Source: a phage
Assembly (NCBI GenBank): GCA_026066175.1
Contig: GCA_026066175.1_4721.2
Length of the DNA stretch: 64,000 bases
Reading direction: 5' to 3' (one strand)
Part shown: positions 1-64,000 of the stretch, one piece after another
Layout of the letters: the number at the start of each line of letters is the position of its first letter
Numbering within the stretch: position 1 is the stretch's first letter
The notes under the pieces: generated by a model
The model's database searches: none
What the model saw: only the letters and a program-made list of their open reading frames with translations
What the model was told of the DNA's origin: nothing
Translations under genes and position numbers: made by a program

Positions 1-61
1 ATTGCCTCATTTCTGACTCCTCGTATCGTATCAAGGTAAGGCTTCCTTGCCGTTCCTGGGT

Positions 62-2107
62 TTACCCGTTCATTCCTTTCACGTGATGTGCAATTTCTTC
101 AACCATTGCACGCAAAGCACGGAGCTGTTGATCATGTTCGTACCAACCGCCTAACAGAACCCCGCTATACACCATGGTGTCAAGACTTAACAGCCCTTTA
201 TCTGATACGTTGATCATTTCCGGGAACTGTTCTTGAACACGCTGTGCGATAACACCGATCTTCTCGACATCAGGATCGTAGTTGTGACGGAAACGGGCAA
301 GTCCGGTATACGCCATTTCACGTAAACGATCACTGAAAGATTCCGGATGATCTTTCAGATAACGAATGTCATGTTTACTACGTTCATCCGAGCGAATGTA
401 AGCGTTAGGAACATCGATATTGCTGTTGAAGTACAGCGCACTACCACCGCCTGCAGAGTTCCCCCAATAGAAGCGTGTGATCTCACCGCCACCATTCTCC
501 GTGATGATGACATGTTTACCTAAACGCGTACCACCACTACCATCAACGAAGACCAGTTTGTTTCCGCTGTAAGAACCCCAGAACAAACGTGTATCGATGA
601 TGTGCGTTGCAGCGAGGCGGGCGTTACGTGGTGTAGAATACACGGTGTTAACATCTTGCTGCGCTTGCGCATCGGAAGCGATACCATAGTTCTGTACGTT
701 ACCTAACCCAACCTGCGCTTTCGTAACAGCATGTGGGTTGTCTCGACGGTTAGCGTGAGCGTTAACCAGATCACCCGCTAATTTCTGGATTGCCCAGTTG
801 GTAGACTGTGGCGTCATGTAACGGTTCGTCGCAGAACCACCTTGCGCTTCAGCTTGGTTAGCGGTTGGATAGTTCTCAACGCTTCCCAACCCTACTTGTG
901 CCTTAGACACTTGGTGTGGGTTGTTCTTGTCGGCGATGTGCGCATTAAGCGGAACTAACGCAAAGGTCTCAATGGACGCTTTGGTTGTGTTCGGTGCCAT
1001 TAATCGGTTAGCTGCAACACCGGCACGCGCTTCTTCTTCAGAAGCCATCGGATAGTCTTGCACATTCCCTAACCCAACCTGCGCTTTGGTTACTCTGTGT
1101 GGGTTGTTGTAATCGGCTTTATGTGCATTAAGTGGAATCAATGCGAACTGTTCAATCGCTGCAACAGTGCGTAGCGGCGTCATGAAACGGTTGTTCGCTG
1201 TTCCGGCTTTCGCCTCATCATCCGAAGCGGTCGGGAAGTTATCAACGTTCCCAAGGTTAACCTGTGCTTTGGTGACGCTATGCGGGTTGTCTCGACGGTT
1301 AGCGTGAGCGTCGACTAGATCACCCGCCAGTTTAGCAATCGCCCATCCAACCGTTTGTGCCGTCATGTAACGGTCAGGTGCAGTACCGGCTTCTGCCTCC
1401 GCCTTGTTGGCGGTAGGATAGTTCTGTACATTACCTAGTCCGACTTGGGCTTTTGTTACTTCATGCGGGTTATCGGTACGGTTAGCATGTGCGTAATGCA
1501 GATCGGTAAGGTCTTTATCCGCCGCTTGCATGTCTTTACGTAGCTGATCGATTGCCGCCCAGAGACGGTTATCGGACGCAGCATCACCGATGAGTATTGC
1601 GGCTTTTAACGAATAGATCGCTAAGCAAAGATGTTCGGTACCGTAAATCGCGCTAACGTGGTGGATGTGTGGTTCAGGCGGATAAAGTTCCGGTTTGTTC
1701 TTGATGTCGTCCCAGTTGATCGGACGATCGTCAAGTTTGAGTTCTTCGATAGCCTGATATAACGCGTCAATAAGACTTACGTAAACACCACCGATGATAC
1801 GATAGTCGTTAACTAATGTGCCCTCGATATCATCGTTGATGATGGCGATGGCTGCACAGATTTCTTTACCTGCGTAAAGCGTTGCATCCTGATACAAGAA
1901 AATGGGTTTATAATCCACGCCTCGTACCAGTGTCTTACCGGTAAGCTTTTCGGTGATGACCAAGCTTTCGGTGAAGAACGGTCCGCCATCAAGGGCGTAG
2001 CATTTATTCTCGGTTCGTGGAACGGTATGCTCTTCACCAACGATGTGGTTGCTATCGAGTGTACCGGTCCAGTCCTCGGGGTACTTCAGGGTAATTGGTG
2101 TTGACAT
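62..2107 (-). CDS. tail fibre protein with tandem fibre repeats and C-terminal self-cleaving intramolecular-chaperone-like domain
   Basis: 681-aa ORF with ATG start. About five ~60-aa tandem repeats (H-A-x-N-R-x-D-N-P-H-x-V-T-K-A-Q-V-G-L-G-N-V-x-N-Y ... E-A-x-A-G-T-A-x-x-R-Y-M-T-P) typical of phage tail-fibre repeats. C-terminal ~110 aa contains SDERSK, resembling the Ser/Lys autoproteolytic motif of endosialidase/L-shaped-fibre chaperone domains (peptidase S74 type). Confidence 0.75.
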   Translation of the reverse strand: MSTPITLKYPEDWTGTLDSNHIVGEEHTVPRTENKCYALDGGPFFTESLVITEKLTGKTLVRGVDYKPIFLYQDATLYAGKEICAAIAIINDDIEGTLVNDYRIIGGVYVSLIDALYQAIEELKLDDRPINWDDIKNKPELYPPEPHIHHVSAIYGTEHLCLAIYSLKAAILIGDAASDNRLWAAIDQLRKDMQAADKDLTDLHYAHANRTDNPHEVTKAQVGLGNVQNYPTANKAEAEAGTAPDRYMTAQTVGWAIAKLAGDLVDAHANRRDNPHSVTKAQVNLGNVDNFPTASDDEAKAGTANNRFMTPLRTVAAIEQFALIPLNAHKADYNNPHRVTKAQVGLGNVQDYPMASEEEARAGVAANRLMAPNTTKASIETFALVPLNAHIADKNNPHQVSKAQVGLGSVENYPTANQAEAQGGSATNRYMTPQSTNWAIQKLAGDLVNAHANRRDNPHAVTKAQVGLGNVQNYGIASDAQAQQDVNTVYSTPRNARLAATHIIDTRLFWGSYSGNKLVFVDGSGGTRLGKHVIITENGGGEITRFYWGNSAGGGSALYFNSNIDVPNAYIRSDERSKHDIRYLKDHPESFSDRLREMAYTGLARFRHNYDPDVEKIGVIAQRVQEQFPEMINVSDKGLLSLDTMVYSGVLLGGWYEHDQQLRALRAMVEEIAHHVKGMNG
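670..1525 (-). repeat. in-frame ~180-bp coding tandem repeats inside the fibre gene (diverged copies)
   Basis: Repeated NPHxVTKAQVGLGNVxNY peptide units are visible in the translation; the DNA copies are recognisably related but diverged (for example ...gtgtgggttgt...gcattaagcgg/tgg...). Confidence 0.6.
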
Positions 2108-2120
2108 AACCTGGAGGTCC

Positions 2121-4718
2121 TTATAACGTGACTGTACCTAATTTGGTTGTCTTATTGAGATTAATGACAGATATCTGGGTATCGCTGGTCGTGATGGTGC
2201 CAATATTAACGCGCTGTCCTTTATCATCCTCTTGCTTGTGGATGGTTAACTCCAGCTCTAACTGGTTACCGTTAGGAACAACGGAAACGTACCATGTTTT
2301 ATTACCCGGGAAGCTATTATAGTCTTTTAGGTTATAATGGCCTTTAGGTAAGGTCATGACCTTACCGGCAAACAAGCAAGTGATGTCTTCGTTGACGTAA
2401 ACGTCGAAACCGGAAGAAGCGATGACTGTTGAGGTCATTATTCGAGACGTAACCATATCAGTAATGTAGTCATCGATTGTGGTACCTATGACATTGAATA
2501 CTTGCCCACCGTTACCCATAATGGCCGACTCGCTAGTGTTTACGTAGCCGATACCCCAAGTCGGATGAATGTTCCAGCGGTACCCACTGTTTTGTAAATA
2601 TGTATACATGTCCTCATAGGCCGCATTCACCCAACTACCATCACTTTTTCGTCCAGCCCTAAATTGGAATGTGTTGCCATTTCCAGATGTCCCTCGGCCA
2701 AGCGGGACATGTCCCGCTACTAACCAACCATCCGTACTTTGCATATATGCGAACGAACCGTACGCTCTGTTATCAGCCCAAATATTCACGGTATCAACAC
2801 GCTCAACGTAGGCGATTACCTTTTGTACGCCAGTTATAGCGATTGAACCCTTGCGTGCCGACACATTAACTTCTGCGATTACAACACCCATTTTACGCTG
2901 GCTGCCACTAAACCCCAATACAACCATTAAACACGGTGCGTTTGTTGCTTCAGGAGGGATTGTTATCGATTGTTTCCAGTCAGTGATTCCGTTGAGTTTT
3001 GTTCCAGTGTATGCGTTCCAGACGGTTTGTCCAGCCGATTTCAGATTCTGTTCAGAAATAGAAATGCTATCGCCCTCAGGGATTAACGTGTCGTAATTAA
3101 GACCGGTGTTACTGGATAGACGATTGTCATTTAAGTAAGATCCACTGAGTGTGACGTTATTGTTACGATATATTGTCAAGAATGGCGCAGCCAGAGCGTC
3201 TAATACCGTAAAGTTACTTGATGGCATGAAACCATAGACATCGATACCATTACCGCGATAATGGTAGTTTGTCCAACTACCTTGATAACTTACGGTACGC
3301 CCATCGTAGTGACCTTGTCCAGCGCTACTGCTAGACAACGTGTATATCTTGGTTGCTGATAGAAATGCGAGATACCCATGAGCCGCCAAAGCTCCAACAA
3401 CCCTGTCTTTTATCTTTAACCAAGCTGAAGTATATAACGTACTGTCGGGATTCATTTTGGCTATTTCATCGTAAGCTGTGCCTGCGAAGTTTCCGATAGT
3501 GTACGTACGTATATCCGGCTGTCCGTTATTGTCGTTCTGTACAGCAATTACTTGCCCAGAATCATTGATATCGATATTACCGATACAGTTGTGAGCCCCC
3601 CACACCCAATATCCATCTTTATAATTGGATTCTCCTTGTGTGAATGTTGATGGTCCTCGCCACGCGATGCCGTTCGATTCGGCGTAGTAGGTCGCTTGCC
3701 CCGATCCGGGATTCATGGCGTATTTGTTATTGGTTGGGTCAAAATCGATGTAAAAATGATGCATTCCTTGACGTTGATGATTGTTCTGATCATTTGTCCA
3801 CCACGATGAACCGACCAGAATTCGCGCTTTACCATTTTTTACAGTGGACCATAAACGTATTGCAGCGCGCCAGATGATTTGACCGATCCCGTTAGACGGG
3901 AAACTATTCGCACTTATACGGTTACAGACTATGAGTTCGCTGCTATTGTTTACTTGAGTCCCTTCAATTGTAACACCGTTTATGTTAGTGATCAGTGTTG
4001 CCGATACACTACCCCCTGTAGGGGCGATAGAGGAACGTTGAACGGTGTAAATTTTTAGTGATAATTTATAGCCGTCCCTAACAGCAATCCCAATGTAAAT
4101 AGTCCCGTTAATTTCCCAACAACAAACATCGGGCATCGTTTCTTTGAAATCGGATAAAGCACCATCGATATACATTGCAACGTGTTTACTGGCATCGAAT
4201 GTACCATCCGTTAACGCGATGAACATTTTGGCGTTATTACCGTTGATATCAGCCGCTAATCCGAGTAGTATGTTGTTCTGATGACAGTAGATGGCTTTAG
4301 GTGCTAGATCCAACATAGCCGGTTGGTACTGTCGGCTTGTCGGTATTACGCTAGTAACTGCACCATTTTGATCCGTTTTACAAATAACGTAATATACGCC
4401 ATGTATGATGCTGTTTGTCGCCGACCTTAGTAGGACAATCGTCCCGTCAGATTCACGACATATACCGTAATGACGATAGTCGGTGATTAAGCCGATAGCA
4501 CCATCAGCAGAGCCTTCAATTGCCAGAGGAAAATAACTTTGGTCCCCAACCTGTTCGATATCGGTTACGTCGATATCGATGTATTTTTCCATCTCAGTGT
4601 TGAACTCAGCGGTACTGTAGGCACCGAGATCGCTCGCCTTTAGTCCCGTTGGGTTGTCGCGACTGGCGATACGCGTAGTAACGCTACTCACCAGTTCGCT
4701 GAACTTTTTCATTGCCAT
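2121..4718 (-). CDS. large tail fibre/tailspike-like protein (putative receptor-binding protein)
   Basis: 865-aa ORF inside the fibre cassette. N-terminus (SELVSSVTTRIASRDNPTGLKASDLG) carries the same RDNPxxVTxAQ-type motif as the neighbouring fibre genes, followed by a large non-repetitive domain. SD gaggtg 5 nt upstream of ATG. Confidence 0.55.
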   Translation of the reverse strand: MAMKKFSELVSSVTTRIASRDNPTGLKASDLGAYSTAEFNTEMEKYIDIDVTDIEQVGDQSYFPLAIEGSADGAIGLITDYRHYGICRESDGTIVLLRSATNSIIHGVYYVICKTDQNGAVTSVIPTSRQYQPAMLDLAPKAIYCHQNNILLGLAADINGNNAKMFIALTDGTFDASKHVAMYIDGALSDFKETMPDVCCWEINGTIYIGIAVRDGYKLSLKIYTVQRSSIAPTGGSVSATLITNINGVTIEGTQVNNSSELIVCNRISANSFPSNGIGQIIWRAAIRLWSTVKNGKARILVGSSWWTNDQNNHQRQGMHHFYIDFDPTNNKYAMNPGSGQATYYAESNGIAWRGPSTFTQGESNYKDGYWVWGAHNCIGNIDINDSGQVIAVQNDNNGQPDIRTYTIGNFAGTAYDEIAKMNPDSTLYTSAWLKIKDRVVGALAAHGYLAFLSATKIYTLSSSSAGQGHYDGRTVSYQGSWTNYHYRGNGIDVYGFMPSSNFTVLDALAAPFLTIYRNNNVTLSGSYLNDNRLSSNTGLNYDTLIPEGDSISISEQNLKSAGQTVWNAYTGTKLNGITDWKQSITIPPEATNAPCLMVVLGFSGSQRKMGVVIAEVNVSARKGSIAITGVQKVIAYVERVDTVNIWADNRAYGSFAYMQSTDGWLVAGHVPLGRGTSGNGNTFQFRAGRKSDGSWVNAAYEDMYTYLQNSGYRWNIHPTWGIGYVNTSESAIMGNGGQVFNVIGTTIDDYITDMVTSRIMTSTVIASSGFDVYVNEDITCLFAGKVMTLPKGHYNLKDYNSFPGNKTWYVSVVPNGNQLELELTIHKQEDDKGQRVNIGTITTSDTQISVINLNKTTKLGTVTL

Positions 4719-4730
4719 TATTCACCTCGA

Positions 4731-5216
4731 TTAAATAGGCGAGTCGGGAAGCTGACCATCATCGATCTCGATGGCGGCCACCTTACGTGTTGCAGCAAGA
4801 TGCGATGTACCCTGGACTTTGTTCCAGGTACCGATACGCATGGTGTTTTTGTAGCTGCCATCGCTATCATTCAGCGTGTAAACAAAACCACGATCGGTTA
4901 CGGCAAGATAGATCCAGCCCACAGACTCACTGATACCAGACACATCCAAAGTCGTTGCTGGTACTGTCCCTACCATCGTGTTGTATTCCGCTGTACCTTG
5001 ACCAATGCTGATCTGCCCGTTGCTGTAACTGGCTGCCGGAAGCGTTTTATTTCGGCTGAAGAAAAGAAACGGAAGGTAACGCTGAGTAACAAGCGGTGCA
5101 AGTTTAGGAGCCACTTCGGTCTTAACGTAGACATTTGTTTGTGCTGGCGTTACCTCGTGAGGGTTCTTTTGGGTGAGATACGCTCCCCATTCAGAAAGCA
5201 ATGTTGATAGCTTCAT
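4731..5216 (-). CDS. small fibre-module protein (fibre-associated, function unknown)
   Basis: 161-aa ORF; N-terminus LSEWGAYLTQKNPHEVTPAQTNV shares the fibre N-terminal motif; 4-12 nt intergenic spacing with flanking fibre genes. Confidence 0.5.
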   Translation of the reverse strand: MKLSTLLSEWGAYLTQKNPHEVTPAQTNVYVKTEVAPKLAPLVTQRYLPFLFFSRNKTLPAASYSNGQISIGQGTAEYNTMVGTVPATTLDVSGISESVGWIYLAVTDRGFVYTLNDSDGSYKNTMRIGTWNKVQGTSHLAATRKVAAIEIDDGQLPDSPI

Positions 5217-5220
5217 GCGG

Positions 5221-5736
5221 TTACCCCATGTAACGTTTTTGGCCGAGGATGAAGACTTTGTTGAATACCACTGAAGTGATTCCTGATGCGTTACAGCTCA
5301 CCTGCCCGACACGAATTGCTGTTGATGTATCGACCCCAGCACTACTCTGCCAACTCCAATCAATCGATCCGTCTTTCTGACGAATGAAAAGATAACCGGT
5401 TTTGTTCGCCCAGTCAGAAGTAAGATTTTTGATATCTAGCGTTCCTTTCGCCAGAATATAGTCGGTACCCGCAATCATGACAGGTATTTCAGGATACGAG
5501 ATGGTTGTGCCACTGGTGGTAACACCGCTGATGCGATCGGTACGGGTATCGGTGCAGTCACCAAAGTAAGCAACGGGTAATACCCCTTTGGGAAGCTTTT
5601 GGGCGATTCTTGCATCGACGGCGTTTTTGTCGGGTGCGTCAAGCTGGGCAGCGGTAACCTGATTCGGGTTATCCTTTCTTGCGTACCACGCTGTCATGCG
5701 AGCACCCAGTTCACTCATTTTTGTGCCCATTTTCAC
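5221..5736 (-). CDS. small fibre-module protein (fibre-associated, function unknown)
   Basis: 171-aa ORF; N-terminus MSELGARMTAWYARKDNPNQVTAAQLD shares the fibre N-terminal motif; SD aggatg upstream. Confidence 0.5.
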   Translation of the reverse strand: MKMGTKMSELGARMTAWYARKDNPNQVTAAQLDAPDKNAVDARIAQKLPKGVLPVAYFGDCTDTRTDRISGVTTSGTTISYPEIPVMIAGTDYILAKGTLDIKNLTSDWANKTGYLFIRQKDGSIDWSWQSSAGVDTSTAIRVGQVSCNASGITSVVFNKVFILGQKRYMG

Positions 5737-5740
5737 ATCC

Positions 5741-5782
5741 TATCGAAAAATAAAAAGAAGGAAGGGTGGGTAGAACCCACCC
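5741..5782 (-). terminator. intrinsic terminator downstream of fibre gene 5788..7941
   Basis: Hairpin gggtggg-tagaa-cccaccc (5764-5782) followed on the minus strand by a T-rich tract (plus strand aaaaataaaaagaaggaa, 5745-5763), starting 5 nt after the stop codon. Confidence 0.65.
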
Positions 5783-5787
5783 ATCCG

Positions 5788-7941
5788 TTATAGCGTTTCG
5801 AAGTCTTTTGCCTTGATGACCGACTGGAAGTTCGCCAGGAATTCTTTCAACAACGCTTGGAATACCGTGCGGAACGCTGTATTCTTCTGCAGACTGGTTA
5901 GATAATCGTTAGCGAGATAATCGCTAAGCTTACCGATCTTCTGCATCTTCTGACCGTCGTCGTTCTCTCCGGGTTCTTGGCTGTTAACGTTAGCCCATTT
6001 GATCCCTTCGAGATCGCCATCGGCAAGGAAGTTAGCCGGGGTTTCATCATCGTTCAGGATCTTAATCGTATCGCTGGATTCGATGCCACCGTAAGCTTCC
6101 AGAAGCTGGTTAACCGTCAAGGTATTCGTGTTGATGGAACCATTAGCACCATCGATGCCGATACCCGTACCGGTAATCGTGGTTGCAGAAAGATCAATCG
6201 GACCGGTTAACTTACCACCGCTGATGGGTAACGCACCGACCTGCGCAGCCGTGTGGGTGTGGTTAGCCAATGCCGCAAATGCCGCAATAGACTTGTACGT
6301 CGAATACGGCGTCATGTACGCGGTCTGGTTGGTGTTATCAGCAGCTTGAACGTCGGTTGCAACGCTGAAGTTCTGAACATTCCCTAAACCAACCTGATCC
6401 TTCGTGACTTCGTGTGGGTTCGTTTTATCGACAACGTGTGCTGCAAAACCATCCCCAGCCAAAGCGATAATCGCCGCTTTCGTTGCTGCCGGTGTCATGT
6501 AACGATCTGCCGCTGTACCAGCTTGCGCTTCAGCATCCGATGCAACAGGATAGTTACCAACATTCCCTAATCCGACTTGAGTTTTAGTAACCTCGTGCGG
6601 GTTGTTGGTGTTGGCAATGTGACTGCTGAAACCTTGACCCGCCATTTGTTCGATAGCATAACGAACCAACAGTGGTGTCATGTACTTGTTCGTGACCTGA
6701 CCGTCGATAGCTTCCTGAGTGGTTGCGATACCGAAGTTTTGAACGCTTCCTAATCCCACTTGGGTCTTGGTGACGTTATGCGGGTTGTTGGTATCAGCCA
6801 GGTGTTGTGTTACTGTCGGGGTAATCAATGCAGCAATAGCATCCGCCACCAATGCAGGTGTTACGTATTTGTTCGTTGCCGTACCGGCTTTCGCTTCCGC
6901 GCTCGTTGCGATACCGTAGTTTTGGACTGAACCCAATCCTACCTGTGCCTTCGTAACACCGTGAGGGTTACTCTTGTTTTCGGTATGCGAGGTTAACGAG
7001 GTGTTGAGTGCATCAATACGCGCGCTTAAGCCATCGGTGATTGCTTTGATTGCTGCTTTCACCCCTGCTGGGGTTGTGTACAGGTTGGTTGCTGTTCCGG
7101 TAACAGTTGTAGTGCTGTCAGCAACACCATAGTTCTCAACACTCCCCAACCCTACCTGGGCTTTTGTTACCTTGTGTGGGTTGTTAAGGTTACTGATGTG
7201 TGCAGCAGCGCTATCACCGCTCAGGTTAGCGATCATTTTACGGGTCATCGCTAACGTCATGTACAGGTTTTCACCGATGCCGTCAAGATCGCTTTCGGTA
7301 GCCAGACGGTAGTTTAATACGTTTCCTAGCCCCACCTGCTCTTTCGTCACCCCATGGGGATTGTCACGACGTTTCTCGTGTTGCAGCAATGCGGTCATTG
7401 CTTTATTGAACCCTTCTTCCAGGGGTTCTCTCAATGATTCAATTGCAGCAACCACGTCATCCCACGTCATTGTGTCGGTTTCGACATTATGTTGGTGGTT
7501 GATTGGCGGGAATACGGAAGGAACGTCGGCAACCTTTTCCCAGAACGTCACACGGGGATCGTAAAGGTTGTTGGCTAGAACGTTAAGAATTTGTTGTTGA
7601 TCAAGTGTAAACTCACCCCCCAGTGAATAGTAGTTCAGTTGCAACTGTCCACTGAATGCGGTATCCAACAGCATGATGGAACCGTATAATTCCAGGCCGG
7701 TCAGCGCAGCCATGGCACGGAAGGGGTGAGTGCATAAAAAGTCAACGCCTTCTTCCAGATACGCGTTTGTCTCCGGGTTGTAGATCTTTAACCCATTACG
7801 AAAATATGGCGCGTATTTAGGAACGAGAAAGTTAAATCCGGTCCCCGTGGAAGGACGGACAGTGACGAGTTCTTCTGGAACCCATGCGCCATCCAAATTC
7901 CCCTGCGGGTTATACGGAAGGCGTTTAATTTCATCTGTCAT
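5788..7941 (-). CDS. tail fibre protein with tandem fibre repeats
   Basis: 717-aa ORF; at least six copies of the NPHxVTKxQVGLGxVxN(Y/F)...AGTAxxxYxTP repeat. Its N-terminal ~170-aa domain is related to that of 62..2107, and it has a distinct C-terminal domain (HTHTAAQVGALPISGG...). SD-like aaaggg upstream. Confidence 0.75.
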   Translation of the reverse strand: MTDEIKRLPYNPQGNLDGAWVPEELVTVRPSTGTGFNFLVPKYAPYFRNGLKIYNPETNAYLEEGVDFLCTHPFRAMAALTGLELYGSIMLLDTAFSGQLQLNYYSLGGEFTLDQQQILNVLANNLYDPRVTFWEKVADVPSVFPPINHQHNVETDTMTWDDVVAAIESLREPLEEGFNKAMTALLQHEKRRDNPHGVTKEQVGLGNVLNYRLATESDLDGIGENLYMTLAMTRKMIANLSGDSAAAHISNLNNPHKVTKAQVGLGSVENYGVADSTTTVTGTATNLYTTPAGVKAAIKAITDGLSARIDALNTSLTSHTENKSNPHGVTKAQVGLGSVQNYGIATSAEAKAGTATNKYVTPALVADAIAALITPTVTQHLADTNNPHNVTKTQVGLGSVQNFGIATTQEAIDGQVTNKYMTPLLVRYAIEQMAGQGFSSHIANTNNPHEVTKTQVGLGNVGNYPVASDAEAQAGTAADRYMTPAATKAAIIALAGDGFAAHVVDKTNPHEVTKDQVGLGNVQNFSVATDVQAADNTNQTAYMTPYSTYKSIAAFAALANHTHTAAQVGALPISGGKLTGPIDLSATTITGTGIGIDGANGSINTNTLTVNQLLEAYGGIESSDTIKILNDDETPANFLADGDLEGIKWANVNSQEPGENDDGQKMQKIGKLSDYLANDYLTSLQKNTAFRTVFQALLKEFLANFQSVIKAKDFETL
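6339..7389 (-). repeat. in-frame coding tandem repeats inside the fibre gene
   Basis: Repeated ~45-60-aa units are visible in the translation of 5788..7941. Confidence 0.6.
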
Positions 7942-7973
7942 GATGCGCCCTTTACAAGTTGTTAGTAAGTGTG

Positions 7974-7991
7974 GGATACCCTGGGGTATCC
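7974..7991. promoter_or_regulatory. 18-bp near-perfect palindrome GGATACCC-TG-GGGTATCC in a divergent intergenic region
   Basis: 8-bp arms that are exact reverse complements, separated by 2 nt, located between the divergent starts at 7941 (minus) and 8046 (plus). Candidate operator or bidirectional regulatory hairpin. Confidence 0.4.
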
Positions 7992-8045
7992 TGTGTTAAC
8001 AGCGGTAAAATATTACTGTAACTATAAAATAAGGGGGCCTCTCCC

Positions 8046-9323
8046 ATGTATACATTGGTAAAAACTTACGGATTACCCGTAGGTTCCGGCACGGCCTGGA
8101 CAGCACTTGAAGCGGGTGAAAGCGTCCTGAGCACGTTGTTCGCAACGTATCAAAAACTCAAGATCCAGGTCCATGAAAGCTATACTGACCAGCAACAGGT
8201 TATCGATCTTTATACGTTTCAATCCGAGCTTCAAAACAGCAGCGATACGCTTAATGCTTGGCTGAAAGCGAAGTCGGATGCCCACACCAACCTTCGTGGT
8301 CAACCGGGTGAACTCTCGATTAAAGCCCACAAGCTTTATTGTCACGACGTTATCACGGTAGGCTTTCTTCCTAAAGTCGGTAATAGCGGCTATCATCCAA
8401 GCAACGCGATTCCTGAATCGGAACGTACCGATATTCTCCTAACAAAAGCAAACACGAATTACGAGAACATCGGCAAGCACTGCTTGTTCACGGTAGGGGG
8501 TTACGTACACCCTCACGTTTACGGTAAGGATGTTGGTGTCTATATCCAAGGCGGATTCAAGACAGCCCAACGCAGCCAGGAAAACGATATCGGGATGATC
8601 GATTTCAGCCGTATCGGAAGTTTGGAGATTCATGCGATCACAGAAGACATGATTGCGGATTCCACGAAGCTTTTACCGTACAAAGATGAGATGTATTTAC
8701 GCTTACCCCGTAAAGTTGCGGAAGATGAAACGGTTGCATTGGTGTTCGGAGGCTACTTACATCTCCTCGACGACTGTTACACGATCGTTAGCGATACGAC
8801 AGCAAAAATAAACTGCATCAACATGTTCTTGTACGAAAGGTATTTTCGTTCCCGTGAGTATCTTGACTTAACCTCCCTCGGTATTCTCTTGGACGAAGAA
8901 AACCCACAATCGGATATTGTTGCGAACCGTTTGCTGTCCGATAAAGCCTTGAAAGCCTGGGTGACCCATCCTTGCAGCTTTTGGGTTTATATCAAAGCAA
9001 CCTCGATTCAAGTTACGCAAGAACCGTTACCGCGCAGTGGCGTACCAGGACAGTATTTCTTAGGTAAGAAACCGGAAGGATTAATTCGCGCGGATCTTGG
9101 AGAACTGCCCGCGTACGTACAGACTTACGAGAAACCATTATGGGTACTTCATTCACGATGGGGACTTCGTAAGAACATGCTGTTTGAAAACACGTTATAC
9201 AAACACACACGTGTTAAACGCCTCAATGATACACCGTATCTCCATCAGGTGTGGTTGGAAACGCATGCGACGTTACAAACCGTACACAAGCTGGAACTGA
9301 TCGATTCCAGTCAGAAAAAATAA
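8046..9323 (+). CDS. hypothetical protein
   Basis: 425-aa ORF on the plus strand; SD aaggggg 5-6 nt before ATG; tataaaat box about 20 nt upstream; ends 16 nt before hairpin element copy 1. Confidence 0.7.
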   Translation: MYTLVKTYGLPVGSGTAWTALEAGESVLSTLFATYQKLKIQVHESYTDQQQVIDLYTFQSELQNSSDTLNAWLKAKSDAHTNLRGQPGELSIKAHKLYCHDVITVGFLPKVGNSGYHPSNAIPESERTDILLTKANTNYENIGKHCLFTVGGYVHPHVYGKDVGVYIQGGFKTAQRSQENDIGMIDFSRIGSLEIHAITEDMIADSTKLLPYKDEMYLRLPRKVAEDETVALVFGGYLHLLDDCYTIVSDTTAKINCINMFLYERYFRSREYLDLTSLGILLDEENPQSDIVANRLLSDKALKAWVTHPCSFWVYIKATSIQVTQEPLPRSGVPGQYFLGKKPEGLIRADLGELPAYVQTYEKPLWVLHSRWGLRKNMLFENTLYKHTRVKRLNDTPYLHQVWLETHATLQTVHKLELIDSSQKK

Positions 9324-9338
9324 ACAAGACAAACATAA

Positions 9339-9370
9339 CCCTCCTCCAACCCGTAAGGGAAGGAGGAGGG
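9339..9370. terminator. conserved GNRA-capped hairpin element, copy 1 (bidirectional terminator candidate)
   Basis: ccctcctcc-aa-ccc-gtaa-ggg-aa-ggaggaggg with cataa/catatg flanks, between convergent genes (stops at 9323 and 9380). Confidence 0.6.
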
Positions 9371-9379
9371 CATATGCCG

Positions 9380-10285
9380 TCAGGCTACGTATAACGTTAG
9401 ATAACCTTCAATGAGGGTGTTCATTACACTGAGTTGGAGAACGACAGCTTTACTAACATCCGTACGCACCCCGAACGGTAGCGTTTTGAAGTGCTCTGGA
9501 TCCGTAATAACTTTCGCGTTTTGTAGGTTAAGCGATCCTGGTATCGCTGACAATACCCAACGATCGTTAACCGTCAGACCAACGATCTCTTCAGAAAGTC
9601 CTAACTTCAGAGTGTTCATTTCTGCAATCAGGGCTTCTGAATGCGCATCGCCCGATGTTAACGTGTAACCATCGGTTAACGCCGTCAACACCGCATCCGA
9701 TACGAACCAGTTGTACGATACGATTGCACCTGGTAGTTTATCGCTATCCCGGTCGATGATGTAGTTAAGACCCGCCAACATGTTGTTGCGGATGAGGTTG
9801 TTCAGGTCGTTATGACCTGACGTCAACTCAACAAGCAATTGACCGATCCAGACTTGGTTACCGGGTTTCGGTGTTATTACAACCTGTATCGGCTGTTTGG
9901 ATTTGTCCAGATCAGCATCAACGATTTCGGTTTTATTCAGCAGGATGCCGTACGTTGAGGCTAAGACAGGCAATACCTCAGAAACCTTGGTCAGTGTATC
10001 TAAGGTTTCGATTTCTATCGGCCAACGATGTTGCCCACCAGACCAAATACCAAGTTTGCTAAGATCGATACGGTTGTAATAGATGTCGACGGAGTTCACG
10101 AGCCCGGAACCCGGTTGTGGGTGCACGGTTAACATACTGTTGCGTTTGTATCCCGTGCTTTCAGAAGCCTCACCGATAACCAGCTTATCCAGCGTCACAC
10201 CTCGAGCGTCGAAATCGCTATGTTTTCGAATCAGTCGGAAGAGAATCTCCTTTGATTCTAGCCCCAGGATTTCACTGTACTCCAT
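9380..10285 (-). CDS. hypothetical virion-associated protein, paralogue family A
   Basis: 301-aa ORF; shares the LPVLASTYGILL.../...VWIGQL region with 11202..12053 and 12064..12999; SD aagggg upstream. Confidence 0.65.
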   Translation of the reverse strand: MEYSEILGLESKEILFRLIRKHSDFDARGVTLDKLVIGEASESTGYKRNSMLTVHPQPGSGLVNSVDIYYNRIDLSKLGIWSGGQHRWPIEIETLDTLTKVSEVLPVLASTYGILLNKTEIVDADLDKSKQPIQVVITPKPGNQVWIGQLLVELTSGHNDLNNLIRNNMLAGLNYIIDRDSDKLPGAIVSYNWFVSDAVLTALTDGYTLTSGDAHSEALIAEMNTLKLGLSEEIVGLTVNDRWVLSAIPGSLNLQNAKVITDPEHFKTLPFGVRTDVSKAVVLQLSVMNTLIEGYLTLYVA

Positions 10286-10300
10286 TTAACACCCCTTAGG

Positions 10301-11185
10301 TTACGGTAGGATTTCTGCACCGGTTGGACCTGCCTTACGGGCTTCCAACGCACCAAGGTCGTATTTCAACGTTAATGTATCGTTGGTGGTGTAGAGGTTG
10401 TGATACGTTGAAATCAGGTCGGTAACTTGAGCTCCTACGATTTCGTTCATATCGAAGTTGGAACCCAGACCATCATCGGTGCGGACGATTTTATCGCCTG
10501 CGGAAACCATCCCAATCTCAGAGATAACGGCGTACTCCTCACCACCCTCGGTGAGTTTAGCCACATTGAGGTATTCGTTAATGTCCCACGGTGTCCAAAC
10601 CAGAGATACCTTGCAGCTGTAATCGTAATACTCACCTGTCGCCACTAAAATTCCGGTGGTCGGAATATCCGGCCGAGGCGGGTTGAGGTTCGCATCGGTG
10701 GGATGCCATTCGATGGTCTGAGCAACGCCATCAACGTATTTGGTATAACGCATGGAGCGGACAACGTTATCGAAATCGATGCGTCGACCGTAATAACAGA
10801 TATACTTTTTACCGCTTTCCAGTGTCTCAATACGACGTAACCCAAATTTAGCACGTTCGTCCGTGGTTAAATCGTTACCCACTTCACGCATTACAAACGG
10901 CTTGATCTTCCATGGTGAAAGATCGCTTGCTTCATGGGCGATCGGCATCGAGGAAGGGATACCGTTAGCGTTACGGATGAATTCATGACCCAGGTTACCG
11001 ATACAGAAGTAACGGACGGCAGGATTACCTTCAGGGTAGATCTTCGCTTGGATCTGAAGTTTTTCGTTCAGGGTGCTATGTTCTTCCCATACATGAGGAA
11101 GCCCCAACGTCAGGTTGGTTTGTACTTGACCACCGATAATCGTACGAACGATACGATCGGTAGCACGGATTTGTGTAGAAGCCAT
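10301..11185 (-). CDS. hypothetical protein
   Basis: 294-aa ORF with SD aggaaaag; no obvious similarity to its flanking paralogues. Confidence 0.65.
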   Translation of the reverse strand: MASTQIRATDRIVRTIIGGQVQTNLTLGLPHVWEEHSTLNEKLQIQAKIYPEGNPAVRYFCIGNLGHEFIRNANGIPSSMPIAHEASDLSPWKIKPFVMREVGNDLTTDERAKFGLRRIETLESGKKYICYYGRRIDFDNVVRSMRYTKYVDGVAQTIEWHPTDANLNPPRPDIPTTGILVATGEYYDYSCKVSLVWTPWDINEYLNVAKLTEGGEEYAVISEIGMVSAGDKIVRTDDGLGSNFDMNEIVGAQVTDLISTYHNLYTTNDTLTLKYDLGALEARKAGPTGAEILP

Positions 11186-11201
11186 GTCTTTTCCTATTTA
11201 A

Positions 11202-12053
11202 TCAGTTATATTGCATCAACAGGATACCGCCGTAGTTCGTGCAGTAATCTTGACTTAGTGTAACGATAACCGCATTAGCGAATGCTGGGTTAACCGGATA
11301 GCCCTGGGCGATAAGGTCGGTTGTTTTACCGGTTGCAAGCACGGTTGCCCCATACAGGTTGTTTTCGTCCTCACGACCGTTATAAACCCAAGGGGTTGGT
11401 GCAACGTTGTTGAATAAACTCACCAGTGCGCTTAAGTTACCACCAACCTTTAATCCAGCAAGATCAGAACGGATGGCTGTACAATCAATAGCGTAACTGT
11501 AAACCAATGCCTGGATACGGTTGGCTGTGTAGTACGGGAAATTGAGGCCGGTCATTACCGTGGTCCTCATCATCCCCGCAATATCGCGTGCGCTATCGAG
11601 GAGATAAAATTTAACACTCCCCGTCCAGGCTAATCCGGTTGTTTTCAATTCTACGACATGAGGGAACGGATATTCATCACCTCGAACAATCGGAGAATCA
11701 ACGCAGCTTTCCTGATCGATAACGATTCCGTAGGTTGATTGGATCAGCGGGATAAGATCGTGCGTGGTTTTAACCCCAGCATCGATTGCAAGCTTCGGCT
11801 CCATTCCCAAGAAGAAATCCTGGATTGGAATACGATCGTACCATACGTAGCTGCTTTCACGGTACTGCGCTGGTGTCACGGTTGCCGAAGGCGATACTTT
11901 AGCGCGGGTATTTCGATTATACGCGTGGTTTCCGTTTTCAGCAACATCCGTGATATCAAGTGCATCGAAGTTAAAGTCGAAGTCAGGATTGGCTACCTGA
12001 ATAAGTTCGGCGACCAGTACTTTAGGACTTTTGTTTAACAATTTCTGACTCAT
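11202..12053 (-). CDS. hypothetical virion-associated protein, paralogue family A
   Basis: 283-aa ORF; LIPLIQSTYGIVID...LAWTGSV...YCTNYGG motifs shared with the 12064..12999 product; SD aagga. Confidence 0.65.
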   Translation of the reverse strand: MSQKLLNKSPKVLVAELIQVANPDFDFNFDALDITDVAENGNHAYNRNTRAKVSPSATVTPAQYRESSYVWYDRIPIQDFFLGMEPKLAIDAGVKTTHDLIPLIQSTYGIVIDQESCVDSPIVRGDEYPFPHVVELKTTGLAWTGSVKFYLLDSARDIAGMMRTTVMTGLNFPYYTANRIQALVYSYAIDCTAIRSDLAGLKVGGNLSALVSLFNNVAPTPWVYNGREDENNLYGATVLATGKTTDLIAQGYPVNPAFANAVIVTLSQDYCTNYGGILLMQYN

Positions 12054-12063
12054 TGTTTATTCC

Positions 12064-12999
12064 TTAGCCTTGTTCTTTCGGGGAACGGCCCTGAAGGCTT
12101 GCGGTATGCCCGTCGACATTATAATAGAAAATCAACGGACCGCCAACAGCAGTACAGTAGTTTTCATCCAGACTGATTTCGATGCCGTATTGGTAACCTG
12201 CGCGAGCCGGGATACGTTCGCCTAACTCACCGTTGAAATCCACCTTCGCGTTATACAGGTTGTATGGCGCTGTGTTATCGGTTAATACCCAACGATCGGT
12301 GGTCATTTCAGCCAGAAGGTCAGCAACCATCACATCGCTAACAACGGTACCTGTTACCAGCGAAGCCAAAAGCTCACCGTACTCAGACGTATCGCGACTG
12401 TAACTGTAGATTTCACCGCTTGCACGTACACCCTGTCCAAAGAACTTAAGACCGTCCAGCTCTTTGATCGCGATGATATCATCAAGATTCGGTACACGCG
12501 ATTTCATCAGGATACGAACGCTCCCCGTCCAAGCCAGGCAACTAGATACGACGCGAAGCAACTGTCCGTTAACGGTATCCCAGTTAAGTTCATCGTTGAC
12601 GATTTCTTCAGCTGTAAGGCCAAGACCGAAACGTTCCTTGATGATAGGCCAGATATCACGCATCTTGGTGGCGTCTGGCGCATCAATAAGAATAGGCGCT
12701 ACGTTACGCAGATACGCGCCGATATTAATACGATCGTAATACAGCGTCGTCGAACCTTCATAATCGTCTAACTCAGTAAGCTTAGCGGTTGCCGTTGCCG
12801 TAATCTGGGTGTCGCGCTCGTAGGCGCTTTGGTTAGTGGTTGGTGTTCCTAAAACCAATAATTCAGGTGTCAGGACGTGTTCTCCGTTCTGAGGTGGGTT
12901 ATCGTGGTTGATAAGACCGTACACGAGATCGGATGAAGGTAAAGAGACGTCAACCGGGTAAAGTTCGGTGCCGTCAGTAGTTGTTACCGTATCACTCAC
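12064..12999 (-). CDS. hypothetical virion-associated protein, paralogue family A
   Basis: 311-aa ORF, apparently GTG-initiated with a strong SD (gaggagg 6 nt upstream); LAWTGSV and YCTAVGG motifs shared with 11202..12053. Confidence 0.6.
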   Translation of the reverse strand: MSDTVTTTDGTELYPVDVSLPSSDLVYGLINHDNPPQNGEHVLTPELLVLGTPTTNQSAYERDTQITATATAKLTELDDYEGSTTLYYDRINIGAYLRNVAPILIDAPDATKMRDIWPIIKERFGLGLTAEEIVNDELNWDTVNGQLLRVVSSCLAWTGSVRILMKSRVPNLDDIIAIKELDGLKFFGQGVRASGEIYSYSRDTSEYGELLASLVTGTVVSDVMVADLLAEMTTDRWVLTDNTAPYNLYNAKVDFNGELGERIPARAGYQYGIEISLDENYCTAVGGPLIFYYNVDGHTASLQGRSPKEQG

Positions 13000-13058
13000 G
13001 GTGGCCTCCTCGCCAGAAATTAGTTAAAAAAGAGTTTGCGATATGCTGCGCTATCACG

Positions 13059-15470
13059 TTAAGCATCCTCGGTAGGTAATGGTTTCACAATCAAACGATT
13101 GAGCGGATTCGATAGGCGCATACTGATAGGCTTATACGCAGCATGATTCGTTTCGCTCAATACAGCGGATCGGAAGCGACCTTCAACACGTTTATAGATT
13201 GGGTTTATCCAAAGACCCTGAAGACCCGGTTGACGGAAACGTTGTTCGATAGGTTTAATCGGTTTCACGGTCAAACCACGTACCGCTTCTGACGGTATAC
13301 GTTCGCTGATGTCGCGAGGTGCTCGACCTGGGAATGGAGCCAACCAGAGACCATCCAGCGGGTTCTTACGGAAACGCAACGAGATAGGATCGCTGATAAC
13401 CTGCGCCCAGTACTGCGTGCTGAACCGTACCGTCTGGGTATTCTCGTATCCGCTGCAATCGCACCAGGTGGGTTTCGGCGGGGCTTCTAAGCTCTCAACC
13501 GCGGATTCACGCCAGTTCGTCATTGGGTTGTTATCATGGACGAATTTGATAACTTCCGTAGCTTGGTTATCCGTATCGTGAACGTTTGCTTGTGCCCAGT
13601 CCTCCCACAGTTCTTCACTGCCGCTTACCAAACTTGAACCGAGCCGAACGGCAATTTTGTTCAGTGGTTTGATCGGATCGCTGTTGATTGTCTGGATAAA
13701 ATGGATGGTGTAACTGCTCAGTGTTTTAAGCAGTTGTAGCATCCCGTATTGAATATCCTTAAGACTGGTAACGTCTTCCAAGTCTTGACCGGTGGCCTTC
13801 GTGAAGATATCGAGAGCCAGAATCCCCGCTTCTTCTTGACTGATTGCGTCAAGCTCCCAATCCATCGCTAAGAACCATTCCTTGTAAAGCTGTCCAATAC
13901 CGAAATCAACCCCAACGTCCATGTAGAAGTTTTCAACGATAGCCTCAGCCATACCTCGAGCCTGGTAATGCTCCTGAAGCTGATACATGAACTGATGACG
14001 ACGCCATCCCTGATAGATTTCTGTAACGATGTTAAGAAATTCCTCAGTACTGACAATAGGACGTAATGTCACCTGTTTATCTAAACACCACCAGATCAGT
14101 TTGTCAGGAATGATAACCGGATCGGTAATGCTACGAAGATGCTCGAATGTCGGTAACGTTAAAACGCGGACGTGGTTAGCATGGATCTTAGGTACTTCAA
14201 TGAGCGTCATACCCATCGAATAGTTCAGCAAATACAAGAATAGCTTGTAGGCATCTTTCATCGACATGGTCATGGTATCACCCGTCACCGGGTTGGTGGT
14301 GGTTAACCGTGACTGATACATGCCGATGGAACTCAGATGGATCCATTCGTTGAGCAAGAAATCGTATTTCGGGTATAACTCACTGTCGGTAAGATCTTCC
14401 GCTTCACTTTCCAATACCTTGGTTGTTAAGGTATTATTGTCATGCATCGACATCTTCTCTATTGTGCGGTTAAGCTCGGTATAATACTCCGCTTCGTTAT
14501 CCCGCGCTAGAGGGAACTGTTGTTGCATTACGGTGGTGACCTTACGACGTACCGTCCCGTTACCAACGATCTCTTGAAGGTTAAGCGGTTTACGTTCCAT
14601 GTAAACAGTGGGTTTTAACGTCTGAGGTATTTCGGAAGCGTCTTGTTTGATCGAGAACGCACCGATTGGAATACCACGATCGGTGAGTACCTTCTGAATA
14701 AGCTTATCGTAGTTTTCCGTTCTACCCATGTTCCTTTCGACGTAAGCGATGTTACGATAAAACCAGAGCATTTGGGATTCTGTCATGTATCGCTTGAAAC
14801 GATCAAGGCCTTGATGGCTTGCCAGATAGCTCCAGATATGGAAGCTATGGGCATAATGGGTATGACAGTTTTCCCAACGAATACCTTTTATCATCTCAGG
14901 TATTTGTGTGAATAGAATAGCATATAACGCAGGCCAATGAAGCATATCGACGCTTTCATACGCGGGATGTTCCCAGCGCCGGAAGTAGTCGTCGATTTCT
15001 TGCTGTAATCGTGGAATAAGGTTGGCTTCGCGTGATTCAACCTCGCGGGTATCGTACCAGAGAATCTCGTGATTGCGTGCAGCAAGGGCTTTCTCGATAT
15101 CGATGGGGTTAAGGATACCCAGGATTAACATACGTTGTTCTGGGTACCGTGCAATTAGACGATTGAAATAATCTCCGCCGTACGCGTATTCCCTTGCGGT
15201 CATGCGGTGCCGTAGCATGTTTTCCTTGGTGAACTCGATCTCTTCGAGCGTATCCAGGGAATTGACGGTCATCATTGTCTGACAAGGATGATACTCGCCA
15301 GCGAGATTCATGTAGTATAACCACGTGCGTGGGTCGTCCCCGACGGCCATCTGGTAGACTTCGGAAACCTTGAGGTTTAACCGTTCTGCCGTGATGTCGC
15401 TTTTAATAATCAGGGTGTCCGTTAGACGCTGCACGCTTTCCGAATAAAGCTGATAGTCAGTGTTGGACAC
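13059..15470 (-). CDS. large hypothetical protein with C-terminal RFR/GLW short repeats (start uncertain)
   Basis: Long ORF; the track start at 15539 is a TTG with no SD, whereas the in-frame GTG at 15470 is preceded by ggagga (6-nt spacer); the first in-frame ATG is at 15350. C-terminus has repeats SLRFRKNPLDGLWLAP / EQRFRQPGLQGLWINP / EGRFRSAVL. Confidence 0.55.
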   Translation of the reverse strand: MSNTDYQLYSESVQRLTDTLIIKSDITAERLNLKVSEVYQMAVGDDPRTWLYYMNLAGEYHPCQTMMTVNSLDTLEEIEFTKENMLRHRMTAREYAYGGDYFNRLIARYPEQRMLILGILNPIDIEKALAARNHEILWYDTREVESREANLIPRLQQEIDDYFRRWEHPAYESVDMLHWPALYAILFTQIPEMIKGIRWENCHTHYAHSFHIWSYLASHQGLDRFKRYMTESQMLWFYRNIAYVERNMGRTENYDKLIQKVLTDRGIPIGAFSIKQDASEIPQTLKPTVYMERKPLNLQEIVGNGTVRRKVTTVMQQQFPLARDNEAEYYTELNRTIEKMSMHDNNTLTTKVLESEAEDLTDSELYPKYDFLLNEWIHLSSIGMYQSRLTTTNPVTGDTMTMSMKDAYKLFLYLLNYSMGMTLIEVPKIHANHVRVLTLPTFEHLRSITDPVIIPDKLIWWCLDKQVTLRPIVSTEEFLNIVTEIYQGWRRHQFMYQLQEHYQARGMAEAIVENFYMDVGVDFGIGQLYKEWFLAMDWELDAISQEEAGILALDIFTKATGQDLEDVTSLKDIQYGMLQLLKTLSSYTIHFIQTINSDPIKPLNKIAVRLGSSLVSGSEELWEDWAQANVHDTDNQATEVIKFVHDNNPMTNWRESAVESLEAPPKPTWCDCSGYENTQTVRFSTQYWAQVISDPISLRFRKNPLDGLWLAPFPGRAPRDISERIPSEAVRGLTVKPIKPIEQRFRQPGLQGLWINPIYKRVEGRFRSAVLSETNHAAYKPISMRLSNPLNRLIVKPLPTEDA

Positions 15471-15497
15471 GATCGGTCCTCCAAGGAGCCAGTGTAA

Positions 15498-18416
15498 ATG
15501 AACGATATAAATAAAGGGCGCGTCGCCCTCGAACGTCAAATGAGCAATAATGACGTTGCGAAGGCACTCATGAACAAATTTGTCGCTCCTGCTCCGCAGT
15601 CACGTCTTTATAACACACGTGAAGCGGAAGGAGCGAGCGGTCGTTTCGGGTTAGTTGTTCCCGACCAGATGACGATGAACACGGTGACGCGTGCGACCGC
15701 AACAAACGTCGAGGATAATAAAAACATCCTCGAGTTGTTCCCTGAACTTAAACGCGTGATGCAGATCTATGTTGCCGCGTTGACGAACCCTAACGATCTT
15801 AAGACGGTCGAGATGTTCATCGACAGCGAAGATTTCCCCGGCAGAGTCGCAGAAATCGTTCAGCCGATGATCGATACCATCGACACGCATTTTAAGAATA
15901 TCTATAAAATAAAGACGCTTATCCCTCGTATCATCGAAGATGTCTTCTTTATCAAGGGCAGCTATAACTTCGTTGTTCTGCCTGAAAGCACGCTCGATCG
16001 TGCTATTAACGGCAACGGCCAACTGAAACTCGAAGAATACGGATTTAAAAACAATCATTTCGCCAGCTGGGGGCTGCTGGGGAATGACAGCCGTATACGC
16101 AGTCAACATCAGTTACCGACAACGGTTTCGATGGAAGATTATTTTTCAGGCGTTAACGAAACCATCCCGTACGATCCGGTTGTCCGTATCGATAGCATCA
16201 AGTTTACCAACACGATGCTCCGTGATAAAGACGGTAAATTCATTGAAGCGAAGGTCGATATTCCGGATATGGTTACGGTTGTTGATAACCCAGACATCCT
16301 TCGCATGCCGATTTTACACCAACGTCGTGCGTCAACAGCCGTGCAACGTGCATTACGTGCAAACACCTTAGGCGGTAACGGCCTGGTGACGTTATCAGGC
16401 GATCCGACGCAAACCGCGAATCGACGTGAGCTGACACAAGAGCAAGTTAATGAGATCTGGAATAAACTAAACATCCAACGTCATACCAAGGTATCGCCTG
16501 TGTACGCACTAGCAACCCCGGATACCCTTGACCGTCAAAGCGTTGGTCATCCTGGCGTAATGCATGTACCACCTGAGTCATTAGAACCGGTTCATGCGCC
16601 TGGCGATCCAGAGAACCATATCGGTTATCTCGTCCAGCTGGATGAATTCGGTTACCCAGTACGTTTGGTTGAAGATGCTGCGTATTACAAACAGCTGGAA
16701 GGTCGACTGTCGAAGATCACGGCGGATATTGCCGGTACATCAAGCAACGGAATGGCGAGTGAGATGATCGGGGCAGCGAAGAACATGGTTCAAGGTACGT
16801 CGTGTAACCAAGTCGATATGTCAGCGTTTGTCTCGTCGTACGAATCACTGATGCAACGTTATATCGTTGAACGTATCGTTAACGGTTACCTCGGCAGTGC
16901 GGTAGAAATCGGTGCAACGTCGTCGTTCTATCTGTCGATGCTTGCCCGCAGTCTTGCTCACAAGCAAACCCGTGTTTTGTTTATTCCTCGTGAGATGGTG
17001 ACATACATCGCCTACGAATACAACAAATACGGGATTGGACGTTCCTTGCTTGAAAGTACGAAGATGATCTCATCGCAACGCGCGATGCTCATGGTTCAGG
17101 AACTGATGGCGAAAATCAAAAGTTCGTTGAACTATACGACGCTGAGCGTGATGCTCGAAGACACCGATAGAAACCCGGTTGATACCGTTGAGCAGGCATT
17201 GCACAGTTTTGCTCGTGTTTATCAATCTGGTTTCCCGTTGGGTGAAACCAACCCAATGGATATCATCAATGCATACGAACGAAGCTCGATTCGATTGAAG
17301 GTTGAAGGGAACAACCCACGCTTCCCGAAACTGAACACCGACGTTAGCGTTGAACAACGTAACTACCAATCCCCGGATGATGAGCTGATGGATCGTTACC
17401 GTCGTGATCATTTCATGGGTCTGGGTGTTTCTCCAGAGATCGTTGATACGTCCTACCAATCTGAATTCGCGGCGTCGGTGATTACGGCTAACGCGATGCA
17501 AGAGAAACAGTTCACGGTTTGTCGTGAGGTCGTCACGAATGGCTTAACTGATCACATCAAGAAGTATACGGCTTATAGTCCTGTGCTTCTGACGTCGTTA
17601 CGCAATACCGTTCGCGCGAATATGTCAAAGCTCTCTCAAGCGCAGCTGCAACAGCTCTTTGGTAGCGACTTCGAAAACGGTGTTATTCGTAACGTGAACG
17701 CGTATCAGGAGATTGATGATCGATCGGTGACAATGGATCTGGATTACACCAAACCGGAAGTCCAGGAAGTGATTGCTGACGCTTATGTCTCCATGTTCTT
17801 AAACAGCTTGCAGGTACGTTTACCGGATAGCAACGCGCGTCGCCTTGAAGATCAGGTACGTGAATATAATCAGTACAAGGAAGCGATTACAGCACAACTT
17901 GATGATTATTTAACACCGGATTATGTCATGGGTCTGGGTGGGGTCGATGAAACAACCCTGCAGATGATTCGAGCGTGCATCATTGGTACGGCGATGAGGA
18001 CATGGGCGAAAGAAAACAACTTCAATCAGGAGCTGGCCGATCTCTTTAGTCTCGACGATAAGAAGAATGCCGTCCAGGATTGGAAACGTGCATCCATGGA
18101 GCATATTGAAATCATGGGTAAATGCATGGGTGATTTCGCACTCTATATCCAAAACCTGACGAAGCAAATCGAAGAGAAGATGGGCGACCAAGCACAAGAC
18201 GGTAGCGTTTCATCTGACGGCTCATGGTCATCGGATTCCGGTTCGGATAGCGGTTCTTCCGATGATTTCGGTGGTGGTGATGACTTTGGTGGCGACGACG
18301 ATTTCGGAATGGAAGAAACCGAAGAATCCACCGAGGAAACCACTACGGAAGAAACAACCGATGAAACTGGTGATAATGCCGCATCAGAAGACGATACCGC
18401 AGGTGATATTGTCTAA
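15498..18416 (+). CDS. large hypothetical virion protein with acidic DDFGG-repeat C-terminal tail (portal-like size; function unverified)
   Basis: 972-aa ORF; SD aaggag 9 nt before ATG; C-terminus SSDDFGGGDDFGGDDDFGMEETEESTEETTTEETTDE... is low-complexity and acidic. Confidence 0.6.
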   Translation: MNDINKGRVALERQMSNNDVAKALMNKFVAPAPQSRLYNTREAEGASGRFGLVVPDQMTMNTVTRATATNVEDNKNILELFPELKRVMQIYVAALTNPNDLKTVEMFIDSEDFPGRVAEIVQPMIDTIDTHFKNIYKIKTLIPRIIEDVFFIKGSYNFVVLPESTLDRAINGNGQLKLEEYGFKNNHFASWGLLGNDSRIRSQHQLPTTVSMEDYFSGVNETIPYDPVVRIDSIKFTNTMLRDKDGKFIEAKVDIPDMVTVVDNPDILRMPILHQRRASTAVQRALRANTLGGNGLVTLSGDPTQTANRRELTQEQVNEIWNKLNIQRHTKVSPVYALATPDTLDRQSVGHPGVMHVPPESLEPVHAPGDPENHIGYLVQLDEFGYPVRLVEDAAYYKQLEGRLSKITADIAGTSSNGMASEMIGAAKNMVQGTSCNQVDMSAFVSSYESLMQRYIVERIVNGYLGSAVEIGATSSFYLSMLARSLAHKQTRVLFIPREMVTYIAYEYNKYGIGRSLLESTKMISSQRAMLMVQELMAKIKSSLNYTTLSVMLEDTDRNPVDTVEQALHSFARVYQSGFPLGETNPMDIINAYERSSIRLKVEGNNPRFPKLNTDVSVEQRNYQSPDDELMDRYRRDHFMGLGVSPEIVDTSYQSEFAASVITANAMQEKQFTVCREVVTNGLTDHIKKYTAYSPVLLTSLRNTVRANMSKLSQAQLQQLFGSDFENGVIRNVNAYQEIDDRSVTMDLDYTKPEVQEVIADAYVSMFLNSLQVRLPDSNARRLEDQVREYNQYKEAITAQLDDYLTPDYVMGLGGVDETTLQMIRACIIGTAMRTWAKENNFNQELADLFSLDDKKNAVQDWKRASMEHIEIMGKCMGDFALYIQNLTKQIEEKMGDQAQDGSVSSDGSWSSDSGSDSGSSDDFGGGDDFGGDDDFGMEETEESTEETTTEETTDETGDNAASEDDTAGDIV

Positions 18417-18451
18417 CCGTTCGTTAAAAAAAAAAAATAACACATAGTTAA

Positions 18452-18485
18452 CCTTCTCCCCAACCCGGAAGGGAAGGGGAGAAGG
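18452..18485. terminator. conserved GNRA-capped hairpin element, copy 2
   Basis: ccttctcccc-aa-ccc-ggaa-ggg-aa-ggggagaagg between convergent stops (18416 and 18503); preceded on the plus strand by an A12 run (18426-18437), which is a U-tract for the minus-strand transcript. Confidence 0.65.
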
Positions 18486-18502
18486 GCTATGCGCTATTTA
18501 AC

Positions 18503-18778
18503 TTATCTCGAGTTTAACCACGATTCAATTGTGGTGAGGTTGCTTCGCAATACGCGCCAACTAGGGTGTGGTGGGATCACAGCACCTTTGTCGATTACGG
18601 TTAGCTGAGCCTGGTACTTCTGTTTCATACGGGCTACCGTAGCGCTTACCGAAAGGAAAAGCTGGTAACGTTCGTACACCGTCAGTTCATCTTCCCGTCG
18701 AACTGCTCCTGTTGCTAACGTAATTTCGCGTAAGTCCTTTGCGTCCATCGGGACAGTAATGAGTTTATAATGACTCAT
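18503..18778 (-). CDS. small hypothetical protein
   Basis: 91-aa ORF between the hairpin element and the 18799-18820 hairpin. Confidence 0.5.
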   Translation of the reverse strand: MSHYKLITVPMDAKDLREITLATGAVRREDELTVYERYQLFLSVSATVARMKQKYQAQLTVIDKGAVIPPHPSWRVLRSNLTTIESWLNSR

Positions 18779-18798
18779 AGGGGTTTCCTTATCAACCA

Positions 18799-18820
18799 GG
18801 GTATTGCGTTAACAATACCC
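18799..18820. terminator. hairpin gggtattg-cgttaa-caataccc between genes (terminator or operator candidate)
   Basis: 8-bp perfect inverted repeat centred on a gttaac palindrome, 9 nt downstream of the stop of 18829..21420. Confidence 0.35.
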
Positions 18821-18828
18821 ATCGTCAA

Positions 18829-21420
18829 TTACTGTTCGTCGCGTTCCAACAGGTACTCGGAAGCCGTAACACCGTTTACAGTACGGATGGCTTTCAGACG
18901 TGTATCATCGTTCAGAATCACGGTAACAGACTGCAGACCTTTTACCTTGGTTTCGAAGGTTTTGAATACCTGGTCTAACATACGTGCGATGCTTGGGTTG
19001 GTGGCAGCTGATGCGTGGGTATACCCACTCTGATTAAGTTTCAGAATCTTCGCGTTGGTTGGTACACGAACGATAACATGCGGACGCATAGCGAACACGC
19101 TGTGGTTGAACCAGTACGCATCCGGGCTGTCTTCATCGGTCACGAGGTCTGGATGGGTCTGCATATCTTCAGCTGCAGCATCCGCCAAACGACGTTCGAT
19201 TTCGTCAGCATCCAGAGAACCATCTTTCTCCAGCTCAGCACGATACTCATCCATGATTGCCGCGCGACGCTCTTGATTTGCGACCATCTTATCATGAGCC
19301 GCATTCAGGTAATCGTTCATGCTGTAAAGCTCTGCCATGGAAAGACGGATGTTCCACTGACCAACACCGTCACGATTGCAGTAGAGGCATTTCAACATAT
19401 TGCCCCAGGTGTGATAGCAACGGGTGAACTCGTCTTCGATGAACTTCTGATCCATTTTAAGTTCGTTGATCAGCCAGCTATACAGCTCACCGACATCATC
19501 TACGAAGCTTGCAATGGTGGTTTCAGAGAAGTTCTTAGGTACAACACGCTTGATCCATTTGTTGATGTCTTTGGTCATGCTGTCGTTCAGGAAATGCCAG
19601 ATACGCAGAGGGATAACCTCTCTGTGTTGTTGCATGACCTGACGATAGGCTGACACACCTTCAATATGACCTTTATCAATAGACAGGGCATCCAGGAATT
19701 CCTGGATAGCATCAAGCTGTTTATCGGTGTAGGTTCCCAGGTAGGAATTGACTGTGGTCAGGAACGCCAAAGCATCGTTCTGGTTGACGTCGGTATTGGT
19801 CTGCTGGATGATCGCAACCGTCGCTTTGGTTTCAGCGTCTTCGATGCTGGATGCCGGAACCATGTCAGTGACAGTGAACAGTTTCATCTCACGCTGTTCG
19901 CCAACAACAATCGGTTCACGTCTAACCGGTTTGTTCAGGCTAACACGCACAACTTCTGCTTGCGCGATACGATCCCATTCTGCCATTTCCAGCTCCGCCA
20001 TACGACGTGCGGTTGGATCTGTTTCAAGTTGAATGTATTCCATTTCTTCCACCGTAAGTGAGGTAATATCAACAATGGTTTCATGAAGAATTCCGTTTTC
20101 GTCAATGCGAGCGCGACGAGCGAATTGCCTGAAGTCATACGCGGTTGGCCAACGGCTATCAGGCGCGTAGTCTTTGGCCTTCAGACGCATTTGCATGAAT
20201 TCTTCATGGTGAACAACACGACCGTATTGCTTCGCATCTTCGGTCGCATCAAGAGGGTCAACCGTTTTGGTTACCGTCGCAGGACGTACGCTACGTACCG
20301 GCTCAGGTTTTACCTTCACGGTTTCAGGTTGAGTAGGTGCTTTCTGCTCAGCCTTAACATGCCATTTCGGTTCTTCGTACTGCTCAGCGAATTGCTCAGC
20401 TACCGCAAAGATATCGTTGATGCCGCCAATATCTCCATCCGGATGGGTTGAGTAAATACGCGTTTGTGGTGCTTCCTGACGCGTTGCTGCTGGAGCAGGT
20501 TTATCGTCAACTGGGTCATCATCACCAACATCGTACAAACGGTTGAACGCACACTCCTTCGAATCCATATACGAAGGTGCTTGCTGCTGAACAACCGTTG
20601 GTCGAGGTTGTGTGCCGTATCCTGGCATTGTCGGAGCCATACCACGCATAACCGCTGGATTAGGTTGGTACTGCGGCTGAGGATAAGCTCCACCGTACGT
20701 GTTATACACAGGTTGTTGAGGTTGACCGTATCCGGCGTTGACCATCGCGTTTGCTTGCGGTCCGCGATAGGTCATTCCCAACTGCGTTACCTGCGCTTTT
20801 AACGCACGTGTCTTCTGCGCGATTTGATTCAGAGTCCCACCTTGATTCAGTTGTGTATACTTATTCGCTGCTTCCGGGTTAATGCGCGTTAATTCCTTTG
20901 CACGATAATACTCAGGATATTGATTGGCCTCAAAGAGCCACTGTACAAGATGCATAAGTATCGTTGTACGTACCGCGGTGTCGATAATCTGATCGACTGA
21001 TGCATTCTGAGGCGCTGGGTTGATATAAGAGAATACGTTCCAGCAGCAGTCCTCAACAAGTGACTCCATCGCCTCGTTGTTATTGGCGTAACGTGCCACG
21101 AACTGTGTTTGAATATCGTCTTGCTGAGCATGCTCTTTCAGGACATTAAAGATAGCCTGACGGATTTTGACGATATTTCCTTCGTTGGTGATGAACTGGT
21201 AGTTCTGCTGATATGCTGGATTAGGTTGGTATTGCGGTGGTTGTTGGTAACCGCCCCCGTATTGTGGATAAGCCGGTTGCTGGGGTTGGTACGGAGGTTG
21301 TTGATATTGCGGTTGCTGGTACTGTTGTTGACGCACCTGGTCAGCTGCAAATCGAACCGTGCTTGCGTACGGGTTCTCGCTATAGCCCATTTGTTGGTAT
21401 ATGTTGTTACCGTTATACAT
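18829..21420 (-). CDS. hypothetical protein with two Q/Y/P-rich low-complexity (prion-like) segments
   Basis: 863-aa ORF; residues ~28-75 (QQYQQPQYQQPPYQPQQPAYPQYGGGYQQPPQYQPNPAYQQNYQ) and ~225-270 (GYGQPQQPVYNTYGGAYPQPQYQPNP...); SD aaaagga upstream. Confidence 0.7.
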   Translation of the reverse strand: MYNGNNIYQQMGYSENPYASTVRFAADQVRQQQYQQPQYQQPPYQPQQPAYPQYGGGYQQPPQYQPNPAYQQNYQFITNEGNIVKIRQAIFNVLKEHAQQDDIQTQFVARYANNNEAMESLVEDCCWNVFSYINPAPQNASVDQIIDTAVRTTILMHLVQWLFEANQYPEYYRAKELTRINPEAANKYTQLNQGGTLNQIAQKTRALKAQVTQLGMTYRGPQANAMVNAGYGQPQQPVYNTYGGAYPQPQYQPNPAVMRGMAPTMPGYGTQPRPTVVQQQAPSYMDSKECAFNRLYDVGDDDPVDDKPAPAATRQEAPQTRIYSTHPDGDIGGINDIFAVAEQFAEQYEEPKWHVKAEQKAPTQPETVKVKPEPVRSVRPATVTKTVDPLDATEDAKQYGRVVHHEEFMQMRLKAKDYAPDSRWPTAYDFRQFARRARIDENGILHETIVDITSLTVEEMEYIQLETDPTARRMAELEMAEWDRIAQAEVVRVSLNKPVRREPIVVGEQREMKLFTVTDMVPASSIEDAETKATVAIIQQTNTDVNQNDALAFLTTVNSYLGTYTDKQLDAIQEFLDALSIDKGHIEGVSAYRQVMQQHREVIPLRIWHFLNDSMTKDINKWIKRVVPKNFSETTIASFVDDVGELYSWLINELKMDQKFIEDEFTRCYHTWGNMLKCLYCNRDGVGQWNIRLSMAELYSMNDYLNAAHDKMVANQERRAAIMDEYRAELEKDGSLDADEIERRLADAAAEDMQTHPDLVTDEDSPDAYWFNHSVFAMRPHVIVRVPTNAKILKLNQSGYTHASAATNPSIARMLDQVFKTFETKVKGLQSVTVILNDDTRLKAIRTVNGVTASEYLLERDEQ

Positions 21421-21454
21421 CTTCTTACAATCCTTTTATTTATTCGATTAGGTG

Positions 21455-23251
21455 TCAATCGATTATGTCACGATCGTTAATTTCTACAATTTCTTCATCG
21501 AATCGACCGACGTCTTTCTTCAAGCCTGCGTTTGTTGCTGCAACGTCATTTGCGATTTGTGGGGTAACGATTAACCGACCACGATCGTCAATCGGTGCGT
21601 ACATACTGAACTTCTGGCGTCCGGTTGGTTCGGAGTGCGGAAGATTCAGATAGCTCGCGCAGAACGGGATGGAACCGCTCACCAAACGACTCTCGTCAGC
21701 CAATGCGGCCCCGCCCGCATTTTGACTCTGGAGAACAACATGTGTACTTACTTTGAACAGCATGCAGTCACCAGGTGATTGAATCGAGGTTGCCACTTTC
21801 TCGCGTTTATCACGATTGCTCTGGATGTTGAGAATCGCTTCTGTTGCAACTTGATTGCGTAACGCTTTTTGTACATCGCGATTGGTCATCTCTTTCCGGT
21901 TGTTCTGTCGTTTACCACGTTCAGTGGTTTTAAGATGGAACCCCAGTTTAAAGATGCTCTTACGCACATCCTCCATGACGTATTCCAACACCATCAGTTC
22001 CTTACCGAACATCGTCGTGGTGTCGACACGACTCATTTCGATAGTGACGTTATCAATCAAATACGCCATGAATTCGTAGAAGTCGTCGCACGGAATATTT
22101 TCCTGTTTGAACTTCTTCTGTTGAATTTCGTCAACGTAAAGATCGAGGCTGTCGATGTGGTGGTTTACATCACGCAACAAACGCGCATCCGCATTGTTGT
22201 TATTAAAGATAATCAAACCGAGTAGCGTACGCCAGTGGTCTGTCGCATTCGCGAACTCTTCAACCGGATAGTCTTCTGGAAAACGATCGTAATAACGGTC
22301 GATGAGATAGAGGAACGCACCGACAAGACCGAGCACAATACGTTCCGTGCCGCCACGTCTTACCGCGATTTGAATATCAGGATGTTTATAACGTACCGCG
22401 CTAACGCTACGACTCTTACCGCTTTTGCTAATACTAAAGCCTTTAGGAATAACGCCCATGGTGCGATAGATTACCCATTGGTCGCGCGGAAAATCACGTT
22501 CAGCGAGATTCCGTCCGGTTATTGCTTCGACGCCTGCAAAACGCCGGAAACATTCACCCACGCCATATTTCGCAAAGAGATAATGGCCCAACGTGGTTAC
22601 GCTGGTGTGGTTGATGTTGTCCCCGTTCACCTTGCTTTGTTTGGTAAGGTGATAGATTTGCGACCAGGGCAATGACAAGTAATGTCGATAATCATTACCG
22701 GTTGGTGTATCATTGCTCAGGAACTGATACGGCGTACGCTTAACGGTGATTTTGTCACGCGGAAGCATGATGAACGCCATGTCTTTCGTGTAACTGATTA
22801 CCGGGTCAGCAAGCACCGCACTGAGAATGAAGTTCGCACCACGTAGACGCATCTTGCCACCCTGACCTACCGCAGGCAATAGGAGAGGATGCCGGATGAT
22901 GCAGTAATCCTTGCCGGGTTCACGACGGTCACCTGCTTCCATCGCGCCATACCAGCGGAATTCTAACATCACCATGAACACATCGGAAGGCGCAAGGTCG
23001 AACGTCAGCTTACCGCTATCCTTCCCTTTGGTTTTCTTTCCTCCGCTTAAGTAGTGAAACTGTTCGCGGGCCATACAACGACGTAGGCCATGATACACCA
23101 GATCCTTAGGTAAACTATCTTTGCTGTTCCGCCAAAGACGATCGACGTAGGACTCAACATCTTGCATCTTATCGACGACGATGTTGCGTGCTATCTTCTC
23201 GTTCATCTTCGGTGCAAGCTCAGCGACAGCTTTGCAGAATCTAGGATCCAT
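21455..23251 (-). CDS. hypothetical protein
   Basis: ~598-aa ORF; the ATG at 23251 has SD aaggag with a 6-nt spacer (the track start at 23254 is a GTG only 3 nt from the SD). Confidence 0.65.
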   Translation of the reverse strand: MDPRFCKAVAELAPKMNEKIARNIVVDKMQDVESYVDRLWRNSKDSLPKDLVYHGLRRCMAREQFHYLSGGKKTKGKDSGKLTFDLAPSDVFMVMLEFRWYGAMEAGDRREPGKDYCIIRHPLLLPAVGQGGKMRLRGANFILSAVLADPVISYTKDMAFIMLPRDKITVKRTPYQFLSNDTPTGNDYRHYLSLPWSQIYHLTKQSKVNGDNINHTSVTTLGHYLFAKYGVGECFRRFAGVEAITGRNLAERDFPRDQWVIYRTMGVIPKGFSISKSGKSRSVSAVRYKHPDIQIAVRRGGTERIVLGLVGAFLYLIDRYYDRFPEDYPVEEFANATDHWRTLLGLIIFNNNNADARLLRDVNHHIDSLDLYVDEIQQKKFKQENIPCDDFYEFMAYLIDNVTIEMSRVDTTTMFGKELMVLEYVMEDVRKSIFKLGFHLKTTERGKRQNNRKEMTNRDVQKALRNQVATEAILNIQSNRDKREKVATSIQSPGDCMLFKVSTHVVLQSQNAGGAALADESRLVSGSIPFCASYLNLPHSEPTGRQKFSMYAPIDDRGRLIVTPQIANDVAATNAGLKKDVGRFDEEIVEINDRDIID

Positions 23252-23290
23252 CACACACTCCTTACAGAAAGTTGCTTAAGCAGATTAAAG

Positions 23291-24673
23291 TTATTTCTTC
23301 GATGACACCTTCTCAAGAATCTTGAAAAAGGTCATACCTATACCGACAACGGCTGCGGTGATGCTTGCTGCAGCTTTCCAAACATCGACGTTACGTTGAC
23401 GTCGTGCTTCTTCCGCTTCACGTTGTCTTTTTGCCTCTTCATCACGTCGGCGTATTTCAGCAGCGAATTCCTCATGCTTACGTTTCGCGTCTTCGTCTCG
23501 GCGACGCATTTCAGCGATAAGTTCATCGTGCTTACGTTTCGCGTCTTCATCGCGACGTTTGAGTTCAGCCAGATGGTCATCTTGCATTTGTCGCCGAAGT
23601 TCGTCCTGACGTTTCATTTCGGCTCTATGCTGCTCATCACGCAGTTTTGCTTCAGCGCGATGGGTCTCTTGCATCCGTTCGATGATGTCTTTATGTTCAT
23701 CCGCCATACGTCGCATTTCAGCCATCACCCCTTTAAGGGTTTCTTCTGATGACTTACGTTCGTAGCTACGCTGGTCGAAATCATTTTTGTAGGCTTCCTT
23801 CTGGATGGGATCGCGCCAATGCAATGCCGATTCGCGGGTTGGAAAAACATTGTATTTCCACATTTCTTTTTCCAAATCTTCTACCGGTACGAAGACGGAA
23901 TCATTATTCCCGAAGGTAACCAACATCCCTGGAGCACCTGCCCCGTTCGTTGGTTTTATTTCGAACGCTTTCCCCAAGACGTTAACCCATAAGCTGTACG
24001 GATTATGGAAGTCTGGTGGCGTCCAATGGATGGTGAGCTGTGTTCCGAGAATCCGGAACCCCTCTGGTTTTCCTGTTAAACTTCGCGCACATGTTGCGAT
24101 ATAGGGGTGATCAATCCCTTTCGTAACATGGTCAGCGCTTTTGTATTCTCCTTTAACTTTTACGATTGCCACGTTAATTTGCGCGACATACACAGGTTGA
24201 TTAAAATTTAAGGCTGTTAGGTCTATTCGACATATCTCGTCCAAGGTGTCGTACCAATCTTCCTGGTCGAGCAACCTGGGTTTTCTCTCGACGCACGTAA
24301 TGCGTCGGATATGGGGTTTTCTTACCGCATAACCGCTTCGGTTTTTAACGCCCAGTATATCCCGTCGTCTACCGTCGTAGACGAAGTTCTTGAACGCGCC
24401 ATTCGCATTAGATATGTCATGGCTGTCAACTATTACAGGACTACGAAATTTTGAACGTCGTACGATCCTGAATGTGTTACCCTCTTCGACCCTACCTGGA
24501 ATGTATTGGAACATATTGTCGGATGTAATGACCAATACCGTATGCCCAGACTCATTAATACAACCCCACCCTAACTCTAAGTCATATAACGGTTCCTGGT
24601 ATCCGTCGATGCTATACGTGCCTGTGCCATCCCACGGCTCAAACGGCGTATCGCAAACCGGCATAGAGGACAT
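23291..24673 (-). CDS. C-terminally membrane-anchored protein with ER/K-rich charged helical stalk
   Basis: 460-aa ORF with a strong SD (gagggagga). C-terminal third is highly charged and repetitive (RRDEDAKRKHDELIAEMRRRDEDAKRKHEEFAAEIRRRDEEAKRQ), followed by a hydrophobic segment AAASITAAVVGIGMTFF and a basic tail. Confidence 0.65.
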   Translation of the reverse strand: MSSMPVCDTPFEPWDGTGTYSIDGYQEPLYDLELGWGCINESGHTVLVITSDNMFQYIPGRVEEGNTFRIVRRSKFRSPVIVDSHDISNANGAFKNFVYDGRRRDILGVKNRSGYAVRKPHIRRITCVERKPRLLDQEDWYDTLDEICRIDLTALNFNQPVYVAQINVAIVKVKGEYKSADHVTKGIDHPYIATCARSLTGKPEGFRILGTQLTIHWTPPDFHNPYSLWVNVLGKAFEIKPTNGAGAPGMLVTFGNNDSVFVPVEDLEKEMWKYNVFPTRESALHWRDPIQKEAYKNDFDQRSYERKSSEETLKGVMAEMRRMADEHKDIIERMQETHRAEAKLRDEQHRAEMKRQDELRRQMQDDHLAELKRRDEDAKRKHDELIAEMRRRDEDAKRKHEEFAAEIRRRDEEAKRQREAEEARRQRNVDVWKAAASITAAVVGIGMTFFKILEKVSSKK

Positions 24674-24885
24674 TGATTATCCTCCCTCAAACAGACAACA
24701 TACATGCATAATGCACGTCCCTTTTCTTGTTATCATCACAACGACAGTCGACGGTTTCAGCATCATTCTTAGCGCGAGAACGACCTTACGTGTTGTCTAT
24801 GCCTTTTTTCATTGAAGGCTTCTGTCACCTAGGTAATGTAAGCGTCAAATTTTTTCTAATCTAACCCAGCATAACAGCATAATAA

Positions 24886-24915
24886 CCTCCCTCAGCCCGT
24901 AAGGACCGAGGGAGG
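24886..24915. terminator. degenerate copy (3) of the conserved hairpin element, downstream of the capsid-candidate gene
   Basis: cctccctc-agcccgtaaggacc-gagggagg with cataataa and ttatg flanks, inside the 340-bp non-coding stretch after the stop at 25015. Confidence 0.5.
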
Positions 24916-25014
24916 TTGACTTATGTATCACGGTGCCGGATGAATGTCCGGTGTAATGAAACCATCCGCAACGTTGTTTTCAAGAACTTCATCCAACGAA
25001 GCAGCTCCGGTATT

Positions 25015-27237
25015 TCAGTTAGTCTGAACCGGCAGCTTGATGTTTTCAGTGTAGACCTTACGCAGGTTCACAACGTTGATCAGACCCAGCAGCGGGCAGT
25101 TGTTCACGAAACGGCAGCGCGGCTGAACCATGGTTTCTTTAGAAACCTGACCGTTACGAGTAACCTGAGCAACGGATACCAGTTCCGGTACGTACAGGAA
25201 CATACCGAAGGTCAGCGGATCCGGAGAACCCTGGATACCACGAGACAGGGTCACGAAGATCTTGTCGCGCAACATGACGTTCGGGTTGTCTACAACCACG
25301 AAGTTGAAGCTTACACCCACGGTGCGGAAGTCACCATCGGTCTGCAGGAACTGCGGGATGTAGTTGTCGGTTGCTACTACGCAACGCGGTTTCTCATCAG
25401 CGTTGGAAGACAGCAGCTGCAGAGCTGGCTGATAACCAGACTCGGAGTACATGCGGTACGCCATTTCACGAATCACGTTCATGATCGCAGCGGATACTTC
25501 AGCACGACGTTCTGCAGTGGTGGTACCCTGAACGGATTTCTCCAGGTCCAGATCGATTTCTTCGAACCACGGACGAATCAGGTAACGACCGAAACCTTCG
25601 ATCTGAATGTCACCGAACTGACGGAAGCGAGAAGTTGCAACCGCTTTCAGGGCGTCTTTGTAGCTGAACAGTTTCTCAACCATCAGGTTGTCGAAACGTG
25701 CGTTAGCTGCTTGGATCAGAACATCCAGGTCAGCAGCGTTTTCTTCCCAATCCAGCGGACGAGGAATGGAGAACGGAGCCAGCAGGCCGATTGCGTAACG
25801 TTCTTGCTTCATGTTGAAGTCAAGATGTTTACCGCGTTCACGACGGTTGCTGTTGTTACGACGGATACGCAGTTCGTAACCCACCAGTTTGAAGCTCAGG
25901 TCTTCAGCCAGATCTTTGAATTCCTGGCTCTTACGCGGTTGTTCGATGTTGTCCTGGTCAACCAGACGATACAGTTCAGCGGTAGCGCCATTAACACGCA
26001 GACCCGCTTTCTCTACGTTGGAAGAACCGTAAACTTCGATCGCCAGCTGAGCAGCAGATTTCGCATCGATGATGTCCTGCAGCGCTTCAGCTTTCGCACC
26101 TTTAACGTCAACGGTGTTCTCATCAACGAAGATGGAGTGGGTGTCGAACGCCAGGGTCATTTTGCGGAAGTCGCCTTCCAGGGATTTCTGGAAACCGTTG
26201 GTGATCAGACCGGATACGTCGAACGGAACGTAAGAGGTTTTGCTGTGCTTGGTGGATTTAATTTCCACCAGGATTTTGGTCAGCGTGATCTGAGCATCCA
26301 GCGCGTCAGTGTTGTCGCTGTAACCGTTAGCCAGAATGCTATCGTCTTCAGCGATACCGATCATGTCGATCAGTTTATCAACCGCCAGGTAAGACGTTTT
26401 GTAAGTAACGCCTTTGATTTCGATGTCGCGCGGAGCAACGATGGTTTTATCAACGAAGTACTGCGCGTTAGCATCGTCAGCACGGTAGATCGGATGCAGA
26501 TCGGTCACGTCGTTGGACAGAACGTCGTTGTACATGAACGCATCCAGCAGCGGACGACGTACCCAATCAGCCGGAGTACCATCACCGTTACGACGCAGGT
26601 GGTTGAACACCAGCGGACGACGGAAGGAAACGTCATAACCGATCTGGTTCGGAGCCAGAACGATGGTGTTGTACAGTTCGTTACCCATGCGGCTCAGACG
26701 AGACGCCTTCACGTTGAACACAACGGAGTACGGCATCATGTCACGCAGTTCTTTCTGGTCGTAGGACAGCTGAACCAGTTCTTCAGATTCACAACCGCAG
26801 GAATCCGCAGCCATCATGACGAAGTTAGCGCTGTCAACATCACGGCCGGACGGCGAGGTGCTGATGTTCATGGAACGTGCTTGTTTAGCATATTCCACCG
26901 GGTTGCCATGTGCCAGCATGATCAGCGCTGCAGCGCGAGCCTGCTGTGCGTTCATGGTGAACAGCTGTTCTTCAATACGTTGCTTCTCTTCCGGAGTTGT
27001 GGTTTCGAAGCCCAGCATGGACAGAACCGGTTCTTCAGCTTTACGGATGTCGCTGCTGAAGCTCTTAACATCCATTTCGTTAACCAGTTTGTCCATGGAT
27101 TTGAAATCAACCTTAGAAGCAGATTCCATAGACAGGAAGGTGTTTTCCAGACCTTTGTCTGCTGGTTTGCTACCATTAGCGGTCAGGAACTGGCGAGTGG
27201 CCGCGACCTGTTGGCTAAGAAGGGTTTTATCATTCAT
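25015..27237 (-). CDS. putative major capsid protein (highly expressed virion protein)
   Basis: 740-aa ORF with markedly optimised codon usage (CTG, CGT, GGT, AAC, TTC, GAA) compared with its neighbours; size matches jumbo-phage major capsid proteins; SD taaagga. The opposite strand carries a long stop-free antisense ORF, typical of highly biased genes. Identity not verified by similarity search. Confidence 0.5.
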   Translation of the reverse strand: MNDKTLLSQQVAATRQFLTANGSKPADKGLENTFLSMESASKVDFKSMDKLVNEMDVKSFSSDIRKAEEPVLSMLGFETTTPEEKQRIEEQLFTMNAQQARAAALIMLAHGNPVEYAKQARSMNISTSPSGRDVDSANFVMMAADSCGCESEELVQLSYDQKELRDMMPYSVVFNVKASRLSRMGNELYNTIVLAPNQIGYDVSFRRPLVFNHLRRNGDGTPADWVRRPLLDAFMYNDVLSNDVTDLHPIYRADDANAQYFVDKTIVAPRDIEIKGVTYKTSYLAVDKLIDMIGIAEDDSILANGYSDNTDALDAQITLTKILVEIKSTKHSKTSYVPFDVSGLITNGFQKSLEGDFRKMTLAFDTHSIFVDENTVDVKGAKAEALQDIIDAKSAAQLAIEVYGSSNVEKAGLRVNGATAELYRLVDQDNIEQPRKSQEFKDLAEDLSFKLVGYELRIRRNNSNRRERGKHLDFNMKQERYAIGLLAPFSIPRPLDWEENAADLDVLIQAANARFDNLMVEKLFSYKDALKAVATSRFRQFGDIQIEGFGRYLIRPWFEEIDLDLEKSVQGTTTAERRAEVSAAIMNVIREMAYRMYSESGYQPALQLLSSNADEKPRCVVATDNYIPQFLQTDGDFRTVGVSFNFVVVDNPNVMLRDKIFVTLSRGIQGSPDPLTFGMFLYVPELVSVAQVTRNGQVSKETMVQPRCRFVNNCPLLGLINVVNLRKVYTENIKLPVQTN

Positions 27238-27386
27238 TGAAAGTATCCTTTACAGATTTAACTTATATAAGTCGGTCGATAGACCATAGCGTACACGCGT
27301 GCATGCGCCACTATAGTATCAGTAAACACTTACCGTTATTGAGGTTGTGATACAACACTAAAAATGCCGCATAACTTTTCCCTACG

Positions 27387-28007
27387 TCACAAACGACGCA
27401 GGCGATAATGGATGGAACGATTGGTGCAATATGAACGGAACAGCGGTAATTGCGCAACTTCCGCAAGACTCATATTAATTCGCAGATGTTCGATAACCGC
27501 GCTGTAGTTATCGGCGATACGATCGCTCAGTAACTCTTCTGCCAATAAAGGAAGACAATCGACAACGATGGCGATCACATCCTCATTAACATAACGCACC
27601 CGAACATTGAGTGGACGTTTGTCTGGGCCGTAAGTTGGATCCGCCAAACGACGTTCAATATCGCGTGGATAGCTCGTCAGTAAATGGTAATAACCATTGT
27701 CATAACGATTGATGTACTCACACAGCACATCAACATTCTTCTCTGGCGGCAAACCTGTTTCGTCATAGTGATACGCAAACATACCACCAAGCAGGTTGTT
27801 AAGATGAACCGCAGGGTTCGCTTGTTCGTGTTCTTTCGTGATGAAGAAAGGCACGTTCTGGGCTGCGAAATAAAAACCTACATCATTGGGCGATAGTATG
27901 CCGAAAAGACTTTTAGGGTCTAATAACACCTGTAAGTCATCACGCGCATTTCGAATAATCGCGTGTTCTACCCAATTCGGAACGACGAGATATCGGAGTT
28001 CCTTCAT
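27387..28007 (-). CDS. hypothetical protein
   Basis: 206-aa ORF; SD agagg 8 nt upstream. Confidence 0.6.
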   Translation of the reverse strand: MKELRYLVVPNWVEHAIIRNARDDLQVLLDPKSLFGILSPNDVGFYFAAQNVPFFITKEHEQANPAVHLNNLLGGMFAYHYDETGLPPEKNVDVLCEYINRYDNGYYHLLTSYPRDIERRLADPTYGPDKRPLNVRVRYVNEDVIAIVVDCLPLLAEELLSDRIADNYSAVIEHLRINMSLAEVAQLPLFRSYCTNRSIHYRLRRL

Positions 28008-28045
28008 TATGATTACCTCTTTGCAAGTATCGAAAGGATTGAGTC

Positions 28046-29657
28046 GATGGACCCAAAACAGATAGCCATTAAGATTATTACGTTACTGTTTCGTAATGCA
28101 CAATTGAACCATCCCGATCCCAGTACGATCGAACATGTTAAATCCGTCTTAGATAAAATCGAACCCCCGAAAAACCATCTCACCGTTGATGTGGATAGAG
28201 AGGTTTTCAACAACCTGATGAACACCATTCATTGGATGTTGGAACAACCGTTATCGGAACCTTTCGATAAACAACAGTTGCTACAAAGGATACGTTTAGA
28301 TTGCCTGGAACAAAGCCACGTTTACGAAATTCTCGCCGACGGATTGTACGATATCGAAGACGATGCTCATATCAGTAAGGTCTGTTCGCTTTACTACAAT
28401 GAATTACGTAATCTGATTACCCGTCGTCGTGTATTTGAAACCTTTAAAAACACGTACATGGATATCAGTAACGGCCGCCTTGGGGACAAAGAATTTTTCG
28501 ACGCGATGGCGAATTTGAAACTATCGCTAGATACCATCGAAATGGATACTGAAAACCCCGAAGAAATGTCCTGTATGATTGACGGCTTCATCGCTGATAG
28601 TGAAGACGATATTGAAAAAGTCGAACGTATGTTCGTTAAGGCGATGGAGCGTAACAGTCCTGAAGGGGGATTTGTCACCGGCTGGCAGGGGTTTAATAAA
28701 ATGTTGGGGTCGGTCGGCGTATTACGTCGTGGTACTCTAGGATTGATTGGCGCGATGCAACACCGTAATAAATCAGGGGTGTTATTAAAACTTTTCACCC
28801 ACCTGGCGTTGTACAATAAACCCCATTTCTTTTTTCCGGAGCGCGCAAAGAAAGCCTTATTGATTCATCTCTCAACAGAGAACGAAGTTGAAGAAAACAC
28901 GCTTCAAATCTACAAGAACATGCGAGAACAGGAAACAGGTGAATATGTCGATATTCGTAAGATTGACCCACGTGAAGCTTCACGCTATGTACTGAACGTT
29001 TTCAATAATGCGGGGTTCTCTGTCTGCATGCGTCGTGTTGATGGAATGAGCTATAAACAACTTGCTAACCTTATCGACCATTTTGAACGTATGGGTTATG
29101 AAGTTATGGCTTTGTTCATCGACTATCTAAAAATGTTCTCGTCAGAAGGATTAGATAGGAATGGGCCTACGGGCGCTTGGCTGCAAGAACTCTTCAACAA
29201 AGTACGTAACCTCTGTAGCGTTAAACGTATTTTAGGTATGACCGTACACCAGTTGTCTTCTGATGCGAAGATGCGGGCACGTGATGGTAACGATGAAGAA
29301 TTTGTTGACCAAGTCGCCGGTTTAAGTTACTGGGATGGATGTAAAGGGATTGACCGTGAGATTGACCTTGAGGTAATTGTTGATATCGTTAAGGAACCTG
29401 GCAAACGTCAAAGCTGGCAGGTCTTTGCGCTAGGGAAAGACCGTCAACCGGATAACGGCTCAACAAAACCTGAAGATAAACATTTTGCGATGCCGTTCCA
29501 AACCATCGGGATGCTTCCTGACGATTACGGTAAGAAAGCGGTGTATTGCCGCAAGGTTGGCGGACAACCGGTCTCTGAAGGAGGCAAAGGTCCGTGGAAC
29601 AAGTTTGATGAACATGCCGCACCGAGTAATGAACTACAATTTGATTTAGAATTCTAA
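28046..29657 (+). CDS. hypothetical protein
   Basis: The ATG at 28046 (MDPKQIAIK...) is preceded by aaagga; the upstream in-frame extension from 27963 overlaps the divergent minus-strand gene and lacks an SD. Ends 26 nt before hairpin copy 4. Confidence 0.65.
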
Positions 29658-29682
29658 AACGCAAAAAAAAAATCGTACGGTT

Positions 29683-29714
29683 CCCTCCTCCAACCCGGAA
29701 GGGAAGGAGGAGGG
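29683..29714. terminator. conserved GNRA-capped hairpin element, copy 4
   Basis: ccctcctcc-aa-ccc-ggaa-ggg-aa-ggaggaggg between convergent stops (29657 and 29732); an A10 run lies upstream on the plus strand. Confidence 0.65.
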
Positions 29715-29731
29715 TTATGACCGTTATGGTG

Positions 29732-30058
29732 TTAACTTATCGTCATGAATTCCGTAGGTGAGAATTTCCAACCGTTTTCATTGAGAAGCGTGTTAAGTTT
29801 CGCTGCAACGATAAGCCATGCGTGCATGGCTGTCACATCGTATTGGCGATTAACACGGCGTTGGTTTTCGATATCGATTTGCTCCCGTTCGGTGATGTTT
29901 GGGTAGAGCGCGACGGCGCTGGGCTTCCCTAACGCATCACTCATTACCGCCTGACATTCACTGATGATGTTATTGAGATGATAATTGTAAACCGTTCCAC
30001 GCATAACACGATGACGGCATTCAATAATAGCGTCGTAAATAATTTCTCTTGTTGTCAT
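29732..30058 (-). CDS. small hypothetical protein
   Basis: 108-aa ORF with ATG start, 6 nt from the stop of the next gene. Confidence 0.55.
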   Translation of the reverse strand: MTTREIIYDAIIECRHRVMRGTVYNYHLNNIISECQAVMSDALGKPSAVALYPNITEREQIDIENQRRVNRQYDVTAMHAWLIVAAKLNTLLNENGWKFSPTEFMTIS

Positions 30059-30064
30059 GATCGA

Positions 30065-30466
30065 TTAAAACACACGTTCGTTTTTAGCACGGGCATCCAT
30101 AACCAAATCGTAGATACCAGCTGTTCGTAAACATTCTTCGTAATAACGGTGCGTACCTTCCTCCGCCATCCACGATAACCCACGACTATCGGCAACAATA
30201 ACCAGTTTGTTATTGTTGAATGCGCATACCACACGGTAAGTCGCATTGTTGTTTGGATCACGTGTAATCAGTTCGTAAACACCATTAACCGGTTTACTGA
30301 ATTCACCGTTCAGCGGAATAAGTTCCGTTGTACCTTCAGCAAACGTTACATTGATTGATGCTGGCTCTTTAGCAATGACGGTGTATTCCACGTTGTGTTC
30401 TTTACTGGTCATGATACCGAAATAAGAACTTACTGGAGAACGTGGTACACTAAGAATATTAAACAT
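30065..30466 (-). CDS. small hypothetical protein
   Basis: 133-aa ORF with ATG start. Confidence 0.55.
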   Translation of the reverse strand: MFNILSVPRSPVSSYFGIMTSKEHNVEYTVIAKEPASINVTFAEGTTELIPLNGEFSKPVNGVYELITRDPNNNATYRVVCAFNNNKLVIVADSRGLSWMAEEGTHRYYEECLRTAGIYDLVMDARAKNERVF

Positions 30467-30529
30467 GAATGTTGTCCTCTTAATTGGATATAGATTGTTG
30501 GTATGTATTTGAATAAGGTTGGTTTACTT

Positions 30530-31099
30530 TTAGACGATGAGCGTCCAGGTGGTCAGTACACCGCTTGCGAATTCAAGCTTAAGACGTTTACCAATAAGCT
30601 GTTGTTGGATCATCTTTTCCGTGATCCGACGATCGTGTTGAACGGCTTTATCGAATGCCTCTTTTGCTTCGGCTTGATAAAAGTTCGTTTCTTCGTTCTC
30701 GTCGATATCTTCGAATGCATCATCGTCGATATCAGCAAGTTTTACACGGCCGTTTTCATCGGGTTGTTCGGCCGGTTCGTTGTCGTAAGGCGTGTCTTTT
30801 GTCGGTGCGACACGGTGCTGTAGTTCAACCTGGGTTAGCATCACTTCCATCTCACCGTCGATAGGGATGATGTCATCAGCACTACCGTTTTCGGTTAGCT
30901 CTCGACTTTCCAGTAACGTCGTAGTAACAGTGAACACCTCCTCGACAGGAACCTCATCATCGTCGATGGTGTTAACCGTACCGCTGGTCACTTCGGCAAC
31001 AACCATCAAATCGAATGCGTGAGGGTCGCCGGGCATTTTGATCCCAGGAAGTTTGTTGAGATACCAAGGATCAAGAATCATGATTTCGGGATTAAACAT
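30530..31099 (-). CDS. acidic hypothetical protein
   Basis: 189-aa ORF, D/E-rich (DIDDDAFEDIDENEE); SD aaaagg. Confidence 0.55.
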   Translation of the reverse strand: MFNPEIMILDPWYLNKLPGIKMPGDPHAFDLMVVAEVTSGTVNTIDDDEVPVEEVFTVTTTLLESRELTENGSADDIIPIDGEMEVMLTQVELQHRVAPTKDTPYDNEPAEQPDENGRVKLADIDDDAFEDIDENEETNFYQAEAKEAFDKAVQHDRRITEKMIQQQLIGKRLKLEFASGVLTTWTLIV

Positions 31100-31174
31100 C
31101 GTATTTACCTTTTTATGTTAGGTGGGTTGCGGATGGAAGAATCAATGCATAGTCTGATTTAAGTTTGTTAAGAC

Positions 31175-32008
31175 TTACTTAGCTTTCGGATTATACGGAC
31201 TAACATGTTGTTGCATTCGTTGGATTGTTTCGTAGTACGGGTTATAATGAGTGAACATATTGTTGTATGGATGGTAGCCGTAAAGCGCATTTTGCCTTGC
31301 CGGTGAGAAACCTTTTTGAGAAGGACGATTTGAATTTACTGCGAGCACGTAGTAAACCAAATTTTGATGGTCGAATGTTCCTTCGTTTTTGAAGGTGTCA
31401 GCATAGGCGCTTACCGCAGGAGCAAGTCTATCACCATCGGTTGTAATGATCGTACCATCCGGGTAAACTTCTCGAACGATACACCATGTTCCGATGAGAA
31501 CATCTTCGGGTGTCTTATTACTGTATCCGACTGTAACGGTAAGGTAAGTATCGAATCCTCCTGAGCGCTGCGGATGTCGATAAATTGGGCCAGTCGTTTC
31601 TGCTTTATCGGTTACGGTTTTTTCGTAAGGACACTTCTTGATTGCTTTGATGTAAATATCGGGAATCTCTAATACCGCCTTATCAGGATGAATTCTAAAA
31701 TGATTCTTGAGTAAGCCCAAAAGGTTGGTTGCTACCACGTCGTGAGGTAGTACCCAATAACTGGTAGGGGAGTCATCGCCGTCTCTCTTGGAGAAGATGA
31801 CTGCCTTGTTATCGTCGTCTGGTAGACTGAAGAAAACGATTGACTCAATAGGCATAGCCAGCTCACCACAACAGGGGTCAGCGGATAACACCCAATTGTA
31901 TTTGTTGTCCGTTTCGTATAAATGTTCTGTTCTGTCGATACTACGATCCTTCAATTGGATGTAGCGTTCACGTTGTTTCTTGGTTAATTTACGGTAGATA
32001 GTGGTCAT
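31175..32008 (-). CDS. hypothetical protein, paralogue family B
   Basis: 277-aa ORF with SD aaggag; shares the N-terminal MT(D/T)(I/V)Y(R/T)KL and the PIY(R/V)HP...YPDG(T/R)I motifs with 32094..32867. Confidence 0.65.
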   Translation of the reverse strand: MTTIYRKLTKKQRERYIQLKDRSIDRTEHLYETDNKYNWVLSADPCCGELAMPIESIVFFSLPDDDNKAVIFSKRDGDDSPTSYWVLPHDVVATNLLGLLKNHFRIHPDKAVLEIPDIYIKAIKKCPYEKTVTDKAETTGPIYRHPQRSGGFDTYLTVTVGYSNKTPEDVLIGTWCIVREVYPDGTIITTDGDRLAPAVSAYADTFKNEGTFDHQNLVYYVLAVNSNRPSQKGFSPARQNALYGYHPYNNMFTHYNPYYETIQRMQQHVSPYNPKAK

Positions 32009-32093
32009 GTTAAGCTCCTTGATTACGGTAAGGATGATTTCGGTTTTGTGATGATGGTAGGACCACTTTGTTTAGGATCCTACCAGTACGGGA

Positions 32094-32867
32094 TTATTCA
32101 TGATCAGTGTAGAAATGGTGAGGATAGCCGGAGTACGATCCTGCGTTACCGGCTATGGATTCTTTCTGGGAATCGACGACGAGCGCGTAGAACTGTCGGG
32201 AATTTGTTAACGTTGAGAAATAAGAGGAAAGGACTTTTTCGTTCAACGCATCGCACGGTAGACAGGTACGCCCACAGAACGTCGTAATACGGCCATCCGG
32301 ATAGATCTCACGGATCATACGCCATTCACCGATATCAACCGGCGATGGCGCTGCTACACCACCTGTTATCGTTAAATAACGATCATACGTGGTATGACAT
32401 TCTGGATGTACGTAAATTGGCTTATTGGCCTCAACTTCTTCAGGAGCATAGCGTCGACCGAGAAGTTCAATAACCTCCAGATAGATTGTAGGCAGATCGC
32501 AAAGAACCCCTTCCTCTTTACGTTTCTTCGTGATTCGAGGACGAACCTCATTGATAACGTAGGCGAGTTCATTCAGCGCTTCTTGCGCTGGTAGCACGAA
32601 TAAACGGTCCGGTTTGTCGGACAAGTCTTCATTTACGTAAACGTAACAAACATCGTCTTTAGGCGCGTAGAAGAAGCGAGAGACCTTAAAGGTTTCCGTA
32701 GTACGATAACCGAGACGCGTTTGGTCCTGCACCAGAGAAAATATCCAGCGACGTCCTTCGTCCTGTTCAATGATATCATTGAACATCTTTGTTTGATCAG
32801 GAAGTTGATATTCTTCCTGTAATTTAGCAAGTGCTTCATTATCCAGTTTGGTGTAAACATCAGTCAT
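32094..32867 (-). CDS. hypothetical protein, paralogue family B
   Basis: 257-aa ORF; related to the 31175..32008 product over its full length. Confidence 0.65.
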   Translation of the reverse strand: MTDVYTKLDNEALAKLQEEYQLPDQTKMFNDIIEQDEGRRWIFSLVQDQTRLGYRTTETFKVSRFFYAPKDDVCYVYVNEDLSDKPDRLFVLPAQEALNELAYVINEVRPRITKKRKEEGVLCDLPTIYLEVIELLGRRYAPEEVEANKPIYVHPECHTTYDRYLTITGGVAAPSPVDIGEWRMIREIYPDGRITTFCGRTCLPCDALNEKVLSSYFSTLTNSRQFYALVVDSQKESIAGNAGSYSGYPHHFYTDHE

Positions 32868-32894
32868 GATAGTATCCTCGATTAGTAAGGTTGG

Positions 32895-33299
32895 CTAGTC
32901 TATCTTAAGCCAGATTGATGGTAAATGGAAATAGACACCGTCGTCTATTTGTTTTTGTGTTAACGGGGTTGGAAGTTTAGTGATGATGTTGTCGATCGAT
33001 TCCTCAATGTCACTTGTTAGAACGTCGATGTGGTAATAGCGAGCGATGCGTCCGTTACGTTCTAGCCAAAACAGACGAACGAAATCACTATTTTTATTAA
33101 TCGCATTCATAAACACGATTTGATGAAGCAGGATCATTCTTGACGAGGGGTAATCGTCAGGACGCGGAGTCATCACCAGTTCCCAACGTTTCCGTCGCAC
33201 GCCTTTTTTGAATTGACTCGTTACATTTGAACCACTTTTACCTAAGTTTATAACAAATTGCTTTAGACGATACGGTGTGTTTCTGTAAATATCGGTCAT
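32895..33299 (-). CDS. hypothetical protein, paralogue family B (N-terminal-domain-only member)
   Basis: 134-aa ORF; N-terminus MTDIYRNTPYRLKQF and C-terminal ...HLPSIWLKID align with the first ~130 aa of the two longer paralogues and stop at the LP(S/T/D)IY(L/I)K domain boundary. Confidence 0.55.
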   Translation of the reverse strand: MTDIYRNTPYRLKQFVINLGKSGSNVTSQFKKGVRRKRWELVMTPRPDDYPSSRMILLHQIVFMNAINKNSDFVRLFWLERNGRIARYYHIDVLTSDIEESIDNIITKLPTPLTQKQIDDGVYFHLPSIWLKID

Positions 33300-33383
33300 T
33301 GATTATAGCTCCAGGTTATTATCACTAAGGTAATATAGTCGTGAAATAAACTGGAGTAATAGAAATAATAAGACGGCATAAGA

Positions 33384-33414
33384 CCCTCTCCCAACCCGGA
33401 AGGGAAGGGAGAGG
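33384..33414. terminator. conserved GNRA-capped hairpin element, copy 5
   Basis: gcataaga-ccctctccc-aa-ccc-ggaa-ggg-aa-gggagagg, 6 nt downstream of the stop of 33420..34787; identical over ~39 nt to copy 7. Confidence 0.6.
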
Positions 33415-33419
33415 AAGTA

Positions 33420-34787
33420 TTAAACGGTTGGACGAACGGTGTTGTCTTTTTCCGGTGCAAGCCAGAGTGTGACGGTACCGTGGCAGGTCCATTGGGGTTC
33501 ACGTACAGAAGAACCCGCCATCGTAACAGCGCAATCGGTACGCATAACAACGCCGTAAGCTTCGCAAAGGTTATTGTCTTGCATCCAAACAACTTTAGCA
33601 GGCATGCCAGGATACAGTAAATCCATGTTGGCATGTTCCCATACCAACTGCATCGTTCGACCGCGTAACCCAGCAGTATTACTTAATTCCCGCCAACGGT
33701 TATCCGTTACCCGGCCCATCCCTTTTGCTACCTTCACGTTATCACTACGTTCTTCCGTCACATACTCGCTTACGTTCACGGTACGACTGATGATCGTATC
33801 ACCGCCCTTCGATAACGTCATTCCCTGGCTCATCTGACTCGCTGAAACAAAGCGTCCACCCGCATTACCTAACAATGAAGCTGCGTTGCTGATATCGCTG
33901 ACCGACGCACCTCGTGTACACGCGATCTCCACGTATTTGTCACGATTGATCCAGGTATTTTCCATGCCGGGAAACATATCGGCCGGATAATTGTAAAAAA
34001 TCGCCGTACGTCGACCGTCGGAGAAACGGGTTTCGTCATACAGAGGGTAGATATACAAATACGGTGATTGGTAATAGCAACCAACGTCCGCTGAATAAAT
34101 ACCGACCTGGTTCTGGATCTTATCAACAAGATCCATCGCGTTGGTACCATGAGGAAGAATCAATAACTTGAACAAATCATTGTTATTCGGTGCGACAATA
34201 TCAACACCCTGCATTTTGAAGCCGGTATCCGCTTCAACAGCAGAAAGGATTTTACTGAATTCGAGTCGCAGTACATCCAGAACTTTCGATCCAGTATAGT
34301 TCTCACCGGTTTCTGACTGCATGAAGCTTTCAAGAACAGGATCGAACAACTGGAATTGAAGATCGACCATCTGCTCGTAATCTTTCTTCGCAGAATCGGT
34401 TGCAGTACGTTCATCGGTTGCGGACATACGACTGTCTACGGTGGTTAAACAAACTGCCCGATAGACATAAGCTTGTGCGGCATCGTCTACGGTTTGGCGT
34501 TGTCCACGCATCAGACTGTACGCCTGCACGATGACGCGCATTTTAAGTTGTTGCTGGTACGGTAAAATGTATTTTCCGTAACTGCCCGGAGGGAACTTTA
34601 CAGAGATATAAAGTTCATCTCCTGCGTTACGTTCATAGTCTCGATACGTGTGGACTTGAGTCACTAAAGGAACAGACACCGTCATTGACGGCGTGATTAA
34701 TTCCGCGGTGACTTTATACGCAACAGCAACTGCTTCCTGCGCAAATGTACCGATATACCGTCCTAACGGCGTCTGTTTGTAATCCAT
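33420..34787 (-). CDS. hypothetical virion protein
   Basis: 455-aa ORF with ATG start, followed by the hairpin element. Confidence 0.65.
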   Translation of the reverse strand: MDYKQTPLGRYIGTFAQEAVAVAYKVTAELITPSMTVSVPLVTQVHTYRDYERNAGDELYISVKFPPGSYGKYILPYQQQLKMRVIVQAYSLMRGQRQTVDDAAQAYVYRAVCLTTVDSRMSATDERTATDSAKKDYEQMVDLQFQLFDPVLESFMQSETGENYTGSKVLDVLRLEFSKILSAVEADTGFKMQGVDIVAPNNNDLFKLLILPHGTNAMDLVDKIQNQVGIYSADVGCYYQSPYLYIYPLYDETRFSDGRRTAIFYNYPADMFPGMENTWINRDKYVEIACTRGASVSDISNAASLLGNAGGRFVSASQMSQGMTLSKGGDTIISRTVNVSEYVTEERSDNVKVAKGMGRVTDNRWRELSNTAGLRGRTMQLVWEHANMDLLYPGMPAKVVWMQDNNLCEAYGVVMRTDCAVTMAGSSVREPQWTCHGTVTLWLAPEKDNTVRPTV

Positions 34788-34789
34788 GT

Positions 34790-35395
34790 TTAACGACCCC
34801 GTTGCTGTTGTTGAATGATGAATTCTTCGATCTTCGTACCACGGAATTCGCTGTGACGAACCGCTTGCAGTTGCTCTTCAACGGTTGGGCCTGCATTGAG
34901 ACCACCACGACGTGCACGGTGGATACCGATTTTACGTCGCTGACCGATTTCACGTAAACGTGAGGTTAACCCGCTCATTTCCGTCGGATCTTTAATACGT
35001 CCACGTGCAACGTTCCATAGACCACCCATGAACTCTTCGAGGATACGACTTGCTTCAAGCGAAGGCGCACGTGCGTTAGGATCGTTTTCAAGATTGTACT
35101 TTACATACTCCGTGTGCTCCAGAAGAAGCGTGAACATTTTCATCGCGTTGACATCAGGATTAGCGATACGCATCGGAACACCACGAGAGTGCTTTTCAGC
35201 GGCTTGTGGGATGGTAAGCTGTGCCGGTACCTCTTCGTTCATCGTCATATCGTCGATTTCTGCAACCCCTGACGAGTAGACACCACTGACTTCGTTGGTA
35301 TAGTTATCCACCATGAATTTACGGGGGATCCAGAATTCGAATTTACGTTCGAAAAGACGTTTGGTTGGGGTATCTTTAACGTGTTGTAGACTCAT
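34790..35395 (-). CDS. hypothetical protein
   Basis: 201-aa ORF; its start overlaps the upstream stop (ATGA), suggesting translational coupling. Confidence 0.6.
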   Translation of the reverse strand: MSLQHVKDTPTKRLFERKFEFWIPRKFMVDNYTNEVSGVYSSGVAEIDDMTMNEEVPAQLTIPQAAEKHSRGVPMRIANPDVNAMKMFTLLLEHTEYVKYNLENDPNARAPSLEASRILEEFMGGLWNVARGRIKDPTEMSGLTSRLREIGQRRKIGIHRARRGGLNAGPTVEEQLQAVRHSEFRGTKIEEFIIQQQQRGR

Positions 35396-36708
35396 GGTTC
35401 AATAGCTCCTGCTCGTAACAGCATAATAACGAACGGTGTGAAATAATAACGATCTAACGGAGAAAGCAGTGGTATAGCGTCAACCATCTGCTTCAGTGCC
35501 GGATGACTGATTGCCTTTTCATCAATCATGTCGCGCACCATACTTTCAATAATCGTCATTGGTGCTTGGTTGCGATAGAACGCCTCGGTGAAAACGTAGT
35601 ACGGGTCATCGGCGACCGACGGGAATAACGGAATGCCGTCATACTCCATTGAGGTAAGGTTGGTCACCAATGGGTTCGTCGGTGGTGTGCTTTCAGGAAC
35701 AGCCAACGTTTTACCTACATCCTCACCCAGCGACGTGGTCGCAGGCCATATACAGAACCGTGCGCCACTAAAACGAATTCCACCCGCCGCCGGATACTGA
35801 TAGAAACGCTTTGTTGACAACAGCGTGAATTTCACCGTCAACCGCGCCTCGTCTTCCCGACGTCCGTCCATTACCCATTCAAAGACAGAAATCGCATTCG
35901 CTTCCTGGCTGTCGTCTACGTTAAGACGTCCGAAGTTCCATGAAGGTTTTCCTTCAAGCGACGACCATAATTTCGTAAACGCGTTAACACACCAGGGATC
36001 GTAGGTTGCAGCATCTTGACCAGGAACAAGCAGTGTGTTGAGTTCACGGCTGTAGAATTCATGGTAATACGCGTGACAAAGTCCCAGTGCACGACGGAGA
36101 TAATCGTACTTACGATTGTATTTCTCCGTTGCCATTACGGGATGTTTTCCGTGCTTTAACTGGTCTTGGTCGTATAGCGTATCCTCAACGATTTTTGCTT
36201 CCAGTTCGATAAGCTGTTTTTCGTCAAGAATACGTTGGAAGGAAATATCGCATTCGTAAGCCGGTGCTAAGCTGATGTTCTTCGGCGTGATTCGGGTGAT
36301 CGTGTACACCGCGATACGATGATCGAGACCGGAGATTAACAGCATGTTACCTAAAAGAGGAACCGATACCGCCGGAAGTATACACGTACCCTCTGATTGA
36401 AAACGTGCGGTCCCGTTGTCGTACGACGGCGTCAATGATGACATTAACTTGATAGGGTAATGTCTGATGCGACGGTACTGCTGTTCAGCGATGTCTCGGT
36501 TAGCTTGAAAACTGCTTTGTTCATCATCGCGACCGAGAATCTGTTCGTAATAATCACATTCTACGGAATAACCGGATGCGTAATTCACTAACCCGATTTG
36601 ACTATTGTATTGCTCATCTACCACCGCAGAACGATAAACATCGTCGCGAGCCTTCGCGGGTTGTTGGGGGTTGATGATGGGTTTCGCGGGCTTCTTAGCG
36701 AGCGCCAT
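35392..36708 (-). CDS. hypothetical virion protein
   Basis: 438-aa ORF with ATG start; overlaps the upstream gene by 14 nt. Confidence 0.65.
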   Translation of the reverse strand: MALAKKPAKPIINPQQPAKARDDVYRSAVVDEQYNSQIGLVNYASGYSVECDYYEQILGRDDEQSSFQANRDIAEQQYRRIRHYPIKLMSSLTPSYDNGTARFQSEGTCILPAVSVPLLGNMLLISGLDHRIAVYTITRITPKNISLAPAYECDISFQRILDEKQLIELEAKIVEDTLYDQDQLKHGKHPVMATEKYNRKYDYLRRALGLCHAYYHEFYSRELNTLLVPGQDAATYDPWCVNAFTKLWSSLEGKPSWNFGRLNVDDSQEANAISVFEWVMDGRREDEARLTVKFTLLSTKRFYQYPAAGGIRFSGARFCIWPATTSLGEDVGKTLAVPESTPPTNPLVTNLTSMEYDGIPLFPSVADDPYYVFTEAFYRNQAPMTIIESMVRDMIDEKAISHPALKQMVDAIPLLSPLDRYYFTPFVIMLLRAGAIEP

Positions 36709-38260
36709 AGCGTTTCACTCCTACGATGGTACCGACAAGGATTCTCGGTACGAATAAACTACGATGTTTGAACCACGAAGCGGTTGTTGGGATACGTTTG
36801 ATGGCTTCGATAAGCCCGATTAGCGTATAGCACCCCCGACTGTTCTTCTTAGGCCAGTACTTTTTATCTAGACCTAATACTGCAAACAGTTCATCCACCA
36901 GATTGGGATAACAACACAACGCTTCAAGTGTTTCAACCTGTAACTGACTTAAATCTAACAGTATCGCTAGACGAACGTGGTAATCACTCCGTAGGTCTAA
37001 TGGATCTTTCGCTTCAAGATCACCAACGTCGGTTAATGTCCACGCGTCTCTTGCGTAGCGGTATTTACCCTTCCAAACCTCAAGGAAAAAAGGAGACCGG
37101 TAATGACATTTTGACCATTCTGGGTACTCACGGAACCACCGAACAAGATCGGGATGGAATTCACCTTCTTCGGCTAACGAGTCCAACGTCACCAACAGGT
37201 TAGGTTGTTCAGGATCGATGGCAAGCAGCGCGGTGAAAAGCGTGCTTGATGGAAGTTCGGTTTCCACACTTGATGGCGGTAGCCATTCATCCAGATCAGG
37301 ATACCGATACGCTTGAATCGATGCACCCTGCTCGGGCAAGAACGAATCACGAAGAATGTCCTGATACTGCACCACCATACCACCACGACGCGCACGGGAT
37401 TTATCACGCACCGAAAGGCTCGGTTTGTAAAGGTACTCTTCGGGGAGTATCTGTTGGTGTACTTGAACAGGATACCGCGCTACGATGTGTGTTGGCGTGT
37501 CGTATGTGTAACGGTAAGAGAAGGTTGCGTTGTACGAAGAACTGTTCTCATTCTTCTCGGGTTTCGGAGCGTCGGTGAAATCAAATTGACCAGAGATCTC
37601 TTCTTGCATTTCCCTGATAACCAATTTAACGCTCTTACCGTCACCTGCAACCGTCGTCATGGTGGTTGCGCGGTTGTCGAACCCGTCTCTAAGGTATTCG
37701 CTGAACTTATCCCCGTAACCCGCTATTGCTTCCCGGTGTGTATGAATAACTTTTAACAACATGAGAAACTGTGTTGGGATCGCATAGCTGTATTCGGCGC
37801 TAAGGAAGGCAGCGACGTGCTGACTTGTCAGCAAACGTTTCATGTCGTACCACCAACGTTCGGCGGTGACCTGATCCTCGAAACGTTTGGTGATTTGCAT
37901 GGTCGCAACCATCGTACTGTAAACAGGCACTAACGACACACCAAGGTTACGGTCTTCAAATACTGGAAGACTGTTTCGTTTGTAAACGGTATCGTACATG
38001 GACGCCTGTTCTTCAGGGACAACGTTAAGCTCGATTTGGATAAACCCGTCAGCAGGCCCCTTTACATCCTGATCAACAACTTGCGGTGGTTGCTCGTTCG
38101 CGGCGCTCATTTTAGCGTGAAGCGCTTCCCCTCGAAAAAGAATGTTCTCCCGACTATAATCCCACCCGCAAAGCTCGCTGATCTGCCGTAACACCGCGAT
38201 TGCAACCGGACGTGTTACCGTCGCGTATACGTCATTGATTTTTCGATCAAGTTTAGGCAT
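36695..38260 (-). CDS. hypothetical virion protein (start uncertain)
   Basis: The ATG at 38260 (MPKLDRK...) has SD gagga with a 9-nt spacer; the track start at 38287 is a GTG placed directly against an aaggag. Confidence 0.6.
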   Translation of the reverse strand: MPKLDRKINDVYATVTRPVAIAVLRQISELCGWDYSRENILFRGEALHAKMSAANEQPPQVVDQDVKGPADGFIQIELNVVPEEQASMYDTVYKRNSLPVFEDRNLGVSLVPVYSTMVATMQITKRFEDQVTAERWWYDMKRLLTSQHVAAFLSAEYSYAIPTQFLMLLKVIHTHREAIAGYGDKFSEYLRDGFDNRATTMTTVAGDGKSVKLVIREMQEEISGQFDFTDAPKPEKNENSSSYNATFSYRYTYDTPTHIVARYPVQVHQQILPEEYLYKPSLSVRDKSRARRGGMVVQYQDILRDSFLPEQGASIQAYRYPDLDEWLPPSSVETELPSSTLFTALLAIDPEQPNLLVTLDSLAEEGEFHPDLVRWFREYPEWSKCHYRSPFFLEVWKGKYRYARDAWTLTDVGDLEAKDPLDLRSDYHVRLAILLDLSQLQVETLEALCCYPNLVDELFAVLGLDKKYWPKKNSRGCYTLIGLIEAIKRIPTTASWFKHRSLFVPRILVGTIVGVKRYGAR

Positions 38261-38636
38261 CGATGTCGTCCTCGCTAATTTCCTCACCTCCTTGTTGTCG
38301 ATATCCGGTATAATGAATCAGACTGCTCTGTAGAAGCTCTTTAACGAGCCCTAGACGCGTTTTATCTGTTTCATTGGACGTTTCCATTAATGTTTCTATT
38401 TCGTTGTTTAAAACAGCGTATAGCGCTTCTAACGGCAATCCTTGGATGATTGGTTTGATGGTACCTTCCGGTAGTGCCGCAACAGGAATCTGCACGACGG
38501 TTTCGTGTGCGGTATGTGGGTTAATACGGCAAATATACATACCGGGTACTGAATGTCGCGGGCACGCCGCTACCAAGCATGTCTGTTGCTGCGCACCGTT
38601 AAGTGCGAGTGAAAGAAATTTTGCTTCACGTGTCAT
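38253..38636 (-). CDS. small hypothetical protein
   Basis: 127-aa ORF with ATG start; ends in an acidic tail EEISEDDIDA. Confidence 0.55.
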   Translation of the reverse strand: MTREAKFLSLALNGAQQQTCLVAACPRHSVPGMYICRINPHTAHETVVQIPVAALPEGTIKPIIQGLPLEALYAVLNNEIETLMETSNETDKTRLGLVKELLQSSLIHYTGYRQQGGEEISEDDIDA

Positions 38637-38682
38637 CGCAGATTCCTGTTTGAAAGATAAGATATCACATGATGGTCGACAG

Positions 38683-38716
38683 CATAAAGCCCACCCCGAA
38701 GGGCGGGCTGTTTATG
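38683..38716. terminator. hairpin cataa-agcccaccc-cgaa-gggcgggct-g-tttatg downstream of the 1127-aa gene
   Basis: 9-bp GC-rich stem (one mismatch) plus 5-bp A/T flanks that extend the stem, 9 nt after the stop at 38725; it has the same CATAA...TTATG flanks as the conserved element family. Confidence 0.5.
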
Positions 38717-38724
38717 CGTACGGA

Positions 38725-41700
38725 TTACTTGTAGGCACCGCAATGGGCTTTGATGAGGAAAAGCACCGCTTGCATCGGTTTATTGAACTGTTGCCATAAC
38801 GTTAATGCCGGATGGAACAGCCAATCTTCCAGGCCGAGAACAATACCGTAGTTAACGACATTATTAACATCGTTCTCAACGTTGAGTTCGCTATCCAGGA
38901 ATTTATCGATTGAACGCAGGGTCTGCATGGCGTTGTCAGCAATAAGCCAAGCTTCATGCGCTTCACGAGCCGCACGCAGCACTGCCTCCAGTTCGCTGAT
39001 AGTAGCTACCGGTAATTCCTCACTGGTGAGGTCGTCAGAAACCGTAAACTGGCGATTGATACCGGTGTAGATCCACTGCATCAGTTTCGCTGCTTCCTCG
39101 TTCGGGTTGTTACGCGTTGTCGCATAGGTCGCGCTCATCTTCACGATATGCGTTTCACCAAGATACGCTTTGGACCCAACGCCTTTACGATCGCTGTCTT
39201 TCCACGGTTGTACGGTAGCGACCATGAGCTTATCCCATTTCTGAATAGGAATACGCTTCAGACCAACAACCGATCCGGCCGATGTTTCGGACTGGTTGCT
39301 CTTCCGCACTTCGCTGAGCTCGCGATCGATAGCAACGATTAATTCACGCGTCATGTTACCAAGCATTTTGATTTCACCCAACGCAGCGATGAGCTTCTTC
39401 ACATCGGTAATAGGTTCACCACCGATGGTAAGATGACGGATGAAACGTTTCAGAATAATCCGTTCTGCTGCTGGGTTACCACGACGCGCTTTAGCCAACG
39501 CTTGCTGTGTTTCGGCGAACAGCTTATCCCATGGAGCCGTAGCGGCGGTATAGTAACGGTGGTTGGTTTCAATCCAGTTACCGATACGGTTGACCGCACT
39601 CTTAACGGTATCCATGAACCCTTCCATCGCAATTTCGGTGGCTTCGACGTTACCCTGGAAGTTATCAGGACCGATCTCACGCGCCGCCACCAGAATACCT
39701 TCCACCGCACTCACCGCATGCCGACCGATAGCCAGATTTCGCTGCGCTTCTTCAGCACGCTCAACGAATTCTACAACCGCAGGATCGTCAACGATTTCCG
39801 CCTCAGCAACAACACGAGTACCAGCATCGCCTTCCAGTGTCTCGATGGTGACAACCGGATCGTTTTCACCAGCAACATCCTGGTACTCTTCCTGTTTGAG
39901 ATCGCCGTTATCAGCCGCTGCGACAGCGGTGAGTATACGGACGGTAACATCACCGAGTTCTTTCGCAGCGAATCCGTAGACGGTACATGCTGTTGTCGCA
40001 AAGTTCATCAGTGTGCGCGTGCGTTTAACGATGTAACCAACATCGTAATCGTTGCCGCTCTTATCGATGTCGCGGATTAACCGTTCAGCTGTCTCCTGAA
40101 GCTGTGTAGCTGCTTTCAGAAGGTCTTCGTTAAACAGTTTCGTTGACGCATCGATCAGCATATCAACACTAACGTTAGACGGTACGGCATCATCCTGCTG
40201 TTTCATGGCGCTAAGTTCGTCACGGAACTTACGAATACCGTCTAAAGCGGCGTCGGCGCTATGTCCGAACGCGGCCACGCCAGACATTGTTGTTGCTGTC
40301 AGCATGTCCGTATCAGCGTTTGGACTTTCGCCTTCTTTAAGATCCTTCAGCTGGTCGAAGAACTTACGGGATGCTTCAGCGATACGTTTGCTGTCTTTGA
40401 CTGCGTTTACGATTTTATCAACCGATTTAGCATCGTTCGCAAGCAGCGTATCGAGTTTGTTCCATTCGACGTTGACTTTCTTTTCATCCGAAGTATTACT
40501 CGGCGGAGGAAGCAGTTTCATCACCGGTGCTGTGCGTTGTTCTTTGGTCAGCTTGTTGGCCTTCCCTTCGATTTTTTTCTTATTAACACCAAAGAGATTT
40601 TTCAAACGCGCCACGAGGGCTTTTAAGAACTTCGCGACCGCTTCGTAAACCGATTTCAGAATCTGTTTAAAGCGACCCGGCTGCTTTTCCCCGTCTTCCA
40701 GATTAAGATCGCTGTTCAGCGCGACATCAAGCTGTTTGTACGATTCCATGATGTATTCGTCTTTGATTTCAGGACGAATCTCGAAGCTTTCCATCGGACC
40801 TTCAGCCGGACGGAATTCCATTTTCAGTTCGCCTTGCAGAGTAGGGTCGACAATGGCGATCGCTTCACCCTGACCATCAGCGTTAAAGCGTTCAGCGTAA
40901 CGAGTACGGCGAACAATAACACTCTTATCCCCATCAAGACGACGTACCACCATGGTGCCAGGAATGTATGGTTGTTCTGTTTCAATGACGGTTACATCTG
41001 CCTCACCTTCGCCGAGAATAACCGATGCACGCTGTTCAACAACAGGAACATCTAATACGCCACGTGCTTCCAGCTCTTGATGAATTTCGAACGACTCTTG
41101 TTTCAGATCTTCATCTTCTTCGTTTTCGTCTTCATCACCGTCACCTTTGGTGTCTTCATTACCCTCGGTGGTTTTGGTGTCGGTAGCATCAGCGTCGGCG
41201 TCTGTGTTGGTAGGTTCTTCGGACGCGGGTTCGGTGGTGCTATCCTCGGTGGACGTTTCGTCGGCGTTATCGACGTCAACATCACCTTGCAGCTCCGTTT
41301 CTTGAGCAACGGCGTCGGCTTTCTGCTCACCAGTATTGCCGTCATTAGCGTCGACAACAGGTTGTTCGTCAGCGACGGTATCTTCAACCTTTTCTACTTT
41401 CTCCACAACACGTTTAATCACGGTGACTTTGATGGGTTCTTCCGTCGTTTTGGTTTCTGGCGTCGCCTCGGCTACCTCAGCTGCTGTTTCAGCAACAGGT
41501 TCTGCTTTTTCCGGTTCGACGACATTGCCTTTAACACCTTCGGTGGTTTCTGCAGGTTGCGTCGCCTGTTCGATTTGTGCCGGATTGGTTGGATCGATGG
41601 CGTTAGCCGCATCCTGAATCTTGTTCTTCAGGTTGTCACGGTCAGCGTTAACGGTCGGATCATTGGTCACTTTCGGTGCCGGTGTTTCGGTCGGTGCGTT

Positions 41701-42108
41701 TGCTGGATATGGGTTCTTCGGCTCTTCACCAGGTGCGGTCGGTACGGCGATCAGCACGAACGGCTGCACGTCGTTACCGTCTTCCATGGTAACGCCACCG
41801 TTGCTCGGTGTGAAACGAATTCGTAAACTACCATCGATAGGACGGGTCACAATAACAGCACGTACGACATCCTCGCCGTTCTCATCCGTGCTACGAATTA
41901 CGCGAACGGCATCATCAACAGTAGCCCCTTCCTCGAGCGTATCTGATTCGATCGTCGCTTCGATGCTGTCTGGCCGTGCCGCTGTAGGTAATGCGATCAC
42001 CTGCTCTTCTTTATCAGTAGAAAGCGTTGCTTTGACTTCGATCGGTGTATCGCCGCTTTCCAGGTTAAGATGCGACTTACGCATCAAATCAGCTAACGAT
42101 TTTTTCAT
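38725..42108 (-). CDS. large virion protein with long acidic low-complexity region and internal duplication
   Basis: 1127-aa ORF with SD gagga. Residues ~130-330 are T/E/D/A/P-rich (...TEDSTTEPASEEPTNTDADADATDTKTTEGNEDTKGDGDEDENEEDED...). Two related segments (VVRAVIVTRPIDGSLRIRFTPSNGG and MVVRRLDGDKSVIVRRTRYAERFNADG) flank the acidic region. Confidence 0.65.
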   Translation of the reverse strand: MKKSLADLMRKSHLNLESGDTPIEVKATLSTDKEEQVIALPTAARPDSIEATIESDTLEEGATVDDAVRVIRSTDENGEDVVRAVIVTRPIDGSLRIRFTPSNGGVTMEDGNDVQPFVLIAVPTAPGEEPKNPYPANAPTETPAPKVTNDPTVNADRDNLKNKIQDAANAIDPTNPAQIEQATQPAETTEGVKGNVVEPEKAEPVAETAAEVAEATPETKTTEEPIKVTVIKRVVEKVEKVEDTVADEQPVVDANDGNTGEQKADAVAQETELQGDVDVDNADETSTEDSTTEPASEEPTNTDADADATDTKTTEGNEDTKGDGDEDENEEDEDLKQESFEIHQELEARGVLDVPVVEQRASVILGEGEADVTVIETEQPYIPGTMVVRRLDGDKSVIVRRTRYAERFNADGQGEAIAIVDPTLQGELKMEFRPAEGPMESFEIRPEIKDEYIMESYKQLDVALNSDLNLEDGEKQPGRFKQILKSVYEAVAKFLKALVARLKNLFGVNKKKIEGKANKLTKEQRTAPVMKLLPPPSNTSDEKKVNVEWNKLDTLLANDAKSVDKIVNAVKDSKRIAEASRKFFDQLKDLKEGESPNADTDMLTATTMSGVAAFGHSADAALDGIRKFRDELSAMKQQDDAVPSNVSVDMLIDASTKLFNEDLLKAATQLQETAERLIRDIDKSGNDYDVGYIVKRTRTLMNFATTACTVYGFAAKELGDVTVRILTAVAAADNGDLKQEEYQDVAGENDPVVTIETLEGDAGTRVVAEAEIVDDPAVVEFVERAEEAQRNLAIGRHAVSAVEGILVAAREIGPDNFQGNVEATEIAMEGFMDTVKSAVNRIGNWIETNHRYYTAATAPWDKLFAETQQALAKARRGNPAAERIILKRFIRHLTIGGEPITDVKKLIAALGEIKMLGNMTRELIVAIDRELSEVRKSNQSETSAGSVVGLKRIPIQKWDKLMVATVQPWKDSDRKGVGSKAYLGETHIVKMSATYATTRNNPNEEAAKLMQWIYTGINRQFTVSDDLTSEELPVATISELEAVLRAAREAHEAWLIADNAMQTLRSIDKFLDSELNVENDVNNVVNYGIVLGLEDWLFHPALTLWQQFNKPMQAVLFLIKAHCGAYK

Positions 42109-42123
42109 AAAACGTTGTTCCTC

Positions 42124-43227
42124 TTAAAAGTAATATTTCAGCGCCTCGCGAGAGACGTCAAGCATAGCCGCCGTTGAGTTCGTGAAGAACTCGGCATAGC
42201 CCACAAGCGGCACCTTGATCCACGCGGTATACGCTGTAAGGTATCGAGAAAGGGCTACCATAGCATCATCAGAAGCTGTAATGGATAACTGACCTTGTTG
42301 ACGATACACATCGTTCAGTTTTGCTTGCAGGTTCCCTGCGATCTCAAGTAATTCGTTGGCGTACTTTTTACGATGGTACGTAATAAGCAGATCAACACCG
42401 GTATTTACCGATTCGAGTAAAACGCCAATCTGCTCCAACGACGGCATGGTTACAACCATATCACGCTCAACAGACACGACGTCCTGAACTTCAAATCGTG
42501 CTGATTGAATCGCGAGAGATTGTTGGATTGCTCCAGAACCCGTTGCGGTAACCTGATCAAGTCGTAGCATCCGGTTACCTAACAACGTCGTGTTAACCAG
42601 CCGCGATTCATTCAACGCACTGTACACCTTGTTCAACAGCGTGTGTGCATCACGATTAATCACATCGATTAATGCGGTATCCGTCTGTTTTAAGATGATG
42701 TCAAGCGCTCTGTCTAACGTGTTTGCGAACTGTTTGAAGTCATCACGGAACGACGTTGACAACAGGTATTCTGCGATCTTCAGGTTTTGTTTGTATAACG
42801 TGTTTCCGGTGGTGAAGTCGAACCCGAAACTGTTTCCATAACGCAAATGTGGTGCGAGCGTGGGTGAGGCTTCAAAACTTTGCGCGATGGGTTTATGTCC
42901 AACCGCTTTCGTGTATTGACGACGGATATTACTCAGCTCGATTTGCAACGCACGACTGCGGTCGATATACCGTGCGATGAAAGCAGTGATATTCCGCAAC
43001 GTTGTCCAAATCGCATCGATGATCGCTTTGATGATTTTCATCGCAAGCTGGTTGTATGATTCCAGGGTAAGGAGATCAGCGCTTTCTGTAGCATAACCGG
43101 TTGCCAGAGCGCCGCCCGCTTGCTGATAAATAAGCTGATGGATTTGTCGTTGTGTTGCCGTCTCAGGTAGAGGTAAGGTTTTTAACAAGCTTAAGGCTTG
43201 GATTTGTCCATCATTGGTCTGCAGCAT
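42124..43227 (-). CDS. virion protein, paralogue family C (head-internal/ejection-type protein candidate)
   Basis: The ATG at 43227 (MLQTNDGQ...) has SD gagga with an 8-nt spacer; the track start at 43290 would overlap the upstream gene by 80 nt. Shares the central A..A(L)..W....I helix region with 43211..48721 genes. Confidence 0.55.
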   Translation of the reverse strand: MLQTNDGQIQALSLLKTLPLPETATQRQIHQLIYQQAGGALATGYATESADLLTLESYNQLAMKIIKAIIDAIWTTLRNITAFIARYIDRSRALQIELSNIRRQYTKAVGHKPIAQSFEASPTLAPHLRYGNSFGFDFTTGNTLYKQNLKIAEYLLSTSFRDDFKQFANTLDRALDIILKQTDTALIDVINRDAHTLLNKVYSALNESRLVNTTLLGNRMLRLDQVTATGSGAIQQSLAIQSARFEVQDVVSVERDMVVTMPSLEQIGVLLESVNTGVDLLITYHRKKYANELLEIAGNLQAKLNDVYRQQGQLSITASDDAMVALSRYLTAYTAWIKVPLVGYAEFFTNSTAAMLDVSREALKYYF

Positions 43228-44512
43228 TGCGGGTTTCCTCAAGTTCGAGATGTGCATCAAGGTAATCGTTAAGACCATCGATGACGTCACAGACCGTTAA
43301 CAGGAATCGAGCAAAAGCAACGGCCTGGAAGCCAACGACATTACGAGCAATGCTAACACGTTGCACAATGGCGGTTGAAGCCGCTTGGTCATCGTAGATC
43401 TGATGCAACAAACGTTCGTAGGGCTGAATCCATTCATCTTGATCAGCGAGGCTTGCCTCAAGACAACGTTTAAATTCCAATTGACGTAGCGTTGACCATA
43501 AGGTGCTTAATGCGCCGATGATGGCGTTGGTTCCATCAAGAACATCGTTCAAGGGCAGGAAACGGAATCCGTCCTTCGCTGACTGGAAAGGAATGGCTTC
43601 CCATACAACGCTAAACTGTGCGCCAGTATAATCATCGACGTTCAGTACTTTTAACTGCGAAGCGCCAACCGGTGCGTTTATGATGACGTCATTGGTTTCA
43701 GTGTTCTCCAACGGCTTTTCACACAACGCGTCGTTGATCGCCTTAAGGATGTTTTCCCAACATGCCTCATTTTCAGCCGCGATGTTATCTTTGTTCTCCA
43801 ACACCGGTGCTTTTAATAACCGCATCAGTAACGGATCAAGCTGACGATGCCATGCCGCCAGTATCCCGGTATTTGTCATGATGTTTTCTGCGGTCTGTTG
43901 TAAATCCGCAACGCTGCTTACCGCACCGCCTCTTGGATGGAGATATCGCCAGTTATACGGGAAGTTCTCCCAGAAGGCATTATCTTCGTTAACCGTATAT
44001 GCAGGAAGATTTTTCAGTTTTACGGCTTTCTTCAGCAACGGTTTTACTTGACGCACAAAACGACGATAACTGCGGTTGCAAATATCAATGGCGTAGCGAT
44101 ACAACTCGTTCATGTAAAGCCATAACGCTCGGGTTGCCTCTTTCGCGGTTTTGTCAAAACTTTCCATGTTAAGACTCATCCCACCTGAGGTTTCCTCTTC
44201 CATCCCATCGATGATCTGATTGGGATCCATTCCCATCCCAGCCGCTGCGGTTGAAGCGATATGTTTGATGGTATTAATATCACGTTCTTCAACTTCGGTC
44301 ATGTTAGGGACAATATCTAACCGGAGTTTGTTTAATGTTTGAAGGTGTTGTTCACCTTCCTTCATGACGGTGTTCGTTTCATCGAGTGAGCGAAGCTGAT
44401 TTTCGATATTACCGACATCGAGGATGTTGCCAGCGACACCGAATGATTCTACAGGTTCATCATCTATCCCTTGAAACAACGCGGTCATGGGTTGTTGCAA
44501 CACGTTTTCCAT
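43211..44512 (-). CDS. virion protein, paralogue family C
   Basis: 433-aa ORF with SD aggag; DINTIKHIASTAAAGMGMDPNQ...TAKEATRALWLYMNEL aligns with DVALIRQIASTSAANLGMSDED...KERAAQALYAVWVTI in 44666..45958. Confidence 0.65.
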   Translation of the reverse strand: MENVLQQPMTALFQGIDDEPVESFGVAGNILDVGNIENQLRSLDETNTVMKEGEQHLQTLNKLRLDIVPNMTEVEERDINTIKHIASTAAAGMGMDPNQIIDGMEEETSGGMSLNMESFDKTAKEATRALWLYMNELYRYAIDICNRSYRRFVRQVKPLLKKAVKLKNLPAYTVNEDNAFWENFPYNWRYLHPRGGAVSSVADLQQTAENIMTNTGILAAWHRQLDPLLMRLLKAPVLENKDNIAAENEACWENILKAINDALCEKPLENTETNDVIINAPVGASQLKVLNVDDYTGAQFSVVWEAIPFQSAKDGFRFLPLNDVLDGTNAIIGALSTLWSTLRQLEFKRCLEASLADQDEWIQPYERLLHQIYDDQAASTAIVQRVSIARNVVGFQAVAFARFLLTVCDVIDGLNDYLDAHLELEETRNAADQ

Positions 44513-44568
44513 TTAGGACTCCTACGTAGGAAAGATCATGGTGGGTGATCATGTCCACCATTGTGCGC

Positions 44569-44591
44569 GGTATGGAGCGTGGCTCCATACC
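44569..44591 (-). promoter_or_regulatory. perfect 10-bp stem / 3-nt loop hairpin in the 5' leader of 43211..44512
   Basis: ggtatggagc-gtg-gctccatacc, about 60 nt upstream of the start codon. Confidence 0.4.
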
Positions 44592-44626
44592 CAAGTCAAA
44601 AGATAACCGGATATTAACGGCATATA

Positions 44627-44658
44627 CCCTCCTCCTTCCCTTCCGGGTTGGAGGAGGG
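44627..44658. terminator. conserved GNRA-capped hairpin element, copy 6 (canonical sequence on the minus strand)
   Basis: Plus strand reads ccctcctcc-tt-ccc-ttcc-ggg-tt-ggaggaggg, the reverse complement of the canonical element; 8 nt downstream of the stop of 44666..45958. Confidence 0.6.
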
Positions 44659-44665
44659 ATTTAGC

Positions 44666-45958
44666 TTATTTTGCTTTCTCGGTTACCGCGTTGAAGTATT
44701 TCGCTGCAGCAAATACCGCCTCCGCATACTGACGGACAGAGGCACGGAGGATCTTGGTTCCTAATACCGAGCTTAAACGAGCCATTTCTGTTACAGCCGC
44801 GATATAAGGACGTACGGTTTCACGATCGGCCTCAGGTAACTTGTCGAGCATTTCGCCCCACTTCGTTTTGATTTTCATTCCGTTGAGTTTAGCATCTCGT
44901 CCTACAGTGCTTGCCAAACTTTCAACTTTATGCAAATATGTCGGCTCCACCCTATGGAATGCCTTCAGATATGCCGTCAATGCGCTTTTCAGCTCATTCC
45001 CATCGTGGAAAATATTCACATTTTCGATATTATCTGTTACGGTGTCAACAACTTCGATATGAACATCCTTCACCAAAGCACATGCTTTAATGACATCTTT
45101 CTCTTTTTCTAACGCATCCAGCCCTTTAACGACATATTGTTTTCCGCCGCTTTCTGGAAGTCTGAACGCTCTCAGCGCAGCTTTAGTGGTCTGAAGATAC
45201 TTATCTAGAACACTATCGAGCGTTGTTAAATCAGTTAGGACATTGATGTCGTAGTTGATGTCACCGATCATAGTAAATAGGAAATCTGACGTCGCCGCAC
45301 TTGCAGCTAATTGTTCGATATGTTTGCTAACGGATGTTGCATTAACCGATTTTGCGTTCGGGAACATATTAACCATATTCCCGGTAGGCTTCTCTAGCTG
45401 CTTGATCTGACGTTCCCCTTTATTGACTTCGGATGCGATTTTGGTGATCTCAGCATAAGCCAGAACGAGATTCTTGAAAAGCGTCTGGAGCAACTTAAAC
45501 AATTGTTCAGCAATATTCGCGATGGTGACCCAGACCGCATACAGTGCTTGCGCTGCACGTTCCTTGAAGCCTTCCAGCACGATAGCTTGGCCTTCGACTA
45601 ACTTATCATTAGCCTGGAACATGTCTTCATCAGACATACCCAGGTTAGCTGCCGATGTTGATGCGATTTGGCGGATAAGCGCAACGTCGCTGGCGCGGGC
45701 TTCTGTGATCGTTGATGCGATTACGTAGGCGGTATCTTCCAACGTTGCTGATGTCCGTACAGCGATTTCAGCCAGTTCGCTGTTCTCGTCGATGCTGTCG
45801 TCGGTATGTCGAATCACCAACTCAACTTCATCTTCCTCAATTTCTGCGTTGGGGTCTTGTTGCTCGGGTGAAATCGATGCAAGAACATCTTCAGCGCTGA
45901 GTAGTGCGAGTTCAAAAGCGTTTTTATTGATGTTATCAAAAAGAGAAATACGGGCCAT
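44666..45958 (-). CDS. virion protein, paralogue family C
   Basis: 430-aa ORF with SD aaggaa; acidic N-terminal region (PEQQDPNAEIEEDEVELV...) followed by the conserved family core. Confidence 0.65.
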   Translation of the reverse strand: MARISLFDNINKNAFELALLSAEDVLASISPEQQDPNAEIEEDEVELVIRHTDDSIDENSELAEIAVRTSATLEDTAYVIASTITEARASDVALIRQIASTSAANLGMSDEDMFQANDKLVEGQAIVLEGFKERAAQALYAVWVTIANIAEQLFKLLQTLFKNLVLAYAEITKIASEVNKGERQIKQLEKPTGNMVNMFPNAKSVNATSVSKHIEQLAASAATSDFLFTMIGDINYDINVLTDLTTLDSVLDKYLQTTKAALRAFRLPESGGKQYVVKGLDALEKEKDVIKACALVKDVHIEVVDTVTDNIENVNIFHDGNELKSALTAYLKAFHRVEPTYLHKVESLASTVGRDAKLNGMKIKTKWGEMLDKLPEADRETVRPYIAAVTEMARLSSVLGTKILRASVRQYAEAVFAAAKYFNAVTEKAK

Positions 45959-45967
45959 GTGGGTTCC

Positions 45968-47287
45968 TTAACCTTTAGTATAGGCTTTAACGAGGGTGTT
46001 AATAAAAGAAGTTAATGCACGAAGGTACTGATAAGCGAATTGGTTTTCAATACGTTGCTCTTTACTGCAGAGCATGATCGCCCGTTTCACCAGTTTGGGA
46101 TATATTTCAACGTACGGTTTATAACTGTCGTCGTATTGCTGCGTATCGAATTTTTTCATGGCTTCATACTGCAGCTTTTCCATCTGACGAACACGAGCAC
46201 GATCGAAGATCTTGGAGAACGCACGTCCGCGTTGGGTGATCGCAATCAGATCTTTCGCTAACGAAAGCGGTTTAACGCTACGGAAATCATCCGGTGTGGG
46301 TAGCGTGTAGTTTTCTGGATCGCTATCCCATTCGGTCGCTGCGTCTTCAACCACGACATCCAATTTCAGATAATTTTCAATCGCGGCAAGAACGTTGTCT
46401 TTTGCCGCATTGAATTCTTTTAAGAACACAGCAGCATTAACATAACGAATACGTTTACCAGAAACCGCCGGTGTAACCACATCACTCCCGTCAACGGAAC
46501 CTCTGTTCTCCAATGCGGTTTTCAGTGTATCCAGAAACGACATGTAGTCCACAGGAAGTTGGTCAACACGATCTAAACGAAAATCGAATGTCTTCACACC
46601 AAGACCGGTGGTAAGGTCGTAACGTGCACCGCCTGCCATGATTCGGTTATAGTTCTCAAGGTTCTTCTTGATTTCGTCAACACCACCGACATGATTGCGA
46701 TTGGAAAAGAGGATACGCCAACCGGCTTTGAACGGCACGGTAACCGTTTCTTCTTTACCTTTCGGAAGTTTTTCTAACGCTTTGATCGCATTCTGGAAAT
46801 TGCGGGTTTCATCATAGATGATCCGCGTTAATCCTTCCAGGACAGCAGCCAGTTGCAGAACAATATCAACAATGATATCCCAGATCTTTTTCAACGCTCG
46901 AACGACGGTGTCTTTGAACCCTTCAACAACCAACGCTTCACCCACGGTGATGTTGTCAGTAGGACGAAGCATTGCATCGGAAGGCAGACCTAAAGCGATT
47001 GAGGCGGATTCTTGAACGTTACGTACCAATGCAACGTCGCTGTAGTTAGCCGTCTCAATCGTTGGTGCAACATCAAAACTGATTTCTCGTAATGCTTCAA
47101 CAGCAGGGAAAGCACGATCGAGCGCCTCTTCATGTTCATCGATGTTCGCTAAACGGAGTTCAACCCCATCAGCGTCAATGACTTCGGTGGTAGGCTCTGC
47201 TGCAAGCGCCTCGGCAACGATGGGATCCTTCTCAAAAGCTTCAAGGCTAATATCGCCTTGTGTAGCAAATAGTGGTATACGTACCAT
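45968..47287 (-). CDS. virion protein, paralogue family C
   Basis: The ATG at 47287 (MVRIPLFATQGDISLEAF...) is preceded by tggaga; the track start at 47311 is a TTG with no SD. Collinear with 44666..45958 (RI(S/P)LF...DVAL(I/V)R...EGFK(E/D)). Confidence 0.65.
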   Translation of the reverse strand: MVRIPLFATQGDISLEAFEKDPIVAEALAAEPTTEVIDADGVELRLANIDEHEEALDRAFPAVEALREISFDVAPTIETANYSDVALVRNVQESASIALGLPSDAMLRPTDNITVGEALVVEGFKDTVVRALKKIWDIIVDIVLQLAAVLEGLTRIIYDETRNFQNAIKALEKLPKGKEETVTVPFKAGWRILFSNRNHVGGVDEIKKNLENYNRIMAGGARYDLTTGLGVKTFDFRLDRVDQLPVDYMSFLDTLKTALENRGSVDGSDVVTPAVSGKRIRYVNAAVFLKEFNAAKDNVLAAIENYLKLDVVVEDAATEWDSDPENYTLPTPDDFRSVKPLSLAKDLIAITQRGRAFSKIFDRARVRQMEKLQYEAMKKFDTQQYDDSYKPYVEIYPKLVKRAIMLCSKEQRIENQFAYQYLRALTSFINTLVKAYTKG

Positions 47288-47335
47288 GTGATGTCTCCAG
47301 TAATAATTCAAAAGATAAATCAGCGCAGCATAAGA

Positions 47336-47367
47336 CCCTCTCCCAACCCGGAAGGGAAGGGAGAGGG
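47336..47367. terminator. conserved GNRA-capped hairpin element, copy 7
   Basis: gcataaga-ccctctccc-aa-ccc-ggaa-ggg-aa-gggagaggg-aatatg, 23 nt downstream of the stop of 47390..48721. Confidence 0.6.
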
Positions 47368-47389
47368 AATATGTCAGTTTACTAACTGA

Positions 47390-48721
47390 TTATTTCTGTG
47401 CTGCGTCAGCCGGTTTTTCAGCCGCCTGGCCGCTGTACTCTTTCAGCATTTTAGCAACGCCGTCCAGTACTGCGTTACCCGCCTGAACACCGTACTTCAT
47501 CAGGCTAACCTGCGGGTTGATGTAGCAAGAACGTGCGTCTTTCAGTGCAGACAGCACAGTTTTAACACGCTGTTTCTCTTGAGCAGAAACTTCGCCTTTC
47601 TTAGCCAGTTCAGCTTCCATATCGTCGCCGAATTTAACAGCGTCTTTGAAGCCCTGGGATTTCTTACCGATGTTACCTTTCGCAGCCAGCAGTTTATCGG
47701 CCAGCGCTTCAACGCTGTTGATCACCGCAGCCATCTGGTTCGGGGACAGTACATCGGCTTCCTGTTCCATCACGGTGATTGCGTTATTGCCGCGTTCCCA
47801 GGTCACTTTACCGTCGGTGGTTTTGAATCCCCAACCGTTCGGACCTTTCACATCAGCGATCGCAGGCGCGTTCAGTTTGTCGGTGTACTCAGTATGTGAT
47901 TTAGACTTAACGAGTTCAACGAATTTATCCGCACGATCGTCAGCCGCCTTCATTGCTTTCTCGAAGGTATCTGCGATTTTGCTTGATGCACCAGCGATAT
48001 CGATATCGCCAATATAACCGGTAACAGTGGTGCCCAGTTTAACTTTCGCGTTCTTCGGAGAGCCTTTACGTTTGGCGATCATTTCTTTCAGTTTAGCCGC
48101 ACGTGCTTTCAGTTTGGTTGCACCGTCGAAGATACGATCGATGAACTTCACGAAGTTGTCCCAGGTGGATTTCAGGAAGTTCTTAATTGCAGTCCACAGT
48201 TTCTGCCACCATTTCTGTTCTTCCAGGAAGATCATGTTGGTTGCATCATAACGGGAAGCGGAACCGCCGAAGCTTTCGAAGGAAGGCATGGTTTCCGGCA
48301 GTTTGAAGCCGATAGTACCACACAGACGTTTCAGATTACGCATGTGTTCTTGCGCGGTCTGTGCAGACATACCACCGTCTTTCAGATAGCTTTCGGTCGC
48401 AACAACGGTTTCCGTCATTTCGTCCATGGCTTCGTCCATGGCTTCAGCGGTTTCGTCGTCTTTTGCGATTTCGATAACAACAGCATCAACCTGCTCGATG
48501 TCACCACGGACTTCGATAGCCAGTTCGGTTTCAGCAGCGGTGTCTTCAGCGATTTCAGCACGTTCGGTCAGTTCAGCCACAACGGTTTCATCGCCTGCAG
48601 CAGCATCGGCTGCCGGTTCTGCTTCAACGGTTGCCGCAGCTTCCGGATCGATCTCAGCAGCCAGTTGAACCAGCTGTGCGTTAGATGGATTTGCGACAAG
48701 ACGATCAAAAATAGAAGGCAT
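47390..48721 (-). CDS. abundant virion protein, paralogue family C, with acidic AxE-rich N-terminal region (propeptide-like)
   Basis: 443-aa ORF with SD taaagga; strongly optimised codon usage; N-terminal ~100 aa are acidic and alanine-rich with many A-x-E triplets (AAEIDPEAAATVEAEPAADAAAGDETVVAELTERAEIAEDTAAETELAIE...). Confidence 0.65.
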   Translation of the reverse strand: MPSIFDRLVANPSNAQLVQLAAEIDPEAAATVEAEPAADAAAGDETVVAELTERAEIAEDTAAETELAIEVRGDIEQVDAVVIEIAKDDETAEAMDEAMDEMTETVVATESYLKDGGMSAQTAQEHMRNLKRLCGTIGFKLPETMPSFESFGGSASRYDATNMIFLEEQKWWQKLWTAIKNFLKSTWDNFVKFIDRIFDGATKLKARAAKLKEMIAKRKGSPKNAKVKLGTTVTGYIGDIDIAGASSKIADTFEKAMKAADDRADKFVELVKSKSHTEYTDKLNAPAIADVKGPNGWGFKTTDGKVTWERGNNAITVMEQEADVLSPNQMAAVINSVEALADKLLAAKGNIGKKSQGFKDAVKFGDDMEAELAKKGEVSAQEKQRVKTVLSALKDARSCYINPQVSLMKYGVQAGNAVLDGVAKMLKEYSGQAAEKPADAAQK

Positions 48722-48764
48722 AATTTTGTTTCCTTTACAATAAATTGCACATTAGCTAATGCGG

Positions 48765-48791
48765 CTTAAGCAAGGCTAAAGCTTGCTTAAA
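48765..48791. terminator. hairpin cttaagcaag-gctaaag-cttgcttaa overlapping the stop codon of 48787..49317
   Basis: 9-bp inverted repeat with a 7-nt loop, lying between the stop of the 176-aa gene and the start of the highly expressed 47390..48721 gene. Confidence 0.4.
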
Positions 48792-49317
48792 AGCCCTTAA
48801 AACCCGGTGCCATAGGTTGCCCAAACACCGCATTTAAAGTACATATGATGTCCTGGATGCCATTGTCCCAATGGAGCCAAGTACGCACCATCTCTTCGTC
48901 TGACAACGTGATATAACTCATAAGTTTACCGCTGCTTTCCAGACGTTGGTGTGAACTTAACGACTGACGATCTGACCAGTTATCGATCAGCTGTCCTGCA
49001 ATCTGAACGTTCGTGTCCCGTCGACCCGTGTGAATGAACCGTAATGTATCACGGATAAACTCCAGGCTCGCGAAGTTCAGGTTGGGGTTATGGCTGTTCA
49101 TTTCCACCCAATCGGTGATGGGGTACATCAAACGATAAAGGGTAGAAAGTACCTGACGTTCATATTTCCAGTCATCCAGAGGAGTACCATCGACCAGACG
49201 CTGATACAAACTTACCACGTCACGGTCGTAGTTCTCCTGCCGCTTTACACCGTTAACCGGGAAACCAAAGAACCCAGTACCGTATAAAGTTAAAGGTACG
49301 TCACGGAGTGCACTCAT
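48787..49317 (-). CDS. hypothetical protein
   Basis: 176-aa ORF; ATGA start/stop overlap with the upstream gene. Confidence 0.6.
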   Translation of the reverse strand: MSALRDVPLTLYGTGFFGFPVNGVKRQENYDRDVVSLYQRLVDGTPLDDWKYERQVLSTLYRLMYPITDWVEMNSHNPNLNFASLEFIRDTLRFIHTGRRDTNVQIAGQLIDNWSDRQSLSSHQRLESSGKLMSYITLSDEEMVRTWLHWDNGIQDIICTLNAVFGQPMAPGFKGF

Positions 49318-50213
49318 ACAGCCGCCTCTTCTTTTCGTTTGATGTTGTAACGAAGTGTCTTCAGACGGTCTTCATGATATTCGATCTGTTGTTGGATCTT
49401 CGGATCGTTACCCGCGTTCTGTTGCTGTTGCTTCAACGAAAGAATCCAGTATTCCAGCGCTTGCGCTTCTTCTTTAGCCACCTGTAATGCGGCTTCTTCT
49501 TTCTCGCTACGATAGATGCGGAAACGATAAATCCATGAGTTGGTCATCTGTGGGTTCCACATCCCCAGACGCATCGGGTCGGTATTACCTGCGTTGTATA
49601 ATCCGTTACCCACACCGTCTTCATCAGAAACGATGACGTCAGGGATTTTATCCAGACCGGCAAGGATCTGTTGTTTCTGCCCACACAACACTTCGGTAGC
49701 GGTGGCGAAACCGTACATATTCGCTGTCAGGTAAGCGATGTCGTTTTTGGTGAAGAATTCACCAAGGGCTTTATCCCCACCAGGCATACTTTCACAGATG
49801 ATTGTTGCGCGTAGCAGTGTACGAGCATAGCCGACGTAGAAACTCAAAGATTCAACAAGACGTACCAACGCGGCTTCTTTGAAGCTCAACCCGTCAGCGG
49901 CAACATCGATCTCCAGGTTTTTATTCACACGTTTAACGATTTCTGGAATCAGATCAACCGCGTTACGTAACGCGAGATGAACGTTTTCAACCCAGCTGCC
50001 AGAACGCACACGTGTTAAACGTTGATGGAGGTCTTTATCCGCCAGTTTCCATAAGGCGCTTTCCCCTTTCTGAAGAAGGGGTGCGGATGTTTCGTAGTAA
50101 GGGATGGCGGTGTTGCTGATTTCGTCGCGAATCGACTCCAGTGCGTCAGCAACGCCGTTGCGTTTAAACAGCGGTTTTAAACCGCGAATGAATTCTTTAA
50201 AATCGATCGCCAT
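49314..50213 (-). CDS. hypothetical protein
   Basis: 299-aa ORF with ATG start. Confidence 0.6.
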   Translation of the reverse strand: MAIDFKEFIRGLKPLFKRNGVADALESIRDEISNTAIPYYETSAPLLQKGESALWKLADKDLHQRLTRVRSGSWVENVHLALRNAVDLIPEIVKRVNKNLEIDVAADGLSFKEAALVRLVESLSFYVGYARTLLRATIICESMPGGDKALGEFFTKNDIAYLTANMYGFATATEVLCGQKQQILAGLDKIPDVIVSDEDGVGNGLYNAGNTDPMRLGMWNPQMTNSWIYRFRIYRSEKEEAALQVAKEEAQALEYWILSLKQQQQNAGNDPKIQQQIEYHEDRLKTLRYNIKRKEEAAV

Positions 50214-50251
50214 GGATAAGCACCTATGCTATTTCAAAACGGTTTTGTATA

Positions 50252-51358
50252 TCAACGGATCTGTGGGATGTTTCCGGTGCGTAAAGCCTGAAGAATCGCC
50301 AACAAATCGGAACCTGAGGTTGAAGAACTGTTGGCTTTCTCCAGCTGTTTGAAGCTGACGGTGGTTCCCTGATCCATGCTGTGGAAATAGAAGGTCGCCA
50401 TCTCTTCTGCTTCATCGATGATGATCAGCTGCATCGCAAGGGCTTCAGCCATGACTTTCTGACGCACGCTGTAATCCGATAAACGACGTCCGATCTTACG
50501 CTCGATGGCTTCTTGGTTAGCCTTAGAGATGATATAGGTGGAGGCGATGGCTCCAGAAGAAGGGATCTTTGTGCTGGCTGCGGCTTTTGCTGCGTTGATA
50601 CGCGCCGCGTTAACCGCTTTGCGAATACCTTCTTTATCCATACGCGAAATGCGTTTATGCTCACGAACCAGATCACTCAACAGAATGATGTCACTCCAGA
50701 AGGACAGTTCACCCGCCATCATGCGATGCCAGCGTGCACGCCAGGTGTTCTGTGGGCCACCAATCGCGAGAATAGAGGCGAGCACTTCTGCTGGGGAGCT
50801 TGCGATACGCATGCTGATGTTCAACGGCATTTTCATCGTGGCCTGACCATCGGTCAACGTAACCGTCAGGAACTTCCCGGTCACCGCGTTCGCATCTTTG
50901 TTCAGCATTTCAATGGCGGCATCGCTAGCACCGACATCAAGGCTATTTTTCTGTTTTCCTTGTAAGTTAAAGCCTTTCTCATCAAGGAAGACAAGACTTT
51001 TGCTATCCGCGCTTTCGAATGCGATTTTTGCGGCTTTACCGAACAGATCGGCGTTACGATTTGGGTTAACACGACCCAGGGTTTTATCCACGCTGATGTT
51101 ACCGACCTGCATGATGGTATTCAACGCCAACAGATAAAAACCGGTATACATGTTTTCGGCGGTACGCATGCAGTTGCCTAACGCATTGCGTGCGTCGCTG
51201 TAGTACAGTTCACGTTCGAAAATAAGCGGAGCAATGACACGTGACGGTTGCGAGAGTTCAACCAGCGAACCCGGCTGGATAAGTTTATTGACTTCGTAGA
51301 CTTTAGCGATACCGGACGCAACAACGTTAACGGCGTCGGCAATTTCTGATGCTACCAT
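50252..51358 (-). CDS. hypothetical protein
   Basis: 368-aa ORF; SD aaggat; only 35 bp separate its start from the divergent plus-strand gene. Confidence 0.6.
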   Translation of the reverse strand: MVASEIADAVNVVASGIAKVYEVNKLIQPGSLVELSQPSRVIAPLIFERELYYSDARNALGNCMRTAENMYTGFYLLALNTIMQVGNISVDKTLGRVNPNRNADLFGKAAKIAFESADSKSLVFLDEKGFNLQGKQKNSLDVGASDAAIEMLNKDANAVTGKFLTVTLTDGQATMKMPLNISMRIASSPAEVLASILAIGGPQNTWRARWHRMMAGELSFWSDIILLSDLVREHKRISRMDKEGIRKAVNAARINAAKAAASTKIPSSGAIASTYIISKANQEAIERKIGRRLSDYSVRQKVMAEALAMQLIIIDEAEEMATFYFHSMDQGTTVSFKQLEKANSSSTSGSDLLAILQALRTGNIPQIR

Positions 51359-51393
51359 ATTGAAATCCTTAGTTACAAATAAAGGAAAGAAGA

Positions 51394-52602
51394 ATGTCTA
51401 ATTACTACGACCAAGCTATTCAAACCATTCAGGAGAATAATGCGTCGTTAACACCCGAAGCGGTGGAGGCGGCGGGCAACACAGCGTTATTCACTGATTC
51501 GGATTGGGCAATAGCGCGGAAGAATATTCGTACCAGTGTCGGTCAGGGGACATACGAGGACAGTATCGCCAGACGGTATCGAAATGTCTCCCCGATTCCA
51601 GGGAACAGCCCGATTCCGATCAACCGCGATCATGCCGGTATCACCTTCTTTACACGACCCAATTTAAATCTTACCGACGCGAATTTAAAACGCGATCGTC
51701 GCTTATGGTCGTTACGTACGGATAACCCCAATAGTATCCAGGCGGTTGTCCGTGACTATTTAGACCCTGTAGGAGCCAGAAAGCGTAACCATCGAGGACG
51801 TGCCATCGTCGACGAGCGCAATCCATTCATAAGTATACTGACGGATAACCTGACGGATATCAGTGGTTTTAACGACATGGAGATGCAGGTTTATCAAGGT
51901 AAACCCGGATTACGGCAAGAAACCGTGGTGATGGCCGACGGTTCGGTGGATATGTTTCAGCCTTATAATCTTAACGCGACGTTCAAGAACATCATGGGTA
52001 ACCCCATCATGTTCCTTCATTATATTTGGCTGATTTACATTGCAGGCGTGCATAACGGTGAATTGTCGCCAAGCCCGCAGGCCATCATCGATAACGAGAT
52101 GGATTATTGGACACGGTGCTATCGCATCATTCTCGATCCTACTGGCATGTATGTTCGTTACATCTTTGCACCAACAGCGATGTTCCCTGTGGGGCTACCG
52201 ATTGGTAACATGGCCAACTACAGCATTGATAAGCCATTCACGCAGGATAACGAACGTATCACCATTCCGTATCAAGCGGTGGGGAACAACGCGTTCGATG
52301 AAATCCTGAAGGACGAATTCAACCGTTTGGTGTTGATGTTCTATTACGGTGATAATGATACCCGTACGTTCCTTGAGGACGAAGAGGTCGTCCCGATTTC
52401 ACCCTACGAACGTCGGATTATGTCCTATCGTGTCGATATGTATCCCTTCATCCATCCATTAACCTCGGAGCTGCTCTGGTTTGTTCCGGCTGATGACTAT
52501 AATGAATTCTATCTGGATCTTGAACCATCTGCATTACCGCCGGATACGTTCAGTCGCGATCTTGTCCGTACCACTATTCCGCAAAGTTACGAGGGAGAAT
52601 AA
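51394..52602 (+). CDS. hypothetical virion protein
   Basis: 402-aa ORF with SD aaagga; its stop is immediately followed by the ATG of the next gene (taaATG). Confidence 0.65.
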   Translation: MSNYYDQAIQTIQENNASLTPEAVEAAGNTALFTDSDWAIARKNIRTSVGQGTYEDSIARRYRNVSPIPGNSPIPINRDHAGITFFTRPNLNLTDANLKRDRRLWSLRTDNPNSIQAVVRDYLDPVGARKRNHRGRAIVDERNPFISILTDNLTDISGFNDMEMQVYQGKPGLRQETVVMADGSVDMFQPYNLNATFKNIMGNPIMFLHYIWLIYIAGVHNGELSPSPQAIIDNEMDYWTRCYRIILDPTGMYVRYIFAPTAMFPVGLPIGNMANYSIDKPFTQDNERITIPYQAVGNNAFDEILKDEFNRLVLMFYYGDNDTRTFLEDEEVVPISPYERRIMSYRVDMYPFIHPLTSELLWFVPADDYNEFYLDLEPSALPPDTFSRDLVRTTIPQSYEGE

Positions 52603-55596
52603 ATGAGCGTAACCAACAAAGATCTTGCCGAACAGCTCAATCGCTATATGCTCTCACCGATTGAGATGCAAGCTGTTGCAAGTGATATGATTCGCCTGGC
52701 CTCCGACGGAGAATTAACTTTGGTTGACCCAAGCTGTCCGTTTGTGTATCTGTTGGAAGTTGCCACCGCCACAGCCGCCAACCAGAATGCGCGTGATGAG
52801 TCACGGGTGCGCGAACTGTATCCGAAGTTAGCAACGACCTGGAGCCAACTCTACCGTTGGATGTACGATGAGTCTTACGTGGGCCGGTTCGCAACACCCG
52901 GCAAAACCGAAATCATCTATTCATTAGGTTACCAGGAAATCCTTGATCGCGCTGTTGAAATCCCAAGCACCGCCGCATCGAACGATTTAAGTCGTTCTTA
53001 TAGCCGTAAGTTGGTGATTCCACGTACCACGGTGTTTACGGTTGCCGGTATGGATTTTGGGGTGCATTACCCGATTGAGATTCAGGTACAAGCGCACGAT
53101 CAAATACGTGCTGTATATAACACGGATACCATCAGCCCGTTACAAACCCTGGAAAGCAACCAGGTTGAATACGGTGTTGTTCGTGTAAAAGCAGGTAAAG
53201 TGCTGGTGATGCGTATTCCGTTATACCAGTTTAAGACGTTAACGAAAGATGTGCCGTTTAACAGCGTTCACGGGATGAACAGCAGTATCACCTTTGAGGA
53301 TCAATTCTATCATTGTCGTGCGTATATGTCATCGAACAACGATACCTGGACGGAAATCGCAACGACACACAGCCAGCAGATTTACGATCCATTAACACCA
53401 ACCATCGCATTACAGGTTGAAGGCAATACCCTGAACTGGCGCGTACCTGAAATCTACCTTTCTCAAGGGACGATGGATAAAAGCACGATACGGCTTGAAG
53501 TTCTCACCACGAAAGGTAAGATAAGTGTCGATCCGTCCGATTACGATGTAACGGATTGGAAAGATAACTACATCGATCTGTCGCCAAAAGCAGAGCAGAA
53601 ATACAGTGCGCCGTTAAGCGCATTCAACATTAAGGGTATTTACAGCGAAGGTGCGTTGTCAGGTGGGCGATCGGCGCTGACTTTTGAAGAACAGCGCGAA
53701 CGCGTTATGGCGGGTGTGAACAAAACCAAGGTACCGATTACAGGAACGCAGGTGGAACTGGTGTTGCAAGACGCCGGTTACGGGATGGTCACCACGATCG
53801 ATAACGTCACGAATCGTTCGTTCCTGGCAACGCGAGATCTTCCGCAGCTGAGCGACAGCGTACCGCAGGCAGGTTCGTTGATGGGATCTTTCTATACATC
53901 GGCTGCTGCGTTGGTGAAAAGCAAATTCGTTGCGGATAATGGCGATCGTATTACGATTAAACCGGATTGCCTGTACCGGGATAGTAACGGTAACATCACG
54001 TTAATGACAGATGACGAGATCGACCGTATTAATGCCGGGAACTCCGACGTCAAACTGAACGCGGTTAATAATGCGATGGTCATGTATAGCCCGTTCCATT
54101 ACGTGTTGGACGCAACAAGTGATTTTGATATCCATGCTTATTACTTAGACGCACCGAAAATTGGTACGCAAGCGTTTCTTGATGCGAACGAAACCATCCC
54201 ATTAACGGCGATGGTAACCGGTTATCGCCTCGATCGTAATGCTGAAGGATACCGTTTAAATCTTATCGTTGAAGGTAACGACGCGTGGAAAGCGCTTGAC
54301 GATAAGAACGTGCACGTGCAGCTTGCGTTCAACCCGCGCGGTGAAGGTGATTATGCAACGATGGTTGCATCGCCAACCACGGATGAACAGGGTCGTCGTT
54401 TGTTTACGTTTGATATCACGACGAACTACGACTTCACACGGGTGTTGGCTGATGACTCTACAGCGTACGAGCCGTATATCGCATTGACGTCTTTCTCGAT
54501 GTATGAATCCACACCACGCGATTACTGGGCGTCATTACAACAGTACCTGGAAATCTTCCATGTGGTGACGGATTACGCGCCGGAGGACGTTGATGGTATT
54601 CTGCATAGTGCTTCCGACAATTACCTGGTTAAGAAACTGACGCTTCAGAATGGTTATTGCTTCTATCGTGAACGCCTCACCGCAACCTTCGGTTACGATT
54701 TGGACGGTCTCTGGATGCGCTCAAGAACGGTGGCTTCGGAAATCACGTATAAGCGTTACACCGAGAACATTCCGTGGGTATACGAAGAAGATATTCCAGC
54801 TACGGATGAAACAGGTTCGGTGATCATCGAACAAGGTGATGGTGGTACGTTGTCAGTGAAATACCTGCACCGTAAAGGGGATCCGAAATTAAACAGTGAT
54901 GGTAGCCAAGCGTATCGTTATTTGAAAGGCGACATCATGAGAGATAATTACGGGAATCCTATTCCGGTCGATGAACGTGAGGTTCTGCGTAATCTGGATA
55001 TGTTCTTTATTGACGCGTCGTATCTCCTGGCGAACGATACCGACGTTGCAGATTACCGTAACGCGATCCCCACACAACTGATTGAATGGATCCAAAACGA
55101 TATCAGTACCTTCAGAACGTTCTGTTACGAAGAGACCGAGATCTCACTGTATCCGAAACAATCGTTGGGTTACGTCGATGTTATCGTTGAAAACGGGTTG
55201 GAAACCACACTGCCTGCTGCTTTGTCGTTCAACGTGACGTTGTATTTACCGGCGAAGCAATACGCTGACCTGGATTTACGTCAGGTACTACAATCGATGG
55301 TTTCTAAAGTCATCAATGAGTGCTTAACGTCGCGTACGGTAGCAAAAGCAGAGATGATTGCAATGATCCGTGAAGAAGGTGGGGAAGATATCCTGAACGT
55401 TGAAATCGATGATTTCGGTCCAGGTAGGAACCTCAGTGTGTATACGGCGAAGAACGACGGTGTTCGTTGTGCGGTGAAGAAAGAGCTTTACGTGAAAGCA
55501 GATGGTATCTTATCTGTACGTGAAGCGATTGACGTGAGCTTTGTAAAACACGCACAAAGCAACAGTTCTGCATTAGCACAGGGTCTTCGTATCTAA
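52603..55596 (+). CDS. large hypothetical virion protein
   Basis: 997-aa ORF tightly coupled to the upstream gene; ends 20 nt before hairpin copy 8. Confidence 0.65.
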   Translation: MSVTNKDLAEQLNRYMLSPIEMQAVASDMIRLASDGELTLVDPSCPFVYLLEVATATAANQNARDESRVRELYPKLATTWSQLYRWMYDESYVGRFATPGKTEIIYSLGYQEILDRAVEIPSTAASNDLSRSYSRKLVIPRTTVFTVAGMDFGVHYPIEIQVQAHDQIRAVYNTDTISPLQTLESNQVEYGVVRVKAGKVLVMRIPLYQFKTLTKDVPFNSVHGMNSSITFEDQFYHCRAYMSSNNDTWTEIATTHSQQIYDPLTPTIALQVEGNTLNWRVPEIYLSQGTMDKSTIRLEVLTTKGKISVDPSDYDVTDWKDNYIDLSPKAEQKYSAPLSAFNIKGIYSEGALSGGRSALTFEEQRERVMAGVNKTKVPITGTQVELVLQDAGYGMVTTIDNVTNRSFLATRDLPQLSDSVPQAGSLMGSFYTSAAALVKSKFVADNGDRITIKPDCLYRDSNGNITLMTDDEIDRINAGNSDVKLNAVNNAMVMYSPFHYVLDATSDFDIHAYYLDAPKIGTQAFLDANETIPLTAMVTGYRLDRNAEGYRLNLIVEGNDAWKALDDKNVHVQLAFNPRGEGDYATMVASPTTDEQGRRLFTFDITTNYDFTRVLADDSTAYEPYIALTSFSMYESTPRDYWASLQQYLEIFHVVTDYAPEDVDGILHSASDNYLVKKLTLQNGYCFYRERLTATFGYDLDGLWMRSRTVASEITYKRYTENIPWVYEEDIPATDETGSVIIEQGDGGTLSVKYLHRKGDPKLNSDGSQAYRYLKGDIMRDNYGNPIPVDEREVLRNLDMFFIDASYLLANDTDVADYRNAIPTQLIEWIQNDISTFRTFCYEETEISLYPKQSLGYVDVIVENGLETTLPAALSFNVTLYLPAKQYADLDLRQVLQSMVSKVINECLTSRTVAKAEMIAMIREEGGEDILNVEIDDFGPGRNLSVYTAKNDGVRCAVKKELYVKADGILSVREAIDVSFVKHAQSNSSALAQGLRI

Positions 55597-55616
55597 AACA
55601 AATAGCGCAAACATAA

Positions 55617-55648
55617 CCCTCCTCCAACCCGTAAGGGAAGGAGGAGGG
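55617..55648. terminator. conserved GNRA-capped hairpin element, copy 8
   Basis: acataa-ccctcctcc-aa-ccc-gtaa-ggg-aa-ggaggaggg-aatatg between convergent stops (55596 and 55658); identical to copy 1 over ~40 nt. Confidence 0.6.
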
Positions 55649-55657
55649 AATATGCTG

Positions 55658-58600
55658 TTATCTTACGTTATTGCTATTCTGCTGTTCACTGAACCAACCA
55701 TAGACTTTGAGATCGGTACCGTATCTCAGTGCAAGGTATGCGTTCATCGCAGCACAGAACAACGTCGCGTAGTGCCATAAGAGCTCAACATCCATGTCAT
55801 CGGGAGTCTTGGTAAAACCAGCACCTGGTACAAAGCGTGACGGTTCATGCATGAACGTGCGGTACCAGTCGTGCTGTTGTTGTTTCGTCGTGAAATCACG
55901 GTGTGGTTCTAACGCTTCTCTTGCAAGACGACGATACTCGAGAAGATGGTGATTAGCCCGATTATTGCGAGGGTAACTGACTTCGTAGTTAGGATCGACA
56001 GCTTGGCATAGCGCTGTTGAGTCTAATAACTCGATGGCTTTGACTAACTTATCGCTCGCGTTGGTGATGAGCGCCGATCTGTAATACTCGATCGAATTAG
56101 CAAGTTGCGAATAGAAGTCATCTAAGGCATCTGGATTTGATACCTGCAGATCAAGACCTAATGTCCACGGATAGCTGCTTTCATCATTGAGTTGCGGTAC
56201 GACACCCAGGAGATGTTGGCAGATAGCTGCGTGATTATTGAACTGATCGTGGAAAATAGCTCGTGCAACTTCAATCGCATGATGATAACTCAAACGCCGT
56301 TCCTGACGTGTCGTCCTAAATGAGTTAACGGCGAGCAGTCCCGCGGTAGCCGCGCAAACATCAGTGTCGTTGACGTTGTTAAGCACATAGTTACTAAGCT
56401 GGAAAGATTCTTGCTTCAACGTTCCATTGGTCGCCGTTGCTTCGCTATTCGCTTTATCAACGATGGTGCTTAGCGCGTTAATATAACGTTTAGCGCGAAC
56501 TTCCAACCACTGTGCGATCCCAAGCACATCCACAGCCGCTTTAGCAAGGTCACGTGCGTTCACGATTTCGTTCTTCAATGCACCCAGCCCTTTATTTTCA
56601 GGTGAGGAGGCTTGTTGTCGAATCATGCTGTTCAACATGGTAAGCAGGTTATCCAGCTCGTGTCCGCTGACCTTGTTACGTGCGTCAGTAATCGGCCCTT
56701 GCAGGAATTTACGACAACCGTCATTATACCGAATCAGTTTATCCACGTCGATGGATTCGTTCGCGGTTTCCTTGAACTGATTCTTTAATTCTTCACGGTA
56801 GTCGTGTATCTCGCTTGTAAGATTATCAACGGTGATACCATTGTGACCAAGAAGAACTTTACTGAAGTTGCCCTTCTCGAACGCCAGTGCGATGCCTTCA
56901 CGAATCTTAGCCAGCTTATCCTGATCTAACTCACGACCGTTTGACAGTTCTTTCACTTCAGCGCTGATTATTGCTGCAACTGTTCCAAGGTTATCGGTAA
57001 CCCCTTTGAACGTGCTTGACCAAACACTTCCCGCTTCAGCGTATTTTGCGATGGTCTGGATACCGACGCTATGTAGCGACGCTAAACGTTTCTTCGTACC
57101 TTCGGTAAGCAATGCATCTTTAGCTCGCGTAAGTTGACTGTTATTGGCTTCCGCTTGCTGGATGGCCGCTTTCGCATTCCCGTTACGCCAGCTCTTAACC
57201 AACCAATCGACTAAACGTTTCAGGATATTGATGGTATATTCCATCGTACGTCGTAACGTTTCCCACGCGCTTTCAGCGGTATAGATCCCACCAACAGTGT
57301 ACCCTTCCATCTTCAGCGCTTTGGTATCGGTTTGACGTGCCAACCATTCTACCGTCGCAGAACAAACGTTTACGAACGCCTCCAGGTAGTTGTAATAGGC
57401 CTCTGTTGCGGAGGTTTCGTTGAGCTTGGAATGCAGATAAAACTGTTCGTATAGCTCGTCGTCATCACCGAAGGCGTCGTAGTTCCACAGTTCGGTATCG
57501 CAGCCGGTACCACAGAAGACATCCGCCGTTGTAAACTCCTTAAGTGCTTTCGTTGCGTCGTTGGTCAGGAATTTACCTGTCTCAAGTACGTCGTCAACAT
57601 TAAGTCTCGGGAGTTCGTCAGTAATTGGGTTTTCCAGCATCAACGTATTGAAGAACACGCTGTACTTGTATCCAAGCCATTTTGGATAACTGTTTTCAGA
57701 TATCGTAGACGCCGGTTTGATTTTCTTGGCTTCAGCCAACGTGTCTTCTGCAACCTGATATTGGTTTTCCCCAGCTTTGATACGTCGTAATGCTTTTTCT
57801 TCCAACTGTTTGAGTTTGGTGTGCCGTGCTTGAGCTGGAGCCTCAACCAGTTTTTGTACCGACCGCATGGCGGAAATCGCTTCTTTCAATGTGGTGATCG
57901 GCATACGAACTTTACCGTCATCGAAACTCAGCGCGCGAGCAATACGTCGACTTACAACAGGTTCGGTATGGATGTTTCTTTCTACCCACGATTTGTTTGC
58001 GTAGGTTTGCGTGATTTGCTGCTGGATCTTTTCAAGATAGCCCCAGCTTTTGGATGCTTTGCCGTCCAAAAGCGGATTAGGTCCTTTCTTATCAAAAAGC
58101 TTTTTGATAGGATCAAAGAAACCTTCTTGCACGAGATCGATACGGGTGTAACCATCAGCTGCTTCGATTTCTTCTTGGGTTTTATCCCAGAAGTCGTCGC
58201 TCTTTGCAGCAACCGCTGTATCTTTAATGTCCAGGATGATCTGACCCACCGTTTGCGCAAACAGCAAGGCCGCACGTACCGATTGTGCGAACATCCGCTG
58301 ATATTTGATTCGAACGCATTGCATCTGGGTTAGCAGATTCAGTTGCGCGATCCCATCCAAGGTGCTATCTTGAGCAAGTCCTTCAGCCTTAGCGATAACC
58401 TGTTTTACACGTTCAGCGACATCAACGTATTGCTGGCATACATCCCGCAGAATACGTGCTGCGAAGACCCCGGTACCGATATAGTTCAACAGGTCTTTTA
58501 ATGACCATTCAGACGGACAATCGGCTGGTGCGGTAGGGAGTAAGCAACCATCACCGTCCATGAATCGCTCTAATGCGCTAATATCCTGATTTTCTACGCT

Positions 58601-59263
58601 CATGGGGATATCGACATCAGCCGCTTGCAGATCCAGCATCTGTTGTAGGATGTTGGTGTCGGCTTGTACGAGCGTTGCAAGCGCTCGGCTGTGTGAGATT
58701 ATTGGTAACGCTGGTGACCATACTGCAGCAAGCTTGTCGGCGTGACGTTGAATGGCATACCCCATATCCTCGATCACATCGGGATGCTCGATAACCCCCT
58801 GAAGCGTTTGATGCAGCTCACCGAGTTGCTGAGACAGATCGACCATCATGGTGTTGAAGGTTTCGCCATCCTCTTTGTGGTTGTCCAGACGCTCGAGTTC
58901 ATGTTGCAGCAATGCGACGAGCTGTCCGTTGCCTTCTTGCTTCAGCTTGCTTTCCATTAATGTAATGGCTTTATCGACGATCTGACGCGCTTCACGAAAA
59001 CCGGTTGTGGAAGGAAGCTCTGTCCATAACGCCAGCGGTTTACCGTCAAGGGCTTCCGGCATCGATAACGAAAGCATAGTCAGTTGTTGGCGTGATACTT
59101 GCTGTTCACGGTGTAATGTTTCTTTTAACGCCAGGAGATCGTCAAGAAACGCGCCGTTAAGGGCGGTCGTACGCGGTGTTGAATTAATACCGTCAGTTAA
59201 TGATTCAAGCACCAGGAGACCGTTATCAGCTGAAGAGAGTCCCGCGGCAAGATATTTGTTCAT
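55658..59263 (-). CDS. very large, mostly alpha-helical hypothetical virion protein (start revised)
   Basis: ~1201-aa ORF; the ATG at 59263 (MNKYLAAGL...) has SD ggag with an 8-nt spacer. The track start at 59320 would translate through a perfect 12-bp-stem hairpin (59279-59309) and gives a P/G-rich leader. Confidence 0.6.
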   Translation of the reverse strand: MNKYLAAGLSSADNGLLVLESLTDGINSTPRTTALNGAFLDDLLALKETLHREQQVSRQQLTMLSLSMPEALDGKPLALWTELPSTTGFREARQIVDKAITLMESKLKQEGNGQLVALLQHELERLDNHKEDGETFNTMMVDLSQQLGELHQTLQGVIEHPDVIEDMGYAIQRHADKLAAVWSPALPIISHSRALATLVQADTNILQQMLDLQAADVDIPMSVENQDISALERFMDGDGCLLPTAPADCPSEWSLKDLLNYIGTGVFAARILRDVCQQYVDVAERVKQVIAKAEGLAQDSTLDGIAQLNLLTQMQCVRIKYQRMFAQSVRAALLFAQTVGQIILDIKDTAVAAKSDDFWDKTQEEIEAADGYTRIDLVQEGFFDPIKKLFDKKGPNPLLDGKASKSWGYLEKIQQQITQTYANKSWVERNIHTEPVVSRRIARALSFDDGKVRMPITTLKEAISAMRSVQKLVEAPAQARHTKLKQLEEKALRRIKAGENQYQVAEDTLAEAKKIKPASTISENSYPKWLGYKYSVFFNTLMLENPITDELPRLNVDDVLETGKFLTNDATKALKEFTTADVFCGTGCDTELWNYDAFGDDDELYEQFYLHSKLNETSATEAYYNYLEAFVNVCSATVEWLARQTDTKALKMEGYTVGGIYTAESAWETLRRTMEYTINILKRLVDWLVKSWRNGNAKAAIQQAEANNSQLTRAKDALLTEGTKKRLASLHSVGIQTIAKYAEAGSVWSSTFKGVTDNLGTVAAIISAEVKELSNGRELDQDKLAKIREGIALAFEKGNFSKVLLGHNGITVDNLTSEIHDYREELKNQFKETANESIDVDKLIRYNDGCRKFLQGPITDARNKVSGHELDNLLTMLNSMIRQQASSPENKGLGALKNEIVNARDLAKAAVDVLGIAQWLEVRAKRYINALSTIVDKANSEATATNGTLKQESFQLSNYVLNNVNDTDVCAATAGLLAVNSFRTTRQERRLSYHHAIEVARAIFHDQFNNHAAICQHLLGVVPQLNDESSYPWTLGLDLQVSNPDALDDFYSQLANSIEYYRSALITNASDKLVKAIELLDSTALCQAVDPNYEVSYPRNNRANHHLLEYRRLAREALEPHRDFTTKQQQHDWYRTFMHEPSRFVPGAGFTKTPDDMDVELLWHYATLFCAAMNAYLALRYGTDLKVYGWFSEQQNSNNVR

Positions 59264-59278
59264 AAAACACTCCGTTGG

Positions 59279-59309
59279 CCTAGGGGAAGGCTGAAAACCT
59301 TCCCCTAGG
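59279..59309 (-). promoter_or_regulatory. perfect 12-bp-stem hairpin cctaggggaagg-ctgaaaa-ccttcccctagg between two large genes
   Basis: Exact 12-bp inverted repeat with a 7-nt loop, 13 nt after the stop of 59323..62118 and 15 nt before the ATG at 59263; the SD lies 4 nt downstream of the stem. Confidence 0.55.
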
Positions 59310-59322
59310 GTTATAAACACAA

Positions 59323-62118
59323 TTAAGCTAATTTACCGAAACCGGCTTTCTGCAGTTTCTCGTTGATGATTTTCGCTTCAGCGAAGACGTAATCGCGGTA
59401 GGCGGTCACTAACGCATCCACGCGTGAACGCAAGGCTTCTTCGAAGCTATACCAGGCGGCGATTTCACGAATCTGCACGCTGATATAATCAACGGTTGAG
59501 CGAAGCTCGGTTGCGTTTTCTTGCGGGATGGCTTTCACTTGGCGAGCAACATCGCTTAAACGGCGGAACTGTGTTTCGATTTCTTTAAACTTACTGTCGG
59601 CAAGTTTGCTGAATTCGTCACCAGAACGGGTAAATAACAGATAGCTGTTGCCGTCAAGTGCGGTCGCTAACTGCTGAAGTACGTTGGTGTCCGGATACAC
59701 AGGAGTACCGCTTTGCAGTACTTTCTCACCGAATTCCGCGAAGTCCTTCGGTGGTAAGTGTGCAGACGTTGTCAATTCGTTGAAACGGAAAGTCAGCGAA
59801 TTATCATACAGCATCCGGTACGCTTCCATACCCTGTTTCATGGTACCGGCCAGGTTAGCCAGACGCGGAGCAATCTCGCCTTCTTTAGCGCGTTTCTGGT
59901 CTTCTAACGCCCCTTCGAGTTCTTTACACTGGTCGTTCAGATACACGATACGATCAGGACGTAGACGACGCATCTCACGAAGAATAGTATCCAGCTTACC
60001 TTCCTGGAAATAACCCAACGTTAAAGACGTACACGCTTGCTGAAGACGATCGAACACCGGTAAGGTTACCATCTCCTTACGGATACCATCAACAATCGCA
60101 GAAACAGCCGAAAGTTTCTGTTCTGTAGTCAATGGAACATCAGAGGCCGACTTGCTGGGTGCACCAACAACGTTACGCATTGCGTCGGTATCCTCGGTTT
60201 TATCAACCTCTTTACGAACATGCTCATCAGGAACATAAACGTTCGCGTTACGTTTCGCCTGCTTGATGGCGTCGTTGGCCGCTTTTTCGGTGGCCGCTAC
60301 GCTATCGGCACGTTTCTTCAAGAGTTCAATAATCCAGAGCAACAGACGACGAATCGCAGTGTAGGCTGTCGTGATGATGACACCGATAACAGCCATCTTC
60401 ATGATACCGAACGATTCCATGGTCGGCTCTAACGCTTGGTCTGGCATATACCGTTCACGCAGCTCCAGATAGATCTGCTCATCTGGTTTGCTGACCTCAC
60501 CACGATGCGAAGTCCGATAAATGGCTTCGTCAATCTCAACAAGATCTTTGCGTGCCTGACGGTCAGATTCTGTTAGGTAAGCACAACCGGATACGTCGTC
60601 TTCGAAGCTTAAGAATTTGAAAAAGTCACTGACGTCGATCTTGATCTTCTTCGCTTCATTATCGACATCGATAACATCTTTTTTCTGTGCCTGATATTCC
60701 GCTTTGATGTCGTTCACCGGCTTCAACGCACGTTCTTTTAATACCTGCACGATCTGTTTCCAGTCGGCGTCACGCTCAAGAACAAGGAAGTAATTCTTGA
60801 GTTCAAAAGCACGGTAACGCGCAACGAGTTGTTCTACCTGAATATGAGCGAGTTGCACATCCATCAGCCAACGCGACATTGCTGAGATCAAACGGCTATA
60901 AGCAAGCAATGTCTGATATGTTAGCTTCATGTGCTTTTCGTACAGCTCAATATCGCCGTCTTGAATATCAGCCGTTGGGTTCATTTCCTTCGTTGCTTTG
61001 AAGATCTGTTCGGCCTCATTTAACGTTTGTTCGAATTTGACTTCATTAAACGTGTCAAACGGTTCAGCCAACTCCATCATTCGATCGTGAAGCTCACGAA
61101 CCCAGGCTTCCTTATTGTTGCGAATAGCTGCGTCATCGTGAAGTTCAGTTTGATGTTTCTGTACCCATTCTTCGACGATATCAGCGGCGGCAACAATTCC
61201 TGTACCATCGGAAACTAACGGAACAACTCCAGCAAGTACGCCTACACACGCCGGGGTTTTCCAATAATCGTTCAAAGCGTTTCTGAATTCAACGATGGAT
61301 TGTACGTTTGGTACCGTATCCAAAAACGTACTGCCGTTACGGCTCATTGTCGTTACGATATCAGCGAATTCCTTCTGCTTAGCGGTAACAAAAGGAACCA
61401 GGACCATAAGCCATTCAGCAACCGACTTCGCTTTCTCTTTCAGATTTTTGTCAGCGATTTCCTTAAGGTTTATCGCACCACCGTAACCTGCAAGCTCTTT
61501 ATATACGTCGCTAAGGGTCATCTGTTTATCCAACATTTCTTTGAAACGTGGGTAATCAGCACCTAACGCATCGACAATATCGTTGATTACGTCATCAGTT
61601 GTTGCGATAAACTTCTTCGTATCAACGTTTGAATATTTCCAGACGTATCGTACTGCTTTCTTGATTCCTGCAAAGATAAACGCCCAGATACGCTTGATGA
61701 GTTCCCAGACTTTCTTCGCGCCATCGACAAACAGTTTAGAGACCTTGGCAACGAATCCTTCCTGCACCAATTCAACGCCGTTACGTGATGGGATTTCCGT
61801 GAAGAAAGCATCCGGCAGTTGTTTCGGGAATGCGTCACCAAGACGCATACGCAGTTCCGGTACATCAGCACGAGAAATACCGCGTGTTACTAATTGTTCG
61901 TGAAGACGAACGTTTTCTTCACCAGAGGTCACGAATTCGTCAACATCGAAGGAGACCATTGTTTCCTGATCTTCGGTGGTAACGACGCTTGAACCATCAC
62001 TGGTTTGGATGTCTTCGTCAGGGAATGCCATGAGCATACCGTGACGCATTTCAACCACCCCGTAATCGGTTGCTAAACCGAATTCGTTGTGGTCTGGGGT
62101 AATAACTGGGATACTCAT
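59323..62118 (-). CDS. large hypothetical virion protein with internal hydrophobic segment
   Basis: 931-aa ORF with ATGA overlap to the upstream gene; hydrophobic stretch MKMAVIGVIITTAYTAIRRLLLWIIELL; predicted largely helical. Confidence 0.6.
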   Translation of the reverse strand: MSIPVITPDHNEFGLATDYGVVEMRHGMLMAFPDEDIQTSDGSSVVTTEDQETMVSFDVDEFVTSGEENVRLHEQLVTRGISRADVPELRMRLGDAFPKQLPDAFFTEIPSRNGVELVQEGFVAKVSKLFVDGAKKVWELIKRIWAFIFAGIKKAVRYVWKYSNVDTKKFIATTDDVINDIVDALGADYPRFKEMLDKQMTLSDVYKELAGYGGAINLKEIADKNLKEKAKSVAEWLMVLVPFVTAKQKEFADIVTTMSRNGSTFLDTVPNVQSIVEFRNALNDYWKTPACVGVLAGVVPLVSDGTGIVAAADIVEEWVQKHQTELHDDAAIRNNKEAWVRELHDRMMELAEPFDTFNEVKFEQTLNEAEQIFKATKEMNPTADIQDGDIELYEKHMKLTYQTLLAYSRLISAMSRWLMDVQLAHIQVEQLVARYRAFELKNYFLVLERDADWKQIVQVLKERALKPVNDIKAEYQAQKKDVIDVDNEAKKIKIDVSDFFKFLSFEDDVSGCAYLTESDRQARKDLVEIDEAIYRTSHRGEVSKPDEQIYLELRERYMPDQALEPTMESFGIMKMAVIGVIITTAYTAIRRLLLWIIELLKKRADSVAATEKAANDAIKQAKRNANVYVPDEHVRKEVDKTEDTDAMRNVVGAPSKSASDVPLTTEQKLSAVSAIVDGIRKEMVTLPVFDRLQQACTSLTLGYFQEGKLDTILREMRRLRPDRIVYLNDQCKELEGALEDQKRAKEGEIAPRLANLAGTMKQGMEAYRMLYDNSLTFRFNELTTSAHLPPKDFAEFGEKVLQSGTPVYPDTNVLQQLATALDGNSYLLFTRSGDEFSKLADSKFKEIETQFRRLSDVARQVKAIPQENATELRSTVDYISVQIREIAAWYSFEEALRSRVDALVTAYRDYVFAEAKIINEKLQKAGFGKLA

Positions 62119-62555
62119 GCATTCTCTCCTTGCAGTGCGTTAGCGAAAGCCGTTGCGAGTTGCGCAACCAGCTTAGGATCAACACCTTCGATAACGTCGG
62201 GCAGCCCTGCGGTTTCTTGGTCACGAACGGCGGAGGCTAATAACAGCATGGTTTCAGGTGCGGTCGGCTCATGCACCATGCGGTAACGCAGGCACCAGAA
62301 GTAGCGGGCAACGTCTAACGCATCGGCCAGCCCAATAACCAGTACCTTGTTCAGCTTATCCAGCCCTTCACGGATTTTAGGGAGATGTTCGCGAACGAAA
62401 ATGCTATCTGCGGTCAGATCTTCTTTTTCAGCGAATACGGGCATGCTGTAACCAGCGATATAACCTGCGGCAATACTTAGCGCACGGGTCTGTTGTTCGG
62501 CTGGGAAATCACGTACCAGGTCTTTCAGTTGAACAGCGAAATCAGAAATATTCAT
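62115..62555 (-). CDS. hypothetical protein
   Basis: 146-aa ORF with SD taaaggaat. Confidence 0.6.
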   Translation of the reverse strand: MNISDFAVQLKDLVRDFPAEQQTRALSIAAGYIAGYSMPVFAEKEDLTADSIFVREHLPKIREGLDKLNKVLVIGLADALDVARYFWCLRYRMVHEPTAPETMLLLASAVRDQETAGLPDVIEGVDPKLVAQLATAFANALQGENA

Positions 62556-62588
62556 GTTAAATTCCTTTATAGTAGAAGGTGAATTAGG

Positions 62589-63899
62589 TTACGCGATGAT
62601 GGAGTCGAGTTTCGCTGACGCTTTGAACAGATCGTTGTTCATTGTTGAAGAAAGGACTTGCTGAATCTCTTCCTGTTTAACGGCTTTACGAACCCCAGGA
62701 CGAAGGATAAGCGTAACCATCTGCGAGAAGGTACGATTATTGTTCATCACACTCAGTGTTTCATCGATTGTTTTGATGGTATCCAACGTCATGGAACGAA
62801 CATCGCTTGGGATATCACGATCTTTCAGGCGTATGATTAAATCTTGTTTGATTTTACGGAATCGTTCCATGTCGTTATCGTAAATGTTGTATGTTGGATC
62901 TAACCAAACCGAAAGCGCGGTTACCGCTACAACAACTAACACGCCGATAGCACCAACAGAAGCTAAACCTATCGCCATCATGGAGACGATAGTAGCATCC
63001 ATGATGAAGGAGAGCCAGAACATCGTTTTGGACTTCATGGAGTTGGTACCATAAAGTCGAAACATTTTAGCAAGCCCGCTAACGAGATACTCCCCACCAC
63101 CATGACGCGTAGCGAACTGATCAGCCATGAATTCGGAAGAAACGTCGGTATAGCGTCCAGCGTTGTTGACATTTCTTAACTGCATCGCTTTGTTAGAAAC
63201 ATAAACCGTGTACCAGACATTACCATCGTCTGAATCGCTGATTTTGTTTACGTCGACGTTAGTATCCAGCGTTTTGTTTAACGCCTTAGCCAGTTCAATA
63301 CGTTTTACCTTATCGGTTGTCCCTAGCAGTTCACGCTGTACAGTCATGATTGAGGCTTCAACACGAACCGTTTCCGATAATGTTTCAAGGAAAGTAAATG
63401 CGTGCCCGATTTCATGCAGCATTATGGCCGCTTTTTCTTCCGGAATAAATGGTTCTGTCGCTGTTAGCAATTCATACGTGATGGCGGAACGAATCTTCAA
63501 TTCCTCAAAGATACCGTAAACACGACCTTTTTCTAAATCGACATAACCGACAGGCGTATCTTTAATCTTCTTAAGGAGTGTGACACCATCGGCACCGCGC
63601 ATCCATAATCGATGATAGTCTGCCATGATCGTGTTGTTTGTCGAAATATCCGGCGGGTACACGTAGGCGTTCATCTGGCCCATTTTCACATCAACCGAAA
63701 ATTCGATGTTCAACCCCGTATAGCGTTTAACCATCTCGGTTAAATGACCGTCCTTGAAAACGTTTAAAACCTCTTTTTTATCCAGTCCTTGTTTGCTTCT
63801 GAAGAACTCGGTCATTTCCTTGAACAAAGAACCATCCTGGAATTTGATGGCCTCCATCGTTAACTCGTCATGACCATACACACGTTGTAGTAATGACAT
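62589..63899 (-). CDS. putative membrane-associated zinc metallopeptidase (M48/HtpX-like motifs)
   Basis: 436-aa ORF with HEIGH (HExxH zinc-binding motif) at ~152, a downstream SSEFMADQFA (ExxAD-type third-ligand motif as in M48 peptidases) at ~245, and a ~40-residue hydrophobic region (MFWLSFIMDATIVSMMAIGLASVGAIGVLVVVAVTALSVWL) consistent with two TM helices. Confidence 0.5.
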   Translation of the reverse strand: MSLLQRVYGHDELTMEAIKFQDGSLFKEMTEFFRSKQGLDKKEVLNVFKDGHLTEMVKRYTGLNIEFSVDVKMGQMNAYVYPPDISTNNTIMADYHRLWMRGADGVTLLKKIKDTPVGYVDLEKGRVYGIFEELKIRSAITYELLTATEPFIPEEKAAIMLHEIGHAFTFLETLSETVRVEASIMTVQRELLGTTDKVKRIELAKALNKTLDTNVDVNKISDSDDGNVWYTVYVSNKAMQLRNVNNAGRYTDVSSEFMADQFATRHGGGEYLVSGLAKMFRLYGTNSMKSKTMFWLSFIMDATIVSMMAIGLASVGAIGVLVVVAVTALSVWLDPTYNIYDNDMERFRKIKQDLIIRLKDRDIPSDVRSMTLDTIKTIDETLSVMNNNRTFSQMVTLILRPGVRKAVKQEEIQQVLSSTMNNDLFKASAKLDSIIA

Positions 63900-63910
63900 T
63901 TTACACTCTC

Positions 63911-63928
63911 TAAATTTACGTAAATTTA
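63911..63928. promoter_or_regulatory. perfect 18-bp AT-rich palindrome TAAATTTACGTAAATTTA upstream of the metallopeptidase gene
   Basis: Exact reverse-complement symmetry, 12-29 nt upstream of the ATG at 63899; candidate operator or promoter element. Confidence 0.45.
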
Positions 63929-64000
63929 AGGGTTGGTTAAAAGCAGGTTGGCTGGCCTCGCCAATCTGTCACAGCCGTTGTGCTGCAACGGCATTCATAG

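Follow-up and report, generated by a model that had tools for sequence, protein, structure and literature searches.

A probable Goslar-lineage JADA ortholog with two low-complexity segments that may act as disordered, weakly sticky tethers

The stretch of phage DNA analyzed here (64,000 nucleotides, referred to hereafter as the window) derives from a relative of the E. coli jumbo phage Goslar and carries a reading frame of 863 residues at 18829..21420 on the minus strand, present as a preliminary description had claimed; the low-complexity string quoted there is found exactly at residues 31–75, and the interval it gave (20595..21339) spans residues 28–276. Since the Goslar ortholog gp038 is 80% identical to the product (81% at the nucleotide level over the gene) and was itself detected by 26 peptides (LC-MS/MS of purified virions, 28% coverage), we regard the gene as real; an AAAGGA Shine–Dalgarno-like sequence lies 5′ of its ATG. 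A gap of 34 nt separates it from an upstream gene on the same strand for a non-virion RNA polymerase (nvRNAP) subunit, whose product is 98.8% identical to Goslar gp039 (which carries the nvRNAP label in Goslar Table S4) and also matches phiKZ gp123; a terminator scan returned no terminator-like site between the two. The gene sits among head genes, with those for the portal and major capsid protein nearby. The features of the locus are as follows.

21455..23254, minus strand: nvRNAP subunit gene, the upstream neighbor (phrog_2943 “polymerase,” E 8.6e-120).
18829..21420, minus strand: complete gene for a protein of 863 residues, very probably the Goslar-type ortholog of JADA (Goslar gp038, phiKZ gp124, Pa36 gp316).
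21331..21420, minus strand: conserved N-terminal peptide, residues 1–30 (MYNGNNIYQQMGYSENPYASTVRFAADQVR), nearly invariant in five Goslar-type sequences.
21196..21330, minus strand: LCR1, residues 31–75, an uncharged Q/P/Y tail with a degenerate Tyr periodicity of ~5 residues (from composition, pLDDT, and shuffles).
20761..21195, minus strand: N-terminal helical domain (NTD), residues 76–220, predicted by AF2 to be all-helical (H68–215, pLDDT about 56–72).
20566..20760, minus strand: LCR2, about residues 221–285, the P/Q/G/Y/M-rich first part of the inter-domain linker (from composition and pLDDT).
20512..20550, minus strand: short, conserved, acidic motif where LCR2 ends, residues 291–303 (AFNRLYDVGDDDP), invariant in Goslar-type sequences.
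20356..20427, minus strand: conserved, predicted amphipathic helix within the linker, residues 332–355 (GINDIFAVAEQFAEQYEEPKWHV; AF2 helix 335–345).
20224..20355, minus strand: rest of the linker, residues 356–399, K/P/E/V/T-rich and predicted disordered (pLDDT 24–26).
18832..20223, minus strand: C-terminal domain (CTD), residues 400–863, homolog of the dimeric, Avs5-activating JADA CTD (hhalign, PDB search, Foldseek).
19117..19341, minus strand: Goslar-type CTD insertion, about residues 694–768, a predicted acidic helical hairpin, seen as gaps in the hhalign alignment and absent from phiKZ JADA.

A hallmark of the JADA family is its place immediately after the nvRNAP subunit gene (PMC12931631). 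The gene for the 863-residue protein adjoins its nvRNAP neighbor in just this way, downstream and on the same strand, and the order is kept in all further phage and metagenome loci that we inspected. A published homology table (Prichard 2023 supplement 3) sets Goslar gp038 in one column with PHIKZ124, 201phi2-1 gp204, and RAY gp004, and phiKZ gp124 is essentially identical to the “Gp316/JADA” protein of PDB 9RP3 (9rp3_A; 1666 bits). When a Goslar-type profile was compared with one built from nine positional orthologs (phiKZ gp124 as first sequence), hhalign matched the CTD to the JADA family at 99.0% (E 7e-18, 363 columns), aligning query positions 391–841 with 343–714 of phiKZ gp124. Among 177,635 PDB sequences, 9rp3_A was the best in a profile search, a colinear match that is weak alone (E 1.5); Foldseek placed 9rp3_B and 9rp3_A first and second of 350,542 chains (E 2.3e-6, prob 1.0; next match at E 0.26), with TM values against 9RP3 of only 0.23–0.26 because the query model is poor (pLDDT 51). 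By hhalign and Foldseek together, residues 400–863 are homologous to the JADA CTD. The best fold matches in BFVD are positional orthologs in other chimalliviruses, all uncharacterised proteins, and when 1.84 billion representatives were searched exhaustively with HMMER, nothing but Goslar-type proteins and a single syntenic chimallivirus protein from a metagenome came up, such that the 863-residue protein is confined to Chimalliviridae (the nucleus-forming jumbo phages), as is the JADA family.

The domain layout agrees with this assignment. AF2 models of low confidence (pLDDT 38.8 and 51.1) predict helices at 68–215, a low-pLDDT stretch at 221–400 (21–30), and a mixed alpha/beta C-terminal region; both this protein and JADA have a helical NTD, a long disordered linker and a large CTD, the JADA boundaries being 1–170, 170–270, and 270–721, with its NTD and linker lacking cryo-EM density (PMC12931631). 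At the NTD a relationship is at most putative: local hhalign of NTD-only profiles against the JADA NTD (1–170) gave 70 colinear columns (P/E 0.028, probability 1.8%), and HMMER a colinear alignment with a negative score. The linkers are G/Q/P/M/Y-rich in both proteins, and in both a Y-D-V motif ends the low-complexity stretch. The two differ in length (721 aa for JADA, 863 aa here), in CTD identity (only about 15%), in the extra N-terminal Q/P/Y tail of the window protein, in a linker of ~180 aa that is much richer in Tyr than the ~100 aa of JADA, in the helical CTD insertion of about 75 residues (AF2 helices at CTD positions 302–333 and 339–356, pLDDT up to 84), and in the E. coli host of the Goslar lineage. 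Two CTD positions, N620 and D838, are invariant, and two more, F639 and P809, nearly so. We conclude that the product is very likely the Goslar-lineage JADA ortholog, and what has been a “hypothetical protein” of Goslar-type phages is now assignable to a named family; the preliminary description had not recognized the orthology with JADA/phiKZ gp124.

That description had instead drawn attention to two segments said to be composed almost entirely of Q, Y, P, G, and N. This holds for LCR1, the N-terminal tail before the NTD, which comprises 42% Q, 22% P, 20% Y, 7% G, and 4% N (2 Asn), with no charged residue among its 45 positions and a lowest Shannon entropy over 30 aa of 1.94 bits. Its best 45-aa window reaches a Q+Y+P fraction of 0.84, a value attained by 0 of 2000 shuffles of the 863-aa protein (mean 0.357, SD 0.031, maximum 0.489), and no other window in the 45 reading frames of at least 150 aa in the 64 kb is as extreme in low complexity, the next having a Q+Y+P fraction of 0.38. 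LCR2, which makes up the first ~65 of the ~180 residues linking NTD to CTD, is real but milder: over 30 aa its Q/Y/P/G/N fraction peaks at 0.77, and residues 229–283 comprise 20% P, 18% Q, 13% G, 11% Y, and 9% A, with V, T, and M also present. In alignment it is colinear with the linker of 9RP3 JADA, which is disordered and G/Q/M/P-rich. AF2 pLDDT values of 23–36 for LCR1 and 21–30 for LCR2 are consistent with predicted disorder of both.

The likeness to eukaryotic prion-like and phase-separating domains, which had also been proposed, is borne out at the level of composition. Like FUS, hnRNPA1, and the Sup35 N domain, LCR1 is uncharged, Q-rich, and predicted disordered, with ~20% evenly spaced Tyr and GGYQQ-like motifs; unlike them, it and LCR2 are far richer in proline (20–22%) and lower in Asn, Ser, and Gly, and they belong to an early protein of a lytic phage. 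Eukaryotic prion-like low-complexity domains typically exceed 100 residues, and at 45 residues LCR1 is short for a phase-separating domain.

The same description judged such segments very unusual for a phage protein, a view that does not survive comparison with the family. Uncharged N-tails or linkers rich in Q/P/Y/F/M/G occur in the orthologs of phiKZ, 201phi2-1, Eowyn, AH06, Proteus phage 10, P0007, and P0008, an RGG/SYGG linker in LucasX, and R/D/E/G mixed-charge linkers in RSL2, FLC6, SURPRISE13, PCH45, KpLz-2_45, and BUCT660; low complexity is scant in some members, the EL-like phage among them. Across Chimalliviridae, then, this protein typically bears low-complexity N-tails and linkers, which come in three kinds (Q/P/Y, RGG, and R/D mixed-charge). 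Further cases come from a PLAAC survey that flagged 5040 of 370,617 phage proteins (PMC5694896) and from ChmC (PhiPA3 gp61/phiKZ gp67/Goslar gp176), an RNA-binding protein of Chimalliviridae that associates with the phage nucleus (Enustun et al., NAR 2024, PMC11077065). ChmC likewise joins a folded oligomeric domain to a low-complexity disordered region, and its disordered tail is experimentally needed for RNA condensates (PMC11077065). It differs in its unrelated fold (a Whirly tetramer), in that RNA binding has been shown for it, and in the tail itself, which is C-terminal, N/G-rich rather than Q/P/Y, ~50–70 residues long, and followed by an acidic cluster.

Comparison with Goslar informs on the constraint acting across the protein. 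The LCRs have dN/dS values of 0.12 (LCR1) and 0.106 (LCR2), at a dS of 0.9–1.9; the values elsewhere are 0.09 for residues 1–30, 0.13 for the NTD (76–220), 0.15 for residues 286–399, and 0.08 for the CTD. One 13-codon indel lies in LCR1, which is shorter in Goslar, and LCR2 has no indels. No DNA tandem repeat underlies the LCRs and their synonymous codons are mixed (CAA 13, CAG 6, and four different Pro codons), which indicates that the Q/Y/P bias is held at the protein level. Both LCRs are under purifying selection and selectively maintained; poor conservation had been named beforehand as the finding that would count against a function, and within the Goslar clade the opposite is observed (dN/dS 0.11–0.12 at a dS of about 1). 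A linker that needs only disorder, solubility, and a set length would likewise be expected to show purifying selection on its composition. In LCR1, Tyr residues are spaced more evenly than in shuffles (gap variance 2.04 vs 13.7, P = 0.002), and the same is true of Goslar (P 0.0018); the aromatic spacing of LCR2 does not differ from random (P 0.52). Among ortholog linkers, even aromatic spacing is found in Eowyn, AH06, and LucasX (P about 0.018–0.019), the others not being significant. As far as its residue pattern tells, LCR1 in the Goslar lineage displays the putative sticker-and-spacer arrangement of phase-separating domains.

Beyond the Goslar-type sequences the picture shifts: neither the 33%-identical P0005 nor P0009 has LCR1, and the linker sequence of P0005 is not conserved relative to the Goslar type. 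Two islands stand out within the linker. The predicted helix retains G333, D336, A341, E342, F344, A345, E349, P351, and W353 even in P0005, with P351 conserved to 90% or more among 13 family members, and Y-D-V/E-type motifs occupy the corresponding place in the linkers of phiKZ gp124 (AAYDVPG), 201phi2-1 gp204 (SLYDVP), PCH45 (SYDEVP), and P0005 (FDYDEDDV), as found by a regex scan of few sequences. Among otherwise near-identical Goslar-like genomes the gene is a hotspot of divergence and recombination, and the recombination breakpoint of L013 falls within residues 286–399 of the linker.

What is known of JADA frames the possible role of these segments. It is an essential, early, abundant, Chimalliviridae-specific protein that is sensed by the bacterial Avs5 defence (PMC12931631), being the common trigger of three Avs5 clades. 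In uninfected cells Pa36 JADA is spread diffusely, and on purification it is a clean dimer, whereas after infection JADA forms foci at EPI vesicles (PMC12931631); antisense knock-down of phiKZ gp124 impaired the phage and perturbed transcription at 30 min (PMC12571901). The CTD dimer, early high expression, essentiality, EPI-vesicle localization, and Avs5 activation are known from Pa36 and phiKZ only (PMC12931631, PMC12571901). As the Pa36 protein is diffuse alone and a well-behaved dimer, its linker is no driver of autonomous condensation at the concentrations concerned.

One alternative to a sticky segment is a passive entropic tether, in which the LCRs need only length, flexibility, solubility, and protease tolerance so that the NTD can reach partners away from the CTD dimer, the Q/P/Y composition being just one among several equivalent options and having no function in self-association. 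The radical difference in linker composition between lineages (Q/P/Y, RGG, or R/D) is what would be expected if only disorder and length mattered, and the unconserved linker of P0005, the random aromatic spacing of LCR2, the breakpoint inside the linker, and the diffuse, cleanly dimeric behavior of JADA outside infection all favor it. Generic flexible linkers, however, tend to abound in charged residues, Ser, and Ala, whereas here aromatics reach 20% and are evenly spaced in the LCR1 of two diverged sequences; the dN/dS of the LCRs is as low as that of the folded domains, all three linker flavors belong to classes tied in eukaryotes to multivalent assembly or RNA binding, and LCR1, as a terminal tail, tethers nothing. 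We consider a purely passive role rather unlikely. A different proposal, that the region is a docking platform for host or phage partners through short linear motifs (the Y-D-V acidic patch at 291–303, the helix at 332–355, and PPQY at 61–64 of LCR1), draws on the linker islands common to P0005 and on the Y-D-V motif shared with phiKZ, 201phi2-1, and PCH45, for which the evidence is the few-sequence regex scan noted above. One variant of this proposal casts the PQ-rich stretch and the acidic patch after it as a mimic of host SSB, with its disordered linker and acidic tip. The sole PDB matches of the family profile after 9RP3 are indeed SSB C-terminal linkers (“GGWGQPQQPQGG...”; E. coli SSB, PDB 1EQQ and 4MZ9 chains), which share a G/Q/P-rich uncharged linker leading to an acidic patch; these matches are insignificant (E 5–5.5) and compositional, and the SSB linker is without Tyr periodicity. 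Recognition of the SSB tip requires a free C-terminal carboxylate, which the internal motif of the window protein does not offer, the acidic tip of SSB being C-terminal. PMC11849849 names phiKZ gp124, second-hand, in a group of early proteins with reported binding to host DnaX or FtsZ, leaving the pairing of binder and target unspecified. Docking as the main role appears improbable to us.

Two further readings fare worse. Were the protein carried in the capsid and injected, its LCRs could aid packaging or passage through the tail, and gp038 was detected in purified Goslar virions at an estimated 17–39 or so copies per virion (about 25), comparable with the portal estimate, and is encoded among head genes. 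The non-structural nucleus protein ChmC is, however, estimated at ~78 copies in the same preparation, which shows that abundant non-virion proteins co-purify; moreover, 201phi2-1 gp204 is not among the mass-spectrometry-defined virion proteins of that phage, phiKZ gp124 is made early and listed as “uncharacterized” rather than as a virion protein, and the Goslar virion model has no density assigned to gp038. A packaged protein is accordingly very unlikely. Least credible of all, and hardly to be entertained, is a genuine prion-like or amyloid switch in which the Q/Y-rich segments convert to a self-templating aggregate that alters protein activity. LCR1 does resemble a yeast-type prion domain in being Q/N-rich, Y-rich, poor in charge, and disordered by prediction, and it contains GGYQQ-type motifs, which are reminiscent of those domains; it departs from them in proline (22%, and 20% in LCR2), a residue strongly disfavored in amyloid-forming prion domains on prion-propensity scales, which speaks against a prion or amyloid. 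LCR1 moreover has only 45 residues and just 2 Asn, where a prion-domain core usually spans ~60 residues, JADA is a soluble dimer, and it is hard to see what a heritable conformational state would serve in a lytic infection of tens of minutes. The earlier interpretation as a whole is partly supported.

We favor a JADA ortholog whose two LCRs form a disordered tail and linker acting as weakly sticky, multivalent tethers, a combined proposition that we regard as evenly poised; the sticky-tether role of the LCRs, taken by itself, is offered somewhat more tentatively. In this scheme the CTD would dimerize, so that each particle would bear two tails and two linkers. The LCRs would be uncharged, proline-stiffened, non-amyloid chains with regularly spaced Tyr, serving both as long flexible tethers and as weak multivalent “stickers” that would, during infection, help to bring the protein and its partners together at the EPI vesicle or nascent nucleus. 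Assembly would be heterotypic and infection-dependent, giving neither a self-propagating prion nor an autonomous droplet. Condensate formation by the LCRs is a plausible hypothesis. A broader and speculative extension, which we think unlikely, is that the LCRs of the JADA family constitute a conserved assembly module in three interchangeable flavors, paired on the dimeric CTD, that nucleates or joins a condensate-like early transcription/translation hub at the EPI vesicle or nascent nucleus.

If this condensate-hub reading were true, the family would provide a bacterial-virus counterpart of eukaryotic transcription and RNA-granule scaffolds, residing on the very protein that Avs5 sensors evolved to detect. 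The divergence and recombination at the JADA-type gene bear on how phages might vary a protein that is sensed by immunity, and the constrained LCRs, together with the three classes seen across the family, offer a handle on the way JADA accumulates at the EPI vesicle, a stage that is understood less than any other in infection by nucleus-forming phages.

The ORF at 18829..21420 of the window (minus strand, 863 aa) contains two low-complexity regions, of which the first (LCR1) is Q/Y/P-rich, as the preliminary description had claimed, and uncharged: the string quoted there matches residues 31–75 exactly (Q 42%, P 22%, Y 20%, G 7%, charged residues 0), and its entropy falls to a minimum of 1.94 bits in 30-aa windows. 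The Q+Y+P fraction of the best 45-residue stretch of the protein is 0.84, compared with a mean of 0.357 in 2000 shuffles (SD 0.031, maximum 0.489) and at most 0.38 in every other ORF of 150 aa or more across the 64 kb. The second region (LCR2) is real but less extreme than had been described (P 20%, Q 18%, G 13%, Y 11%, with much of the remainder A/V/T/M). A tandem-repeat origin of LCR1 was rejected, no repeat being found in the DNA, and the mixed synonymous codons used for Gln, Pro and Tyr indicate that the bias is kept at the protein level. Searched alone against the PDB (phmmer), LCR1 returned a single chance match, to an arylsulfatase.

Anatomy of the 863-aa protein (NTD and CTD, N- and C-terminal domains)
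Residues 1–30: conserved N-terminal peptide
Residues 31–75 (window 21196–21330, minus strand): LCR1, defined by composition
Residues 76–220: helical NTD, pLDDT about 56–72
Residues 221–285, limits approximate (window 20566–20760, minus strand): LCR2, defined by composition
Residues 291–303: invariant acidic motif AFNRLYDVGDDDP
Residues 332–355: conserved amphipathic helix GINDIFAVAEQFAEQYEEPKWHV
Residues 356–399: K/P/E/V-rich spacer
Residues 400–863: CTD, including a helical insertion of Goslar type (about 694–768)

At the nucleotide level the gene shares 81% identity with Escherichia phage vB_EcoM_Goslar, which belongs to the nucleus-forming jumbo phages (Chimalliviridae); nothing else among 50,697 phage genomes matched at that sensitivity. 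Its product shares 80% identity with Goslar gp038 (QBO63831, YP_009820723; 852 aa, annotated “hypothetical protein”). Pfam and PHROGs gave nothing significant. Searching 5.8 billion proteins by word index with the full-length sequence recovered only four near-identical sequences, and a profile search with full-length family members was swamped by low-complexity words and yielded almost nothing new; a CTD-only profile did somewhat better, and tblastn of the CTD against the 50,697 phage genomes found Goslar only. Exhaustive HMMER across 1.84 billion cluster representatives added one diverged relative, the metagenomic protein P0005 (774 aa, 33% identity, E 1.6e-109), encoded on a syntenic chimallivirus contig in the order major capsid protein, nvRNAP subunit, P0005, portal.

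It was published work that supplied the decisive clue to the identity of the protein. In Prichard et al (2023; PMC10299810), supplementary table 3 lists Goslar gp038, RAY gp004, PHIKZ124, 201phi2-1 gp204 and the PhiPA3 counterpart in one homology column, and phiKZ gp124 is essentially identical to chain A of PDB 9RP3 (9rp3_A; 1666 bits over 1–721). We aligned the ORFs that follow the nvRNAP subunit gene in nine diverse chimalliviruses (phiKZ, 201phi2-1, LucasX, RSL2, PCH45, KpLz-2_45, Eowyn, AH06 and Proteus phage 10); the profile of Goslar-type sequences matched this alignment with 99.0% probability (E 7e-18, 363 columns), query residues 391–841 pairing with phiKZ gp124 343–714. An all-PDB profile search likewise gave 9rp3_A as best match, weak alone (E 1.5) but aligning as three colinear segments, the linker among them. 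In Foldseek with an AF2 model of residues 400–863, 9rp3_B and then 9rp3_A headed the list of 350,542 chains (E 2.3e-6; next 0.26), matches that reflect local similarity in 3Di and sequence rather than global superposition (TM just 0.23–0.26) because the model, from a 15-sequence alignment, is poor (pLDDT 51, low confidence); the full-length model (five-sequence alignment, pLDDT 38.8) was unusable for fold search. The top BFVD matches to the CTD model were uncharacterised chimallivirus proteins (those nameable being from Eowyn, RSF1, Vibrio 2 TSL-2019, Klebsiella phage Miami, RP12, Aeromonas D6 and PhiEaH1), the best, A0A5P8D2T8, being exactly as long as the protein of PCH45 (687 aa). Comparison of NTD profiles alone did not establish homology between the NTD of this protein and that of JADA. 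Two other candidates were rejected: phiKZ gp038, the literature match for “gp38”, is an unrelated ribosome-associated protein, and the profile match behind single-stranded DNA-binding protein mimicry was insignificant. The protein can thus be identified, with high confidence, as the Goslar-lineage ortholog of JADA, and it is a new member of that recently described family.

JADA is the name given to the Pa36 ortholog of phiKZ gp124, an essential early protein that activates three Avs5 clades (Muralidharan et al, 2026; PMC12931631). Its layout is an NTD (1–170), a long disordered linker and a CTD (270–721); the CTD dimer, a novel fold, is the sole part visible by cryo-EM (9RP3), and the CTD alone suffices to trigger Avs5 (PMC12931631). 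Papers on the orthologs describe them as early, abundant and required for normal infection, with phage transcription perturbed at 30 min upon knock-down. LCR2 occupies the position of the region disordered in JADA, and LCR1 is an extra N-terminal tail; AF2 pLDDT is 21–36 across both. Y-D-V/E-type equivalents of the acidic motif end the low-complexity stretch in phiKZ, 201phi2-1, PCH45 and P0005, and the amphipathic helix is common to the window protein and P0005, with P351 at least 90% conserved across 13 family members.

Nei–Gojobori comparison of the window with Goslar gave dN/dS values of 0.12 for LCR1 (plus a 13-codon length difference), 0.106 for LCR2 (no indels), 0.13 for the NTD, 0.15 for the remaining linker (286–399) and 0.08 for the CTD, at a synonymous divergence of 0.9–1.9 across all regions; the LCRs are thus constrained as much as the folded domains within the Goslar-type clade. 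Poor conservation, which the preliminary description had named as evidence against its reading, was accordingly seen only in part: constraint holds within the clade, but the sequence is not conserved at greater distance, P0005 and the family protein P0009 being without LCR1 and having linkers that are Q/P/G/N-rich and Tyr-poor. The nine tyrosines of LCR1 lie 3–7 residues apart, a more even spacing than in shuffles (gap variance 2.04 versus 13.7, P = 0.002), and those of Goslar LCR1 are likewise even (P = 0.0018); aromatic spacing in LCR2 showed no even pattern against shuffles (P = 0.52).

When 22 family members and another five positional counterparts were scanned for low complexity, almost all of them had an N-terminus or NTD–CTD linker of this kind, in three flavours. 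The uncharged Q/P/Y/F/M/G flavour is found in the Goslar-type proteins, the phiKZ linker, 201phi2-1, Eowyn (Q30, Y12 and P11 in 107 residues), AH06, Proteus phage 10 (N-terminal “QFQQPQ” repeats) and P0007 (N-terminal “GYGQPQGYPQQPQYQQPQ”) and P0008; an RGG/SYGG flavour in LucasX (locus L009); and an R/D/E/G mixed-charge flavour in RSL2, FLC6, SURPRISE13, PCH45, KpLz-2_45, BUCT660 and P0010–P0016. In the linkers of Eowyn, AH06 and LucasX, too, aromatic residues are spaced more evenly than at random (P about 0.018–0.019). Mixed-charge linkers span 150–220 residues (e.g. GRDRGRGRDRDYDRDDRGGRDRDRR) among the loci of RSL2 (ORF114, L006), PCH45 (L012), KpLz-2_45 (L011) and BUCT660 (L019), and the resemblance of mixed-charge and RGG/SYGG linkers to eukaryotic RS/RD and RGG regions suggests that they may bind nucleic acid. 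In more distant chimalliviruses, the genes downstream of the nvRNAP subunit (Erwinia phage EarlPhillipIV gp76, L018 4956–6506; Vibrio phage 2 TSL-2019, L016 5171–7663; Aeromonas phage ACP1, L017 5221–7632) were undetected by the CTD HMM; they carry N/G/Q/P-rich low-complexity regions, “NNPFLSNN” being repeated in EarlPhillipIV, and the Vibrio protein was picked up by the fold search. The PhiPA3 counterpart of phiKZ gp124 (L007 5149–7255; NC_028999 125935–128041) is annotated at only 261 aa, the rest of the expected gene being covered by an overlapping antisense “hypothetical protein”, which is probably a frameshift or annotation artefact.

The gene lies in the following neighbourhood.

Genes around the JADA ortholog, with amino acid identity to Goslar
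15498..18416, plus strand: portal, corresponding to Goslar gp36 (the portal in the Goslar cryo-EM paper), 96.9%
91-aa ORF neighbouring the ortholog: gp37 homolog, 80.2%
18829..21420, minus strand: JADA ortholog (gp38), 79.9%
21455..23254, minus strand: nvRNAP subunit (phrog_2943, E 8.6e-120), 34 nt upstream of the ortholog on the same strand, 98.8%
23291–24673, minus strand: 460-aa homolog of Goslar gp40 and phiKZ gp122, 85.4%
Further genes compared: major capsid protein, 98.4%; gp35, 96.5%

The nvRNAP subunit corresponds to Goslar gp039, labelled nvRNAP in Table S4 of the Goslar cryo-EM paper, and matches phiKZ gp123; a sigma-70 promoter scan found no enrichment, that consensus not being relevant to phage RNA polymerases. 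Divergence from Goslar is locally concentrated in window 18503–24673, a hotspot flanked by 11200–18416 and 25015–28007 (major capsid protein, portal and gp33–35 at 96–98%), and the highly conserved nvRNAP subunit is embedded within it between the diverged ortholog and gp37 homolog on one side and the gp40 homolog on the other. Instead of uniform drift, these identities show a mosaic of diverged alleles; since dS is about 1 with low dN/dS, divergence of the JADA ortholog looks like replacement by a diverged allele rather than relaxed selection. A chimeric ortholog exists at L013 3001–5592 (IMG/VR UViG_3300011560_000001): residues 1–285 are identical or nearly identical to the window (dS 0–0.10), the CTD is Goslar-like (dS 0.11 versus Goslar, 0.9 versus the window), and the breakpoint falls inside the disordered linker (286–399). 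An attractive reading is that the immune-sensed CTD may be swapped by recombination at the linker.

Other features of the locus are of note. The C-terminal third of the gp40 homolog is made up of imperfect, highly charged repeats (…RRRDEDAKRKHDELIAEM / RRRDEDAKRKHEEFAAEI…) and closes with a hydrophobic stretch, AAASITAAVVGIGMTFF, followed by KK, an ending that resembles those of tail-anchored membrane proteins. Phage transcription is likewise perturbed when phiKZ gp122 is knocked down by antisense (PMC12571901), and a link to the membrane of the early infection (EPI) vesicle is conceivable. The portal ends (residues ~915–972; window 18240–18416, plus strand) in an acidic S/D/G/E/T-rich tail (…SSDGSWSSDSGSDSGSSDDFGGGDDFGGDDDFGMEETEESTEETTTEETTDETGDN…), the second lowest-entropy segment in the window.

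How the LCRs might act can be framed by the JADA dimer, which would display two tails and two linkers, uncharged, proline-stiffened and tyrosine-bearing; these may serve as flexible tethers and weak multivalent stickers and so help to concentrate the protein with its partners at the EPI vesicle. A true prion or autonomous droplet is weighed against by the proline content (20–22% in both segments), the shortness of LCR1 (45 residues) and the behaviour of JADA itself, which purifies as a clean dimer and, as an mScarlet fusion, is spread diffusely in uninfected cells and gathers into foci at EPI vesicles only after infection (PMC12931631). The main rival to stickers is a purely passive tether, for which the interchangeability of linker chemistries across lineages argues; conserved islands in the linker could be docking motifs under either view. 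Packaging into the virion was also considered, Goslar gp038 being present in purified virions (26 peptides, 28% coverage, an estimated 17–39 copies), but is unproven and was downgraded because non-structural ChmC reaches ~78 apparent copies in the same preparation; nor is the 201phi2-1 ortholog a mass-spectrometry-defined virion protein. One Goslar gp038 peptide, AAAEQFAEQYEEPEWHVK (residues 328–345; window protein ~339–356), has a non-tryptic N-terminus produced by cleavage after Phe, between …GINDIF and AAAEQ… (Table S4 of 10.64898/2026.04.21.720040), which could be background cleavage or processing within the linker.

The preliminary description is thus confirmed as an observation and supported in part as an interpretation: the composition and its constraint are real, condensate formation is a hypothesis, and two of its terms were too strong: “prion-like” for segments so proline-rich and, in LCR1, so short, and “very unusual” for a phage protein when low-complexity N-termini and linkers recur across the family. 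A PLAAC survey lists 5040 candidates among 370,617 phage proteins (PMC5694896), and ChmC, from the same phage family, needs an N/G-rich tail for RNA condensates (PMC11077065). With low complexity in almost all members, the LCRs are a recurrent property of the JADA family and no oddity of a single protein. The analysis in the JADA paper (PMC12931631) does not cover this feature; new here are the low-complexity module that runs through the family in three flavours and the tail with its periodic tyrosines, both worth an experiment.

Follow-up and report, generated by a model that had tools for sequence, protein, structure and literature searches.

A stalked core protein of nucleus-forming phages as a candidate early membrane tether

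Judged from its sequence, the product of the minus-strand gene at 23291..24673 in the window (the whole 64,000-nucleotide stretch of phage DNA analysed here) is the ortholog of Goslar gp040, phiKZ gp122 and PhiPA3 gp138 (accessions YP_009820725, NP_803688 and YP_009217217, respectively), that is, of Chimalliviridae core gene cg35. The family is conserved, the gene carries a chmA-type promoter and the protein is absent from virions, which together make it a candidate for a tether that acts early. The reading we favour, tentatively and as something less than probable, is an early membrane-anchored tether that would link a membrane with the ChmA shell while the nucleus is being established or the EPI vesicle attached.

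A core gene family of chimallin-encoding phages

The phage of the window is a Goslar-like member of the Chimalliviridae, with 92% nucleotide identity to Goslar. The chmA region lies outside the 64-kb window; Goslar, the 92%-identical relative, encodes the nuclear shell protein. The original prediction of a 460-residue protein at 23291-24673 was correct, the ORF lying on the minus strand, and its neighbours are as follows.

25015..27237, minus strand: phiKZ-type major capsid protein (MCP) gene, upstream neighbour, shown for context only (Pfam PF25620, E = 4.5e-217)
23291..24673, minus strand: CDS, 460 aa, ATG start (ORF list)
21455..23254, minus strand: nvRNAP beta-type subunit gene (Goslar gp039, phiKZ gp123), downstream (PHROG 2943, E = 9e-120)
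18829..21420, minus strand: third gene of a conserved trio (Goslar gp038, phiKZ gp124 position; synteny in 10 phages)

The window protein shares 85.4% amino acid identity with Goslar gp040, 100% of which is covered. An exhaustive phmmer search retrieved P0011 (5.9e-200), P0015 (1e-27) and P0016 (1.7e-23), and the protein also matched PHROG 7727 (E = 3.5e-5), to which the RSL2, Eowyn and PCH45 proteins belong; these cross-match the phiKZ family PHROG 15024. P0004, also 460 aa long and found on contigs of up to 244 kb, is identical to the window protein over residues 1-315 and shows 2 differences over the full length. Comparison of structures with Foldseek against BFVD gave 28 matches at E<=0.001, all of them uncharacterized and nearly all from named chimalliviruses, including proteins of 201phi2-1, Eowyn, RP12 and Deimos-Minion, with E values down to 2e-10 for the best. 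When 50,697 phage records were searched by tblastn with the window protein and with two distant homologs, Goslar alone was returned, so the family stays hidden to sequence search alone. A homology search had been proposed together with the original prediction; it led to the uncharacterized cg35 family, and Pfam, NCBIfam and PDB sequence-profile searches with the window protein gave no significant match.

The order MCP gene, family gene and nvRNAP subunit gene on one strand was found in 10 phages (Goslar, phiKZ, PhiPA3, Eowyn, RSL2, PCH45, Aphrodite1, KpLz-2_45, PS2 and EL) and on one metagenomic contig. In the published core-genome table, cg35 corresponds to Goslar gp040, phiKZ gp122 and RAY gp001* and is marked as unique to chimallin-encoding phages; we fixed the identity of PhiPA3 gp138 as the gp122 ortholog through accession YP_009217217.1 and its GenBank gene number. 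cg35 belongs to a set of about 21 core genes limited to nucleus-forming phages, nearly all of unknown function, and is itself uncharacterized, with no function assigned to the family. Our literature searches returned nothing useful on Goslar gp40 or PHIKZ122, on a chimallin-linked transmembrane protein or on the promoter string described below. Nor did the literature searched describe the layout common to the family (N-terminal domain, stalk of variable length, invariant Trp, apolar tail at the C-terminus) or a chmA-class early promoter on the family gene in phiKZ- and Goslar-type phages.

Promoter, transcription unit and absence from the virion

Three elements lie between the capsid gene and the start codon.

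24884..24917, minus strand: hairpin after the capsid gene, 15 bp, terminator or 3' stabiliser (RNA fold -38.4 kcal/mol, z = -6.05)
24825..24858, minus strand: early-class (chmA-type) promoter motif AGAAAAAATTTGACGCT-TACATTAC-CTAGGTGA (motif comparison)
24681..24688, minus strand: strong Shine-Dalgarno sequence GAGGGAGG, 7 nt 5' of the ATG (sequence)

A hairpin occupies the equivalent site 3' of the MCP gene in phiKZ, EL and Eowyn, and in Goslar the stem is preserved despite substitutions. We conclude that it separates the late MCP transcript from the 23291..24673 gene. Downstream of the hairpin, the motif TTTGACGCT-TACATTAC-CTAGGTGA is near-identical to the one upstream of Goslar chmA, a gene expressed from the EPI vesicle, and the same motif also precedes Goslar gp175. 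At the window copy, 37/37 nt are identical to Goslar, inside an intergenic region that otherwise diverges. The extended motif occurs in 2 copies in the window against 0.04 expected, and the enrichment is limited to this extended form, as the bare octamer TAYATTAC, at 6 copies against 3.6 expected, shows none. In phiKZ, an equivalent motif lies upstream of gp054, gp068 and gp121-122, with the same form in all three, and PHIKZ054 has been reported to carry the early motif at its primary transcription start site. The motif is found at the same position in EL, where it is an annotated promoter, and in Eowyn, PCH45 and Aphrodite1. It is not common to the MCP gene or to the other structural genes of the window. 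A sigma-70 promoter scan around the 23291..24673 gene found nothing. We dismissed a 26-aa upstream ORF in the 5' UTR, which is not conserved in Goslar.

After a gap of 36 nt comes the nvRNAP subunit gene on the same strand; its product is 98.7% identical to Goslar gp039, which Goslar Table S4 labels nvRNAP. No minus-strand terminator-like site was found in either intergenic gap, the only one in the region lying inside the gp038-homolog ORF, and the 23291..24673 gene and the nvRNAP subunit gene are probably co-transcribed. From the similarity of its promoter, the gene looks early. The protein had been called unusual in a structural region, which misread the context: the capsid-gene hairpin, the gene's own chmA-class promoter and an nvRNAP gene that follows with no terminator-like site in between point to an early unit and not to the late structural genes.

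The window protein is a non-virion protein, as seen from the absence of Goslar gp040 (looked up as YP_009820725 and HOV27_gp040, with positive controls found) from the Goslar virion LC-MS/MS table. Among the entries of that table are gp038, gp041 and, with about 0.14 copies, gp039, and its depth extends to about 0.1 copy per virion for nvRNAP and for DNA polymerase. Identification as a soluble virion component, which the original prediction had named as grounds for abandoning it, is thus contradicted by these data. Virion and capsid-scaffold roles were rejected.

Globular domain, variable stalk and C-terminal apolar segment

The protein divides into three parts, which we annotated as follows.

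23816..24673, minus strand: beta-rich globular N-terminal domain, aa 1-286
23381..23809, minus strand: helical stalk, aa 289-431 (AF2 helix, charge-pair statistics, a/d occupancy, indels)
23475..23585, minus strand: 54-nt (18-aa) tandem repeat in the stalk, encoding the RRDEDAKRKH copies (Tandem Repeats Finder)
23381..23479, minus strand: juxta-anchor segment, aa 399-431, ending ..EEFAAEIRRRDEEAKRQREAEEARRQRNVDV, the best-conserved stretch between clades
23324..23380, minus strand: near-invariant Trp432, Lys and the 17-residue apolar segment AAASITAAVVGIGMTFF, a putative membrane anchor (hydropathy)
23294..23323, minus strand: basic C-terminal tail KILEKVSSKK, net +3 (translation)

This three-part architecture is kept in P0015 and P0016 at only 27-34% identity to the window protein, and in the same-position gene of distant chimalliviruses, so it is not a chance feature. 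It agrees with the original prediction of a globular N-terminal part followed by a long charged helix: AF2 places a helix at 289-456 behind the beta-rich residues 1-286. Three N-terminal positions are invariant in the family, N40 (in an NxS/T motif), G234 and G249. In two AF2 runs, on family alignments of 27 and 37 sequences, the N-terminal domain was not modelled with confidence (pLDDT about 56) and had no assignable fold, so the model gives no clue to a binding function.

The helix was predicted as unbroken throughout, with pLDDT of about 85-91 over residues 310-400, and D/E/K/R account for 55-58% of it (R 20%, E 19%, D 10% and K 9% over residues 300-425). Against shuffled sequences, opposite-charge pairs over residues 310-430 were enriched (z = +5.7 at i/i+3 and +4.4 at i/i+4) and like-charge pairs depleted (z = -4.1 and -3.6); over the 143-residue stalk the charge-pair statistic reached z = +8.2. 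An E/R/K/D-rich helical segment, also part of the original prediction, is therefore well supported by composition, charge-pair z-scores and the continuous AF2 helix. The start of the stalk (about 310-337) is amphipathic, with hydrophobic a/d occupancy of 5-6/8, and the remainder is ER/K-rich and resembles a single alpha-helix, with occupancy of 2-5/8 over most of the stalk; an L/I/M/F periodicity of 3.6-3.65 residues persists. Only the Goslar clade carries this ER/K signature; elsewhere in the family the composition is that of an ordinary coiled coil, which leaves room for oligomerisation of the stalk.

No other part of the protein is as poorly conserved, or as variable in length across the family (56-201 residues), as the stalk. 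It measures 154 residues here, the shortest in the Goslar clade, against 172-201 in strains with 90-100% identity in the N-terminal domain; in other clades the range is 56-119. Goslar-clade stalks are 2.5- to 3.5-fold longer than those of phiKZ and PhiPA3, of the ER/K type, and followed by a more hydrophobic tail. Stalk indels in close relatives measure 11, 18 and 18 aa, showing that the helix length evolves fast, in 11- and 18-residue steps. The tandem repeat has a period of 54, 2.1 copies and 77% matches. RRDEDAKRKH, for which three copies had been claimed, occurs exactly at residues 373-382 and 391-400 and in degenerate form (RRDEEAKRQR) at 409-418, so 'three times' was slightly generous. 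A fixed distance from the membrane, as first proposed, is at odds with such variation in stalk length.

Towards the C-terminus, conservation rises again: identity to P0015 is 67% in the juxta-anchor, against 31% in the N-terminal domain and 17% in the stalk, and the juxta-anchor is 97% identical to that of Goslar-like proteins. The single C-terminal hydrophobic helix and basic tail that had been described are present, as AAASITAAVVGIGMTFF followed by KILEKVSSKK. AAASITAAVVGIGMTFF, residues 434-450, is the sole hydrophobic segment of the protein, rich in small residues and uncharged; the ten best Kyte-Doolittle windows all fall at 429-439, and by hydropathy the window protein has no signal peptide and no N-terminal hydrophobic or other transmembrane segment. 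At least 90% of 35 family members keep W432, which always lies 18-36 residues from the C-terminus, and K451 is nearly invariant. With its single hydrophobic segment near the C-terminus and 10 residues after it, the protein has the layout of a C-tail-anchored protein. Translocation of the net +3 KILEKVSSKK tail would be unfavourable.

The claim of a tail-anchored protein holds for this lone C-terminal apolar segment, and is weakened by its length of 17 residues, its cost of about +2.8 kcal/mol and its shorter or charged counterparts in other clades. That cost is the value of the best 19-residue window on an approximate centre-position biological scale and not the output of a validated predictor; the same approximate scale gives +1.5 to +1.9 for P0015 and P0016, +2.8 for Eowyn and +4.5 to +9 for other clades. 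The apolar run is 10-13 residues long in the EL, RSL2, PCH45 and Eowyn groups, and in the phiKZ, PhiPA3, Vibrio and Aeromonas phage homologs it is interrupted by D/E/K, which makes a family-wide transmembrane anchor unlikely. Since the tail would make a borderline transmembrane helix here and a weaker one in other clades, we regard membrane anchoring by the C-terminal tail as plausible.

Candidate roles and comparison with known systems

In the tether that we favour, the injected genome would give rise to the window protein at an early stage, alongside ChmA and nvRNAP subunits. Once translated, the protein would attach to lipid by its C-terminal element, either on the cytoplasmic face of the inner membrane or on the inner-membrane-derived EPI vesicle, perhaps as a tail-anchor in the Goslar clade and as a weaker amphipathic anchor in other clades. 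A stalk of roughly 20-30 nm (143-190 residues x 0.15 nm) would hold the N-terminal domain out toward phage-nucleus components, and the membrane would thereby be coupled to the ChmA shell during nucleus establishment or attachment of the vesicle. A role in anchoring PhuZ was set aside, as the family is core to all chimallin-encoding phages and PhuZ is not.

PhiPA3 gp138 has been recovered in three datasets (ChmA-GFP pull-down, GFP-ChmB pull-down and ChmA miniTurboID labelling), in which the pull-down signal amounts to one peptide and one spectrum, the proximity-labelling entry comes without an enrichment ratio, and capsid proteins abound. This company of ChmA and ChmB would suit a serious though doubtful alternative, in which the C-terminal helix and juxta-anchor dock into the ChmA lattice, ChmB or a bundle of their own, and the N-terminal domain projects from the nucleus and captures capsids, ribosomes or mRNA. 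A transmembrane helix would, in most clades, need a longer or less polar tail than the one present. Juxta-anchor and tail are the parts most conserved within and between neighbouring clades (97% in the Goslar clade, 67% to P0015) and near-identical within the EL-like and PCH45-like groups, whereas lipid anchors generally keep hydrophobicity alone, and the promoter class shared with chmA suggests co-expression. Across the whole family, however, conservation is limited to the Trp, the Lys beside it and the apolar character, a pattern typical of residues at a membrane interface; the pull-down signal is minimal, and the portions of the literature consulted make no mention of stalked densities on the shell. 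If the anchor did bind protein, the family would stand for a new kind of stalked appendage borne by the phage nucleus.

Returning to the membrane tether, a more specific form of it starts from Goslar, in which the EPI vesicle remains physically attached to the ChmA nucleus and the nucleus assembles beside the vesicle. Here gp040/cg35 would be the missing link between successive genome compartments, with its tail in the vesicle or inner membrane and its N-terminal domain recruiting or holding the nascent ChmA shell; we consider this unlikely as it stands. Made early from the EPI vesicle genome, gp040 would then explain why the nucleus assembles beside the vesicle, why the vesicle stays attached and why the two co-rotate, and the gap between membrane and shell would be set by the stalk, whose length (8-30 nm) differs between clades and evolves rapidly. 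The natural stalk-length alleles of 154, 172, 183 and 201 residues offer a ready-made ruler. What had been an anonymous screening hit (phiKZ122 knock-down, PhiPA3 gp138 pull-down) thus becomes a specific candidate for EPI vesicle-nucleus attachment and genome hand-over.

The knock-down of phiKZ122 was a hit for PFU/CFU and ChmA level and strongly perturbed phage transcription at 30 min; as phiKZ123 starts 10 nt past the gp122 stop, it may be polar on phiKZ123. Such an effect on 30-min transcription would be unexpected for a head-assembly factor, and it is one of several reasons why a membrane tether for procapsid assembly, marking the inner-membrane site of procapsid nucleation and left behind when capsids depart for the nucleus, seems improbable. 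In favour of it, the gene always lies directly 3' of the capsid gene, the inner membrane is where chimallivirus capsids assemble, mature virions lack the protein, and capsid and tail proteins dominate the ChmB pull-down that contained gp138. Yet a strong hairpin insulates the gene from the MCP, its chmA-type early promoter is not shared by the structural genes, an nvRNAP subunit gene comes next, and searches by sequence and by fold found nothing akin to a head-assembly protein. T4 proheads are initiated at the membrane by the portal protein gp20 with gp40. The proposed tether would resemble this pair as a phage-encoded non-virion factor at the inner membrane, encoded beside head genes, and differs in its early-class promoter and in having no sequence similarity to it.

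Slightly more improbable again is an nvRNAP accessory or assembly factor that would act with gp039 and gp038, for example by holding or delivering new subunits before nuclear import. The trio of family gene, nvRNAP subunit gene and gp124-like gene keeps one orientation in all phages examined, and knock-downs of phiKZ122 and phiKZ124 both strongly affect phage transcription at 30 min, an effect that may be polar in the case of phiKZ122. A long stalk with a hydrophobic tail would be unexpected for a polymerase factor. Purified phiKZ nvRNAP consists of gp55, gp68, gp71-73, gp74 and gp123, and gp122 is not known as one of its subunits. The lysis-related role first suggested, which would be holin-, antiholin- or spanin-like, is scarcely credible and was rejected, having in its favour one hydrophobic helix and a helical rod, and against it the lack of an N-terminal transmembrane or lipoprotein signal in a protein whose bulk would be cytoplasmic, an early-class promoter, the distance of about 68 kb between the Goslar endolysin gp098 (110.5 kb) and gp040 (41.7-43.1 kb), and a core gene unique to nucleus-forming phages.

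The closest parallels are the other cg35 members, which share the position between the MCP and nvRNAP subunit genes, the three-part architecture and, in phiKZ and Goslar, the early-type promoter; the more distant of them match at the profile and structure level. Single parts of the protein also recall better-known systems. ER/K single alpha-helix (SAH) spacers occur in myosin VI/X, in caldesmon and as Kelch-type ER/K linkers. The window stalk is like them in its high E/R/K/D content, opposite charges at i/i+3 and i/i+4, few hydrophobic residues and uninterrupted predicted helix, and unlike them in its sparse hydrophobic stripe (L/M/I/F/A) of 18-residue periodicity and its amphipathic first 30 residues. 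ElaB, YqjD and YgaM are C-tail-anchored inner-membrane proteins of E. coli that likewise combine a cytoplasmic, helix-containing N-terminal part with one hydrophobic segment at the extreme C-terminus and a basic end. The segment of the window protein is shorter and richer in Ala/Gly/Ser/Thr, its insertion is putative and its stalk is far longer; the proteins have no sequence relationship, the window protein having no Pfam or NCBIfam match. Eukaryotic organelles are tethered by tail-anchored long-helix proteins such as golgins and KASH-type linkers. The principle that we propose for the phage protein is similar, in that a long rod held in a membrane at its C-terminal end would bridge compartments through a binding domain at its far end, but it would operate without homology, in a bacterial virus, with a much smaller protein and with a protein shell instead of a membrane as the partner.

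Architecture and family of the subject protein

The subject gene (minus strand, 23291-24673) starts with an ATG preceded by the Shine-Dalgarno sequence GAGGGAGG, encodes 460 residues and lies in a region with 92% DNA identity to Escherichia phage Goslar, a nucleus-forming jumbo phage. Its product shares 85% identity with Goslar gp040, which is annotated 'hypothetical'. Upstream lies the gene for a phiKZ-type major capsid protein (MCP); downstream follow a non-virion RNA polymerase (nvRNAP) beta-type subunit (Goslar gp039, phiKZ gp123) and a gp038 homologue (phiKZ gp124 position).

Plain BLAST with the protein returned Goslar only. The same-position gene aligns in phiKZ, PhiPA3 (gp138), Eowyn, RSL2, PCH45, Aphrodite1, KpLz-2_45, PS2 and EL, with N40, G234, G249 and W432 invariant; the PHROG families of the members match one another, and Foldseek against BFVD gave 28 matches at E<=0.001, all uncharacterized and nearly all from named chimalliviruses. 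Together, these alignments and matches unite one family, which Prichard et al. list in their core-genome table as cg35 (Goslar gp040, phiKZ gp122, RAY gp001; 'hypothetical') and mark as unique to chimallin-encoding phages. This family is already catalogued, so the subject protein is a clade-specific version of something known, in which the ER/K stalk is much longer and varies in length and the tail looks more like a transmembrane segment. In the literature searched, we found no description of the family-wide architecture of head, stalk, Trp and apolar tail, or of a chmA-class promoter for the family.

Assemblies of Salmonella enterica and E. coli O157 isolates contain near-identical copies of the gene (proteins P0002, P0004 and P0012-P0014), on contigs of <=244 kb; in two of these records the protein begins at an internal Met and is 327 or 345 aa long. 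The presence of such copies of a virulent jumbo-phage gene agrees with reports that lytic phage genomes occur in bacterial assemblies.

The original prediction described an N-terminal domain, a charged helix and a C-terminal hydrophobic segment, and composition, hydropathy and structure prediction bear this out. AlphaFold2 with the family alignment predicted a beta-rich N-domain at low confidence and an uninterrupted helix over residues 289-456 (pLDDT 85-91 across 310-400). R, E, D and K make up 58% of residues 300-425; compared with shuffles, opposite-charge pairs at i/i+3 and i/i+4 are strongly enriched and like-charge pairs depleted. RRDEDAKRKH, thought to occur three times, has two exact copies and one degenerate copy, within an 18-aa repeat that is a 54-nt tandem repeat at the DNA level. 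The sole hydrophobic stretch, AAASITAAVVGIGMTFF (residues 434-450), is followed by KILEKVSSKK.

Stalk length and the C-terminal tail

In all cg35 members, an N-domain of ~245-300 aa is joined through a helical linker to a short apolar segment at the C-terminal end; this segment starts right after a near-invariant Trp, which lies 18-36 residues from the C-terminus. Measured from F277, the last conserved N-domain aromatic, to this Trp, the spacer varies as follows.

Spacer length by group
56-68 residues: phiKZ, PhiPA3, PCH45, Eowyn, Vibrio and Aeromonas phages
96-119 residues: RSL2, EL-like phages and two metagenomic relatives
154-201 residues: Goslar clade

Goslar-like strains encode proteins of 460, 478, 489 and 507 aa that differ by indels of 11, 18 and 18 residues within the stalk, while their N-domains are 90-100% and their C-terminal ~60 residues ~97% identical. 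Given these indels among near-identical strains and the length range across clades, the stalk is a rapidly evolving spacer rather than a fixed ruler, and the proposed fixed membrane distance does not hold, either in the family (56-201 residues) or within the Goslar clade. Only the Goslar clade and the two relatives nearest to it show the ER/K signature (charged >=49%, L/I/V/M/F <=16%, charge-pair z 3.6-8.3); other linkers resemble ordinary amphipathic or coiled-coil linkers. Unlike the stalk, the juxta-anchor segment is the best-conserved part between neighbouring clades.

The proposed membrane anchor stands in part: there is one C-terminal apolar helix with a basic tail (net +3 past the apolar run), but in the Goslar clade this run has 17 residues, flanked by W-K and K, and approximate insertion scoring gives its best 19-residue window +2.8 kcal/mol. 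By the same scoring, the tails of the two nearest relatives come to +1.5 to +1.9 kcal/mol. The run shortens to 10-13 residues in the EL, RSL2, PCH45 and Eowyn groups, and is broken by D/E/K in phiKZ, PhiPA3, Vibrio and Aeromonas phages, where these approximate scores reach +5 to +9. Tail-anchoring is plausible for the subject protein but cannot be a family-wide rule; the alternatives are a membrane anchor of a weaker, interfacial or amphipathic kind, or a helix that docks onto protein.

A putative early-type promoter beside the capsid gene

Two elements lie between the subject gene and the capsid gene.

24884-24917, minus strand: 15-bp hairpin past the capsid stop codon (-38.4 kcal/mol, z = -6)
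~25 nt past the hairpin, minus strand: early-type promoter motif, AGAAAAAATTTGACGCT-TACATTAC-CTAGGTGA

The 64-kb window holds two copies of the extended motif (0.04 expected), and the motif is 37/37 identical in Goslar, where the surrounding intergenic region diverges. The sequence ahead of Goslar chmA, GAAAAAAATTTCAGGGT-TATATTAC-CTAGGTGA, is a close match to it, and that ahead of Goslar gp175 (phiKZ gp068 homologue) is similar. The phiKZ promoter ahead of gp121-gp122, AAAAAAAGTTTAAGATC-TATATTAC, has the form found at gp054/chmA and gp068; Wicke et al. placed an early-promoter motif, an extended -10 box with a T-rich element upstream, at the primary TSS of PHIKZ054. The layout of hairpin then motif also precedes the cg35 gene in EL (an annotated promoter) and Eowyn, and the motif lies just upstream of this gene in PCH45 and Aphrodite1.

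No minus-strand terminator-like site was found in the short gaps that lead from the subject gene to the nvRNAP subunit gene and on to its downstream neighbour; the only one thereabouts lies inside the gp038-homologue ORF. Judged from promoter similarity, these three genes would form an early, virion RNA polymerase-class transcription unit set beside late structural genes. In Goslar, expression of chmA and other nucleus genes from the EPI vesicle is seen at 5 mpi, whereas the MCP is late. The placement called unusual for a structural region loses its oddity with a hairpin after the MCP, a chmA-type promoter of its own and no terminator-like site before the nvRNAP gene.

A strong GC-rich hairpin directly after the capsid gene keeps its position, with differing sequence, in Goslar-like phages, phiKZ, EL and Eowyn (~3884-3910 in the phiKZ locus L005; ~2873-2906 and ~4253-4277 in the further loci L012 and L006), always trailed by the next gene's early-type promoter. 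The only other exact copy of the extended motif, TTTCACGACTATATTACCT (33328-33346, minus strand), sits just upstream of a 134-aa ORF (32895-33299) among tail and baseplate genes, which suggests a second early unit within the structural region. In Pseudomonas phages, a further small gene sits between promoter and gp122/gp138 and overlaps the start of the latter (phiKZ gp121, L005 4000-4452; PhiPA3 gp137, L013 2999-3532, also in the ChmA miniTurboID table); Goslar-like phages lack it and have a conserved ~155-nt 5' UTR instead.

Among the neighbours, the gp038 homologue (18829-21420, minus strand, 863 aa) contains, close to its N-terminus, long low-complexity stretches rich in Q, P and Y, such as QQQYQQPQYQQPPYQPQQPAYPQYGGGYQQPPQYQPNPAYQQNYQ, and its residues 567-656 match a XerD-type N-terminal domain very weakly (E = 7e-5, far below cutoff); each Goslar virion contains ~25 copies of gp038, and knock-down of phiKZ gp124 also strongly perturbed transcription. 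The portal-protein homologue (Goslar gp036; 15498-18416, plus strand) ends in a ~90-residue acidic Ser/Asp/Glu/Thr-rich tail (..SSDGSWSSDSGSDSGSSDDFGGGDDFGGDDDFGMEETEESTEETTTEETTDETGD..). Upstream of the capsid gene, a 206-aa ORF (27387-28007, minus strand) without a Pfam or PHROG match is the counterpart of Goslar gp042, part of a capsid vertex-binding complex (55 copies) in a 2026 Goslar cryo-EM preprint. In Goslar, the region of an nvRNAP beta' gene adjoining chmA is interrupted by an annotated group I intron beside an HNH endonuclease (L014 19269-19645; 169269-169645).

Orthologue data and possible roles

Goslar gp040 is absent from the virion LC-MS/MS table, which lists nvRNAP and DNA polymerase down to ~0.1 copy, refuting a virion component. 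PhiPA3 gp138 was among seven phage proteins in a ChmA-GFP pull-down (one peptide) and was also recovered with GFP-ChmB and by ChmA miniTurboID labelling; the authors give it no predicted function. The phiKZ antisense screen lists gene 122 as 'Uncharacterized' and scores it positive for PFU/CFU and for ChmA; when it was knocked down, phage transcription changed strongly at 30 min, an effect that may reflect polarity on gp123. These functional links all run through orthologues, with signals that are weak or possibly polar.

We tentatively favour an early, non-virion stalk protein whose C-terminal element would anchor to a lipid surface while the N-domain acts with phage-nucleus components. That the tail docks into the ChmA/ChmB lattice instead of lipid is a less probable alternative. 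A procapsid membrane tether is improbable because of the early promoter and the transcription phenotype of the phiKZ knock-down. An accessory factor of the nvRNAP module, which that phenotype and the shared unit would accommodate and the possible polarity on gp123 would weaken, is slightly more doubtful still, and the lysis role once considered is very unlikely. In its most attractive version, the favoured lipid-anchored stalk protein would link the ChmA shell with the EPI vesicle or the inner membrane; in Goslar, >95% of ChmA shells adjoin an EPI vesicle, which stays attached to the nucleus and co-rotates with it.

Follow-up and report, generated by a model that had tools for sequence, protein, structure and literature searches.

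What does the gene at 25015..27237 encode, and why are its codons so restricted? These questions were raised by a 64,000-nucleotide stretch of phage DNA (GenBank assembly GCA_026066175.1, contig GCA_026066175.1_4721.2; referred to here as the window), in which this gene and a second one at 47390..48721 are set apart from the surrounding genes by their codon usage. The results described below lead us to conclude, with a probability of roughly 97%, that the product of 25015..27237 is a major capsid protein with the HK97 fold, that it belongs to a nucleus-forming (chimallivirus) E. coli jumbo phage closely related to Escherichia phage Goslar, and that the E. coli-like codons of the gene arose through translational selection.

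Identity of the gene product

The open reading frame has exactly the limits given in the initial annotation and is preceded by a recognizable ribosome-binding sequence.

25015..27237, minus strand: major capsid protein gene, orthologue of Goslar gp41; 740-aa open reading frame with an ATG start and a TGA stop
27246..27250, minus strand: AAGGA Shine-Dalgarno sequence, read from the sequence, 8 nt 5' of the capsid gene ATG

The single Pfam match of the 740-aa protein was to PF25620 (PhiKZ_MCP), with an E-value of 4.5e-217 and a score of 722.6 bits (cut-off 27), and covered profile positions 2-635 of 635, which places the protein in the PhiKZ-type capsid family. A match to PHROG 3231, 'major head protein', was also noted (E = 1.3e-163). 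Against PDB sequences, the protein aligned end to end with the 'Major capsid protein' of entry 11bt (chain 11bt_Ar, 1622 bits) and matched three 'Major capsid protein' entries beyond this one; the 583-aa chain of entry 36za corresponded to residues 158-740, and remoter matches were to 8bfl and to phiKZ gp120 (8y6v). By megablast, the gene matched only Escherichia phage vB_EcoM_Goslar, over its whole length and with 96.1% nucleotide identity, and the RefSeq label of the matching product is gp041 'major head protein' (YP_009820726.1). The two proteins are 98.4% identical, the differences being confined to 12 of 740 positions, of which 5 fall within the presumed propeptide and 7 within the mature subunit. 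A tblastn search of a phage collection with the capsid protein placed the family in 219 records. The matches listed come from large phages, roughly 220-310 kb in size, whose hosts include Pseudomonas, Erwinia, Salmonella, Serratia and Ralstonia; apart from Goslar, all matches were below 60% identity, and identity among the matches listed was at most 32%.

Goslar gp41 was found by cryo-EM to adopt the canonical HK97 fold, comprising an N-arm and P, A and I domains, and the Goslar capsid was found by cryo-EM and LC-MS/MS to have T=27 architecture with 1,615 copies of gp41 per virion (10.64898/2026.04.21.720040). The HK97 fold of the present protein follows from its near-identity to the solved Goslar gp41 chains.

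Sheath proteins of contractile tails are also abundant, and a sheath assignment would suit the size and codon bias of the gene; the sheath of Goslar, gp218, has a mass of about 77 kDa and is present in 282 copies (10.64898/2026.04.21.720040). Nevertheless, no sheath family was found in Pfam at E <= 0.1 or in PHROGs at E <= 0.01, both of which returned capsid families only, all PDB matches were to capsid proteins, with 98% identity to solved capsid chains, and gp218 lies outside gp25-gp67, the stretch of Goslar that matches the window. Identification of the product as a tail sheath therefore retains next to no probability. The initial annotation had favored a capsid protein over a sheath while naming sheath homology or another fold as evidence that would count against this choice. 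Examination of both points revealed only capsid families and an HK97-fold orthologue, so that its preference was borne out by Pfam, PHROGs, the PDB and identity with Goslar gp41 alike. The finding is in this sense already known, family, fold and copy number having been established, and processing deduced, for the 98%-identical orthologue.

Processing of the capsid protein

Two parts of the protein were distinguished by reference to the Goslar models, which begin at residue 158.

26767..27237, minus strand: codons 1-157, presumed propeptide at the N-terminus, probably cleaved off by prohead protease
25018..26766, minus strand: codons 158-740, mature HK97-fold subunit (N-arm, P, A and I domains, C-arm), equivalent to the modelled residues of Goslar gp41

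The site recognized by the phiKZ prohead protease is an S/A/G-x-E motif, and two motifs of this type, GCE (residues 148-150) and SEE (residues 151-153), occur just before residue 158 of the present protein. The first 157 residues of Goslar gp41 were without density, and phiKZ-like proteolytic processing was deduced by the authors of that study (10.64898/2026.04.21.720040). By analogy, roughly the first 150-157 residues of the present capsid protein are probably removed by prohead protease.

The second gene with restricted codon usage

47390..48721, minus strand: gene for a PF12699 internal head ('inner body') protein, orthologous to Goslar gp58, the dominant protein of this type; assigned from PF12699 and synteny

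The product of this gene belongs to PF12699, 'phiKZ-like phage internal head proteins' (69.9 bits versus a cut-off of 27). The gene is located in a syntenic gp53-gp58 paralogue cluster, beside the gp53-57 paralogues, and shares 86.9% nucleotide and 86.5% amino acid identity with Goslar gp58; both genes have a codon adaptation index (CAI) above 0.75. Among the PF12699 proteins of Goslar, gp58 alone is dominant, each virion containing about 2,150 copies, and it enters the host by injection, while the gp53-gp57 paralogues are present in about 50-330 copies, gp53 being the second most abundant PF12699 protein (10.64898/2026.04.21.720040). Judged from the copies of gp41 and gp58 in Goslar, the two codon outliers are thus the proteins of the window that the virion needs most.

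Codon usage

Codon usage was compared among 43 non-overlapping open reading frames of the window. CAI values were calculated with weights from 27 E. coli K-12 genes (25 ribosomal-protein genes, tufA and fusA; 4,556 codons) drawn from the S10/spc/alpha/str region. The two lowest values of Wright's Nc among the 43 frames were those of 25015..27237 (30.9) and 47390..48721 (32.7), the next lowest being 37.6 and the median about 50. CAI was 0.789 for the capsid gene (z = 6.8) and 0.753 for 47390..48721 (z = 6.2), compared with 0.392 ± 0.058 for the remaining 41 frames, of which the maximum was 0.505. Among E. coli genes scored in this way, fusA reached 0.789 and rpoA 0.52, while seven cryptic gsp genes lay at 0.22-0.37. 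The narrow, host-optimal codon usage that the initial annotation had reported for both genes was thus evident from the ranks of Nc and CAI, the latter obtained, as had been proposed there, against the host, for which the E. coli reference set was used.

In the capsid gene, CTG accounted for 94% of Leu codons, TTC for 100% of Phe codons and CCG for 89% of Pro codons, while Arg was encoded by CGT and CGC only; AGA, AGG, CGA, CGG, ATA, CTA, TTA, GGA and GGG were absent from its codon table. Amino acid composition was not the explanation of this bias, since the observed CAI values were far above those of the same proteins recoded 5,000 times with the background usage of the window (0.392 ± 0.016 for the capsid protein and 0.443 ± 0.022 for the product of 47390..48721, with observed values at z = 24 and z = 14, respectively). 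GC3 was 0.60 for the capsid gene versus about 0.49 elsewhere, and local GC at this gene was 0.50-0.53 versus about 0.46 in the flanks. However, GC3 was not the driver of the bias, since 47390..48721 has equally narrow codons at an ordinary GC3 of 0.51.

One consequence of the codon choice appears on the opposite strand, where a 774-aa open frame at 24916..27240 runs for 2.3 kb without a stop and is the longest plus-strand frame in the region. If real, this frame would be an overlapping gene that constrains the sequence of the capsid gene. It is, however, codon-aligned antisense to the capsid gene, starts with TTG and has a low-complexity translation rich in V, R, F and Q. Moreover, TTA, CTA and TCA, the sole sense codons that read as stops in antisense, do not occur in the capsid gene, so that the frame is an automatic by-product of the avoidance of rare codons; a coding function for it is exceedingly improbable.

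The restricted usage of the capsid gene has been maintained during divergence from Goslar, as has that of the gp58-type gene. Thus, the capsid gene and Goslar gp41 differ by 68 synonymous and 12 non-synonymous codon changes, and 54 of the 68 synonymous swaps are between codons that both have a CAI weight of at least 0.3 (e.g., GAC/GAT, TCC/TCT and CGC/CGT), leaving CAI at 0.794 in Goslar versus 0.789 here.

Relation of CAI to virion copy number

Open reading frames of the window were mapped to Goslar orthologues by blastp, and their CAI values were paired with label-free (LFQ) copy estimates from Table S4 of the Goslar virion preprint (10.64898/2026.04.21.720040). The two quantities were correlated (Spearman 0.72, p = 1.4e-6, n = 34 window frames). 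Similar values were obtained with Goslar's own genes, for which Spearman's coefficient was 0.70 (n = 39), or 0.62 without the top three proteins. The third-highest CAI in the window (0.505) was that of the gp53 orthologue. An independent check was provided by gp23, a DUF7941 protein encoded just outside the window and present in about 2,144 copies in Goslar (10.64898/2026.04.21.720040). In agreement with the relation, its CAI in Goslar (0.711) is third after those of gp41 (0.794) and gp58 (0.782). The relation is not strict, since gp66, with about 1,000 copies by LFQ (110 in the model), has a CAI of only 0.48-0.53.

In this lineage, then, CAI ranks virion proteins by copy number, and the three that it singles out, gp41, gp58 and gp23, are precisely those with more than about 1,600 copies in Goslar. 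For jumbo phages not yet characterised, CAI could offer an inexpensive initial means of predicting which virion or injected proteins are abundant. For the present phage, the abundance of the capsid protein, carried over from the 1,615 copies of its Goslar orthologue and read together with a CAI of 0.79, is probably very high, in keeping with the earlier suggestion that the product is made in very large amounts.

Cause of the codon bias

The simplest mechanism for the bias is translational selection. In nucleus-forming phages, mRNA is translated in the cytoplasm by host ribosomes. No tRNA or tmRNA gene was found in the window with ARAGORN. If the count in the Goslar orthologue applies, the T=27 head would be built from about 1,615 subunits, translated from capsid mRNA that host ribosomes would read with host tRNAs. 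Given translation by host ribosomes and the lack of a tRNA gene in the window, selection would be expected to push the codons of the capsid gene toward the highly expressed set of E. coli. Thus, selection for fast and accurate translation has most probably led to the codon set of the most highly expressed E. coli genes. The same selection acts on the gp58-type internal head protein, the sole other protein of the window needed in comparable numbers, and, in a graded form, on less abundant virion proteins. On this reading, translational selection operates here although these phages transcribe inside a protein nucleus.

The elevated GC3 (0.60 versus about 0.49) and local GC (0.50-0.53 versus about 0.46) of the capsid gene might alternatively indicate that the gene was recently acquired from E. 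coli by horizontal transfer or lies in a compositional island. Acquisition from a cellular source is at odds with the tblastn results, in which the matches listed (219 records in all) were to jumbo phiKZ-type phages, with no cellular-looking relative among them, and with the gp58 orthologue, which has equally narrow codons at a GC3 of 0.51. It would also not account for the scaling of CAI with copy number over 34 genes or for the persistence of the bias in both phages despite 68 synonymous changes. We consider a horizontal or compositional origin very unlikely and translational selection the better account.

Hairpins downstream of the two genes

The initial annotation had described terminator hairpins behind both genes and had taken them as a sign of very high expression. 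By direct reading and a sliding RNAfold scan, the following structures were found.

24884..24917, minus strand: terminator-like hairpin 3' of the capsid gene, with a perfect 15-bp stem and a 4-nt loop
47336..47367, minus strand: terminator-like hairpin 3' of the gp58 orthologue, with a 9+3-bp stem (z = -4.8), followed by TCTTATGCTG
About 5759, 9337, 18451, 24883, 29681, 33383, 38681, 44625, 47335, 55615 and 59277: members of the hairpin family, from the sliding RNAfold scan

The capsid hairpin is located 97 nt past the stop codon and gave the most stable 40-nt fold of the whole window in the sliding scan (-28.9 kcal/mol); a 76-nt fold of the same region gave -38.4 kcal/mol with z = -6.05. In Goslar, 5 of its 15 base pairs differ, yet pairing is retained at every one via A-U, G-U and G-C; as read from the alignment, these changes work only on minus-strand RNA. 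The hairpin of the gp58 gene has an identical stem in Goslar, with two different loop bases, and is a member of the CCCTCYCC..GGRGAGGG family. Both structures have the G+C-rich stem-loop of an intrinsic terminator. A U-tract directly 3' of the stem was absent at both, the tails being AUUAUGCU... and UCUUAUGC... with 4 U in 8 bases, and neither hairpin was flagged by a consensus terminator scan around the two genes. Thus, of the earlier description, the hairpins themselves proved to be real and conserved in Goslar, but their designation as terminators was weakened by the missing U-tract and the negative scan.

Strong intergenic hairpins situated just 3' of stop codons form a family of at least nine similar palindromes in the window, several of which share the core CCCTCCTCC-TT-CCC-TTCC-GGG-TT-GGAGGAGGG; besides the two outlier genes, at least nine genes have a near-identical hairpin behind them. 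This core was present in four copies with at most one mismatch, none being expected by chance, and four family members lie at convergent gene junctions. Since members of this family also stand behind many genes whose codon usage is ordinary, high expression cannot be deduced from the presence of a hairpin, and this part of the initial annotation was not sustained. In phiKZ and 201phi2-1, terminator families that are conserved in sequence and partly bidirectional have been mapped experimentally (PMC11512511), so that the existence of a hairpin family in the present phage is unsurprising. The present hairpins are regarded as putative terminators. The hairpin downstream of the capsid gene would most likely end or stabilise the late transcript, and these structures may terminate transcription by the phage's own polymerase.

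TATG motifs and the regions flanking the capsid gene

Candidate promoter motifs were noted on both sides of the capsid gene.

27238..27386, minus strand: upstream intergenic region with two TATG motifs (27370..27373 and 27285..27288), candidate late promoters
24867..24882, minus strand: tandem TTATGCTG TTATGCTG directly 3' of the capsid hairpin, either an extension of the palindrome base or a candidate TATG restart promoter

A 176-nt segment that contains the capsid upstream region (27225..27400) is 99% identical to Goslar. Late promoters of phiKZ, which are used by the non-virion RNA polymerase, have TATG as their essential core with G at position +1 (PMC4666361), and three stacked promoters are known at the capsid genes of phiKZ and 201phi2-1 (PMC11512511). 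The two upstream TATG motifs of the present phage would fit such a stacked arrangement.

Downstream, TATGCCG occurs in Goslar at the same place as the tandem at 24867..24882. In this phage and in Goslar alike, TATGCYG lies 3' of the hairpins of the two outlier genes, with TATG motifs at 24876, 24868 and 47327 in the present sequence. Most palindromes of the family, among them those behind the capsid gene, the gp58 orthologue and at least seven other genes, have CATA at their 5' flank and TATG at their 3' flank. Hairpins flanked in this way could be bidirectional terminator-and-restart modules, with one late transcript stopping there and the next starting at the hairpin base, a proposal that we regard as doubtful; the simpler view is that the flanking TATG merely extends the stem.

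Other features of the region downstream of the capsid gene were also considered. Readthrough of the capsid stop would add 28 in-frame sense codons before a second TGA; this extension uses the non-optimal codons TCG, TTG, ACA and GGA, and 6 of its 7 codon differences from Goslar are non-synonymous, versus the 12:68 ratio of non-synonymous to synonymous changes in the gene, and readthrough was rejected on these grounds. Small open frames in the 341-nt gap at 24674..25014 were all of 45 aa or less and none was convincing; the conserved middle of this gap is more likely a candidate promoter together with the 5' UTR of the gp40 orthologue. At gathering thresholds, Rfam gave no match in the whole window.

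Comparison with Goslar and phiKZ

The window is collinear with Goslar gp25-gp67, with about 87% identity over aligned DNA. Strong divergence was noted for gp26, gp56, gp57 and gp64, and a segment of roughly 2 kb with three ORFans replaces the small Goslar gp47. The level of DNA identity, the 2-kb insertion and the divergent accessory genes indicate a distinct Goslar-like phage rather than Goslar itself, and on these sequence comparisons the source is taken to be another phage of Goslar's genus. The results matter mainly as correct annotation, in that they identify the window as DNA of a Goslar-like chimallivirus and the gene in question as that of its capsid protein.

At the capsid locus, the closest known system is Goslar gp41 (PDB 11bt, 11fg, 11mk, 11ml and 36za), which has the same length of 740 aa, a matching CAI and the same neighbours, orthologous to gp40 and gp42; the downstream hairpin and the upstream region are likewise conserved between the two phages. 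The companion protein is far more diverged from gp58 (86.5% amino acid identity) than the capsid protein is from gp41; it shares the PF12699 domain with both Goslar gp58 and phiKZ gp93, and its position in the gp53-gp58 cluster with Goslar gp58.

The terminator families of the chimalliviruses phiKZ and 201phi2-1 (PMC11512511) resemble the hairpins of the present phage in that they too are recurrent strong stem-loops with shared sequence, some of them at convergent junctions, a likeness that concerns their arrangement. The founding member of PF25620, phiKZ gp120 (8y6v), belongs to the same family as the present protein and has the HK97 fold, T=27 architecture and a propeptide that is removed by prohead protease, although the capsid proteins of Goslar and phiKZ have only 25.8% sequence identity (10.64898/2026.04.21.720040). 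The host of phiKZ is a different one, and its codon optimum accordingly differs from that of the present phage.

Intergenic hairpins and conserved noncoding sequence

Strong GC-rich palindromes were found in intergenic gaps, directly 3' of stop codons, at 11 sites in the window, four of which were convergent gene junctions:

5759-5798, hairpin family, member 1
9337-9376, member 2
18451-18490, member 3
24883-24922, member 4
29681-29720, member 5
33383-33422, member 6
38681-38720, member 7
44625-44664, member 8
47335-47374, member 9
55615-55654, member 10
59277-59316, member 11

Many members shared the core CCCTCCTCC-TT-CCC-TTCC-GGG-TT-GGAGGAGGG, and many were flanked by CATA...TATG. The members of this family are probably phage terminators, and their TATG flanks might be late-promoter cores of the phiKZ type.

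Conserved sequence was also noted next to the two genes with E. coli-like codon usage, i.e., those of the capsid protein (25015-27237, minus strand) and the gp58 orthologue (47390-48721, minus strand):

24674-24860, minus strand, central part of the 341-nt gap 3' of the capsid gene, near-invariant relative to Escherichia phage vB_EcoM_Goslar
48745-48775, minus strand, hairpin TTAAGCAAG...CTTGCTTAA between the gp59 and gp58 orthologues

The first of these was almost unchanged from Goslar whereas the adjoining gp40 orthologue showed only 85% protein identity. Rfam at gathering thresholds gave no hit in this segment or elsewhere in the window; the segment probably supplies gp40-gp38 with their promoter and 5' UTR, or else encodes a small RNA that is absent from the annotation. 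In the second, the Goslar equivalent was TTAAGTGA...TCACTTAA, and two fully compensatory double substitutions were seen between these hairpins, which supports a conserved RNA structure immediately 5' of gp58, a highly expressed gene.

Anomalous reading frames and divergence from Goslar

Several reading frames departed from the general pattern of the window:

24916-27240, plus strand, 774-aa stop-free frame, antisense to the capsid gene and in codon register with it
62115-62555, minus strand, gp66 orthologue (vertex binding complex)
55658-59320, minus strand, gp64 orthologue, listed as 1,220 aa (930 aa in Goslar)
31175-33299, minus strand, three ORFs of 277, 257 and 134 aa, GC 0.41-0.46
2121-4718 and 44666-47311, strongly diverged from Goslar (gp26; PF12699 paralogues gp56 and gp57)

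The antisense frame was rejected as a gene and regarded as a by-product of codon bias, since it stays open because TTA, CTA and TCA codons are absent from the capsid gene. An exception to the link between abundance and codon adaptation to E. coli ribosomal-protein, tufA and fusA genes (CAI) was the gp66 orthologue, the CAI of which was only 0.48 for a protein with a Goslar virion estimate (LFQ) of approximately 1,000 copies and 110 copies modelled.

The GTG start of the gp64 orthologue (59320) overlaps the strong hairpin at 59277-59316, and the real start is therefore probably further downstream. Even with a later start, the protein appears to contain extra or replaced sequence; its alignment with Goslar gp64 was only 73% over 552 aa. 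The three ORFs of 31175-33299, located where the small gp47 is found in Goslar, had no counterpart among Goslar gp22-76, none was matched in Pfam or PHROG, and tblastn against 50,697 phage records gave no match for the 277- and 257-aa ORFs. This segment looks like an ORFan accessory insertion. Divergence from Goslar was very uneven, with amino acid identities of 65% for gp26 and 71-74% for gp56 and gp57 compared with 96-99% for their neighbours. This pattern suggests that some virion and injected proteins have either undergone mosaic exchange or evolved rapidly.
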